The notes beneath the pieces are model-generated. The model saw nothing but the letters and a program-made list of their open reading frames with translations, did not search any database and was not told the DNA's origin. Positions 1 to 64,000 of a stretch of DNA of 64,000 bases are shown here, piece after piece. Numbering within the stretch: position 1 is the stretch's first letter; each line of letters starts with the position of its first letter. The DNA lies in contig OZ316894.1 in assembly GCA_973895155.1 (NCBI GenBank), forward strand, positions 24,612,709 through 24,676,708. Direction: 5' to 3'. Source of the stretch: Marsupella aquatica (Eukaryota > Plantae > Marchantiophyta). Made by a program: the position numbers and the translations under genes.

Positions 1-1035
1 ACCTCAACCACATGACTGTGCAAACGCCTTCAATTGACTAGGTGACACATCAGATCAAAGACCGGACGGACGTGCCGCCAGCGTCCCAAAAGCTTGTCTT
101 TCACTTGAATGTTTTTGCAACATCGAACCACAGCCTCATGATTGTGCAAATGCCTTGAATTAACTGACTAATAGTCGGTGACACATCAGATCACAGACCA
201 GACCGATATGCCAGCAAAGTTATTTTTGAGGGCCAGGGCAATTCCGTCTCATAAGGTACGGACGGGATTATGAAATGCCTGCACAAAATAAGAAGTACAT
301 TGTATCGGGTGGCAGTCTCGTCCCCTTTCATTCCTTTCAGGTCGACCCAAATCGAGCTCAAAGAAGAATTTAAGTTCTGTTCAAGACATACAAGACAATG
401 AAGTCCAACACTGCTACATTTCCGCCTTACTTTCAGTCTGATTTTGCGGCAGAGCTTCAACGTTTGGTACTCTAGATCAGTGCGGTGAGGGCACAACCTC
501 GGGACTACGGTTAGCATCTTACCAAACTACTGTACGTCACAACTGGGGACGTGTTTTTGCGCTACGTTCACGTTTATTGACGAGGCTTCTCTAAGGACGT
601 CGGAAATCCAAAGATCACGAGGGCATAGAGAACGTAGCTGAAAGCGTCTTTCCTAGTAAGTCATGTCCACTAGACTTCTCAAAGGATCTCTTTTTTTTCT
701 CGAAAGGGAAGGAAATGGGGAAGGAAACGTCGTAGTCTCTCCCCACCCCAATAGTGACGTGCATTTTTTGTAGGGGAATCCATTTCAGGGTGAGCCCCAC
801 CTCGCACGGAGAGAGTATTAAAGTAGGCCACAAAATGGACAACCAGGGACCGAGAAGATAATCATAACTGTCTCCCATATATCAACAGGCATCGATCACC
901 TTTGTCTTTTGGGCGGCTTGGCACGAAATCAACTCGAGCCTTGTAGAAGCTAGGAGGAGTTTCAAGCACGCTGAGAATCTACTGTGATTGCAAGCTAGCT
1001 CCTGGTTTGATTTGGCATCGCGAGAGGGAGAGACC

Positions 1036-3259
1036 ATGGCAGTGAATCGAGCAGTGCAGCCGACAAAGCCTGTGGGAGACGTACTTGACAACTATGTGCT
1101 GACAACCTTACCTAAGCCCATTGCTTCACCCAAGCATGTGGTTGTGCGAGTTCAGCTGCGTCCGGTGAATCCCACTGACCTCGTTACTTCACGGTGGGGG
1201 CTCTGGGCCAATTTGGACTTGAAGAACGTAGTTGCTGGATCCGAAGGGTTTGGAGTGATCGACGAGGTTTGTATGCATGGCTGACAAGAGTCGAGTTCCC
1301 TCTGTGTGTGTTCTTGTTTTCATCCGAGATTGATTAGCACAGTTTTTTGTCTGCCAATCAACCTTGCGAAATCCTTTGACACCACAGGATTTAGAGCTTG
1401 CAAGAGCCTTTCGAATTTGCTGCCTCAATGGTATGAGAGTACAGATTATTTCCTGCAAGACATTGCTCGACTGAGTGAGTGATTGCCTTGCTTGTCTTTG
1501 GCTGTGTCCTTGCCATATTCTGCAGGTAGGCGACGGAGTTACTGAATTGAAGGTTGGCCAGAGGGTCATACCGTTAATATGGTCTCAATACTATACCCAG
1601 GGATATGGTCTGTGGAGGGACTATGTCGAGGTCCCCGAAATTGATGTCGTCCCTGTGCCAGACGACATATCTGACGAAGTTGCTGCTCAGTTCCTCGTCA
1701 ATCCGTGGAGTGCTTATGGCATGCTGAAGAGGGTTCAGGTTCCCAAGGACGGCTATCTCCTCCAGACGGCGGCTGGATCTGTTTTGGGAAGGTTTGCTCT
1801 ACGCTTTTCCGGTGAATTCGTTTTCATGTTACATTCCCTCTCAATACATTGATTCACTTCTGAGGGCTTGTTAGGTTTATTCCCGGGTGCGAATTTTGAG
1901 TTTTGCCCGACGGGAACTGAAGTTAATTAGCAAGAGATTTTCTGTAGCAGCTAAATCGTAGAGTACAGCGCAACAGTAAACATCTGATGAGAAATTGAAC
2001 AAAGATTCAGTTTCCCTAAGGATTTCATTCCACCACCTTCCCTACTTTCTCCAGCTGGTAATTTTCGAGCCGCGGTTTGCCACAGGAATTGTGGCCGAAT
2101 CTCTGAGTAACTTGCACTCTACACGAAGCTGAGAACGTTCGTTTTTTGCGTGCTGTTTCCATCACTCCTCTCCCCCGAATGGGTTGAGATACTTATTCAA
2201 AATAATTCTGTAATCATCTAAGAGATTTTATTGCTTGTCCACCTCAGGCAGATCATCACACTGGCAAAGCACTATGGCATCAAGACCATTAATGTCGTGA
2301 GGAGAGACGAGTGGGTTAAGCCGCTGAAAGAGCTAGGCGCTGACTATGTCATCAACTCCAGCAAGGAAGGTTGGCATCCAATCTGCGTTGCGTGGAGATT
2401 TCTTTTGCAATCTATTTCAAGAGCTTATTAATTTGTTGGTCTTCTCGGTAAATGTTTGGACATGCCCGACAACGAATGGATTCAAATTCGAGATGCAATC
2501 CAGATGTCTTCATATTCTGCACACAGTCAATGGCACATTGGACTGTCGAAAGCAAATGTCTTGGATTTCCGTTCATCGTTACGTCTTCAGGAATCTCTTC
2601 ATGGAACGCTCTTCATGCTGACACGAGAACTGTTTCTGTTGAGTGGCAGATGTGAAGGCCAAGGTGGGGGAAATTACGAACGGAAATGGAGCTTACGCAG
2701 CTTTGGATCCAGTTGCCACTGAAACGACAGGGGTACGTGCAGAACCCTGGCCCCAAATCACAATGCCTCTCCAAGCTTGCTGATTGAATCAATACAACAG
2801 CAAGTTTATCAGCTGTCAGGACGAACCCACTTCTTAATTTTGAAAGGGTTTTGTATCCGCTGCAGGCACTGTTTAGAATCCAGACTTATACATACAGCAA
2901 ATTCGTGTGGCTCTGCTGACACACACGGTTTTGCAATTTTTTGCAAACTGCAGGTTGTGGCATCCTGTGTTCGAGATGGTGGACAAGTCGTCGTCTACGG
3001 TGGCTTGACTGGAGACAAGGTGGTCATATCCATCTCAGATCTGATGAGGAATATTTCAGTGGGTTTCTTTCTGATCAGCGATTTCAAGAATGACCTGCCC
3101 CAAAGGAACGAGACTGCGAAAGCCGTCTTCGAACTTCTGTCCAAGAAGGTCATCGATCCGCTGATCGGAAAGACCTACCCACTCGAAGAATTCAAGGAGG
3201 CAATCATCGAAACTGAACGAGATGGTCGTGGCGGGAAAGTTCTCCTGGCAAGTTATTAA
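1036..3259 (+). CDS. Medium-chain dehydrogenase/reductase, enoyl-thioester-reductase (ETR)-like / quinone oxidoreductase; exons 1036-1266, 1526-1791, 2248-2369, 2650-2732, 2954-3259
   Basis: GT-AG bounded exons splice into one frame. Motifs include PVNPTD, GSEGFGVIDEVGDGVTELKVGQRV, VNPWSAYGML, LLQTAAGSVLGRQII, INVVRR, LGADYVINS and GRGGKVLL. No catalytic Zn cysteines. Confidence 0.9.
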
Positions 3260-3330
3260 GTGCTTCCATGCAGCCCAAACGAACTCCTGACGTGTCTATA
3301 TATCAACGTGGCTCTAGAAGATGGTGGGGG

Positions 3331-3351
3331 TTTAGGGTTTAGGGTTTAGGG
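3331..3351 (+). repeat. Interstitial plant telomere repeat (TTTAGGG)x3
   Basis: tttagggtttagggtttaggg lies about 70 bp after the MDR stop codon. Confidence 0.8.
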
Positions 3352-3453
3352 TCGAAACCTTTGCTTCTTATTATTCACTGTGAAATCAAATCTGGACTTT
3401 ATAATGGATGGCTTTACACGAGCTCAGTGGCCATTCAGGTATGGTTCCTACCT

Positions 3454-3676
3454 ATCCTACATAGCAAGTAGTGGGCCAGGGGCCATTTGGGCATGCCGTT
3501 TACAATCCTACATGGCAAGTAGTGGACCAGGGGCCATTTGGGCATGCAGTTTACAATCCGGGCAAGTAGTGGGCCAGGGGCCATTTAGGCATGCAGTGTA
3601 CGATCCTACATGGCAAGTAGTGGGCCAGGGGCCATTCGGGCATGCAGTTTACGATCCTACATGGCAAGTAGTGGGC
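3454..3676. repeat. Minisatellite, ~51-bp unit, ~4.5 copies
   Basis: The unit ATCCTACATGGCAAGTAGTGGGCCAGGGGCCATTTGGGCATGCAGTTTAC repeats with few changes; one unit is shortened. Confidence 0.9.
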
Positions 3677-4512
3677 TCGAGTAACTGCTGATGTGGAGTG
3701 ATTATTTTGTCTATAGGAAACATTTCAAAATTTTGACTTCATGGACTCAAGGGATTTGCCATATTGAACTTCCTTGAAAAACATTATGGGATGGAGTGGA
3801 TCTCTAGAACAATAGGTGGCCCTCCCCTCCCCTCCAGTTTGCAGTGGTGGAAAAGCAAACTGGTACCCCCAACCCTTGTTGATCCACCCTTACTGTAGTT
3901 TTTTGCCTCAATAATGTACAGCACTGCAGGCAAAATTTACTATCATGTCGTTTTGGGCCTTTTGTTTGATGGTGTTTTTCGGAAATTAATTCTATGAAAT
4001 GTTGGAGGCAGAAACGAAGAAGAAGAAGTACTATTGTGCACTTTCATTGGTGATTGTCTATGTGTATGTTTTGGCTCAGATCTGGCCCATTCTGCCTTTT
4101 GTGTCATAGAGGCAGAAAAGTGTCATGCGGTCTTGTTGCATTTTTAGTCCCTGCCTTCGTTAAGGAATCTGTTTGGACATTCACTGATGGGGGTGCTAAC
4201 TATGAAATTCACTTAGTTGATGGGGGTATGCATGAAGTCACAAGACTATGAATACTGTGAAATACACTTTCAATCACTATCTAAAGGTTGTAAATTGGAT
4301 CCTCTTTATCTAGAGCAACAAAGCAGTTAGGGGAGAAGAGGACATTCTGTGCCCAGTAGAGTACATTCTCGCGTTGTGTGGACAATAATTTTGGAAATTT
4401 TTAGCCAGGACCAAAGTAAGTTAATCCTCTCCCCATGAAAACCCTTTGGCAGGCAGCCCTCAGCCTTTGTTTAGGATGACTCACTCCCTAGCGAAACGTT
4501 ACCAAATACAAG

Positions 4513-4638
4513 TTTAACCCCCATCCAGTCACTTTTAAAAGTTAGCACCCAATTAAGTGAATTGAAAAACTCTCTCAACTTTAACCCCCATCCAGTCACT
4601 TTTAGAAGTTAGCACCCAATTAACTGAATTGAAAAACT
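4513..4638. repeat. Tandem duplication, 67-bp period
   Basis: TTTAACCCCCATCCAGTCACTTTT...GAATTGAAAAACT at 4513 and 4580. Confidence 0.85.
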
Positions 4639-5731
4639 TGGGATCTCCAGCAGGCAAACGTTGGATTTTTGGATATAATTTGCTGCATGAAAGATTAGCA
4701 ATGAGTGTGTTGTGAAATGGGAAAGTATGTAAAGCTTACAACCTTCTTGCTAAGCCTTTGGAAAACTTAGGACACTTTGAAAGCTTCTGTGAACACTCTC
4801 ATGTTGGCGCCATGCCCAATCTTAAACCGCCTATCCTCCTTCATCACTTCCTCCACTTACTTGAGACAGTGCAGGGGCCTACTGTAGATACGTACAAGCC
4901 CACTAACACTACAGAATGGTAACTCGACTAATTCACACTGCCTATATACAAGCACTTCACTATCAGACCCAATGCCCATGCATTGCACAGTATGGCTACT
5001 AGTAAAACAGAGTTGTTGAGCATTAGTTGAGATGGCTGGCCGGCCAGGCACTAAAACACTGCGGGCAGATAACGAGTCAACACAACAAGTAGATTTCAAG
5101 GAGTGTGCAACCTTTGGGAAGAGTCAGCTATAGGTTAGGCATGGGAAAGGTGCACAATAACACCTTCAGATCATCTCATGGTTAGGAATAAACATCATCA
5201 TATCCGGCCAAATGGTCAAGAAACAACAGAATGACATTTCATAAACAGATCATGAAAGAAAAGGTGGATTACACATAATTGTGCATGTTTAGATAAATGC
5301 AATTGGCACCAGTCACTGTGAAAAACAACTTGGACAGAAAAGTTGGACAAGCTATTTGGATGCACTCAAAAAATCCTGATAAATACAAACCAAACATTTA
5401 ACATTATTCTCTGTTTTTGTTTTATCATAGTGTTTTGTTCCTGATTTGTTACACTGTAGTTTGTTCCATCCTAGCCTCTAGAACTGACCTTTGTGTCAAT
5501 GCACTTTTGTTTCTACTGATGTTGGGAGTTATGTAGATGTGTGAAACTCCAATTACAGGGTGTTCATCGGACCTGGAACATGATTCAGTTCAACACTTAA
5601 ATTTAATGAATTATAGTTCTATCATATGCAATTTCACATTTAGTATGGTACACTGAAATCTGTGTAATATAAAATATATAAATTATTATAATACAATGTG
5701 TATATACCTTACTATATATTTGCAAACAGAA

Positions 5732-5780
5732 ACTACTTTTAAGGGCTATGGTCTAGAGTGAAGTCTCTAGACTGTAACTC
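5732..5780 (+). mobile_element. 5' end fragment of the same short Helitron-like family as 6940-7270 and 7386-7783
   Basis: ACTACTTTTAAGGGCTATGGTCTAGAGTGAAGTCTCTAGACTGTAACTC matches the reverse complement of 7222-7270. Confidence 0.55.
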
Positions 5781-6939
5781 AAATAAGGACAAATTAAATG
5801 TATAATGACTCTGAATAAAACAAATCTAAAAAGGTGCACAAAAGAATAGGTATGCAAAGATAATGGAAAAGAATATAGATTTTTTGTTTTGTTTTCAATT
5901 CTATTTAAGTTTAAGGAATGAGTATGGCTAGTAGATCTAATTACATGTTAATTTCAGGACTTTGAAGTTACTGTAGCTAAATGGTTTTCTATTGTAGAGT
6001 CGTTAAGACATATATGTGTGATCATTGGATCATGAGTCCAAGTCTCCACCATGTCATGTGTGTGAGGCATCTTCACGAGGATTGGGTGGGGTGTATCTCA
6101 TACTAGTGTCAAATTCACAGAAAATACAAAAGGGTGAACCTGAGTAAGACACATTTCAACTTAAATTAGTTCGTGGACCCCTTGAACTCCTGAAAGTTCA
6201 CCTTCCCATTACCTTCCACATTGACTCCCTTGATCATCTGCTGACACTTCTTATAACTATGTCCTTCTTTCATGCCCAGGTGCCTCATGCGTTGGACAAT
6301 CTAACAGTAGCAAGAGGCATCACCGAGTTAGAAACTGCAATGATGACGTCATGGAAATAAGTGCTGAGTGATCCAACATAGAATCATGTCCACTTCTTCC
6401 TTCGTGACAGCAGAAGGTCGAGAAATTTGTCACGATTACTTTGTCATCAGATCAACTTGCCTAGAGAGATTTAGTTATTATTCAATTGAAACACAATCCA
6501 GAATGCCGGTGGCTAGCAGTTACTCAGGGTAAAAAACACGGAAGGTGGGCCTCCTACTCATTGAACAGTCTGTTACTTAGGGTAAATAAAATGGTTACTT
6601 TTAAAATATTTTCACATCAAGGTTTACGGCATGGCGTCCTCAATTTTACCAAAATCCTGCCACAAACACGAATATTGAAGTAATTTTATTTTTAAAACAA
6701 TCCATACTTGTTTGTAGTGCATCATGATGATGTGGCGCGCTGTGGAGTCTTGAATTTTGGAAGGGACCTCTAGTGGGGTCCGTAATAAATAAATAAATAT
6801 AAATATATAAAAGAATAATTAGCACAAGTGAAACTCTTTATTAGATTTGCGGATATGTCACCATTATTGTACACAGTTATCCTGGTTGTGGTGGTGAAAC
6901 TTGTCATCCATGTACAAGACAGTGTCATATTTATAAATA

Positions 6940-7270
6940 CTAGCCCCGATTACCCGTTCTTTGAACGTAAATAGCAGAGAGTACAATACAAAATTATCAA
7001 AATATATTTTCTATCCATATTCTTTGAAGGTAAATGAAATGATAAAAAAATTTATCATTTTAATAGTCATATATAATATACTCTTCTCCTTTATGTGCAC
7101 ATGAGTATTTTTTAATGCACATATGTTGTGGTGGGGCCATAATGCATATAGAAATTATCAAAGAAAATTGGTATGTACATACATCATGTCATGAGTTTCT
7201 CCCATGCACATGATGGCCATAGAGTTACGGTCTAGAGGCTTCACTCTAGACCTAGGCTCTTAAAAGTAGA
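6940..7270 (-). mobile_element. Non-autonomous Helitron-like element, copy 1
   Basis: The minus strand starts TCTACTTTTAAG and ends CGTTCaaaGAACG (hairpin) + GGTAATCGGGG-CTAG followed by T. AT-rich body. Confidence 0.7.
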
Positions 7271-7385
7271 CTTGAGTTGGCGTTTTAATAGTAAGATTGT
7301 ATTATAATCAATTGGACCAACTTTAGTGACAAAGTAATTTTAATTAAAAGTAGTAGAAATCTTACTATAAAAATTCTAATTGAAA

Positions 7386-7783
7386 TTTACTTTTAAAAGC
7401 CTAAGTTTAAAGTGAATCCTCTAGATGGTAACTATATAGTCATCATGTGCATAGGAGAAACTCATGACATGACGTATATAAAATGATACATGTGTGATAA
7501 TGTTTAAGTATTTATATTCAAAAAATATGGGTGCTATGATTTCACTATAACATATGTGCATAGAAGATATGATTTCACTATAACATATGTGCATAGAAGA
7601 TGAATGTGCACATAAAAAAAATAAAAATATAATATATTACTATTAAAGTAATAATTTTTAAATTATTTTATTAACATTAAAATATATAAATATAAACTAT
7701 ATTTTGATAATATTTTTATTGGACTCTCAACTATTCATCTTGAATATAGCATTCACGTTCAAATAACTCGTAGTCGGGGCCAG
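7386..7783 (+). mobile_element. Non-autonomous Helitron-like element, copy 2 (diverged)
   Basis: A|TTTACTTTTAAAAG start and CGTTCAAATAAC..GTAGTCGGGG-CCAG|T end. Colinear with copy 1, with an internal ~32-bp duplication at 7536-7600. Confidence 0.65.
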
Positions 7784-8106
7784 TTAATCTAATGTGCCAT
7801 TTGTGCCCCTAAAAAATGAGTCACTTTCTACAGGCTATCAAAGGTGGTCTCTCATGAGGCAACCTGCCACAGTAGGTGCGCAGACAGTGACGAGACAGAG
7901 AAAGCTACTGTAGAAAGTCGGAGAGGGCTTCAGAACGATGCAATTCTGACGGTCTTCGTTCAATTTCTCCTCATCTCTCAAGTAGACGATCCATTTTCCA
8001 CCATCGCCGGGACGAAATTGATCAGCGGAACGAGCACGGATTCCATTAGTACATCGTTTCAGCCCGAGCGCCGACGATTCCGAGCACCGGGCTCGTCTCG
8101 TCCACG

Positions 8107-10370
8107 ATGTTCAAAAAGTAGGGTTTCGTTAGGGTTTTGTTGTTGCTCTTGGATTTTGGCATTGGGCTTTCCTCCCGATCGAATTCGGCGTCGTGTCCTG
8201 ATCTCATTTTGCGTGGAACGGGTCCTCGCAGGTTCACTTCCGAGGAGGTGAGCGCGCAGAATCAAGTGAAGGCCTCCGTTCAGCGCAAAATCCGTCAAGG
8301 TATCGCCGATGAGGTACGGGAATAAATCGGGTTCGAAACTCGAGGATGTATTTCCGAAAAATTTGGGCAAAATCTCTCCTTATACGGTCGCAGCTCAAAG
8401 TACTATTCTTTTTTTCGTAGGCTTCCCACTCGACCGTCCTTATGAGGGCTGCAGTCATGTCGTCCGTTGGCTTTTGGGTTCTAAGTGGAGCGCTTTCTAT
8501 CTATTAAATGAGCCCTAAAATCTCATCGGTAACATGGTGCCAATGTGATTTTGTCGCAGTATCCGGAATTGGAACCGATTCTTGATGATCTCTTGCCGAA
8601 GAAATCACCTCTGATTGTTGCCAAGTGGTAAGTAGCTAAGGGATTTGAAGTTCTTGAAAGGGATTCGATCACAGATCTCTTCAAATTTGATCACGAGGAG
8701 ATGCCCTCTGTTGAACTATGCATGTCTGATAGAATCTGAGTGCAGTATGATCTGTTTAATTTGGCAGTTTAGTGTGTAACGAATTAATTTGCGAGTATTT
8801 CAGCTCCACAAAAGCAATGGAAACCAACTTCATGACAGCAATTCGTCTGGATGGGATAGAATATCATGCTGACTCTGACTTTCGAACATCTAAAAGAACT
8901 AGAAGATTAAGGGGAGCATTGATGTGCCGGGGCTGATTGACCCATTAAGGATACTTCCATTTAGTTTATGGGAGCGAGAAATTGTCAGTGCTTTTACTAG
9001 CACACTGACTCTTGGTAACTCTGTGTTTTCAGCCAGAATCATATCAACTTAGTCGTTGTAAATAACGTCCCTCTCTTCTTCAATGTCCGGGATGGACCTT
9101 ACATGCCAACATTGCGGTTACTGCATCAATGTAAGCTCGCCCCATTTCGCATTTTCCTTTGGTGCAAATCTCTGGGCTTTCAGTTTTGAGAGTTGGTGCC
9201 TGTGCCGATTATGATCTAGTTTATTTAACTCAATGCCAGTGATTGCAGTAGATCATGACAGTTGTACATCAAGAGTCTGTTTAAGTCCTAACTGTAGTTG
9301 ATGGTTTGGATATGGAACATTGAGCCGCCAGCTGTTCCAGTTTTGTATTTTGGCATTCTGCTACTTCTGCATTTTAACCCACTAAGTTTTATGTGATTCA
9401 TGTAGATCCAACCATCATGAAGATGCTGAGAGTTGACAGAGGAGCAATCAAGTTTGTTCTGGCGGGAGCTAACATTATGTGTCCGGGTCTTACATCGTCT
9501 GGTGGCGCCCTCGATGATAATATCCCCGCAGAAGCACCTGTGGTATGTGTCATTATTAGTTGAAATGAACCTGTGTTAGGCTACCTCTTGCACTTGGGCC
9601 TCGCCTCAAACTAGCTGCTGCCCTCCACCCATATCCACTATAGTCGGTAGAGAATTCATGACGCTTAGTGATTTCATTCATTCAAGTTATGCTTCTGACA
9701 GATGCTAAGATGAAATATTGTGAGTTTTATAATTCATGGGGTTAGTCTTACGCTGTAGCAAAGTACAGAGCATTGTAGCTGTATGCTTCGTGATTGGTTT
9801 CGTCAATGCTGTCGGCAGACTGGCTTTAGCCTTGAAATCATGGAGATCTGCAACTAATGCTGGCGGCGTTCCCAACAGGCGATAATGGCAGAGGGCAAGA
9901 CACATGCTCTTGCAATAGGCTACACCAAGATGTCGGCAAAAGACATGTATGACCTTCTTATGCCGTAGCTATAAAGAAGATCTTGTTCTCACTCATCATA
10001 CTATTGTCATTTGTAATAGCCATGCTGGAGATCAATGGTAGGTAACCATCAGTGGTCTGATAAAATGCTTTTTTACAGGAGAGCAATCAACAAGGGAATA
10101 GGTGTCGACAACATGCATTATCTCAATGATGGACTATGGAAGGTAAAGGTCTCATCAACTTCACTTCAAAATGTCTCCTACCGTAGGCTAACGATCGTGC
10201 GGACGTCTTTGTCAGGCTTCTGTACTTCTTCATCTTATCATCACTCAAGGATTAAACCTGTTTTTGGAGCTCCTGTAGTCAGTCTTTTAAAGAGTTGTAG
10301 GACCTTCTACAATCTGTTTCTTGCTCACATGTTTTTCGTCCATTCCTCACAGACTCTGCAGCTGGACTGA
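8107..10370 (+). CDS. MCTS1: MCT-1/Tma20 translation reinitiation factor (pre-PUA + PUA domain); exons 8107-8117, 8232-8313, 8560-8627, 9033-9130, 9406-9542, 9879-9946, 10079-10142, 10353-10370
   Basis: The spliced product reads MFKKFTSEEVSAQNQVKASVQRKIRQ...DGPYMPTLRLLHQYP...VDRGAIKFVLAGANIMCPGLTS...AIMAEGKTHALAIG...NKGIGVDNMHYLNDGLWK. All introns are GT-AG. Confidence 0.95.
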
Positions 10371-12893
10371 TGGTAAACGTTCTTCCTCTACTGTTGGTTT
10401 GCTCATCGAAGGGATGGACGACTTGAACCTATTTATGGTGACTTGGAGACACCTGTTCAGAGTAGGAATGGATCATCTTCTACAAACTAAACGGGTCCTT
10501 TGCAAACATTGTGTACATGCCGCAAAATCTCGACGGGCACTTTTAAGGGATGATCTTGTTCTGCTGTGTTGGACCTGTCTCGCTCATGGTTTCAGTGCCT
10601 ATTGATCGAAGACAAGAACCACCTTAGGTAGGAGAAAGTGGGTCCTATCCTGTCATCTACATGCAGGGACTCACTTTGGGTCCGTTGTTTATGATCTATG
10701 TGAAGGCCATTCGAGTTTGCCATGCTCTCCAATGATTCTTGAAGGTCTTTCAGCGGAAGCTTCTCTTTTGCTTGTATAGAAATTTTGTCTCCTCTTTGAA
10801 ATTATAAGGTGGGAGACCAATTCTGTTTAGCGTTGAGTCTCTGTGAAGTGCAACCAGTCTCTCAGGATATTAGTTGATTTAAGTTTTGCGGATAAGTTAT
10901 TACTCGATTGTGACGACATTTTGACAAAGAGCTGAAATCACGCGGTAGTAGTGCGTGACGTTCATTCTGAATTGAATGTCAAAGTCGTCATTTGCTGATT
11001 TAAACTGGAGAGAACGTGCTAATGCTCGCTCCCGTAGAACTACGAACTTCGCATCTGTGGATCCAATAGGCTGAGCTGTCCAAACTTTATTGTGAAGCAT
11101 TTGCCCTAATGTTAGTGTAGATAATATCTGTGAGTAGTTCTTTTACATAGTCTGATTCAACTCGCCCGGAACAGTTAATTAGAATAAAAAACTCTGCTGC
11201 AATCCAACAGTTCTGGTCTCCTTTCCCAAGCATGCACTAGGTCAGTACGATGACCAACAGTGAACATGATGAGCAGGCTGCAGTAGTTAAAAATGTACCA
11301 GGAACTAGAAATTTTGTCTCTTTGCACGCAAGGTGATTGTAGCTCACGTCACTGATTGCAAACTCACCTAAAACTCTTGCAGCCCCGTTTTGCAGACCTG
11401 ACCGTGTAAAAAACTGATCTAGTAAAGCAGAAAGCCAGAATATTATCCCGTGTTTGTTTTTTCATTTCGTATGTTCCCACTCTCGAAATTATGCGAACTC
11501 TGATGCCTTCGACAACATTTTGCTACGTAAAGAGTTAGATAGACACTATTGTTTGGCTCATGTCAGACTTCCAATGCTTTCGAAATTTTAATCAGATACT
11601 AGTGGGTACAGTCTCGGGACTTCTGTGGATACATACATTGTATGTTCCAGATTTCAATAAGTTAAACTCCCTTTGACAGGACCCTATTCACCACATTCAT
11701 TTTTCCTCCCCTCGGTTGCTTGCTTGGATCTAAAGGAATATTAAGTGCCCTAGCCTGGTCCCCAGGTGCACCTCAATGGGAGTCCAAAGAAGGATCAGAA
11801 CAGAAATGCACACTAAAGAACAGTCGAAAACGTAACTACTGCTGAACAAACGAAGCATCGGGTACCATGAACAATTTCAGTAGGACTATGAGCTACATGA
11901 AGAAATAATGTAGCGCATGATACTTCACGTAAGGACCTTCTGCAATGACTTCGAGACAGGAAGACTTCTTGGCGTTGTCAAAGAGGTTTTCGGGCCCGAT
12001 CTGAGCACTTCTGCGTTTAAAGTTGGAGGGAGATCGTAATGACGTAAGCCGAACTCTTGAGTTGGCAGCGCTGCACAGTTCTTATATGCAAATTGTCGGA
12101 TCGGCGATAATTTTTTTATATTCAAGGCTCCAATTAACCAATGCTTCTCAGGAAAGACCTCAATTTGCAAAACTGGCAAGGATATGGGTCAGTTCACCTG
12201 TGGGTTCTCAAACCATTCAAGACCAATTGATTCTTCCACCAGTTCCGATGGCTACTTGGCTTCATAGCAAATTAGGTGGCTGGTATAATTGGAATCATGT
12301 ACTTTATCTGTCTGTGAGAAACTTGGTAGTTGACCTAGATCTCCAACGCTGTCATATCGTGGGCTCGATTCAGTTTCATGATCTCGGCTTCTTGTCTGTA
12401 TTTGATGACTCGATTTATAAAGTCTTCTCGGTATAACTGTGCGTAGAAATATTCAATCAAAACATTGGATCATTGGACATTCGCACATCCCGCAAAAGGA
12501 ATATTTGGAAGAATCTGAGGCCTACTCCATGACACAAATTACACGTACTTGAGATATGAATCCCTTTCTGCCAGGACAGAGCTGGAGAAGGGAGGGCCAG
12601 GACAGAATGAAGGCAAGATCAATTCAGTCAGATGGGCCGTATTTCCACTCATCGTACAACAGCTAGGCAACAACTCACTGCAGTTGGGACCACGGTGAAT
12701 GGTACACTTACAGTCAGACTGTAAACACTCCACCAGTCCACTGCTCCTCAGTACCATAGTCCTCACCGCTGTCCATTTAATAATGCACTCTGGCCTGATG
12801 AGAAAGTTGTCCATCTATATGTTGGGCTAACGGTACCTTCACTTATTATTTTGGCGACATAATTTCTCGGTACTGTACCTTAATCTGGAGCTA

Positions 12894-13245
12894 CAGAGGT
12901 GCCATCCCCTTTAGCGCAAGAAACATACAAATTATGAATATTTTGTATCTGACTGACAAATTAGTTTAGAGGGCGTGTGAAAACCATTTAGAGGCCGTCC
13001 CCTTTAGCGCACAAATAACATAATTATTAATATTTCATATTTGACTGACAAAGCATTATAGAGGGCCATGAGACCTCCAAATATGTTTTAGGCCTGTGAA
13101 ACCTCCAAAACTTTTTAAATTCGTAGATTAGAACAGCAGAATAATAATCCTATGTTGGTTTATTTTAGGTGTTGGGTTATTTCCAGGAGTGAAAAATAAA
13201 TTAAGTTTTTGTGCAGTTGCTGCGCAAACCGGGATGGCACTGTGG
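12894..13245. mobile_element. Putative MITE (Tc1/mariner-like, TA flanks)
   Basis: Imperfect TIRs CAGAGGTGCCATCCCCTTTAGCGC / GCGCAAACCGGGATGGCACTGTGG, flanked by TA, with an AT-rich interior. Confidence 0.5.
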
Positions 13246-14739
13246 TATCCTAAGAGTAGTTCCTATATGAGGGGGCTGTGTATTTGATTCTATCCTTTAC
13301 CTGAGGATGGCCCAAAGGTCATTCTTTCCTTCCCACGCCTAATTGAGGACCATCCAAACGTGGTACAATGCACATGGAGCACTATAAAGAGGTCCTTTCA
13401 AGGTTGGACACTGGTCCTACACAACACAAATGGCCTTTGTTGCCATCAGAGGAAAGCCCCAAACCGTGGCCTTTCTGTCACCACCCAATAGCCCAGAATA
13501 AAAGTGACCCAAATTAGAGTTCCATAACACTAATTCATGCAGACAGAAATAGTGTTATGACAAGATTAGTATGAGTAACACTAATTCATAAGGAGATCCC
13601 GGAAATCTCTGCCCTCAATTAGTGTGAGTAACACTGCTTACCCGTCTGCTCACGGTGAGCGGTAGATTGTATTTAAAAACTGACAGAATCGACTTTGCCA
13701 CATAGGATCCCACATAGGATTTACAAGGGCCCACAGATGCCATGTAGGATTGGAGTTTCCCAACACAAAAGTGCCCCTGAGATTGTCTTTTCTCATGTAA
13801 AGTCAAACCACTACATTCTAATGACATACATGGTTTAGATTTAATCTTTATCAGAAAAAAAACTGAATGACCATAGAACCATTCCTCATGTAAAGCCACC
13901 CTAACTTGGACTTGTCCACTTTGCAATTAATAAAGCTGGACAAAGTACAGCCCCATACCCGTGCATTGCGCATTATTATTGATACTAAGTGATGTTGAAT
14001 GAGATAGAGTATTGTCCAGCATAAATGAGGTGATTGGCCAAGCAGTCGGAAGCTGCGAGGAGTCATCAAGTTGGTGTGCCGACTGGATTTCAAGGCATGA
14101 GTGTGCAGTCAGCACAGTGATGGGTTGCGCATGCATAAAAAATGTGTACAGGGACACCTTTAGGCCCATCTCAAGGTTAGGAAAAGAAGGCACCATATTC
14201 ATACCGTGAATTAAGGAAGCTTTTTACCAAATGATAGTTTGTAAGCAAACCATTAGAAGAGTGTAGGTTAGAGTGTTCAGTTGTAGTAGTCTGTGCATCT
14301 ACTGTAGGTAGCATAGTTTACTAGTGGAATCTATGAAATTGATGAGACAGCAAAGTCTTAGGCTGGGTCAAAGTCACACTCCTTGTCTTCTTTCCGAGTG
14401 AACAATTGGTGTTGTCGATGTTACTACAATAGCTACAGCACACTAGTTTAACCTTGGAGGAAGATACTGTCTGGGCTATTAGTCCTGCGGTCACATCTAG
14501 GGTATCATTTTCTTTTTCTTTTTGCTTTTTCTTCAGACTTTCTTCATTCGAATTTGTGCCTTAAAAGTAGAATATGTATTTGATGTGCCTTTCATTGACA
14601 AGGTGTTCTTCTAAATTATTGCCAATGGAACCTTTGCTGACATGTCTCTGGACTACGGATCTTAGGCCAGCCTCTGGGAAGATCATGAGGAGATTCTCCA
14701 GGTTCCACAGGTGCTCTTAGACCTCCTGTAAGTTGTAAG

Positions 14740-15032
14740 TAGCATTCAGGGTAGGGGTCTGTTCTGTAGATAGATTGATGGGGTAATTCTGGTCAAGGAC
14801 CCACTGGATGGTCACCTGCCAGGGTTCTTCATTGGCCGGTCTAGTGTGCTGCTCCCCTAGTAGTTAAACATTCGGTAGCATTCAGGGTAGGGGTTGTTTT
14901 GTAGATAGATTGATGGGATACTGTGGTCACGGACCCACTGGATGGTGACCACACCCCTGGATGGTCCCTTGCCAGGGTTCTTAACTGGCCGGCCTTTTGG
15001 AGTGTGCTGCTCCCCTAGTAGTTGAACATTCA
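14740..15032. repeat. Imperfect tandem duplication, ~137-bp period
   Basis: TAGCATTCAGGGTAGGG...TAGATAGATTGATGGG...GTGTGCTGCTCCCCTAGTAGTT occurs twice. Confidence 0.8.
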
Positions 15033-16398
15033 ATTTGGTCGTTTTTGGGCAGATTACGTTTCGGACCCTATGGGCCTGTGTTTTTAAGTAGTGTGATGCC
15101 GCGTGTTTAGCTGTCTCCCTGCTGAGGCCTGTCTTCTGCCTTGATGCCAGCCTCTAGCACTTCGATACCCAGTCCCCCCTTGGTGCTGTCCCCCTTCTCT
15201 GAGCCACCCTGTCCTATGCTGTCTCTTTGAATAGATTTCAATTGGATTTTTCAAGGCCAAAAAAAACTGTTCTTGTTCAAATCCCATAGAATTGCTCTGC
15301 CACATTCTCTCTTTGCGTCTAGATGCGTCATGAAATATTACATGAAACTACATTAGATTCAGTAGCATACATTGAATGGGCAGCCAGCGTACTCCCTCTC
15401 TTGATGGTGAAAAGCAAACTGTGCAAGTGTTTTAGTTTCGACATATTTGCAATGTTGCATTTCAAAGCTTTAGTTTCCAATTTACACGCATTCTCATGAT
15501 GCTCATGCAAACATGTCCAAGCAATTCATCTACAAATTGTCTAGAACAAGTGGTGAAGTTTACATTCTCATCCAATTGCTCTTCATTCCAGACGCAGGGT
15601 AGTAGAGCAAGTAAACATAATTGGAAGCAAATGAGAATGAGCTGCTTAACTCAGTCACAATAGTCACAATCACTCTATGGCGGTCCAATTAAATGTTCCC
15701 TCCCGAATGACTAAAAAATAATGACTAGTGTCATAAGCAATTTCTTATTCTCTTCTTTCTGCGAGAAGTCGCCAAATTCTAATTGAGAACATTGACGAAG
15801 AATTTTCGTAGGTTACTTGGCAGTGATTGGCAGCTGAAAAATTAGATACAAACTATGACCCAATGCAACCACCCGATGAACTTGTGCCACAATATACAAT
15901 TCTCTGCTCCAGATCTGCTGAGGTTTTTTACAATGGAGCATTTCTTGCTGAGATGGATGGAATCGATGCTTTGTAAGATCACGCTATACAATGTTTTCCC
16001 GTCTAGCATGCCAAGAATTCTGCGTTCTTAGAGCTGTGAAAATTGACACACCAAGCCAGAGAAATGTGAAACGGCCCAATAGAATGTACCCACTCGATTG
16101 ATGAATCGATTGCATGTTGATTTCGCGGTTGGTGGCCTCAATTGGAGCTCGCGACGAACCACCTTTCCAGAATTCCAACCAAACCAAGCTTTCCTTCACC
16201 TCGAAGGTGCACAATGAGGACCTTTTCTCACGTCTTGCATCTCAGCTTGGGAGGATTAGAAACTCAAGCTGCCTAGGTTCAAACGAATCATGAAGAAAAA
16301 GTCATTGGTCAAGAAAGGCTACCCGGAGAGATCCAGCTAGAGTGTCAACAAGGGGTGCCTGGGCTTGCCGGCCCGCAGTTGGTTTAATTAAGATCTGT

Positions 16399-17159
16399 TC
16401 AGAAAAAATCGGCAAAGAAAATTTCCCTTGGAACTCTCATCTCTAGCCGCGGAGGTGGCACATCTGTGTCGAACTCTGCCCCACTGCTCGAACTTGGCAG
16501 CTCTTCCGAGAAATCCATACCCATGTCTTCCATCCCCGTGAAGTCCATCGGTTGTTGCTCCTGCTCAAACAGTTGTTGCTGTTGTTGTCGCTGATCATGA
16601 AATTGTTGTTGCTGTTGTTGCTGCTGTTGCAACAAATGTTGTTGTTGTTGCTCTAATTGTGATTGTAGTTGCTCTTCTGTCTCAATTCGCGCAAGCTTAG
16701 GATGATGCCCAGCCTCCGAGGGAGGCACTGGTGGCAAAGCAGCTGCCAGTTCCCGTGGTCTCTTGCCGGCTGATGGTTGCCCGGTAATCACAGAATAATT
16801 ACTTATGTAGACAGCACTCTGGCTCGCTCGTGGGGCAGATGCGGTGAAAGTATCCTGATGGTGTTGTCTTAGGTCCAAACCCTTCGGATTCACCTCGTCT
16901 GCCACCGCACTGTTGCCAATGCTGGAACCCCGAAGAGAAGATATGACATTCGGCCTTGGTGGAAAATTCCGGATGGCTGGTGAATCCCGCATTGCCAAAG
17001 CTGACTCATCATACGCCATAGCTTCGCTATCGAACCTGATGCATAACCTGATGCGCACCCGTTTTTTCTCTGCTCTCTGGTTTTTGCTCCAAAATTCTCT
17101 TGGCTCTCTGCTCCAATTTTCTTCCACGGTCTTGGCCTCACAGTTCGCTAGTGGTAGTG
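16399..17159 (-). pseudogene. Degenerate AP2/ERF transcription factor gene with an intact polyQ/acidic C-terminal ORF (first ATG 17019)
   Basis: The minus strand reads H*RTVRPRPWKKIGAE...(frameshift)...KKRVRIRL..FDSEAMAYDESALAMRDSPAIRNFP, against the AP2 consensus HYRGVRQRPWGKFAAEIRD..[34 protein letters not shown]. Confidence 0.7.
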
Positions 17160-18379
17160 TTCAAGGGTTCACCTCCATCGCGACACTGCTGCTTGGTTGT
17201 AATCGCAACCCTAACTGGACGAGAGAAACAAATGTGTGAGGAGCTACGGGCTCGGCGCTTGCTTGAGCGACAGCCGGGGAGAAATTGAGATAAATAGGGG
17301 AGGTGTATCAGTCATCGATCAATCAAACGGCCACACTGACTGGCGAGCACAACGAATTGCATTATTGTGAGCACTGTTTTGGACATTAATCTCGAGTGCT
17401 GGGCACGGTGACCAAGTTTAGACATCTGAGTCTCTGGGTGCATCGGGCTAATTGGGTGCTGCGAAGCTAGTCATGCCCTGGAACGCCTCCTCTGGGAACT
17501 TACGAAAGAAAATACCCAGTCTGCCACCCGTCTACGGTTCACTGTATGTGATCTAATAATGAATGAACCTACGATCCAGGGCCCCGGGAGATCCGTTGGG
17601 CTTGGCATGACATTAATTTTAGAACTGGTCAAAACCATGTGAGAAGCGCAGAAGGGCCCTGCAGTCCCCTTTGGCACCAGAGAACGACACTCCGAGCCTG
17701 TAGTATTTTATGAGTTGTGGATGAACATCTTGCAATCTTGTTAGGTTTCGAACGTCGAGTCAAGGCAACACAATAATTTAAAAAGCTGGTATTGTTTCAT
17801 TTCATAACTGGACACAGCACGAGATTTGACCTCGTTCACACAAGTGCGAGAATCCTCGAGTAACTGCGACTGTCCCACATGTTGCCCATGATACTTCAAG
17901 CCACCTCATGAGCTTTTTGTTTCTCTTTTTGTTTCTCTTTCTGTTGATGGATTTTCACCTAGTCCAACCTCTAGATTGTGTCCTAGCTCGCTTGGGACCG
18001 ACGTGATGACTGTGGATTTTCTAATCTACTTTCCTATCTACTGTAGAACTCTCGAATTCTGTGCATAACTCGGTGCTTTTTCTTCGTGAGCGCATCTTTA
18101 GAAATTGAAAGTCAATGAGCCCATGACTGATCAGATGCTACCTCCCATCTGCAGTTTTCTTTATATTTTCTTGATGCAAATTGGCTCTCATATAAAGTTA
18201 TGAATCCTGGAAAGACATGTCCCCCGTTGATGACGCAGTCGCTTGAGTGCTTGACTAAACTTCATGCGCGCAGTGAAATTGACTGAGCACGCTGAGAGCC
18301 TGAGAGGCTGTAGACATAGCTGATCAGAGGTCCAGTCATGCTTAGATTGTAGATGTGCAGTTTATAGCAGTCAGCAGCA

Positions 18380-18490
18380 GCTCGACAAGATTGACTTGTA
18401 GGCCTGAAATATTCCAAGACTCTTATCTTGAGAAGCTCGACAAGATTGACTTGTAGGCCTGAAATATTCCAAGACTCTTATCTTGAGAAG
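18380..18490. repeat. Perfect 55-bp tandem duplication
   Basis: GCTCGACAAGATTGACTTGTAGGCCTGAAATATTCCAAGACTCTTATCTTGAGAA x2. Confidence 0.9.
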
Positions 18491-21400
18491 TCTCAAAGCC
18501 GGATGGACCTTAATTCCTTACACTAGTTGCGGGCAAAGGACACAAACAATTCTCAAAGTGGACATTTTGATGGACCTTCCTAGTTAGGGATTAAGGACAC
18601 AAAAAGTTAAGGACAACAAAATTCATAGTTGTCATAAGGATTGGTCTTGTGGTAGGATTGGTCCTGTGCCATTACCATTAGTCACTCTAGAGGCTGGTGA
18701 AAGAAAATAAAAATAAAAATTACCTATCCTTGTGAAAGAGTTTATATCAAAGTGCCAAAGGGCAAAAACTCCAAATTGGGAGACAGGGTCTGGGCAAGGG
18801 CAAAGCAACTTAATAAAGGGAAGGACATCTGATAGGGAAGGGCCCCAAGAAGACCCAAGAGGTATGACCGTTCTGAAAGAGTCATGACCACTGTTGAATT
18901 TCCAATTGTCACCCAGGAGGTGTAATGGTGTGTTGATTCTTGTAGATTGGATCACTAGCCTGATAAGAGATGAGAAGAGGAGGCAAAATAAAACTTGCAG
19001 AAAAAAGTATTCCCTCTTGTTTCCTTTCATCTTTATCCCATCCCCCTTATTTCCTGTTCATTTTTGTCCCATCCCTCTTCCCTACTTTCAGATTCCACCC
19101 TTGCTTTCAGTTACGCCCTCACTTAGAGTTATGGTCTAGGATTTATATGATCGCGTGTTAAATCTACGTCAAGTTAATACAGTTAGTATACCAGAACATA
19201 AACCAATACACTATATTTATGATCTATAAACCAAGGGATTTCAATGACACGTGTCTTGGTTTATGTTCTGGTTGTACGGTTGACGCGCGGACTTTATATG
19301 ATAACCTTTCCTAGGATTTATAAAGTTACAAATCCTAGAATGATACATAGAATAAGCCTGGAAGTAGCTTGTGATCCCACTTTATTAGTGGGTTTATTAG
19401 TTAGATTAGAGGGAAGACTACCCAAGGGAAAACTCACATGGCCAAAAGCCAGAAGTGGCTCGCATATGTTCAGTAGGTGAGATGGATCAGGGCTGCTTCT
19501 TGTTCTAAAGGCCGACTCCAACCAAAACTTGTCTGAAATGAACTTGAATAAATGCAAATCCATTGAATGAAGTAAATGCAAATCCCCTCCACTAAGGAAC
19601 TAAAATTTGCAAATGTTTGCAACCCAAAAATGTTCTGAAAGGAAGTTTAATAAATGCTTTCCCTTCATAGTACTCTGTTTTTTGCCTATTGTGTAAAGTT
19701 GGTACTATTTCTTGAGGGAAGGAGCCAAATGTTTGCCCCACCTCTGGAGGGTGATCTCCGCAACGACCACATGAGCATATATTCGGGCCCATTCCTTGCC
19801 TTGTAGGATGGGTAGGCACCAGACCTAAATGGAGGCCCAAGTAAGCTAATAACAGCTGTTTTCACTCATTCTATGCTCCAGATATAATCTTAGAGGGAAT
19901 ATTAAAAAAGACAATGGGCTTGACATGTTGTAAAGCCACCCTGAGGTGGAAGACGTAGAAACCCTGGTCCCTAGACTTGGCCACCAACCCGTACATTGAG
20001 ATGGAAGGGGGGAAGTTGAGGCCTGGATGGAACCCACCCTCGAACCATGCAATTGGGATGGACTTCTTGTGCAAAGTCCTTACCATTGAATGAACACGCT
20101 GACTGGGCCACCCTCCTCGGCCTCCCTCCTCTCTGGGCTGTTTTCACTTTTACTCTACTATTTTTGTTTGTTTTACTAAATTAGTATTCTAAGATTTTCA
20201 ATTGATACTTTTTTGTGACTCTCATATATTCTTTAATATATTGTATTGTTCTTGTTAATAAGTAAGTACTTTCTCTTTGATTACTATGATGTGGCAAAAG
20301 CTGTAAAATAAATTTGAGCGCATGCATTGATACCTTTACTCTCATTGAAAACGCCGCCGCAAGCCAACAAAATATTCACTTTTCCTCCACTTTTTTGTTA
20401 AGAGCATATATGACCAATTATGGTAACCTGATACAGAAGCAGCTGAGGAGTGACAATGGTGATCGAAATATTTGACTACTTATGGTAACCTGAAAATAGC
20501 AGCAGCTGAGTGACAGTGGTGATCAATACCTTCCCTAATGCGCCTCCCTTTGTGTCCCTACCCCATAGTAAATAAAACACCCCTCATTGCTTATACAGTA
20601 TATCATGTTGACAACAAGGTATTGTGGACCATTATTATTGCCCATGATCCTCTGGAAGACCTTAATTCACTTTCAAGCCATATTTTTTCGTTGACTAATT
20701 TTAATGCTAGTCAAGGACAACATTCTGCATGAATTGATTTCTCACGTCTTCTCAATAGTGCCCTGAAAATTACCAAGTTTAATAATTTAAGGGAAAGTAG
20801 AGGATAGAATCCAAATCTTGATTATGGAGTCTCCTCCACTTTTGCTTTGAAAAATCACGAAGGGCAAATTGAGGGAAAGGGAAAGGGATTATGATAATTT
20901 CTGTCACTGCTCTATTGAATGGAAAGGACACTCTCAACTCACGGTAAACAACGGGGGAATCTTCTACAGCGATTGAGAGGACAACAAACAAATAGCCAAC
21001 TGTTGAAAAGTGAAAATGTACAGGAAGATTTCATAAATGTCCTTCGAGCCATTATCAGTGGGTACGTGAAGGACATGATCATGTGGACGTTGTAGATCTT
21101 CAGGTCTGGAGAAATGCGCTCGAGTATCGACTGCGCACACACACCCCGGAGTAGTGAAATGGGTGATCGACAGAACCAGAATGAAGTGGAACTGTTTACA
21201 TTTACAAAGCCGAATCCCTCGCTACAATGGAAATTAACGCAGATTGCATTCTTCAGGTTCGGCACTAACGTGCAAACTGACACAAGGTAGTAGTGCCCCA
21301 ACTGCACAGTCTCCTTCATGACGCCCAAGGTGGGATTTCTTACTCCAATGTGAATTTCAACACCTCGCGTTTGCACTTTAGAGCCTATCTATCACCTCTT

Positions 21401-21750
21401 TCATGGAAACGAAAGGTGGCACAGTTTCTCATCCCACCTTACATCGAATTCAACGCTTTGTATACTTATGATACAGTCCTATGCTACACTCACTCTCTGA
21501 TGAAACACTGAGTGCATGTTCTATTTGCATTTTACATTTAATACTTTCTATTAGCACAGACCTGCAACCCTTTGTCTGTCAAAAGAACCAAAGAGCACAT
21601 TCTCTAAATTGCACCTTGTACACAACGTTCAGCAAACTTTGCAAGACTGGGTGTCTGAATGATGCAAACCTGGAATTGGCTGGAAGCTGTTGTGAGTGTC
21701 TTATGACTGAACTGACCAAGAGAAAAATTAAAAAAAGATTCAACAGTGAT

Positions 21751-23370
21751 CTATGCCGCCTCTTTGGGCAAATCAGAAATTTTTGGATCCTGCTGGAGAG
21801 CTGATTTGCCAGTCAGAAAAGTATTCTGTGGGGCCTGCCCCTTGATCGAGAAGATTTCCCTGATCAGCTTTCCTTTCCAGAACAAGATGGGGATGCAAAT
21901 CATCCAGACACCCGCCACAACAGCTCCTTCCGTTCCGAACGATTGCAGGGCGCCGTGTTTCGTGACCCATTTGACTTGGAAGTAGGGAACCGCGAACCCT
22001 CCGAGAATGCGAGCCCAGTTGAGCAGAGCACTGCATTCCCCTTCTCGACCAGGAAAGCTCGCGCTGACGTAGGAAATCACGGCCACGATGATGAACACGT
22101 TGCCCACCTGCACCATTCCCCAGCCGAATACCACGCCAGCGATGTTGGCCTTGTGCTCAATCGTCCAGCCGAAGAGGACCATGCCAGCAACGTAAAGAAG
22201 CAACCCCACCACGGTCCCGATCAAAGTGTCCTCTGACTCGAACACACCCTTGTCCCGTCTCACGCTCAGGTAGATCGCAAACTGGTTGAAAAATCTGGCA
22301 AGAATCTCTCCGAGGAGCACCGCAATAATCGGTGTCAGATAGATAGTCGACACGATATCGGGCTTGTACCCGTACCCGATCGGCTTGGGTGATTCCAGGA
22401 AGACCGGATTGGTGACATTGATTCCTACCGTGAAGCCGAACGAGGCCAAGGCAAGGAAGGCGATGAGGAAGAAGTGAGGACGCCAGAGCACGTCAACGAC
22501 GTCGATGGCTGCTTGCCACATTGTCGTTCTGTACCTACACAATTTCCACCCGGTCACACCGAGCAGAGTCTCGATGCGGTACCGCATTCCGCTGGTCGGG
22601 CGAGCTGGAATCGGCTGAAGGTGGCGGTCATAGATAGTCTCTTCGAAGAACAATGCGATCATGAGGACGACGAAACCGCAGTAGAAGCACGAGACTCCAT
22701 ACGCCCATCGCCAGCTCTGGCGTGCAGCAAGGTATCCGAGCAACCATGGTGAGACGTAGGGCGAGACAACGTAGCCGAACGTCCAAATGGTAACTTTGCG
22801 ATGGACGAGGTGGACGGGGAACATGTCCACAATGGTGTACAGTCCAGTCACCTGCGGTGCGGTGGAGAAGAAGGCGTTCAGGCAGCGCATTGCTGCAAAC
22901 GTGGTGAGGTTGGGAGAGAAAGTGCAGCCGATCTGAAAGGCGAGGCCCAACACTTGGGACCAGAACATCACCGGAAGCCTACCAAACCTCCGAATGAAGA
23001 GCACCGCCGCGACACCGCCAGGCCCGAGGAGGAAGATGGACCAGTTCGAGGTCAGGTTGTTGATGGTGTTCACGGAGGTCTTGAATTGAGCCGCCAGATT
23101 GAAAAGCGTCGCGATGCCCACGCCCGAGCAGAAGTCCGGGACAAACGCGGCGAGGGTGGCGATGAAGAGCATGAGAGCTTTCTTGCCATTGCTCCAGTTC
23201 TGAGGATCGTGCGGGCTGTCCGTCGGTTGTGGCCATAGCACGTACTTCCCATTCTTAGTGAGCTTCAGCTTGCTAGCGATCTCTTCGCCATACTCGATGC
23301 GTGCCTCTTCAGGATCCAAGACGTATCGACCATCTCGTTGTTCATGGTGTCCATGCACATCAGCTACCAT
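21751..23370 (-). CDS. Intronless major facilitator superfamily transporter, fungal DHA1/HOL1-like
   Basis: 539-aa ORF with about 12 hydrophobic segments. It has the N-terminal VLWPQPTDSPHDPQNWSNGKK motif typical of fungal MFS drug:H+ antiporter-like proteins, plus RRFGRLPV, IVDMF, SWRW and FFEETIYDR. Confidence 0.9.
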   Translation of the reverse strand: MVADVHGHHEQRDGRYVLDPEEARIEYGEEIASKLKLTKNGKYVLWPQPTDSPHDPQNWSNGKKALMLFIATLAAFVPDFCSGVGIATLFNLAAQFKTSVNTINNLTSNWSIFLLGPGGVAAVLFIRRFGRLPVMFWSQVLGLAFQIGCTFSPNLTTFAAMRCLNAFFSTAPQVTGLYTIVDMFPVHLVHRKVTIWTFGYVVSPYVSPWLLGYLAARQSWRWAYGVSCFYCGFVVLMIALFFEETIYDRHLQPIPARPTSGMRYRIETLLGVTGWKLCRYRTTMWQAAIDVVDVLWRPHFFLIAFLALASFGFTVGINVTNPVFLESPKPIGYGYKPDIVSTIYLTPIIAVLLGEILARFFNQFAIYLSVRRDKGVFESEDTLIGTVVGLLLYVAGMVLFGWTIEHKANIAGVVFGWGMVQVGNVFIIVAVISYVSASFPGREGECSALLNWARILGGFAVPYFQVKWVTKHGALQSFGTEGAVVAGVWMICIPILFWKGKLIREIFSIKGQAPQNTFLTGKSALQQDPKISDLPKEAA

Positions 23371-23550
23371 TTTTCCCCGTTAATCAGCTGCTGCCTCGAA
23401 TTCTATACTCCAACAAAATCTAAGGGAGAACCTTAGTCATGTCGACAAAATTCTTTCTCGCTTGATCTAGGACTGGTCATCAGTCAATCGACCGATTGAC
23501 GAGATGTCAGGCACGATAGATAGTTTAGGAGAAGTTCAGCAACTATGCAG

Positions 23551-23556
23551 TTTATA
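23551..23556 (-). promoter_or_regulatory. Candidate TATA box of the MFS gene
   Basis: TATAAA on the minus strand, about 180 bp upstream of the ATG. Confidence 0.35.
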
Positions 23557-25637
23557 CCTTCGAGTTCGAGATCGGTCGACATAAATTTTCATGCTACGGT
23601 GCAGACATCTCTTTCGTCTCTTTTCGTCTCTTTTCGAGATAAAAATCATTGTTTTCGGGGGATAGGTGAGGATAGACAATCAATCAAGTGTTTTTTTAAT
23701 TAACGAACGGATGGATCCTGAAGCAAGTGGTGACAATAAATATATAGGTAAAGAAAAGTCGCCTCGTTCGTCAGCTGGACCTTGTTGACTTGGGCACTTC
23801 GTCCTCATTCACACGAGTCTGTTCGGATTTTGCGACAATAAAGAAAGCAATAAAGGGGCAACTACTTTCCAAATAGCTTTCTAGAGTAGCCATTGCGAAA
23901 AGCCGAAAACCAAGGAAACTTGTTTAGTGACAAAGCGACTCCAATTTTAAAAGCTGCACGTCTCATCATGTCTTAGACAATGTCTCAGTTACTATTCAGA
24001 CCATCACCATTTCTCGTCTTTCCTAGGGTGGAGTCCATTCACTTGGAGATCTGATGGTTGCCAAGGCGGAGCAATGTTGGTGTAGGTCACTATTCAGACC
24101 TCCCCAATTCTAGTCTTTTTAGGGTAAGAGTAAGAGTTCATTCCCTTGGAAATCTGGTAATTGCAGATTCTAGGAGCGGGAGCAATGATTTTTGGTTTTT
24201 TTTAAATTAAAAAAAATTAGAGGAAAGGGGCGAGACCCCTGAAACTTTATTGATGGGAAAAAACCCGAACCAAAACCAAAAGAATCATGCCAGAGGGGAG
24301 GAGACAGGAGAACAAACCAACAAAAGAAAATGGGGCGGGAGCAATGTTGCAGTGTGTTGTAGATGTAGTTGTCTTCTCAAGGGTAAGAATTCATTTTATT
24401 GGAAATGTGGCAGCTGTAGATGCTGTCATTGTACTTGGTCTGCTGCAACCAAGGCAGCCCAGCTCAAGGAGGAGGGCATGTCCCGCGGCATGTTGCTCCT
24501 TACCCTGGGAATTTGTTATCCAGTAGAGTTTGGATGTGATGAGAAGAAATGATCAAAGCAACAACCTTGTCCCCAGTTTCTGTCCTAGTTGTGCCTTCTT
24601 TAGACAATGGTATTGTGTTGCACTACAATTGAGGACTTAAACATTCACTACTTGGTGGAAGGCTGTTGGTTTAAGAGCCTCTGACTTGACACATTCCTCT
24701 TCCTGGCCCTCTTATGTGGTTTACTCGGGCACTTTACCAAGCTGTTCAATTTATTTTGGAGTAGGGCTTTAGTCCCATTTTAATTGCACTGGCCATACTG
24801 TTGATTGATGTTTTTGGCTTTTGGTCTTTCTGGGTTTTCCCTTGAACATTTTTATTATTTGTTTGATTGGGTCTCCATTTGGGATCTTGTCTCCTGGTTT
24901 GGTGCTTTTTGTTTGGCAATGTGATATATATTTCTACACCAATGTCAATAGACTCACATAGAGGTGGAAGGGGTCAACCTTGCAGAGGAACGCCATAGAT
25001 AGCCACAATAGAGTAATTAAGGGCATCTCCAAGGTTATTGGGTTTGTGAAAGAGTAAATACCGAGTTTGACAATACCCTTTTGTTACTTTATTGTAAACG
25101 GTAGGGATGGTCAAATCCAACCCTTCATGGGTTATTTTCCCCCACATTAAAATCAGCTTCATAACACCATATAATCCTGCAACAAACCCACGACAAAGTT
25201 AAAACTGTAGCTCTCAAGTACAGAAACTGAGAAATATTTATAAATTTGTTATTCCATGAAATCCCAACAGACGTGGGGAAGAATGCAGCACCAGTTGCTT
25301 TGACACAAAACAGAACATGTCACTCATAGAGGTTGGATAAGCTTCATAACCTAGAACCCAAACTCACTAACTGGATACCATCAAACAATACCAAGATACT
25401 ATAAGAATCCAAGAAACAACCCCTCAAAGGACCAACTCATGCCCATCACCCTGAAAGAACCCTCATCAACCTGGCAGGACCCAATTCAAAAGATATCGCA
25501 AGGTCCAAACTAGCTCAAAAGCTAAACTGAAAAGTCACCACCCAACCATCTATTTCATGGAAATGTTGCTTGGAATGTGGACAACTTGTGCCTCAATGCT
25601 TATTCCTTTACAAGGTGTCATCTCCTCACCTCTTATT

Positions 25638-25980
25638 TGTTAGGTATTTACTCAAGGTCTAGGGTTATGACATGTAACTGTAGTTAGGCTAACCATAGTC
25701 GGAGATGTGATTAGGTTAACTAGGATGCACACTATATGCCAAGCGGTGTTTGCTTGGATAAGTGGAACTTAGACTCATTGTTATGGAGCCACTTGAGAGA
25801 TGAGGAGAGCTTACACTGTGGAGACTTGGTATGGCTAACGGGCTTAGAGTTCAGTAAAGCTCTCTTGTGTGTTCCCGTGGACGTAGCCTCGAGGAGGTGA
25901 ACCACGTATCACTTGTGTCGATTACTTGCACGTTGGATGTGTCATGTGCTTACCGTTGCGATTGTCGTCTATGCTCAACA
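25638..25980 (+). mobile_element. Solo LTR related to the Copia LTR at 29820/46854
   Basis: TGTTAG...CTATGCTCAACA, 343 bp, with a perfect 5-bp TSD TTATT on both sides. Shares GTGGAACTTAGACTCATTGTTA and GTGTTCCCGTGGACGTAGCCTC blocks. No PBS or PPT. Confidence 0.9.
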
Positions 25981-28900
25981 TTATTCCTTTACAAAGTGTT
26001 GGCCCCACTTTTGTCGCCACATTCCATTTTTCTAGTAGATATTTGAGTGTTAGCCTCTAAACTATTGTGAATTACTTTAAAGAAAATGGTGGGCCTATGT
26101 TACTCACAATGACTTAGGATAGCTAGCTACTTACTCAAAACCTAACTTAGGAATAGCTCTAGTCAAGAGTAGAGGGGGTAAAAACTTTGTTTCTCACATT
26201 CAAGTCTTGGATTCCATCACACTCTTGGGAAGAGATAGCTTAGGGTCTAGGTATCCTTAGTGTATGAAGAATTAATTTAATATAACTTGAATATGAAGAT
26301 AAAACAACATATTCTAAACAAACGATGGGCATGATTGAAAAATAAATATAGACCTAGAGGGGGTCCTCAAACATGAAAATTAAAAACATTGAGAGGGGGG
26401 TAAAAATAATTCCACAATCCATAAATACAAAGGATATACCTTGTCTAGAATAAATCAAAACAAAAATACATCTCAAAATCCTCAATATTAAGGCAAAGTG
26501 ACCTGAGTAAGCTCCAGGACAAGGTAACACCAAAATGCCCAGTTCACGTTATCCAGTCACGAAAGTTCTGCATCACCTCACATGAAATCTGAGTTAGTGA
26601 AAGTCTTCTTTCCTTGTCTACTGTAGAGGAGGCTTTCCAATAGATTCTGCATGAAGGAGCAGCTCAGTGCCATTAACCTACTTCTAAAATGTTGAGGAAT
26701 GGGGATCATCCTGGCGCTCGTTACTACTTTACTTCCCTTCTCACATTTTTGGAGCTTTATGGAATCTAACGTGTGATGTGGCAATTGGGCAAGCCACAGC
26801 AGTGACATATGGCATTGTAATTTCTAGGGTTTTTCCAGATTTAGGGTGGCCATGTGAGCATGTGAAGGAGAAGACGCTATCAATATTCTTTATCTGATTT
26901 CTCCTGACTGTTAGAATCTCCCTAGATGTAAGGATGACCCTTAGATTCAGGTAATTGGGGCTTGTGATTAGGTGGGAAATTAGCTTTGGGACGCATAGTA
27001 GCTAGCAGATTTTAGTCAAAAGTGACAAAACCCTTTTGGAGATGTGGAATCTACATATATAAGGTTTTTTCTTTTTGGCCAGGCGAACCAGATAACCAAT
27101 GTCATCTTGTGTGAAGTAGAAGATGTTGAGAACCTTCCTTATCTACTTATCCCCAACTAATTTTTGAACTTCAGATCTCCATTAGATTCTGGCTAATGGA
27201 ATCTGTCGGTAGGCGGGAAATGTTAGTAGCTATGGAAAGACAAACAAACTAGTGTTTGTAGCTGTGGGTAGTTTGAGCCTGTTCTATGTGCCAGATAGTG
27301 TTCCATGGGTAGATGTAAACTAGAATAATCAACTATTGTAGGTCGCAGGTCAACCTTGATTGGGCACAATGTCTGCGCACAGAATATAGAATGATACAGT
27401 TGATGGGGCCAATTTGTATGAAACGCCTTGGGAAACACCCTGCCCCAAATATCCATCCCTTCGGACATGATTCCAGTTTTTGTTGTTGTTGTTGTTGGTT
27501 TTGTTTTCAAAAACGATTCCAGTTTTGCAATTCTCCTTCGCTACGTTGCCTTGACTTCACTTAGACTCAGTCAACTAGGTTTATGATTTAGCCACAATCA
27601 TACAATCAGCTGGATGTACCTCCCTTCCATGTGCCTTGGAACCCCTCCCTCCCTTCCCCATACGTAGGATACCCACCCCAAAGTCTGCATTTCAAAATAT
27701 GACAATAGATCTTTGTATGATGTCACTTCATATGGTGATAAACCCAATTATTCTGTTCAAATCACTTAGTGTTAGCCATATATTACCAGTTTCTGATGTG
27801 TAATTACCTGGATATGAACGTGCACCATATTAAACATTACCCCTGCGTAGCCCCTGAAGCAAGCTCACATTGCGTTTCATTAGTAAGATTACCAATTTTT
27901 TATGTGTAATGACCTTGATATGAACTTACACCACTTTCACTCAACATTACTTACATGCAACAAATTGTGCAACGCACAGCCATTGGGTTACCTGTCTTCC
28001 CCCAACAGAGTGCCAATGTGGCCTTGTATTCAAATAGTGGGCAATGGGGCATTCTACTGGAATAGTGCACCCTGGGCATTGTATTTGAGTTTTGATTAAT
28101 ATGTGTTTTCATTTTTCATACTTGAATGACATTGTGTTCAAAAATGAGATTTGTGTTCAAATATTGACTTTGTGTTTGAGTGTTGACATTGCCATAGGAT
28201 TCATGCAGTTTTTACCATTTAATTGTGCTCAATGTAGAACATTTTAGGGTCAAGACTCAAACATAATGACAAAATCAAACACAAGACCAATATTTGAACA
28301 CAACACCCTGGAAGATGTTGTGTTCAAGATCAAATGTGTTTTTGTCACAGGATAAATTCCAATTTTTAACACAATGCCACAACGCCTTGGGGCTATGTTG
28401 GGGACGACAGTAGTCCTCTCATAAAATCTAAACAGATCTTCATATTCTTTGAAGGCATCCCCTGCTTTGACCAACTCCTTTTCAAGATCTAGGAAGCTTT
28501 GGCATAAAACCTCTCAAAAGCCAATGTGAAGGAAAGGCTATGATCGATCTGCAGGTAATTGGCTAAATTAACATGCTAAAGATCACCTTTCCATATTATT
28601 TTCTTGCATGAAGCCAGCTACACTGATCATGGAGTTGACCTGTCACCACATCAGTAAGTCAATGGTCTACTTAGCAAGTCCTCCCACTTGGGCTGACTGT
28701 TGAGGAACAGTTCAAATAGTAGTAGGGATAAGAGCTGCTTTTCATGATGACTTTGAGGTCCGACCGTCCGAGGTTCAAGCAGGTTTTTCCTTTTTTCTTT
28801 TAAATAATAATGGGAACACGGTCCAGAATGCAGGCCGCCATTTATGCTGGCAAAAGATAGAACATGATACAGGGTGAAACAAACTGATCCTAGCAAACAA

Positions 28901-29819
28901 CACGAGATTGGTTCATTTGGAGGAAAGGGACAAAGAACCCAGCAAAGAACTCGTTGGAGACAGTCGGACCAAAAGCTAACCATTGTGAGAACTATTCATA
29001 ATGAACGAGAAATTGTTAATGTCTCACTTTCAAACAAATAGTGTCAAGTTACCATGTTTTGGTTCACTCTCAATAGAAAAATATAAGCAAAATTGTATTA
29101 CTAAACTCTGCGAACTTGTTTGTTGAACATATTGCTTTTCAGATGAAAGTGAATAAATTGTACTTTGCACCGTTGTCCTTCGCATATATTGGCTGGCCGG
29201 AGCTTTCCCTGACGAACCCGACATTTCCCCTATGGGCAGACAGCTCGCCTCTGGCTTCTCCTGGCTGATCTTACTCCCGACCTTACTAGCATAACCCCTA
29301 TTTACCATGTTATCAAGATGACAAGTCCTCTCAATTCTTCTTTGCAGTGAGTCCTCTGTGTTATAGCTACCCTTGCTATGTCTCACTGTGTGTGCACCAA
29401 GTGTGTGCATGGTGAAAGGTGCAGGCCCAAAAATCTTTGAACAAAAATGCTTCCATCCCTCCCATTAAATCAAAGAAGATAACGTAACTCAATGGTCTGC
29501 AATGACTAATAGCGCAATCATGAATGCCATGCTATTCTAGTCTCTTCCATGGACTTATCCACTTAGTAAGGGTCTGTAGAAGGGTTTAGGGTGTGGGTTC
29601 TGAATGCAGTTCACCATGACATTCCAAACTCCAAGTGTTTGAGAGGGCAAGACATTGAGCATGGAGGTACATTTGGCTTAGTACTCTAGGGTGGAGGTGG
29701 TAAAGCCCTAATTTTTTTCTAAAGTGCTTGGGCTGCATGTGTTGCACTTTTGTAAATAATACTACACACACCCAGAAGTGCATAAACTTAAGTCCTTGCA
29801 GTTATTGGGTAGTGGATTC

Positions 29820-30162
29820 TGTTAGATATTGCTCTAGTCTTGTGACTCATGAGCTAACTACAGTTAGTCTAACTTGGGTTAGGACTTAGCTAATGTTAGC
29901 GGTAGTGCTGTTGTGCATATAGCCAGGGCTGATGCCAGACCCTGGTGGAACTTAGACTCATTGTTACGGAGCTAGTTGAGAGATAGGGAGAGCTTGTGCT
30001 GTGAATGCTTGGTATGGCCGGTCGGCCTAGAGTGCAGTAAAGCTCTTGTGTGTTCCCGTGGACGTAGCCTCATGTGGAGGTGAACCACGTGTCTCTCTGT
30101 GTTGACTATTGTGCGTTGATGGTTCATGGGCTTGCCGTTACGAATGTCGCCTATGCTCAACA
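29820..30162 (+). repeat. Copia 5' LTR
   Basis: 343 bp; about 8 substitutions and 2 small indels versus the 3' LTR (by-eye count). Confidence 0.95.
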
Positions 30163-31885
30163 AGTGATATCAGAGCATGTCTGGGAGGTGACGAGGTTTT
30201 TTCGTGACAGGTTTTTCTAGCGTTCATTGTCGATGGTACATTCAGAATTTCGTCGCATGAAACTTGAATGTGTATGGCTGAGCAAATAGGTTAGTGAGAG
30301 GGCTTTCTAACGGTGGTTAGAACTCGCTGATCGGTATCCGTGGTGGGAAGGAATTGAAGTTTGCATCGTTCAGGGTTTATTCGTGTTCGATGGTATTTCG
30401 GGGGAGAGACCAGAGTTTGCATTTTCAACGGTGTGAGCTGTGCGGTACGGGAGGGATCGCACATTATAGCTCATGTTGAAGGTTGAAGCGAGCTGGTCGT
30501 TTTGGTAGCTGGATTGCTGCCGAGTTGTTACCGAGTGCGACGTGACGAGTGAAGGAGGCGTTCAGGTTTTTTCACAAGCTATGGAGCTTGTTCTCATCTG
30601 AACCGGGTTTCTCTTCGTGACGTCCAACTCGGTGGAAGAAACACGAAGTGCTACGGCTCAATGGTTTGATCGCGGCGAGGTGGTCGTTTTGAGTCTGGGA
30701 TTGGCACTTGACGCGGAGTGAAGGCAACGCGGCGGAAACTTTTTCTCTACTGGAGCTGCAGACTGTGCCGGTGCAATTCGACAACTTTTCTCGTCGCCAG
30801 TATTCACTTTTCTTGTTTAAAATGGCGGCTGATAAGGTGAGTAATCGGCATTTTGTTTTGGTAGAGGGTTAATTTTTGACTTAAGGTGGTCTAAAGGGAC
30901 CCTGTGTGTGTATACACACACATTCGGGTGTGTATACACACACCCGAACCCCACCCCTTTCTCTCCCTCACCCCGATACTTCTTGGCCCCGTATAATCAT
31001 TTTCCCCCCCTCCTTTCCGTCATTTCAGCCGTAGCGACAAGCTGCACAGCGCCGGCAGGCGCGTTTGCAGCCGCCTTGCCTACCTCGCCCTCCCCTACGT
31101 CTTTTGCCTGGCGCCGGCCTTGCTCTCGCGCCCCCGGTCGCCCATGCCCCGCCCCCTTCAGCGTGTGCCGTGTCGGGCTAGCTGCCCCTTTTCATTTGAG
31201 CCCCCCCCCTTTATGGTTACCACGCGACCTGCCGGCCGCGTTTAAGCCCTTCAGGCGACCGCCTCCTCACCCCGGTCCGGCCCTGCTGTATGCCTGTACG
31301 CCTTGTAAACACCCGGCCCGATACACGTATTCTCCCTGGCCTTTTTTTATATACTCGTATTTATGTTTAAGGGGCTTATCACCCCCTTTAAGGGCCTATT
31401 TTAAACCAATTTTCCCTCTTTTGGTTCTCCTTGATGTCGGGAGCTGCCACCCTCCGTTTTAACCACTTGGATAGGGGGAACGGCCCCCTGTGAGACCTGT
31501 TGGACTGTGCAGGAATATTCCCAAAAAACAAAGAGCTGTTTTTTGGCCGTCCGACAAAGATGTCGTCCGCCGAACGGTAACTATTTTGGTTCTTTTTCGG
31601 CGAGGACGTTGCCACTGGAGTTAGCAACGCGGCGCACCGATCACATCGCGATTCCGACGATGGGTTGTACTAGGTATTTTGGTTATTCTCCAAGGTGGTC
31701 AAAACGAGGGAGTTTCCCAAGGTTTTACCCACCCCGACCAAAATTTGAATAACTTTTCTGTCGAATTTTGATTTTGATTTCGGCTTTCAGTATTGGACTC
31801 CTAGCTTTGTGGGCTACGCGGTAGTGTTGAGTTTTGAGTTTTATGAGAAGTTTCGAAAAAAGATATTTTTTTGTGATTGTTTCAT

Positions 31886-32724
31886 ATGAGTGACTCGGAG
31901 GATACTGGAAGAATTGGCATCGGTGGAGCTTCAGGATCGCAATGGTCAGACGGTGAGTCTGAGGAGGAGCTGCTACCGTTTGAGGAAGAACTAGTAACAC
32001 CAGTACGATCACCGATGTGGCGTGCAGTGGAGGAAGCTGTGTTACTACCAGAGCTATCGATAGTGGGGAAGAAGAGGGAGATGGCTAGATTTTGAGGAGT
32101 GAAGTTTGAGGTGGAGAAGTACGATGGTCGTACTGATTACTTGCTCTGGGAGAAGCAAGTGAAGGGTGTTCTACGGGCCATGGACTTAGCTCATCTACTT
32201 TCATCGCAAGAGCAGTATGATGGAGAGGAGGAGATTTCTGTGAGACAATGGAGACAGGAGCAGGTGATTGCTGTCAATGCAGTGATGCTATACCTCAAGC
32301 CGCATATCATCAAGAAGCTAGATGATTATGAAAACTTTGCATCACTATTCAAGGCTCTAAGAGAGAAGTACTACCAGGAAGATGCGTCAGACCGGCTGTA
32401 CAAGAAGTCTCTCTTGATGAGCCTCAGGCTCAAGGAAGGGAGCAAGCTGGAGGATCACCTAGATGAGTTTGACAGTCTAGCGGTTGATCTGTCAAACTTG
32501 GGAAAAGGAGTTGAAGATGAGGATAAGGCCTTGCTTCTGCTAAGCTCCTTACCGCCGTCATATCAGGGCTTGAAACAGGTACTCTTGTACAGAGATTTGA
32601 AGTCCATTTTGTATAATGAGGTGGTGAGCTCTTTACTGTCTGATGATGCTCACAAGAAGCTGGGTCAATCACAGATAGCATCTTCTTCTTGCACTGCGCT
32701 CCATGTGAACAAGGGAAGAGCAAC
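31886..32724 (+). pseudogene. gag: Copia gag, 5' part (in-frame stop at 32093-32095), interrupted by the Gypsy insertion
   Basis: KFEVEKYDGRTDYLLW, HLDEFDSLAVDL and DEDKALLLLSSLPPSY (UBN2/Retrotran_gag_2-type motifs). Confidence 0.9.
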
Positions 32725-32830
32725 TGTAAACCAAGAAAATAATTAAGTAGAATTAGTGGAGAAACGTCAAGCAGAAGTTAATAGATCAAGTATTAAAGGG
32801 ATCGGTGGCAGGTAGAAATAGCTTAGTAAG

Positions 32831-33427
32831 ATGGCGGGGAGACTAACTTTAGAAGGCACGAAAATTTTTGCTATTTGGAGTAGTATCGGACTAGGGTTTT
32901 GCTATGAAGGATGCAATACCAAGCTAGGAGACGGTAGAGATTGCGCTCTGGGGGTGAAAGCAAGACAACGAAGGCGAATGGGAGAAGAACGATTGAACAT
33001 TTTCAGCAAGGATCGAGGCACTCATATTTGCAAGCTCATAGGAGAAGGGAAGCCCATGTTCAGATTTATGATTTGCCTTAGGGAGGGAGACTGCCGAGTA
33101 TGGAATGAAGCAGGGCAACAACTTTTTGACATGAATGGTGAAACTTACCAACGACAATTGACTACTCAAGAAGCTGTTGAAGAATTTTGCAGGGGAATCA
33201 TGTCATCAAAGTGGAACCTGACGTTGGGACGAGAACTCGATCAACGACAACGTCACTGCTGGAGGCTAATCGCCATTGAACGAGTAATTGTTTTTTGGAA
33301 CATTATTGAACTAGAAGATCCATTGAATGTTCATCATGTGACATCAGAGTTCAGAAGCTTAGCCATTGGCAGTTCAGAAACCACGGCTTCAACCACCAAT
33401 CGCTTACAGAGATGTTCGATGCAGTAG
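32831..33427 (+). CDS. LTR-embedded ORF resembling the RPA70 C-terminal OB-fold with zinc ribbon (198 aa)
   Basis: ATG-initiated intact ORF: CYEGCNTKL..C..HIC, then MFRFMICLREG, VWNEAGQQLFDMNGE, IMSSKWNLTL and WRLIAIERV, which parallel RPA1 DBD-C elements. Confidence 0.55.
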   Translation: MAGRLTLEGTKIFAIWSSIGLGFCYEGCNTKLGDGRDCALGVKARQRRRMGEERLNIFSKDRGTHICKLIGEGKPMFRFMICLREGDCRVWNEAGQQLFDMNGETYQRQLTTQEAVEEFCRGIMSSKWNLTLGRELDQRQRHCWRLIAIERVIVFWNIIELEDPLNVHHVTSEFRSLAIGSSETTASTTNRLQRCSMQ

Positions 33428-33589
33428 TCTCAGTTGAATAGAGTATACCAATCGGGAACTACAAATTGCGGTTGAGTAACCGCAAAACAACAGTTTATTA
33501 ACTGCTATGCAGTTATGTTCGATTAGTAAGTTAGATAACCATTTTTGCCAATCGGGCAGTTGGAAACCGATAGTTTTGCCGGAAGATAG

Positions 33590-33596
33590 TATTTAA
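33590..33596 (+). promoter_or_regulatory. Candidate TATA box of the Gypsy LTR
   Basis: TATTTAAGGC in mid-LTR, downstream of the embedded ORF. Confidence 0.4.
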
Positions 33597-34747
33597 GGCA
33601 GACAAGAGCGTAGAGCGTAGAGCAGGTGTCACTTATTGCATTAGTAAATCTGGCTGTGAGGCGTAGCCGTGCTCCCTTGGGATTGCCAGTTGTTTGTGAA
33701 AGTGTTCCCTACTCAGTTATGAGTAGAATTTTGAGTTCAGAAGTAAAGAATGTAATGTTGCGAGATAGCAGACGATGATTATGAATGAATGTCAATTGAG
33801 ATTAAGAGTTGAGAGAAAGAGAAGAGTGGTTGAATAGGACAATCCAATAGGTGAGATATGACGAGAGAGTCGCACTTATTGAAATTGTAACCTTAACAAG
33901 GAAACTGCATAAAATAGAAATTGTTAAGTCGCTCAATCGTTAAACGCAGGTATGTATGAAGATTTACTCACTTCGAGTGAGGACTTTGAGGTATAACAAC
34001 TCAAGAAGTCAATTCAACAGACAAGTGGTGCGTAGCAGAGTCTGGTTGGAGATTGTGTGGTTTGAAGGTGACAATCTGGTCATCATACACCTCCTTCATA
34101 ACGGAGTAATTGTCGGATTGGTGTTTCTACTACGAATAGCTATTCTTGAATTACTCTATCATATACGAACTTGATTACTCGAAGAGTAAATCAATGAGAC
34201 AATTGGGTCTAAGAGATCACAATTCCTGGAAATATGAATCCTGACAGCAAGAATCAAGATAGTCACTCACTAATTAGACTCAGACCGATAGAATTGTGGA
34301 TCTGTTCAATCGGTTTGCACTTGATCACTCGTCGGTTGAAGGAAGAAAACATTCCAATTTGTATCTTCACTTACCGTGAGTGGTGTGGGTTTATAGACTG
34401 AGATTGTGTACCGAGAAGGGTTAGTCTTAACTGAGTCGATTGTACCTAAGAAGTGGAAGGAAGAAGTAGACATCGAAGAACATTCAGCGGAAATCATAGG
34501 TTCAGAGTATGAAAAAGATTTACTAGATTACCCTGTTGTTGGACGATTAATAGGTTAATAGAAAAGCGAACGAATAGAGAAGAGTTAAGTTGAGTTAATC
34601 GTAGGGAAGAAATAATGTTTAACATTTTGGCGACCATACTGGGGAATGCTTTGAAGGGTTCTTAGAGAAGGAAGCTGCTAGTACTTGCAGCCCAAACCAA
34701 GAAACGGTTGAAAACAGATCAAGAAGTGAGTTCAACGGAAGAAAAAC

Positions 34748-35029
34748 ATGAGTGAGAGGAAAGAATTTTGGACATTATTCTATTTTGATGAAGATACGGA
34801 GCTGCCCATTATTACGACGCTGGATGAAGAGGAGTACAAGAACTTGATAAGCGGAGAAAACAACGCTAGAAGAGGAGATGTTATACTGATCGTGCATACC
34901 ACCGCGACGCATACCGAACTGGTGATACGAGAAGCACGTAACGGAGTGTGGGGAGTTTGCAGAAGCGCAACACATCCTCGACTCAGTCTACACAAGGCCT
35001 TCAACAGCAGTGATAATGGTGCCCAGTAA
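34748..35029 (+). CDS. Short ORF between the PBS and gag of the Gypsy element (unknown function)
   Basis: ATG ORF of 93 aa with protein-like composition, about 100 bp after the PBS. Confidence 0.35.
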   Translation: MSERKEFWTLFYFDEDTELPIITTLDEEEYKNLISGENNARRGDVILIVHTTATHTELVIREARNGVWGVCRSATHPRLSLHKAFNSSDNGAQ

Positions 35030-35499
35030 CAATCTGCCGAAGTGCTGCATACAAAGTCGACTTCCAAAGAAGAAAGTTGAGTTAAAGAAAGTGTTGGAGT
35101 GGTGTCGGTGGAATCGCAACGAGTATCCAATAGCAATCGCACTTCAAATTGGTAGGATTACTAGATGGCTGAGTATAAAGCTTAAAGAGAATACAGGAGC
35201 TTGCAAAAGCTGTACGTTATGATGTAAGGAGGATAGTTTCAAGTATTATTTGTTAGCACAGCTGCTGACGATGTGCTTCGAAACGGAGTTGATGACTCCG
35301 GAGGACTATACACCCACAATTAGCGAATAGATGTTGTTCCAATGGAGCACATAGTCTCAGTTAAGTAAAGGAGACGGTATCAATCCTGTATGTACTGAGA
35401 ACGCGGATTATTATTCCATTGCAACAAATTTTTGGAAATGACTTCACCTTGAAGATTGTGAATGATGGTTGATCGATCTTGATTAAGTACTATTGATAG

Positions 35500-36612
35500 A
35501 TGGGTAAAACACCGATTAGAGAAGAAGAAATGGAGAGTGAATTTGAAGCCTTTCAAGAGAGTAGACCAAGAGTAGAAATTGATGACAAAATTGAAACATC
35601 CAGAGCACAAGAGAGAGAAGAGCAAGTTATGGAAGATACAATGGAACGACTTAAGATTCAACCTACAGGTGGAAGTAATTTGAGAATAGTGCCAACTGCG
35701 ATACGGTGAGTTAAAATACCAACTTTCAAAGGAGCATCGGACGAGGATGCAGATACGCATTTGGCTCGGTTTGAGGAGATGCTCAGAGCTAATCATGAAC
35801 AGAACGATACAGCACAATTAGAGCTATTTCCGAGTTCTTTGGACAAGGAAGCATTTGTATGGTACACACAATTTCCCGCTGATCACTTTAAAACCTGGCC
35901 TGATTTTGCAAAAGAGTTTCTAGATCATTATAGGAGAGCAAAAGAAGAGTCAGATCTTTATAGTATACTACAGAACATGACACAAAAGAAGGGTGAACCG
36001 GTGCAAAATTATATTGGACGATTAAAAGTAACTATGAGACGATTAACAAACAAACCCTCAGATGGTCAAAGGATTAGTTGGATGAGGAAAGCAGTAAAAG
36101 GAAGTCTAGTAACGGTGGTAGAACAAAATCCTACTTCTAACGCAGATGAGTATGAAAAGAGATTAATACGATTAGAAGGCATCACTCAAATGTTGAATCA
36201 GGAGAAAAATGAAAGCAGTAATGATGAGGAAAAAGTGAGCCATAAGGCGAAAACAGCTAAAATTGAAAGCAAAGAGATTAAGGAACGACAGGAAAATAGA
36301 GAATGGAACGAGAATAGTAACCAGAAATTTTGCGAAATCCACATGAGGTCAGGACATACCACCCAAGAATGTAACCAAAATCCCTTTAAGAAAAAAACAA
36401 ATGTGGGGGTCAATCATGTAGGAACAAGTAAACAAGAGGGAGAGCGTATAGAGGCTAGCCAAGGTTACTACAATCCTGACAGAAATCTTAACCGAAGACC
36501 GTATAAAGAAGGGGGAGTCAAATACCCCCCTATTTGTTTTTACTGTCGATTGACAGGACACATAAGAGGCCCAGATTGCAAAAAGGTGGATGAAACACAT
36601 GAAGGAATTTAA
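35500..36612 (+). pseudogene. gag: Gypsy gag (one in-frame stop at 35707-35709)
   Basis: IPTFKG..DADTHLARFE, LFPSSLDKEAFVWY, MTQKKGEPVQNYIGR, and knuckles CEIHMRSGHTTQEC and CFYCRLTGHIRGPDC. Confidence 0.9.
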
Positions 36613-37188
36613 GGAAGAAGTTGCCGCAAAACCACCAGCACCGGTAAACACAGTAAAGGTAGCGGCTTATGTGGTGACCAGATCTCAAGGACAGCTTGGA
36701 GAGTCGGCACCAGAAGACCTTCCGACCGGGAATGAGGCCATTTTTTATTGGCAGCGTATGGATACAACGACACACAATGTGGTCGACGGGATTCGTCGAG
36801 AACAACAAAATGAGGTATTACCTCAACCAGGATGATTAACACGTTCTGAACCTTATGTTGAGGTTGAAACTGAGATTCTGGAAGAACAAGAACCGATTCG
36901 CAATTTAAACCCGGATCAATCGTGTGATAACGATAACCTACCAGCAACACCCGAAGAAGCAAGTTAAAGGATGGCTGACAAGCTAGTGCAGCTTATATAA
37001 AAAACACGGGTAGATCTTACCATTGAAGAACTGTTTCAATTAGCACCACAATGTAAGGAAGCAGTGTTAAGAAAGTTGGAGGGTAAAACAACCCCGACAA
37101 CATTGCCAGGAGTACCTTTATATCAAGCAGGAAAAATTTCTTTAATTGATAAAGGAGTAGTAGTCCAAATAAGTGTAAAGGGAATCAA

Positions 37189-39365
37189 TTGAAGAATGTT
37201 CTATTGGATGGAGGATCTGCAGTAAATATTATGAGTGAACGAACGTGTAGAATGTTGGGAAAGGTGAAATTATTACCAGCACCTTTTAATTTAGTAATGG
37301 CTGATCAGAGCAGTTGTCACCCACTAGGTTATGTACCAGACTTACCTATGTTAATCTCAGGCATTAAGTATAATCTGGGCGTAGTAGTTCTGAGGGACGC
37401 AGACTCTACCATGGGGCAACCAATGCTGTTGGGACGGCCATGGCTACGACAGGCCAAGGTTAAGCAACACTGGGGGAAAGACAAAGATTATATTAAAATT
37501 GAACATCATGGAGAAATATTCAAGATTCGTACTAAAGCCATCGATGATAGCACACCACCCATAGCTAGGGTATGTACACTTAATTGGGCTGAAGGGTTGA
37601 ATGAAGAGGAAGAAGAAACTTATATGAAATGTCGTCCTGACTTAATACCAATTAGTGAAGTGGAAGTGGTTAAATTGGACGACATACAAGGGATGACCAG
37701 AGAGAAAATGGATCATGATTTGAGAAATGATTTATTGAATCACATTAACCCACAAGGCATTCAAGATTGCTCTCTAGTAGAAGAAGAAGCTACCACGACC
37801 TTGAAAAATATTCCAGAAAAATTCATCAGCTGAAGTACCACTGAAGAAGAACATACTCAAAAGGTTAATTTGGGCGACGATGAAAAACCTTGAGAGGTAA
37901 AAATTGGAAAGCAACTGACGCAGGAAATCAAACAACAACTTACTACTCTACTTGAGGAATTCAAGGACGTTTTTGCTTGGGATTATACCGAGTTAAAAGG
38001 TATACCAAAAACGATTGGAGTACATCGGATAAGGTTGATACCAGGAACGGTACTAGTACAAACGCAACGGTATCGAATGAACCCAAATTATGCTGAGAAG
38101 GTCAAAGAGGAAATACAAAGATTACTGGATGCAAAATTTATTGAACCCGTTAATCGTTACACATGGTTATCACCCATAGTAGTAGTACCAAAGAAAAATG
38201 GGAAACTCAGGGTATGCATTGATTTCCGCAAGTTAAATGCAACAACGATTAAAGATCCATTTCCTGTACCTTTTCTTGAAGCAGTATTAGACGTTGTAGC
38301 GGGGAAATCCGCATATTCATTTCTGGATGGTTACAGTGGATATAGTCAGGTACGATTAGCTTCGGAAGCTAGAGAATTAACAATGTTTATTACGGAATGG
38401 GGTGCATTCCAATGCTTAGTATTACCTTTTGGATTATGTAATGGGCCCAGCACATTTCAGAGGCTTATGATGATGCAGTTCCATGAATACTTAAATCAGT
38501 TCATGCAAATCTTTCTTGATGACTTTACAATATATATGGGGAGGAAGAATAGCACATTAACCATCTAAGATTATGTCTGTTAAGATGTAGAGGAGGGGTC
38601 AGTTTAAATCCGGACAAATGTACATTTTTTGTACCATCAGGGAAAATATTGGGTCATATAGTATGCAAACAAGGTCTATTAGTGGATCCTAACAAGATTA
38701 AGATTATAAAAGAAATGCCAGTACCCACAAGTGCAACGCAAGTGAGAAGGTTCTTAGGGAGTGGAGGTTTCTATCGACGATACATCAAGGGTTACTTGCA
38801 AATCAGCGCTCCTCTAGCGCGATTAACCGGTAATCATCAAGCTTTCAATTGGGACGACGACTGTCAAAAGGATTTTGAGGAAATCAAGGAGCGGCCGTGT
38901 CACACGCCAATACTTAAGGAGCCAGATTGGAAGAAGGAGTTCCATTTGCACACCGACGCATCATTGGTGGCAGTTGGAGTAGTATTAGCACAAACCGGAG
39001 AACAGGGTATAGATTTACCTGTTTACTATGCAAGTAGATTACTGAATGTGCATGAAAAGAATTATACCACCACTGAGAGGGAAGCATTGGCTATGATTTT
39101 CGCTGTAAAAAAATTCAGACACTACTTGTTAGGGAACTGTTTTGTATTCTTTGTAGACCACAACGCTCTGGTTAACTTAGTAAACAAACCTCAATTATCA
39201 AGAAGAATAGCCAGATGGATTCTTTTATTGGCGGAGTTTGATTACACAATTATTTACAAACTAGGAAAAACACATGTTATACCAGATTATTTAAGTAGAC
39301 TAGAATCAAGGGAAGTATCCACTGTAGAAGATGATCAACTACCTGACATGGGATTATTCCAAGAG
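37189..39365 (+). pseudogene. pol: Gypsy pol: aspartic protease, reverse transcriptase and RNase H (stops/frameshifts); truncated before integrase
   Basis: VLLDGGSAVNIM..MLLGRPWL; VVVPKKNGKLRVCIDFRKLN, LPFGLCNGPSTFQR, FLDDF; LHTDASLVAVG, NYTTTEREALAMIFAVKKFRHYL, PDYLSR. Confidence 0.93.
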
Positions 39366-40101
39366 GAAAACTACCCGGTATCAGCAGAAGCTGTCAATGG
39401 AAGTAGAGAGACTACAAAAGAAAGAGGACAACATTGCAACTATCGAACGAGGATGGAGGCACGAAGAAACTGCCATGGAATCACTGGCAGAGTTTTTAGG
39501 CATGAGAACATTCCAAACGGGAGGCTTGACGGTAAACTACAAAGGTGTGACCACAGCGATTAGGGCAACGATTGAAGCAGAGAAGATTGAGAACCGCGAA
39601 GCACAGTTGCAATCCGAAGCGAACGTGGAGTCCTTAAAAGAGGTTAAGAAATTACAGATGCAACTCAAGGATACAGTGGGTAAGCATCGTAAAGAAGCCA
39701 GCAAGTGGGAAAAAGAGCAAAAGGAGGTCAAGGAGATAAAGTTGAAATGGGAAGAATTAGACTCCCAACTCCGTCAAAACATGGGTACAACTTTGCCAAC
39801 AGATATAATGCTAGGGGTACACAAGGAAGCGTTCAACACCAAAATTGACCAATTGAGTAAGCAGTTGCACACAGCGAATGATCGAATTGCAGAATTAGAA
39901 GCACAACTAGTGCAAGCAAAGGCTCAGCGACCAGGCGACGAAGGGAGAATGGAGGAAGTAGAACAGCTCAGGAATGAAAATGATCAGATTTCTCAGGAAT
40001 TAGAGGATAAGGAATGGTGCATTCTAGACATGAAATCCGAAATCCGGAAGCTGAAGGCGCAAAATCGTACAGCAGTAACTCCAAGCAAGAAAACAGGTTA
40101 G
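39360..40101 (+). CDS. 5'-truncated extra coiled-coil ORF between pol and the 3' LTR
   Basis: About 245 open codons rich in E/K/Q heptads, fused directly after RNase H where integrase is expected. Confidence 0.6.
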
Positions 40102-40231
40102 TAGTCGAGAATCAAAGGAGAAGAGTTACGGAAGCGGTGGAGCGAACAACGAACAACGAACAACGAACAGGAAATGATGGTCGATGGAGTAGTAAACGGA
40201 TATCGAGGACGAATCCGTAAGTAAAGGAGAA

Positions 40232-41168
40232 TGTAAACCAAGAAAATAATTAAGTAGAATTAGTGGAGAAACGTCAAGCAGAAGTTAATAGATCAAGTAT
40301 TTAAAGGGATCGGTGGCAGGTAGAAATAGCTTAGTAAGATGGCGGGGAGACTAACATTAGAAGGCACGACAATTTTTGCTATTTGGAGTAGTATCGGACT
40401 AGGGTTTTGCTATGAAGGATGCGACACCAAGCTAGGAGACGGCAAAGATTGCGCTCTGGGGGTGAAAGCAAGACAACAAAGGCAAATGGGAGAAGAACGA
40501 TTGAACATTTTCAGCAGGGATCGAGGACTTTGAGGTATAACAACTTAAGAAGTCAATTCAATAGACAACTGGTGCGTAGCAGAGTCTGGTTGGAGATTGT
40601 GTGGTTCGAAGGTGACAATCTGGTCATCATACACCTCCTTCATAACGAAGTAATTGTCGGATTGGTGTTTCTACTATGAATAGCTATTCTTGAATTACTC
40701 TATCATATACGAACTTGATTAGTCGGAGAGTAAATCAATGAGACAATTGGGTCTAAGAGATCACAATTCCTGGAAATATGAATCCTGATAGCAAGAATCA
40801 AGATAGTCACTCACTAATTAGACTCAGACCGATAGAATTGTGGATCTGTTCAATCGGTTTGCACTTGATCACTCGTCGGTTGAAGGAAGAAAACATTCCA
40901 ATTTGTATCTTCACTTACCGTGAGTGGTGTGGGTTTATAGACTGAGATTGTGTACCGAGAAGGGTTAGTCTTAACTGAGTCGATTGTACCTAAGAAGTGG
41001 AAGGAAGAAGTAGACATCGAAGAACATTCAGCGGAAATCATAGGTTCAGAGTATGAAAAAGATTTACTAGATTACCCTGTTGTTGGACGATTAATAGGTT
41101 AATAGAAAAGCGAACGAATAGAGAAGAGTTAAGTTGAGTTAATCGTAGGGAAGAAATAGTGTTTAACA
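40232..41168 (+). repeat. Gypsy 3' LTR (937 bp, internally deleted)
   Basis: About 19 substitutions versus the aligned 5' LTR (by-eye count); the deletion joins at a GAGG microhomology. Confidence 0.93.
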
Positions 41169-41339
41169 GCAGCGCAGCGCACGAATGGGCAGAACAAGTT
41201 TAGATCTACATCACGGGGGAGATCTAAATCCAGAGGGAAATCGCAAGAGAGGAAACCTCTTGCATGTTGGAATTGTGGCAAGCCTAGCCACATGAAAAGG
41301 GATTGTTGAGTAAAGGTCCCTACTGCCTCTGCTAACGTG
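41169..41339 (+). pseudogene. gag: Copia gag 3' part with CCHC zinc knuckle
   Basis: Continues the frame broken at 32724: GR-AAQRTNGQNKFRSTSRGRSKSRGK...CWNCGKPSHMKRDC*VKVPTASANV. Confidence 0.9.
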
Positions 41340-43371
41340 AGAACCCCAAATTTCCAGTGACAAAACTAATAATTATGCATGGTTGTGGCAATTCAGGGAG
41401 TACTCTCAATGCATTGAAACCACCAATTTCAGAGGCAGATTGTTCTGAGGGAGTCTTGATTGAGCAGAGCAACCCAGACTTCCGTTGGGGCCTTGAGTTC
41501 TCTAGAGTTGATTTTGATTATCTTAGCACAACAAAGAGACGGGAACCCGTGTTGTGCATAAAGGTCAGAACGTCAGAAGGGGAGACTCTTGTAATTGGAC
41601 CTGTAGTCTTCGTTGGAATTGAAGGAAGGGGATTTGTTTCAGTCATTCTTGAGCTCCATGAAAGAATAAGGTGGGTTAAACTTCATCTCCCGTCAAAGGC
41701 GTATTCCTCCGAGTTCAATATTGAGTGGTCTGCAGCTGGAGAACTTGGCGTGTTGTCAATGGGATTTTTCCCAAAATCATATTCAACTCAGAAAGTTATT
41801 GCAGGGGTGAAGGGGATTCTTCCACTTGACATCATGTATGGATTCCAATATGTGAAGCTAAATATCCATAAAAACCAAGGGAATTACACAATCCTGGTGA
41901 CATGGGTTTTAAGTAATCTGCTTGACAAGGCAGGTTTCCTATCTTCAGAGTTAAGTGTTTGGCTTGATAGGAACATTGCATTTGGTGAGGAGTTTGTGAT
42001 GGATAATGCAAAAAAGTGGATAAATTCATTACCCAAGCCTACAAATGTTCCACCAGTAGCGGTGAAAGAGCTTCCACCAGTAGTTGTGAACACAGAAGTT
42101 CCCAAGCCACCAAAAGTATCCTAGGAGACAACAGGGACTGCAAGAACAACAGCTGGGACCGCAGGAACAACAACTGGGACAAGCACCAAAAGAGTGGTAG
42201 GGAAGCGAAGAAGAAGAGAGAGCAAGGAGCACGAGAAAATTGAAACACTGCCAAAGGAACCTGAGAAGAAGCCAGTAGGGAAGAAGAAACAGAAGACTGA
42301 CAAGTCTATCGTGCAGTCAACCCCTGCAGAAGTACAGATGCTCCCAGAAGATGAGGGAGACAAACTTGATGCCCCTGAGGAGAAGAAGGTCTTAGAAGGA
42401 AATGATGTTCTCCAAAGAATAAAGCAGTACTATACTTTTGGGATAAATGAATTGTTTTCTATTCTAGTGGAGAAAATTATGCCTGCACCGGCAAGATTAT
42501 GTTACAGGATGCTCAATAGTACCCATGTGAAGCACATAGCCGAATCCATGGTCAAAAACCCTGGACATAAACCTCATGTTGCGGACCTGCTTCCTTAAAA
42601 TCCAAAGCTTCGAAAGTTGCTCCATTTTGACAGCACGAAGAACGACCGCAAAGACTTTCTTGCAGGTGTGAAGAAAGGCGAGATTGGTTTCTTTGCCATC
42701 AGTGGGCAACATTTGGCTAGGGCGGCCAAGTGGGTTCTCGAATGGGCCAAAACTGATGCCAAGCTCACAGTGTTGGCAAAAAAGTTAAAATACAAGAAGT
42801 CTAGATTATTGTCAGACCTTACACCATCGGCTATATTGGTTGAGCACTCAATGAGATCAAATGCCATCAATTCGACGATGGTGTTTCAATCGTGCTTCAA
42901 AGATACAATTATTCATGCAAGGAAACAATTCATTGAATGCAGAGCACCAAGAAAGCCAAAGCACGGGGACAACAAGTCAAACGCCCAAGACAATCAGAAA
43001 TTTCAGGTGAGAAACATATTTTCTTGTTTGGACAGAGATGGTCTCTGTCCAAGAGAGAGATCGTCCGTTACATTGATTTTAGTTCAATATATTTTTGGTT
43101 ATGACTTGGATGGAGATGGTCTCTGTCCAAGAGAGAGACCGTCTGTTACATTGATTTTAGTTCAATATATTTTTTAGTTATGACTTGGATGGAGATGATC
43201 TCTGTCCAAGAGAGAGACCGTCCGTTACATTGATTTTAGTTCAATATATGTTTTGGTTATGACTTGGATGGAGATGATCTCTGTCCAAGAGAGAGACCGT
43301 CCGTTACATTGATTTTAGTTCAATATATGTTTTGGTTATGACTTGGATGGAGATGGTCTCTGTCCAAGAGT
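41340..43371 (+). pseudogene. Foreign gene fragment inserted in Copia gag-pol: one reading frame to 43006 with two stops and a ParB/Srx-like motif, followed by an intron start
   Basis: ORFs at 41357, 42194 and 42617 share a frame. Motif RMLNSTHVKHIAESM...FFAISGQHLARAAK. CAG|GTGAG donor at 43007. The Copia frame resumes at GTG GCA TCA (43372). Confidence 0.7.
43028..43370. repeat. Minisatellite, 78-79-bp unit, ~4.3 copies, each with a hairpin
   Basis: GAGATGGTCTCTGTCCAAGAGAGAGACCGTCCGTTACATTGATTTTAGTTCAATAT at 43035, 43113, 43192, 43271 and 43350 (last copy truncated). Confidence 0.92.
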
Positions 43372-46300
43372 GTGGCATCAATCTCGCATGAGATAGATTT
43401 ACTCAATGATGATGACATATTGTGATGTCAAGGTTATGCTCTCAACGTAGTGTCAAATCCAGGTAGTGATGACTGGATTCTAGATAGTGCATGTACTTTT
43501 CACATTTGCTCTAGGAGAGATTTTTTCAGTTCTTACACGGTTTCCAACGGGTCAGTGTTGATGGGAAATGGAATCCCATGTCAAGTTGTTGGACTTGGAT
43601 CTGTAAGATTTCAGATGTTTGATGGTGCTGTGAGAACGTTGAGAAATATGAGACATATTTCCAGCATGATGAAAAATCTCATTTCACTTGGAGTTTTAGA
43701 AGCAAATGACCATCAGTGGAGTTTTGCTAATGGTGTTCTTCAGGTTTCAACTGGTACTAAAGTTGTATTGAAGGGAAAGAGACATAGCAATCTATACGTT
43801 TTGGAGGGCAGTGTAGTCTGTGATGAAGCCAATGTAACCTTATCTCATGAGGAGACGGCCCGGCTGTGGCACTTTTGTTTGGGCCACATGAGTGAAAAAG
43901 GTTTGGCTATTCTTCCAAAAAAAGGATTACTTTCTAATTTGCAGTCTTGTAAGTTGGAATTTTGTGAGCACTGTGTGCTTGGGAAGCAGCTCAAGAAACC
44001 CTTCGGAGTTGGAACTCACACCAGCAAGGAGGTACTTGAGTATGTACATAGTGATGTGTGGGGTCCAGCCCCTACTCCCTCACATTCTAGACGATTATAC
44101 TATATCATGTTCATAGACGATTACTCACTGAAGGTATATGTGGATCTACTTTCTACACAATAAGTCTGATGTTTTTACCACTTTTAAGGAGTGGAAAGCC
44201 CAAGTAGAGAATCGGACTGGTAATAAGGTGAGATATCTTTGATCGGATAACGACGGTGAATACAGTTCTGGGGAATTTGGAATGTATTGTAAGGAGCAGG
44301 GGATTACCCGCCATCCCACAACAAGTTATACTCCTCAACAGAATGGTGTTTCTGAGAGACTCAACCAAACACTATTGGACCGCTCGAGGAGTATGTTGAG
44401 TCAATCATGCTTACCACATAAGTTTTGGGCTGAAGCTATCAACACTGCAGCTTATTTGGTAAATTTTTCTCCATCCAGTTCTATTGGATTCAAGACGCCA
44501 TTTGAAATGAGGTACGGGCGTCCAGCAGATTACTCACATCTCAGGATTTTTGGATGTGATGCATATGTGCTTGCACCTTCCCAGCTTCGATCCAAGCTGG
44601 AGTCCAAGTCAAAGAAGTGCATTTTCCTTGGCTATTAAAAAGGTGTGAAGGGTTATAGGTTATGGGATCCAGTAACCTATAAACTAATTGTCAGTAGAGA
44701 TGTGTCCTTTAATGAATCCAGATCATCAAAAGAGGGGGAGAGTTCTCAGGATTCTCATACTGACAAGGGGAAATCTCCCATCCCGGACCAGGTTGAGGGG
44801 GAGATTAGTCATGATGTTGTTCATGATAGGAGAGATGGAGAAGCTCTAGGCTTGGAGCTGGTTCCTATGATGGAACAAGAGGAGCATATTGCTGCTGGGG
44901 TACCTCAAATTCAACTAGCAACAGCAACAGATCAGCCAGAGTCATCTACTAGAAGAACTTCCAGTCGTTCTACTAGAGCTCCTACCAGGTATGGTCAATG
45001 GGCAGACTCATCTAAGCTAGATGACATTGACATTGCACTTGATGATGATGATATGGCTTTGATCTTGGAAGAAGGAGAGCCTTCTTCGTACAGTGAGGCT
45101 TGTGCTTCAGAGCAGAAGCATGAGTGGAATGCAGCAATGCGAGGGAGTTGCAATCTTTGAGTGACAACAAGACATGGGAGCTGGTGGAGCTTCCAAGAGG
45201 TCAGCAAGTGGTGGACAGCAAGTGGATTTACAAGTTGAAGGACAGTCCTTCAGAGGGTGGAGATAAGATCTACAAGGCAAGGCTTGTTGCCAAGGGGTTC
45301 ACTCAGGAGAAAGGAGTGGATTACAATGAGGTCTTTTCATCGGTGGCTAAGTATTCCACAATTTGGATCTTGTGTCAGCTTCTTGAGTTTTTTAATCTGG
45401 TGATGGATCAGATGGATGTTGTTACATCTTTTCTCTATGACAACATGGAAGAGTTGATCTTCATGAGACAACCACTAGGCTTTATGAAGAAGGGCCAAGA
45501 GAACTTAGTTTGCAGATTGCTCAAGTCCTTGTATGGATTGAAGCAATCTCCCAGACAGTGGAACAAGTTTTTTTGATGATTTCATGCTTCCTCAAGGTTT
45601 TACAAGGATGGTGTATGATCCTTGTGTGTATACAAAATCAGTCAAGAATGATGTATTTGGTTTCATCATTTTGGTGATCTATGTGGATGACATGCTGATT
45701 GTGGCTAAAGATCAATCTAAGGTTGACAATTTCAAGGCGAAATTGAGTGCTGAATTCAGGATGAAGGATCTTGGTAAGGCCAAGAGGACTAGGGATGAAG
45801 ATTTTTAGGAACTCTGATACTAGACAGTTGTGCTTGAGTCAAGGCCAATATGCGAGGAAAGTACTTGCACGATTCAACATGGAGAACTATAAGCCAATGA
45901 GTATTCCTTTAGCTTCACATTTCAAGTTATCATCGGCTTTCTCTCCTACGAATGCTGTGGAGAAAGGCCTGATGGCTAAGATTCCTTATGAGAAGGCAGT
46001 AGGCAGTCTAATGTATTTGATGACTTGTACTAGGCCTGACTTGGCCCTAGCGATGGGCAAGGTTAGCAGATTCATGTCAAATCTAGGGAAGGTACATTGA
46101 GAAGCTGTGAAGTGGATTCTAAAGTATCTGAAGGGAACACATGACTATGGATTACTATTCGATGCCAGATCAGATAGAACATTAGTTGGCTATGTAGATT
46201 CTGACTATGGAGGCTGTCTGGATACAAGGAGGTCTACAACTGGGTTTGTATTTACTCTTGGAGGAGGATGTATCAGTTGGAAATCTACCTTGTAGAAGTG

Positions 46301-46646
46301 TATATCTCAGTCTACTACAGAAGTAGAGTATGTTGCAGCAGTAGAAACAGCAAAGGAAACAATTTGGTTGGACAAGTTGATCGCGGAGATGGGTTTAGAG
46401 CATGGCAAAATGACTCTAAACTGTGATAGTCAGAGTGCTCTTCACTTGGCTGCTAACCAGGTGATGAATAGCAGGGTGAAGCACATTGATATCAGGTACC
46501 ATTTTATCAGGCAAACAGTGTCTGATAAACCTTTTGAGCTAGTCAAGATTGATGGAAAGCTCAATCCCGCTGATGCCTTTACCAAAGTGATTCCTTTGGA
46601 GAGTTTCTCAAGACACCGTGCTACTTTGCAGGTTTTGCAGTTATAG
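43372..46646 (+). pseudogene. pol: Copia pol: protease, GAG-pre-integrase, integrase, RT and RNase H, with multiple stops/frameshifts
   Basis: WILDSACTFHIC, LWHFCLGHMS..CEHCVLGKQ, VHSDVWGP, PQQNGVSERLN, YKARLVAKGFTQ, LYGLKQSPRQW, YVDDML, GYVDSDY, RVKHIDIRYHFIR. Confidence 0.95.
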
Positions 46647-46853
46647 TACAAGTAGAGTTATTTAGCAATGTGTGACTATTTGTATATGGATTACTCATTC
46701 CTGTTTGGCTACGGCTTAGTTCTAGTTAACCCTTAGTTAACCCTTGTGGTTTTTAGGGGGAGACCTGGTTTGGTGATTGTCTAGAACTTCCCGCCAAGGA
46801 TTCCATATGGTAGCATTTAGTCCAATCCCCAAGACAAGAGTCAAGGGGGAGTT

Positions 46854-47200
46854 TGTTAGATATTGAGTCTCTAGTCTTGTGACTCATGAGCTAACTACAG
46901 TTAGTCTAACTCAGGTTAGGACTTAGCTAATGTTAGCGGTAGTGCTGTTGTGCATATAGCCAGGGCTGATGCCAGACCCTGGTGGAACTTAGGCTCATTG
47001 TTACAGAGCTAGTTGAGAGATAGGGAGAGCTTGTGCTGTGAATGCTTGGTATGGCCGGTCGGCCTAGAGTGCAGTAAAGCTCTTGTGTGTTCCCGTGGAC
47101 GTAGCCTCATGTGGAGGTGAACCACGTTTCTCTCTGTGTCGACTATTGTGCGTTGGATGGTTCATGGGCTTGCCGTTACAAATGTCGTCTATGCTCAACA
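46854..47200 (+). repeat. Copia 3' LTR
   Basis: 347 bp, followed by TSD GATTC at 47201-47205. Confidence 0.95.
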
Positions 47201-47452
47201 GATTCCATGGATAAGTACTTGCAGGCTTGGCCGTGGCATCTTTGCAGGAGCCTTAATTTTCTTAGACACGATAGACTGCAGCTGCTACCAGGAGTGGGAT
47301 CACAAAAGTAGAAAGCTTGGACAGAGTCTTGCTTACAACTCTTGTTGGTTGCTCAATATTATCTCTAAGTGAACAGCAGTAGTTTTTCCCCAATTGATGG
47401 CCCTGATTGCATCTTGGAGACAAGAAAAAGATGGAAACTGCCACGGACATCT

Positions 47453-47607
47453 TGTAAAGCCACCCTTAGTTCAAAGTAGTGTGGACGTTCTAAAGCCACG
47501 CTCATTTCAGAGTAGTGTGGACATTATAAAGCCACCCTCATTTCAGAGTAGTGTGCCCATGAGGCAGGGACGTCTTGTAAAGCCACCCTTAATTCACAGT
47601 AGTGTTG
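47453..47607. repeat. Tandem array of ~36-bp units (TAAAGCCACCCT...AGTAGTGT), 4 copies
   Basis: Directly visible; the TAAAGCCACCCT core also occurs near 13891 and 19931. Confidence 0.75.
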
Positions 47608-50600
47608 CCATGAGTTCAACAATTGTATTTGGTGGGACACATTGAGGTCTTCTTTTGCGTCCAAATCAAATGCAAAATAGAGAAAAAGTCGACCAAGTCA
47701 CTAAAATGGCCAAACAAAGTACAGTAGAGAAAAGGACCAAGTCACAAAAAAGTGCCAAACAAAGTACCATGGAGTAAAAGCTAAAAGAAGTCCAGATAGA
47801 ACAAAACACCAGCTCGAAAGGAGAGTGCAAAAGCAAACCCCCAAAATCCATTCAGAAGACCGAAATCCAGTCATGCGAGGTTTGCATCATTGAGCTGTGT
47901 GACCCGTTGTCCATGGACGTCAGCGATCTGCTTTTGTTTGTCGGAAAAGGCATGATTGGTTATCGAGCCGCCGAACCCCAATATTCAACAAGTTGCAAAC
48001 CAGCTCAAAAAGCAAATCGCAAATCCCATAGGACCCTACAAGCTCGGCTGGCTCGGTCGACTGTACTGAAATAGTTCCATGTGTTTTACAACGCATGCTG
48101 GATTGATGGGGTGTCAAGTTATAATCTAACATCAGAGCCCGTTGACCAGGGTATGAGTTGCAGCACCACTACAGTAGCATCCGCTACTTGCAAAGTCCTG
48201 TCATCCTGAGGAGGACCACAGTGCTTTTTCAATGCCTTAAAAAACAAAAAACTTAGCTGCATAGAATTCTTATTTTCTTAAACTGCAATGAATTATTACA
48301 TGACTGTAGAAATAGCAGGCACTGTACAACAGAAATGGAGCACACGAACAAGCTAGTCAGCAGGTAGGAATGAAGTTTATGCCTGTCTTGTTCGTGTGCT
48401 CCATTTCTATTGCACAGTACGTGCGAGAAAATCGGTGGACTTCAAATATTTCTAGCATCTTAAGGTGAACTAAACGAGATAATCTTCGTTTTGAATTGTG
48501 ATTGCCTTCCCGCACAACCTTTAGAGCGCTCAATAAATTGAACCACAAAAATTTAGATGGATGTCATGGGCTCAGAGACCGATGCGACATTCGTCACACT
48601 TCATTGTAACTTTCAGGTTCCATACTGAACGACTCGTACTGAGATTCGTCAATGATAAAACTCATGCGTCATTTGTCACAAATCTCAGGAACTGACATTA
48701 TGCATCTTCTACACATTAGCGAGGAAGGTTGTTTTCAATATGATAAACATTTCCACCCTCGGACTAAACTCCCTTTTGGGCTAAGCATTGTTTAGTGACA
48801 AGAAACGAATTATGGGCTCTTCTGCACTCCAGATGGCTACTCAAAGAGAATTGTTCTGTTCTATATCCGCCCAGGTACATACAGCAAAGAGTGTCTCATC
48901 CATTCCCCAATTGCCGCTATGTCTGGAATAGCACATGAGACTCATGCAGTATGCTTGTTTCAGTTCGATCAGGATTAATCTGAGTGTCTCTGTGACAGCG
49001 TTTTGGTTCTTGAATTCGTCTCTTCCGTTCAGATTGTAGATTTTCGGCTCTTGAGTTAGTAGCTTGGATATCCTGGTTTGGGTCTCATTCTGCATTGGTT
49101 GGTCCAGTGAACAGCTCGCTGCGCTGAGTTGTTCTTGTTCCATCGCGTCATGTGCATATCTTTGTGGTCTCTCGTAATCTGAATTTGTGGCTGATCTGCA
49201 TGAATAGCAGCAACACAAATTTGGCGAAGAAAAAGCAACTCTCTACTGTTGTGGAAGATGACTAACCTTAATTATAATACGATGGCACTCATTATTGTTT
49301 ACAATGTAGCTTAACTATCAGAAGGGTATGTGACTCACATGATCGACAGTCGATGTGCTCTCAAAAGTTCCATTTGTAATACGTCTAAATCCCTGACCCT
49401 ACGTTTCTTTCCATTCAAACGAAAGGGCTTATACCACATTCACCTGTGTATGCCAAATGAATCGACGTTTTTCGAATTACAACCTGTGATACGATCACCT
49501 TTGCTCGTTCTTACTGCGGAGGATTTTTGATGCCAGAATTCAGCAGGGCAAAATTAAAACCAGCCCCACTCTCGAATGACTTTCAGTCTTTCATGGGACC
49601 ACGAAAAGTTTTCTGAATTACGAAATTAATTCCAGCATCAACGACAAGTTGATGATAATGCGGCAGAAAAAGAAGATTTGATTATCCATTGCAAATGGGA
49701 ATTCAATTGAAACGACTGCAGTACTACATAATTTAACTTTTACCAGTACTACGTGCCCCTAGACTCATTACTGACCAGGAACGATCCCTTTTTCTCGCTT
49801 GGACCCTTCATAAAGAGCAGGCAGAGGCATCATGGGTAGTAATGTTGGCAGTAGACTAGCACTGTCAGTAAAGTTCTGTGAATCTGTGATACCCAGCTTG
49901 CATTTAATAATATTAAAGGGACACTCATAATGATGACTTTTAAAAAGTATCATTATATAATATTATCAGTCATTGAGGGGAGAGAAACAAAAGGCGAAGA
50001 AACGTATCTCAATTCTCCTGGATGTTCATCATCAGCAGAAGCAACCCCTGAGTTTTTATCGCAACTCTATATAAAGTTCGGAAACTGTGTCCTGAGCGTT
50101 ACACAGAATCTTCTGTTTTCTTATATCTTATCGATCATTCAACAGACGACGTGGGCTTTATATGGCTAGTGGCGGTTTAACAAAATGATGCAGCAGTGCA
50201 ACTTGGCAATTGGACCCAGCATCTCCAACTTTGTCGAAATTTTGACGATCGCTACTTACCGGTTTTGTTGTAAACAATTTCCACTTGTGTTGCATTCCCC
50301 GTGGACATTCTCTGGGCCAGACTCAGTGACAGGAAAGAAGGGAGTCGAGGGACGGAAAGAAAGGTCATTGAAGCACAACTGACGGCAGAAGGGTTACCGC
50401 CAAAGAAAACACAGAATATTATTAGTGACGCAATGGAAACATATATTATGTTGAAAACCTGCACACGGCGCACGCGCACGAAACGAGAAGAGGCTTATTA
50501 TTGCGCTCTCCTGAATCATAAATCTTGTTCTCATTATTAAAATTCAGAGAGACTGAGATATTGTAACATTGTAACTCGAATACTCGAGCATCTCAACTCT

Positions 50601-51281
50601 GGACCCAATCTTGACGGAATAACCTACGATGGGTACCGACTCTATCTGCCATTTGACTGACTGGACTTTTTTCAAGGTAAGAAAGCCACTCGAACTTTAT
50701 TGAGGAACCTTAATCTCTTTTTTTTTGAGGCAGGAAAGCCACTCAAACTTTATTGCAGTCAACTCTTTTGTCGTTTTAGGCAGGAAAGCAACTCAAACTT
50801 CATTGCAGTTCAGCTTCTGATTCTGCAACATGGGGCTTCTACTGCAATTGGGTTCTTTTTGCCTCCAAGTGGATACTTTGCTAAATAAAAAACTTACATA
50901 AAGGCGATCCCAGTTTGAAAATGAAAGTGCCTGGAAATGGGGGATTCTATTGTAAGAGTGAAACTGAGGGCCATTTTACACAAACACAACCTGTCTATTT
51001 TGCTTTATTATTTGTATTTTATTAAATCCGTACCCTTTGATCAGGCTTTTTGGCAAAGTTAGCTTTACATATTAAGAACAAAACATCATAGATTGGAGCC
51101 GGTCGGCTTTCAGTGGAGATAACCCATCATATTTGAGCTTATGACTCTCTCCGCAACCACTGAAACGAATCCTGAAAATTTGACAAAGGAAAACCCCGCA
51201 TTATGAGTTGAGGTGGATGTGCAGCTGCTGTGTGCTGTTCCTATTGTTGGCAAGGGTGACTGGGATGATGGATTACGTCAA

Positions 51282-51613
51282 TGTTGGAAATGAACCACAC
51301 TCGAACGAAGATGGATACAGCCACAAAGGGCCTGTAGCTCAGTGGTAGAGCACTACGATGTACACGGGAATTCCTAGGTTCAATTCCTAGCCGGTCCATG
51401 TTGTTGAAAGTTCCAACATGGTATCAGAGCCAAAGAAAAGGAATTTCCCTTATAGCGAGTGCGGCTCAAGGGTGGGTGTTGGAAATGAACCACACTCGAA
51501 CGAAGATGGATACAGCCACAAAGGGCCTGTAGTTCAGTGGTAGAGCACTACGATGTACACGGGAGTTCCTAGGTTCAATTCCTAGCCGGTCCATGTTGTT
51601 AAAAGTTCCAACA
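51282..51613 (+). mobile_element. TRIM (non-autonomous mini LTR element) with tRNA-derived LTRs (Helenus-like)
   Basis: 137-bp LTRs at 51282-51418 and 51477-51613 (TGTTGGAA..TTCCAACA, 3 substitutions), PBS TGGTATCAGAGCC at 51419-51431, PPT AAGGGTGGG, TSD GTCAA. Confidence 0.95.
51328..51398 (+). ncRNA. tRNA-like module with Pol III A/B boxes in the 5' LTR (second copy 51523-51593)
   Basis: GGGCCTG/CCGGTCC-A acceptor stem, TAGCTCAGTGGTAGAGC D-arm (A box), CTAGG-TTCAATT-CCTAG T-arm (B box). The anticodon arm pairs poorly. Confidence 0.8.
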
Positions 51614-53180
51614 GTCAAGTGACTACAGAGGAAAGCATCTGTTTCTCTAGTCTTCCAAGGATGATGCTAGCTGACCAGGACCCAGGCTCAATGGTACGAA
51701 TCTTATGCAGGGGATCAGTTTGAATTGGCACAGGTTTTTTCCATACCAGTTATTTCTTGGCAGCAGCACTGAGCTTGGTTCATTCTACGTATTAATTGGA
51801 AATAGCTTCTCACCTACTATATTTCCTCTCGTGAGGGAGGCAATGTCAGTTCTTGTACATGATTTTTAGCCAACTGCTACCTTCAGCCACCTGCATGTCG
51901 TCTTGACTATCCTTCCGGGTATCTTTCTCGGTTTGCGCTAGTGGAGTTGTGGATCTGGATTCTGTTTCAGACTTGATGTTATACAACTTGGGAGGTGTTT
52001 TAATCATACCTTCTTCAACTAACCTGAATTACATTTTCTTGTTGCACATCTCCTCTCACTACACATCAAAGCTGCAGGTATGGCATCATGTGGTTTGACA
52101 AAATTAATTTAAATGGGCCACACATAGATTTGCAGAGGTCATAGTGAAGAGCATCAAGATACAAATTGAATGCAAGATTGAACGAGTGTCACCACACGCA
52201 GCTAGAATTGATAAAGCACTACCTTAGCAACTGTATATGTGCATAGTTAGATTTAGCAAGCTTGTATAGAGATGATCGAATGGAAACACATGGTGAAGCT
52301 GGTTAAACAAAATAGGGACATTGAAGGTGTTGCATGAAAGAAATCTCAGACAGCCCAGGATCCCAGTGGAAGCAATGGATAAGAAATCCTATGGTAGCCC
52401 AATCAAAAAAATAAAATCCGAGAGATCAAAGAGGAATCACGAAATTTTGAGGAGTAGTGTGGAGAAAGATATATCGCAAACCATTTGTTACTAACCTATC
52501 CCCCAAACTGACTTCATTGTCACCATTGTCACCTTGTGACCCATTTTGTCTATGGATTAACCAACTCGAACCTGCTATAGGCATTGATTAGTCTGGACCA
52601 CATGGTGAGGTGCAATTGGCCCCACCTTACAACAGGTCTTCTCTTTATATTTTGTTCTGGTCTTCGGCTTTTTGCCAATTTTTTGGCACAAATACTGTCA
52701 ACCAAGTATGATTTCCTAAAAATATTAGACCTTCGCAAAAAGTCAAGTGCAACTCTTAAAAAGTTTTATTAGTTTTTGGTCGGATTTTGGTGCGAAAAAC
52801 TATCCAACAGTTTTTTCGATTTAGTTTTTTCATGCCCTTCTTTTATTATCCGGACACGAAAGTCGGATCACTCATCCCTGGTTGACATACTTTAACAGAG
52901 GATAATTTCTCTTCGAATTTTCACGCGAAGGCTCACAGACTTTGCAAATAGGTCGATGAAAACGAAGATTTCATGTGTAGTGGATTGATTTGTGAGCATA
53001 TATTCAATGCAATTATATTTACAGCTTTTAAACAATCAGGACCTGCACAGATATGCCAATTTGGCATGCAGCAGATTATGGCACGACTGGCCCTCTTCAA
53101 TTCACGCACTTCTTAGAAGAGGTGGAAAACATATTACTACCCTTGTACATGAAATGACACTGGAGAGACAAAAATATGCT

Positions 53181-56100
53181 CTATATCGTAGCTGGCCTTT
53201 GATCTTGTTCACGTGCCGCAAATGCAGTTGTATCGATCCGCATTTCCACCCCTAGGGTCCCGTTGCTCGCAAACTGTGCAGGACAGGGCACGTTCAACTC
53301 TGATGTGACAAAACGAACAATATCTGCAGTGACATCCCCTATTCCGAGCTTGTTGAGGGTTATCGCTATGGAAAAGTTGTGAGAAGGATCACAAAAGCCG
53401 GTCGACCCACCTAACCCAGAATGGCCAAATGCACAACTGTCTACCACGGGAAGACCATCATCCAAAAGGGGTTCCATCCTCATGAACCCTAGACCGAATC
53501 GCCCCACAGGAATTGCAATATCGCTGCACTGACCTCTCCCAACAAAATTCTCCAAAATCCGGGGGTCTTTATATAGCTTGTCTTTCTGCTGTTCTGGTGA
53601 AGAGATTGATGCAACCTTCCTGCCAAGTTCCTTATCACCGATGGTAGCTTTACCATTCTTTTTTTTCCCCCTTCCCGTGCTGATCAGTTTGACTTTATTG
53701 GGATATTGAGGATGGCTTCCTAAGGGGGGTTCACTAGAAGACTCACTCTTTGGAGCAATCCCACCAGTAGCCATCGTAGCATAGTATCTGGCGAGGGCCC
53801 GGGCAGAGAAATGGCCGTTGGCTGAAGGTATAATCGCTCGACGAACCAAGAGAGTGTTGAATATGAAAGGAAGAGTCGAGAGGGTACGAATCGCATCACC
53901 CGGCCCCGTACCAAGAAGTTTCCTAACCCGTTGCTCTAGGGCTCCCTCTCCGTCAGCAGCTCCGTCGTTGCTTGATAGAGACTGTAAAGCAGATTTGGCA
54001 AACGCCATCTTCAATTCATCTGCGTCCAATGTAAGTGACGCCAGGCGAGTCTCCACACCTGCATCAACCCGATTTTAAAGTTCACATAATTATTTGATAA
54101 AAAGCTTGGCGTATCTGAAGCATGAAAGAGTAAAACTCAAGATCACCTGTCGTAATTGCGGGGAAGTAGTTGTCTGAAACTTTGCTAAAATAGGAACTGT
54201 TACGTCTTAGTATCTAAGCAATAGTATGACAGTCCTTGGATGTTCATCCTCATACACCACACCGTCTGGCAGATAGAAGCCTCCTGCTTGACTTCCCACG
54301 GTGCCCATATCAAATTCCAACAATACCCAGTTTTAAAATATTCACCTGGTGGAATGCCAATATAAAATTCCCCTTGTACGTGCAGGTGATCGACCAACAC
54401 ATCCTCCAGCAGTTTTTGAAATGGTTGTCCTGTTGCTTTCTGGTCCAGGCAACAGAAGTAAATAGTTCGTGACAATTATCAAACGCACATTCACATTTTC
54501 GATTCTTCACAGATGCAGAACGCCATTATTCAAATCAATGCTTCAATCCTTGGCTCAGACCATAAATCTTTGGCTTGCTGCAACACCTCTTGTGCAGTCT
54601 AGAAAAACTCAGTTGTCATGTTTTCTTTCTAGGCTTTCCAAATATCGCCTTAACTACAATTTCTCTCAATTTAAAAAAGGCAAATTTTAATACTGACACG
54701 CAAGTGTTTAATTTCTTAGCATTCTTAACCACGTCTAACTAGATCCAATCGAAGACTGAACTGAGCTGAACTGAACTGAGCTGAACTGAACTGAACTGAA
54801 CTGAACTGAGGAGTAGATCAGAACCTCTGCAATTCCTCCACAGAGCCAACCGTAAGTCAGGGTATGATAGTGCTGCTCGCTTCCAGGTACAGTCTCTGGA
54901 ATGGCTTCAGCAATTTGGGCTAGTGTGTCTGACCAATTACACATCGACATTGGATTCTGTCGAGCACCTGCCAACGCATTTTGTAATCCAGCAGTATGAT
55001 TCAGCACATTCGCAACCTGCATGCCAAACCAAGCCATACCCATTCGATATTACCACTCGCGAAATACTTCTAATTCATACTTAGTGTGAAGCTCTTTAAT
55101 GTGGTGTTTGCTATAAAGAACAGGAAATCTAGTTGAGATTGGACCAACGCTGCATAACTGGTCTGTTCCAAGACTGGACGCACATTCGTCGTTTCATGCT
55201 TCTCATTCTCATTTACTTCATTACCACTCCAGCTAAGGCCCAAGTTGGCCAATAAGTGATTCAGAGTGCTCCACTTTCTAAACACAGGAATACGTAGCTA
55301 TTGATTCAATAGCTACGAATCAATATACACAATGACTATTGGCATAGAAGTGGAACTATTGCATCTAGGCAAGAATCCTGAATAGTTACAGATCATTGCT
55401 TCATCGGAGACAACTCCTTCACTTTCTCATGAAATTGAAGAGAACGATAAGCAGTGAATGACATTGATTTCCCCATGAAGATCTGAGCGCCGACGTAGCT
55501 TAAACAAAGATCCTATCCAGCAGCATGTAGGAAAACCACTCATAAACAACTCGTTTGATATCGCACTTTGGATACAGGAGGATTCACATGGACATAACGA
55601 CAGACAGTTTTTATTCTAACTTTATGATAAAACCTGCATGTTGTTCCTCATGACGATAGTGATGTGAGGAATTCTCGCGTTTACCCATAAAAAAAATGTC
55701 AACAGAACAGCGTACAAGAGGCACTGCTCTTACAACATGAGCAACTTTCTAGAAATCTGAAAGTAGCTTGGAACTGTTGAGAAAGCTAACTAATTGGCCA
55801 GAACAATACTCACTGTAATGTTCTCCTTTCCATTGACTCCAAACTCTGGCCAGTAGGTGGAAACTTTTTCACGGAGGTCAATTTTCCTGTTATAAAATAT
55901 AACCAAATAAGATAAAACCCCAAAGAATCCGATGAGATTAGCAATTGGTATGCATCACCGATCCTTTCGACTGTCGAATCACTTGTGACTTTCCAAACTT
56001 GTCCAATGAAGGCAAAAGGCGACATTTAACTGCCTCGCGTGTAAAGTCAGATAAATGCATGAGCATGGTTCTCCATCATGATGTGTTCTCCATCATAGTA

Positions 56101-59100
56101 AATAACAGACACATTCCGAATTATATGATGTGCAAGAATGGTTCAAGTAAACTCTTACCCTTGATCTGCTAGCCAATGTAGAAGGCCAGCTGTCACACCC
56201 TTTGTGACAGAGAACACCGGAAACAAGCTATCAGGCTCAACAGGCCGTGGATCGTATTTGCCGAGCACTCCCCCAGTTGTATCAATAATCACTTTTCCAT
56301 CATGGTATGCACAAACCTGAGTATAAAATCCATCGTCAAACCTCAAGTCTAGTTCTCTTTGATTGAACCATCTAACTCACCTAGATATTCTTCATGACAG
56401 AGTAGGATAACTGAAACATTCCGGTATACCACCCTTACACAATTCATTCATTTGTACGACATTCCCTGGCCAAAAAGTCGCGGCAAACTAATAAATTCAG
56501 CCTTAGCTATCAGCCACGTCGTTTAAGTCTCAGAACAAGGCAAAGCACTGACCCGGTACCATTCCGGTGAAAGTACTTCGAAACGACATTCTTATCTCAG
56601 ACTATTCTCTGTCAAGAACAACATTGCACTTGTGCGACCCCAATATTGCATAAAACATGACCATTCAAAACCAGACACCAAAGTTATTGCACACCATCTA
56701 ATGAACTCAAAGCCAGATGACAAGGGACAACAGAAATGAGGAGGACAGGTACACTCTGTGCAATGAGCTAGGGCGGCCAAAAACTTTATGGCATCGATGT
56801 TGTAAGTAAGGTGAGAGAGGCCACCTGAACACCTAAGATACGATTGTCTTGCCCCATCTGTTGTAAAAGACCTCTTAGTTTCTCCTCAACCTTAGAGTGG
56901 ACCCCTTTCGTATGTATCCAGTTCTGCTGCTGAAGGATTCGATCAGCCAAAATATCACCACTGCAAATGGAACATCTCCAAATATTAACACCAAAATGAG
57001 ATTGCGTCTAGAATGCAACATGCCAACACCAGCGTTGGGATACTTTACGATTATGCTGGACATATGAATATCATGTAATTTTCCAGAAATATCATTTAAA
57101 AAGCTGGCCTTTCGTCCTTCAGTCGGATGCTGTAAGGAATTGCTAGTGCATCAATGGGTATATACAGAATTTATCCATTCCATACTCCAGACGAAGAAAA
57201 CGCATATTACAAAAAAAATAGGGACCTTGATCGCTAATGACACCAAGTAAAACACACCTCCACAGTGCTGCCTCAGCGAATGGTCTCATCACTTCAAGGT
57301 ACACCACTTGAGCATCCAGCATTGATGATATGCCTACATCAACCACTCAATACTTTGAATGCCGCTATTCCTGATCATCGCAGTCGTACACTGAGAAAGA
57401 AGCATGCCTCACAACAAGTCTGTCTTTTTATTTCACTATTCCAAAGGACTGGTTTTTTGTAGGTGAGAAAATATGTTCGTGTTGATAACGTGAAAACATA
57501 GTTTATTCATATTAAACAACACTAGTTGATAAGATCCATTCGACCACTCACAAGAGGAGTACAGCATACCGAAAAGAAATTCATGGCGTTTTCCAAGAAG
57601 CAATTCGCACTCCACACGAAAACCAAAACAAAACGAATCAAAAGAAAGTCGAGCTCACCTCGCAGCAAATTCAGCACCCGCATGAAAAAGACAGCATCAC
57701 CAGGGAATGCATCCACCTGCAAACAAAGAGACAATCACTATCTTGAACGACAAGGCTTCTTCGTCGACGTTAAGACAGGTTCTGGTCCACAGCATGCTCG
57801 TTGACATAAGCTGTAACAAGATGACTCAATACTGCTGCTTCGTATGTGCTCTGTGTAAGGAGTGCAAACAGCATATAAACAGATATTAAAGAAGAGATTG
57901 CTTGACGTCTTCAGCGTACCGGGTTCCGGACACGCCGGCCAGACTTATCTTCGTCGTTCAATTTTTCTTCAACACGTTTCATACGTTCCTCTGCTTCTTT
58001 TCCCATTTTCTTCAGTTGAGCCTGTCGGACGTAGTGAAGATCAGTCCACTCTCACTAATGTATATCAGAGGGAGACCAGAAGTGCCGCAAGCCCAACAGC
58101 TATGCCAGAAAGATTCAGAAAGAGGACAAAGGGCTTACAAGAGACTCCTTAGCAGGGACGGAGCGGCGGAAGAAGAAATTCGTGACTTCCATCGCCTCTT
58201 CTGGCATGTCCATTCGAAGCTTCAACCCCAGTTCCGCGAAAGCGGATAACAAGGATGAATAATCCCCCTGCACATCTCGAAAATGCCCGTCTCAATTTAA
58301 ACATGTGGAAACATGTTTAAGTACCTCCTGGCAGCCACATGTACTACTTGCTGAATAAATAAAATAAATAATTCCTTCTACATTCACTCTTTCCAATGGG
58401 AAAAGCAAGAAAGGAAATAGATGCCACCATCCATAGAAACCTTACTGCTAAGTATGCGGTAGGAGCAATATCAATCTTACATAATAATTTCAAAAGTTAA
58501 AGAGGGAGGCTGGACTAGGATAGAGATTGACCTCTGCACATGCAAGTAGCAATTTAGCGAGAGCCTGCTTCTTGTCGAATGTCAATGACTTTGTCAAACC
58601 AAAATCCAATAAAATTGGACGAAACGGTGCTTCCTTACTGACCAAAAAGTTTCCTGCTCCCCCATACCCGACAGAGACTCAATGAGCAATAATAAAATAA
58701 CTCAGAAGACAAAAAACCTCCTGGACCCATGAATGATTGAAAGAAGAACCAAGACGAACAAAATCTTGAAATTGACGTGTCAACTACATGGCATATTTTC
58801 AAATATTTGTTTCTTGCAAATTACAGACTCACCAATGGATTCATTTCACCAGGTGATCATGAGTCCACGTCTGCCAAAGCGACAAACTAATGCAAGAGGA
58901 TTTACCTGGATGAGGATCGGCATTAAAGAATCCATCCACAAAAATCTGGTGAGCATACGACCGAGTGATTGTCTCAACCAACAGCTGTTTGTTGACCCCC
59001 AAGGATTCCAGTGCTTTGATATCACTGAGGCGAACGCCATCCATGTATTGCAGCACAAGAACTGTTTCTGTTGACTGCAAAAAGAAAATTCAGCGATACT

Positions 59101-62000
59101 TTACGGGGCAAGTATGCAAAACACTTATCTTCCCTAATGCTCAAACGAGCACCAAGAACGAGTTTCCCAAAGCAACCTAATTAATTTAGAACAATGGAGA
59201 TTTGATATAAATAGCTAGCTTCACAATTTATAAATGGACTAAGACTAGGTTCTTGAGACTTGGTACCAAAATAAAATTTTAGACAATAACCACTTTCATC
59301 CATGTAAAATGCAGACAGTTTCCCGATCATTTGAGTGGTTATTTTCTTAAACTATGTCAAGTATTAAACAATTTGCGGTCCTCAGCCCTAACCTCTCACA
59401 GCCAGGCATGAAGGACGTGCACCTCTGTTGATGCTGTATCGCACCTATTGGTAGGACTTAATTTCTTCACAGTAAGGAGGTATTTGCTGGTGATCTCAAA
59501 GTTATACATTTATCTCTTGATAACAGTATTTACACTTGTAACTGAATGACAGAATCGGAATCATCTATTCTTATATATTTATTTTTCTCTTCTCGAAAAC
59601 GAATGCTCATAGTTTACACGGAAATAGATCCAACCTGGATGACATCTGGCACTAACACATCAACTTTGTCTGCAGAAAAATGAATGTTATCCTTGTTCGT
59701 CATATCCAAATTGCGGGCAACTGTCCGAGTGTTCTCTGCAATACGTAAAAACATTGTCAAAAAAAACAAGATGGAGGAAACCTTTGGGATAGACCGTAAA
59801 CGACTCCTAATTCCCAAAATCCAAATCCAGATCAACTGGAACAGACGCCCTATTCTTTGTAGCTGAAATTATGCCAAACCCGAACAAAGGTTTCTGGGAA
59901 CAATCGAAACTATAAAGTACAACAAAGCTCATAGAAGTGTATCTGACTACATCTTTCCGAATACAAATAAGCATAGGCTTTGACCCCATCTTTGCCATGA
60001 ATGCTGTGCCTGCATGTTTAAAAACTTTCATTTTTGTAAATCCAGTCTATTTTATGAGAACAAAATTTCCACTCGTGGTACTGCCAGCCCAGATGATGAC
60101 GATCTTCTCCGTCAAATAAGTGCATAGGACAATATAAATTAAAATTTTCAGTACAGCTCGAAAATGACCTGCTTCTGAGTTGAAATCGAGCTCTTTCGGC
60201 ACTTCATTACACCATTCATCCATTACTGGCCCAAAGTTGAACTGTGGCTCAGCCCAAGCAATCCATTTGACAATGGTGCGGGCATTCCTCAGGTCCTGTC
60301 AAACAGGAACCACTACGATCCAAACTTAATTCTGATTTACACGTGGACAGAAAAGACCATTCTGTCGAAGTCTGACATTCTGAACTTACTACACCCGTTA
60401 CTCCGCAACCTGAGATGTACATGAGTCAAGCAGTGGTCACATGAAATCTTCCGACTTGTGTCTTTCGTTTTTGTACTGCACTTCTAGCTCAATGGTCTCT
60501 TTGTACTGTCCTAGGACGGGATTTATGAACATAATATCAATGCCTTCATTTGTTCATCCCTTGTAGGAACAGCAAATACCTGTAGAATGACGTCCTTGAT
60601 GCCTTCGTGCTGTACCTTCACAACCACCTTCACGCCATCCTTAGTTTCTGCCCTGTGTACCTGTGCTATCTGTAATTGTCATCCATAGAACCAAAAGAAG
60701 AAGTCAAAATCGTCCATTTAAGGAGAAGATAATGTGTATTATGAGAGACTGAACATTGGCAACTTGTCCACAGATGGACAAGGGGATGCTTAGTAGCCAC
60801 AAAATACATAACCATGAAGAGCATGATGGGCTTACAGAGGCCGTTGCAAGTGGTGTGTCATCAAAGCTGCTAAAAATATCAGCCGGCGGCCTCCCAAGCT
60901 CCTTCGTTATGGTTTTATATACCTGCAGATTCGGAGAACCAGAATGTTATAATCAAAAACAAAATAGGATGTCCCAGCTATCTGTAAGATAGTCACCATT
61001 ACCTAGTCCGGAGTACAAACTTTGTCGCGAAGAGGAAAACAGTGTAAGAATGACATTGCAGTAGACATCATTGGTTGTCAAGTTCTCATCAAACAGTATA
61101 GCCTCCAAATCACGATGTGCAGTACAAGGCAAACTTTGAAATGATCAGAGGGCCAGAAAATATTATGAATTATCCAAACTAGGCTTGCGAGGATTAGGCT
61201 GCTAGTACAAAACTATATAAAACATGCGATGCAGTGCACCCATGGTAAAGAAGACTAGATACCTCAGCAATAGGCCGGGGCGGCAGAGAATCTTGGAGCT
61301 CCTTAAGACAATTAACGTAGGCTTCAGGTAATACGTCTGCTCGGGTGGACAGATATTGACCCAGTTTGACCCAAAGACCCTCAAGTTGAACGATGACCTT
61401 CAGCACCCTTTCGGCATTTCTTTTATGTACGCGCTCCCACATTCTATCCACAGCGTCTGCCTTTGTCCATTTCTCCTTCTTTTGAGTCACCTGAAAAATA
61501 TCCGCCACACATGGAGTTGAGATCACTTTTATCCATTGAGAGAAAAAACCGCAATTCCAGTAAACCGAAAACCGGATTCATCCTCAACATTGATAAGCGA
61601 CAACATTGTAGTTCTTGTGGCATCTGCTGGCCCCTCGAATCTCGAAATCACTTGCTTAACTTAAGATCGTCATTCTGCCCATTGAGGCAGGTTTCTCCAG
61701 CCAGCTAGAAATCGGGGTTCAAATATCGGAGAAGTGTAGCAAGTTATTTTACTCAGAATTCCAAGAAGTTCACTGTGATTGACTCACCCGTGCCCAAATG
61801 CTCATCCCACTAATGATAGCTGAAACCGAAATTAGAGCACTCGGAAACGGACACTGAACCAAAAGTCAATTCTCTGTCCGGAAAGGAGAACACCGAGCCC
61901 CTGTCAGAGAACGATATGAGTATCATACCTTGTAATCAAAAAATACGGCAAGCGTAGTCATGAAGACCTTCATTTGTCGGACGAAATTCCCTGACCCCAT
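53181..62000 (-). CDS. ABC1K11: ABC1/UbiB atypical kinase fused to a serine beta-lactamase-like domain; 18 exons: 62000-61929, 61490-61263, 60922-60836, 60669-60580, 60295-60169, 59735-59635, 59074-58906, 58653-58532, 58267-58139, 58021-57920, 57716-57659, 57333-57258, 56960-56825, 56316-56159, 55886-55814, 55016-54825, 54439-54346, 54058-53181
   Basis: Kinase motifs VKLGQYLSTRAD, ATASIAQVHRA, VVVKVQH, ELDF, FFNADPHPGNF and LLDFGL. Lactamase motifs FSVTK (SxxK), LNHTAGL, YHTLTYGWL and FGHSGLGGS. GT-AG introns. Confidence 0.92.
54755..54809. repeat. (ACTGA)n pentanucleotide microsatellite in an intron
   Basis: actgaactgagctgaactgaactga..., about 11 units. Confidence 0.9.
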
Positions 62001-62499
62001 GTTGTATAGCTGAGACCAAATGAATTTTGTTCGTTGCGCTCGTCTCGTTGTCACTGCCTTCTTAAACACACCTAAGAGCAACCTTATCCCCTGGCCAGAC
62101 CAATCCGGCAACAGTTTGCAACAACTGAGTGCGCTTCAAGACGAGAAGAGGCCGGCCCCTCGGCAACTACACGACGCGACAAAACATCATCATCAGCATC
62201 TTCTTCTCCGAGACAAGATGGCAGATAAAAACTACAGGCCCCTCCTCAAGCCGGTAATTGGATCAAAACCATTCCAGTACTGAATGTACTATCTGCTTTA
62301 TCTGATCATCAACACCCCTGGTGACGCGCCTGCTAACCCTCCCATTCTACGTAAGGGCTGAGAATTCAAATCAAATCAGATTTCCCTCAGACGCTACTCT
62401 TCCTCCTCCTCCTACTACTACTACTCCCCGCCCTGCTACTGCTGCTGCTTGCATACATCTTCTCTCTCTCCCTTCTTCCAAACAGAAAATCTGTATATA

Positions 62500-62817
62500 C
62501 TCTTTAGGTTTCACTACTTCTGCTTGCCTGTCGATTACTGAGCACTTACTATCTGAAATCACTTGGCCATTGAAGCATAAAATCAATCAATAAATTAATC
62601 AATCAGTCAATCAATCAAGTCAATTCCTCGCCACAAGACCAGCGAGCTAACCTTTTGCTCTTTAGGTTTCACTACTTCTGCTTGCCTGTCGATTACTGAG
62701 CACTTACTATCTGAAATCACTTGGCCATTGAAGCATAAAATCAATCAATAAATTAATCAATCAGTCAATCAATCAAGTCAATTCCTCGCCACAAGACCAG
62801 CGAGCTAACCTTTTGCT
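62500..62817. repeat. Perfect 158-bp tandem duplication upstream of ABC1K11
   Basis: CTCTTTAGGTTTCACTACTTC...GCTAACCTTTTG at 62500 and 62658. Confidence 0.92.
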
Positions 62818-64000
62818 TCGAGAATTCCTCCACTACGATCCTTCCCAATCAGCCCTTCCAAATTGTTCCTCCTTTTCCACAATTGCCACTAATCTTCGAA
62901 ATCCGATCTTCTTCAGAGTCCTCTCCTCCTGCTACTCCTGCTGCTTGCATAGATTCCTCGCTTCCTTGAGTGCACCGCACCCTTCCTTCCTTTTGTCCCT
63001 CCCTCACCACACAATTATTAGCTAGCCTAGCAGACAGACCCACAATTTCCTCAACTAAGTCTCTTTCCAAGCCAAGTTTCGCCTGGTCCGATATTTCGAC
63101 GAGAACGAGTAGCGAGAGCGGCAATGAGGTGGGTCCGACTCCTCCTCCTCCTCCTCCGCAATACAATTAACTTCCTTACCGGAGAGCCGGCCACCACTAC
63201 TCTACCGCCTATACTACTCCATCGGTCGACCACCTTCCTCCTCACCGTCGTACAATTCTCGCCCCTTGTGCTCAGCCACCGTTAATCTTCACAGTAAAGT
63301 AAGTCCACTGCAGTCCCGCCAACGAAATCGGCCAAAACCACTCGCTGCTGCTGATGGCTCGTCGTTCGAAGAATGTTCGGGCAATGATGGAAGGAGGAAG
63401 ACAGAAAAAAATCCACTGAGAGGGGAAGATTCCACCAAAGTTTTATAAACCAGGAAAAAAACAAAGTACAATGAAAGGAAAGAAAAAGTGGTCCAACGAA
63501 AAAGAGGTCCACTGAGAAAGAGTAAAAAAAAAGTCCAGAGAGGAGCACGAGAAGAACCAAAGTCAAGAATCGAAAATCATGAATCAATTGGTCTGCGCCA
63601 CAGCCATGAAGGTACGATGATCAATCGGCCAAAATAAGCGGCATTGCGAGGTTCTCCAAATTGACGCCCAACCGGGAGAAAACTTGGACAGCAAGGGAGA
63701 GAGATGGAGAGAGAGAGAGAAAGCGAAAGAGGGCGGAATGTTCGACTGGACTGATTGACTGATGCCCCACCAGAGTGAATCCATTTCCTGGAGTGGGGAT
63801 GGGTGAGCGGTGGAGAGGCCAGCGGACATAGCTTTTGCTTTAGAATCTGAATTGTCGTGACAAGAAGATCCTGGAATCCACGAAAAGTCTGATGTGGGAC
63901 TTTGACCACGATTCATGTATGATAGCTTCAGGTGCAAGAGGAGGTACATTGGCCCCGCATCTACCTTTCACTAACCACGATTCATCTATGATAGCTTCAG

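Follow-up and report, generated by a model that had tools for sequence, protein, structure and literature searches.

HIV nef is an accessory gene that lies inside an LTR. The sag gene of MMTV is another, and it uses several promoter routes (PMC4667437). Plant LTRs are treated as non-coding, and for most extra ORFs of plant retrotransposons no fold has been assigned. The domains reported for such ORFs (eORFs) in the consulted part of a survey are ATHILA, PMD, Transposase_28, SMC, LOG and others, with no RPA or OB fold among them; the survey floor was 250 codons (PMC6317226), so that a frame of 198 codons would be missed. RPA-derived genes are known as cargo of a different class of plant element, the Helitrons (PMC3288121). 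The available parts of two further sources (PMC5890265, PMC12885004) do not mention RPA, and the literature searched, mostly open papers, yielded no report of an LTR retrotransposon with an RPA or OB-fold gene. RPA cargo in Helitrons and LTR-borne genes as in MMTV are each known, and for their combination we found no report.

Here we describe an ORF of 198 aa in the LTR of a Gypsy element from the liverwort Marsupella aquatica, the product of which is predicted to adopt an OB fold of the RPA70 DBD-C type. The window, meaning the whole stretch of DNA that was analysed, is 64 kb long.

The open reading frame and its LTR

The features of the element, its insertion site and the ORF were as follows.

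29832..47155 (+): host Copia element, gag interrupted by the Gypsy insertion
32720..32724 (left) and 41169-41173 (right): target-site duplication, 5 nt, GCAAC/GCAGC, one mismatch
32725..34624 (+): 5' LTR, 1900 nt, TG...CA
32791..32797 (+): TATA-like site TATTAAA, about 40 nt before the ATG, by motif scan; possible promoter of the ORF itself
32831..33427 (+): 198-aa ORF; predicted RPA70 DBD-C-like OB fold at residues about 1-155, conserved C28/C38/H65/C67, basic loop 39-64, C-terminal amphipathic helix motif at about 169-179
33590..33596 (+): TATA-like site after the ORF, by motif scan; candidate main LTR promoter
33947..33956 (+): putative splice-donor-like site CAG/GTATGT in the downstream LTR part, by motif scan
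34625..34644 (+): primer-binding-site-like sequence, begins TGGCGACC after three T
35500..36612 (+): gag, Retrotrans_gag E 4e-12, in-frame stop near 35707
37153..37833 (+): protease-like region, DGGS motif by eye, without Pfam match
37894..39563 (+): reverse transcriptase and RNase H, broken frames, integrase absent after
39328..40101 (+): coiled-coil extra ORF, sense, directly behind RNase H
40217..40231 (+): purine-rich tract preceding the 3' LTR, by sequence
40232..41168 (+): 3' LTR, 964-nt internal deletion, with about 62 codons of the ORF (ATG 40339)

The frame is open throughout from ATG to stop and is directly preceded by an in-frame stop. LTR bounds were set by self-BLAST and alignment and placed the ATG 106 nt inside the 5' LTR, which agrees with the original prediction of an intact ORF about 100 bp inside a 1.9-kb 5' LTR. 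Both LTRs have TG...CA termini and align as two blocks (295 nt at 96.6% and 646 nt at 98.5%), while 964 nt (33015-33978) are missing from the 3' LTR with the deletion junction at a 4-nt microhomology. The 3' LTR therefore holds only about the first 62 codons, or roughly the 5' third, of the ORF. The recurrence of the 5' part at 40339 had been claimed before, and the LTR alignment bore it out. This remnant contains no stops and matches the family profile described below at E 3e-20. When the LTR was resampled 2000 times under a first-order Markov model, no ATG frame reached 198 codons, and the longest had 192. The relatives found by HMMER search support a conserved family and not a chance frame. 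The coding frame lies within the LTR and is represented in both LTRs, partially in the 3' copy. The ORF belongs to the LTR and is a real, conserved LTR gene. By virtue of this position each insertion makes two copies of it, and solo LTRs would keep one.

Two TATA-like sites bear on how the gene might be expressed. The original prediction had placed the ORF upstream of a candidate TATA at 33590. A TATA-like site is present there, and with the donor-like site at 33947 it fits a U3 gene that would be expressed via a spliced RNA into the 3' LTR. The prediction had missed a second site at 32791, before the ATG, with a 3' LTR counterpart at 40298 (TATTTAA), which would fit a promoter of the ORF's own. 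Given this site 40 nt ahead of the ATG, U3 placement can be proposed only tentatively. In the present copy only the own-promoter route could work, because the gene in the 3' LTR is cut by the deletion.

A contig of one public run (X3) shows a deletion junction (33018 / 40523) identical to that of the 3' LTR, and the insertion with the deleted LTR may be common to the sample of this run. The middle of the LTR (33764-34054) had a contig depth far below that of its flanks in all four runs and is a variable segment among LTR copies. The LTR's downstream half holds two short sense frames (33956-34174, 72 aa with a hydrophobic stretch, and 34234-34401, 55 aa), and a third lies just after the primer binding site (34748-35029, 93 aa); none of the three gave a significant Pfam match.

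The Gypsy element and its Copia host

The element shows TG...CA LTRs, a 5-nt target-site duplication, a primer binding site, a polypurine tract and the order gag-protease-reverse transcriptase-RNase H of Ty3/gypsy elements, the protease being recognized by motif only. Contigs of three of the four public runs join across the Gypsy element and thus show an empty Copia site. Its gag-pol region carries about seven breaks in 4 kb, both stops and frame changes. In this copy, a six-frame scan of 34625-40231 showed neither an rve match nor an integrase motif. The missing integrase raised an integrase-independent, annealing-based insertion such as that described in PMC11042837, which we did not adopt; clean ends and the 5-nt duplication point to ordinary integrase action. 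The non-Met-like primer binding site and the extra ORFs hint at a member of the non-chromovirus clade (Athila, Tat, Phygy, Selgy) (PMC6317226 supplement 5).

In the region 39240-40101, RNase H runs directly into a coiled-coil frame of 257 codons, an arrangement which recalls SMC-like eORFs. In two runs there are contigs whose sequence departs from that of the window just before 39386, so that this point varies among copies. No homologues of the coiled-coil ORF were found among 313 candidates, nor did tblastn show similarity to the N-terminal parts of the Riccia proteins described below.

Predicted fold

The original prediction had read the protein against the RPA1 DBD-C pattern, and structure prediction upheld this. 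An AlphaFold2 model built with 59 sequences had a pLDDT of 83 and a pTM of 0.72, with pLDDT mostly above 90 over residues 1-150 and a low tail; a single-sequence model (pLDDT 32) was discarded. RPA70 DBD-C was the top match in Foldseek (best E 1.5e-5, TM about 0.5), so that the proposed check by AlphaFold and Foldseek returned an OB-fold match, and the first 14 rows were all RPA-containing entries from human, fungi and archaea. The VIA structure search, which is independent of Foldseek and covered 48,161 chains, likewise placed RPA70 C-domains first, together with Teb1 OB-C (Z 11.1-11.9). The RPA70 C-domain reached Z 11.9 at an rmsd of 6.9 over 137 aligned residues, the closest fit was to Ustilago RPA70 (Z 11.7, rmsd 2.7, 128 aligned), and Teb1 OB-C followed at Z 11.1 (rmsd 4.3, 124 aligned). 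Next came CTC1, Cdc13, archaeal RPA and POT1 at about 8 (Z 8-8.8), followed by bacterial SSB/PriB with Z under 8. An RPA70 DBD-C-type OB barrel with a metal-site insertion is a well-supported prediction of this model.

Sequence searches did not reach this similarity. The proposed check against Pfam PF08646 (Rep_fac-A_C, cut-off 28.5 bits) failed, the ORF having no match at E 1; sub-threshold scores of 13.5-14.9 bits occurred in two of the 57 family matches and in one further relative. PDB searches by the ORF and by the family profile returned nothing, and the ESM Atlas gave no usable feature match for the ORF or its relative P0004, whose Atlas model had a pLDDT of 0.31 and whose structure rows were ignored. 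A viral structure library gave no match at E 0.001, with weak SSB-like rows only.

After a variable linker, a C-terminal motif L-x3-L-x2-L-x-L/I was present in 22 of the 33 listed proteins of at least 157 aa, a count which includes nine proteins of one near-identical cluster and one match in a core strand. Residues 170-177 of the window protein, within this motif, were modelled as a helix in the weakly modelled tail (pLDDT 47-58).

Protein family and candidate zinc site

A HMMER search gave 57 matches, 16 of them under 1e-10 and the best at 46% identity; three (P0008, P0028, P0043) were dropped as repetitive and unrelated, leaving 54. An organism was given for 11 of 30 looked-up matches, and all 11 were liverworts (4 Calypogeia fissa and 7 Riccia sorocarpa). 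These named relatives occur several per genome on different scaffolds and are often truncated, which would suit a mobile gene. In a tree of 49 rows the window protein fell into no supported group, and the 7 Riccia rows formed one clade. Searching a word index with the ORF as single query gave no match among 30 candidates, and searching it with the family alignment gave 9 matches, one of them partial (P0068). No relatives were found in viral contigs in three scans. Two loci from the 140 candidates of a metagenome scan were rejected, one being a chance match in a bacterial gene (L001) and the other the same match (L002).

The 54 relatives, which share less than 50% identity, keep Y25, C28, D34, G35, C38, L40, H65, C67 and F79, and W16, W91 and W128 are further conserved columns. 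The DBD-C of RPA70 is a four-cysteine zinc ribbon. No such ribbon was found in the conserved ligand columns here; C, C, H and C stood at C28, C38, H65 and C67 in 43 of the 53 rows with letters at all four positions. We consider C-x9-C-x26-H-x-C to be the likely zinc site judging from the alignment, and this CCHC site is predicted. The original prediction had also proposed paired zinc ligands, with a first pair in GFCYEGC. This assignment has to be revised: C24 of this motif is C in only 7 of 55 rows, and C38, which is conserved, had been overlooked. The loop between C38 and H65 has a net positive charge in 55 of 57 rows (median +4), and R45, R48, R60 and R62 are kept in 39-48 of 55-57 rows. 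The ORF and its relatives make up a liverwort protein family that is as yet unannotated and whose zinc site is remodelled.

Other RPA domains were not found by Pfam in the 57 matches, and no DBD-A or DBD-B precedes the DBD-C-like part in the 198-aa frame. Riccia gene models (P0020, P0030, P0045, P0046) have coiled-coil and RING parts, or another domain, ahead of the OB domain; perhaps these represent a 3' accessory cassette of related elements. Nine near-identical relatives (P0016, P0058-P0065; 3-6 differences) were each found on a Logan contig of 0.96-1.35 kb and could represent a stand-alone transcript.

Variation, possible selection and spread among copies

Variants were taken from four DNA-like public runs of two studies, and the best-supported 40 of 63 listed sites in and around the ORF were used, each treated singly. 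They comprised 18 synonymous and 21 non-synonymous changes and one stop. The 18 synonymous changes among 40 compare with 12.6 expected under the same spectrum (p 0.05). Synonymous changes made up 10 of 18 at sites polymorphic between copies and 7 of 19 at sites mostly private to this copy, in bins chosen post hoc. None of the 40 variants alters a ligand or an invariant residue. The two LTR copies of the window differ at nine positions, three synonymous and six not as classed by eye, and these differences look neutral. No indel reaches a share of 25%, and copies that are about 80% alike align gap-free over 130-334 nt, although 3 of the 32 pieces listed do have gaps. In all four runs, the part of the ORF that only the 5' LTR retains showed a contig depth 2.9-6.1 times the internal mean; such depth is not a copy number, and its rise hints at travel in LTRs.

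Selection among copies is weakly indicated by this marginal test. Protein conservation, judged from the family alignment irrespective of where the distant relatives lie, is the stronger sign of constraint, and we infer purifying selection on the ORF.

Possible functions

Our preferred reading, to which we assign a probability of about 0.4, is a selected accessory gene in the Gypsy LTR whose predicted OB protein would bind the element's own ssDNA in trans during reverse transcription. The product would be a single OB-fold protein, predicted to bind zinc and likely derived from the RPA70 C-terminal domain, with descent from RPA70-type domains of either the host or a Helitron. Its expression would rely on a spliced RNA that extends into the 3' LTR or on a promoter within the LTR's first 100 nt. 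Bound ssDNA might be protected or chaperoned in trans; substrate and step are guessed from the fold alone. We favour ssDNA binding because the nearest folds all bind ssDNA and because the remodelled loop is basic. Against it counts that a shared fold shows no function and that identity to RPA70 is 9-13%. Gag nucleocapsid already is a chaperone in such elements. RPA70 itself has a C-terminal amphipathic helix that bundles with RPA32 and RPA14. Within RPA, DBD-C binds ssDNA weakly and belongs above all to the trimerization core (PMC8210275), and a lone copy may therefore bind ssDNA poorly.

For the same reason a decoy that captures RPA32 and RPA14 is a serious rival, if in our estimate an unlikely one. 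Every LTR, whether intact or solo, would be a source of the decoy, which would draw both subunits into a trimer without DBD-A, -B and -F and might loosen replication-coupled silencing or redirect ssDNA repair at the element. The RPA70-like amphipathic motif at the C-terminus of the window protein and of most full-length relatives would suit such a role, as would several VIA alignments that reach residue 616, the end of human RPA70. However, the helix itself is poorly modelled and the best rmsd is obtained when it is left out, about 17 N-terminal DBD-C residues are unmatched as the alignment starts at human residue 458, and a global RPA decoy would cost the host. Arabidopsis RPA2 mutants release silencing while DNA methylation is kept (bioRxiv 10.1101/2023.04.11.535823); the link between RPA and silencing is thus known from host mutants, and in the literature searched we found none from a transposon protein. 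If true, the decoy would represent a transposon counter-defence at the replication fork and not at DNA methylation. By analogy with Teb1, POT1 and CTC1, the OB fold might instead have become specific and, with its enlarged arginine-rich zinc loop, read a word of the LTR or RNA of the element itself and drive transcription, export or local anti-silencing. The conserved loop arginines and the tie of Teb1 OB-C with RPA70C in VIA (Z 11.1 vs 11.9) speak for a sequence-specific regulator of this kind, and a regulatory role is often assumed for the extra ORFs of retroviruses and plant elements (PMC7264820), but no repeated word of at least 60 nt was found in the element besides the LTRs, and we regard this role as improbable.

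Quite improbable to us is that the frame is a functionless passenger, a Helitron-type or host RPA fragment captured in the LTR, with the conservation of its relatives earned elsewhere in DNA transposons or host genes. It is true that plant Helitrons commonly carry RPA genes (PMC3288121), that Riccia models fuse the domain to coiled-coil/RING parts and that the selection signal within the family is marginal; moreover, next to the some seven breaks in gag-pol, one open frame of 600 nt alone is no proof of selection. Yet the ORF has its own ATG at a point common to many stand-alone relatives, is intronless and without DBD-A and -B, and keeps the four ligands and the terminal helix motif, and its mostly gap-free copies and the lack of frequent indels also count against this reading. 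In addition, Pfam found no Helitron Rep/helicase domain in 26 of the 29 long frames of the window, and the ORF lies within the LTR bounds. A last alternative concerns only the placement of the ORF and is compatible with any function: transcription could start at the upstream TATA-like site (32791/40298), so that the ORF would lie in the 5' leader and gag-pol would be reached via splicing or re-initiation. The ATG context (A at -3, G at +4) agrees with this. On the other side, U3 would then measure less than 100 nt and the 5' UTR about 10 nt, and the TATA-like site at 33590, with a splice-donor-like site behind it, fits a usual LTR layout; we think a leader position doubtful at best.

Other features of the window

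A second insertion in the Copia element (41340-43390) contains three frames (262, 157 and 192 codons), none of which has a Pfam match. The 192-codon frame, which terminates in 79-nt tandem repeats (43015-43370), has a GQH motif reminiscent, to the eye, of ParB-like transposon domains. A segment at 25762-25980 matches part of the Copia LTR at 82% and may be an older solo LTR. A tRNA-Tyr gene (51328-51398) lies within a 137-nt direct duplication (51282-51613). Host-like sequences were an uninterrupted MFS transporter-like frame of 542 codons (21751-23379, minus strand), a piece of a zinc-binding dehydrogenase (2723-3259, plus strand) and a weak piece of beta-lactamase fold (53181-54074, minus strand).

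Comparison with known systems

An LTR gene with a predicted fold tied to DNA replication and repair bears on whether retrotransposons supply or subvert RPA. In its predicted OB barrel, metal-site insertion and two-helix cap the protein resembles RPA70 DBD-C (human 8rk2_A and 1l1o_C, Ustilago 4gop_C, PF08646) and Tetrahymena Teb1 OB-C (3u50). Unlike RPA70 it is a stand-alone protein of 198 aa with CCHC ligands, without DBD-A, -B or -F, and it falls below the Pfam cut-off. With plant Helitrons the element shares a cargo gene derived, in its own case probably, from RPA70, but Helitron RPA has DBD-A, -B and -C beside Rep/helicase in a rolling-circle DNA element, whereas here a single domain is found in the LTR of a retroelement (PMC3288121). 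Like MMTV sag, the ORF is an accessory gene in an LTR with several possible promoters, of a kind kept in solo LTRs; the proteins are unrelated, MMTV is a vertebrate retrovirus and U3 placement is presumed for the liverwort gene (PMC4667437). Among plant elements a close parallel are the extra ORFs of non-chromovirus Ty3/gypsy elements, accessory frames beyond gag-pol, which as described lie in the internal region and not in the LTR, and among which the surveys name no OB fold (PMC6317226; PMC7264820; PMC11963269). KnitGypsy-Dnmt3 is likewise a streptophyte Gypsy with a host chromatin or DNA-metabolism domain under selection, but its DNMT is fused in Pol, whereas the OB-fold protein predicted here is encoded by a gene of the LTR (PMC5890265).
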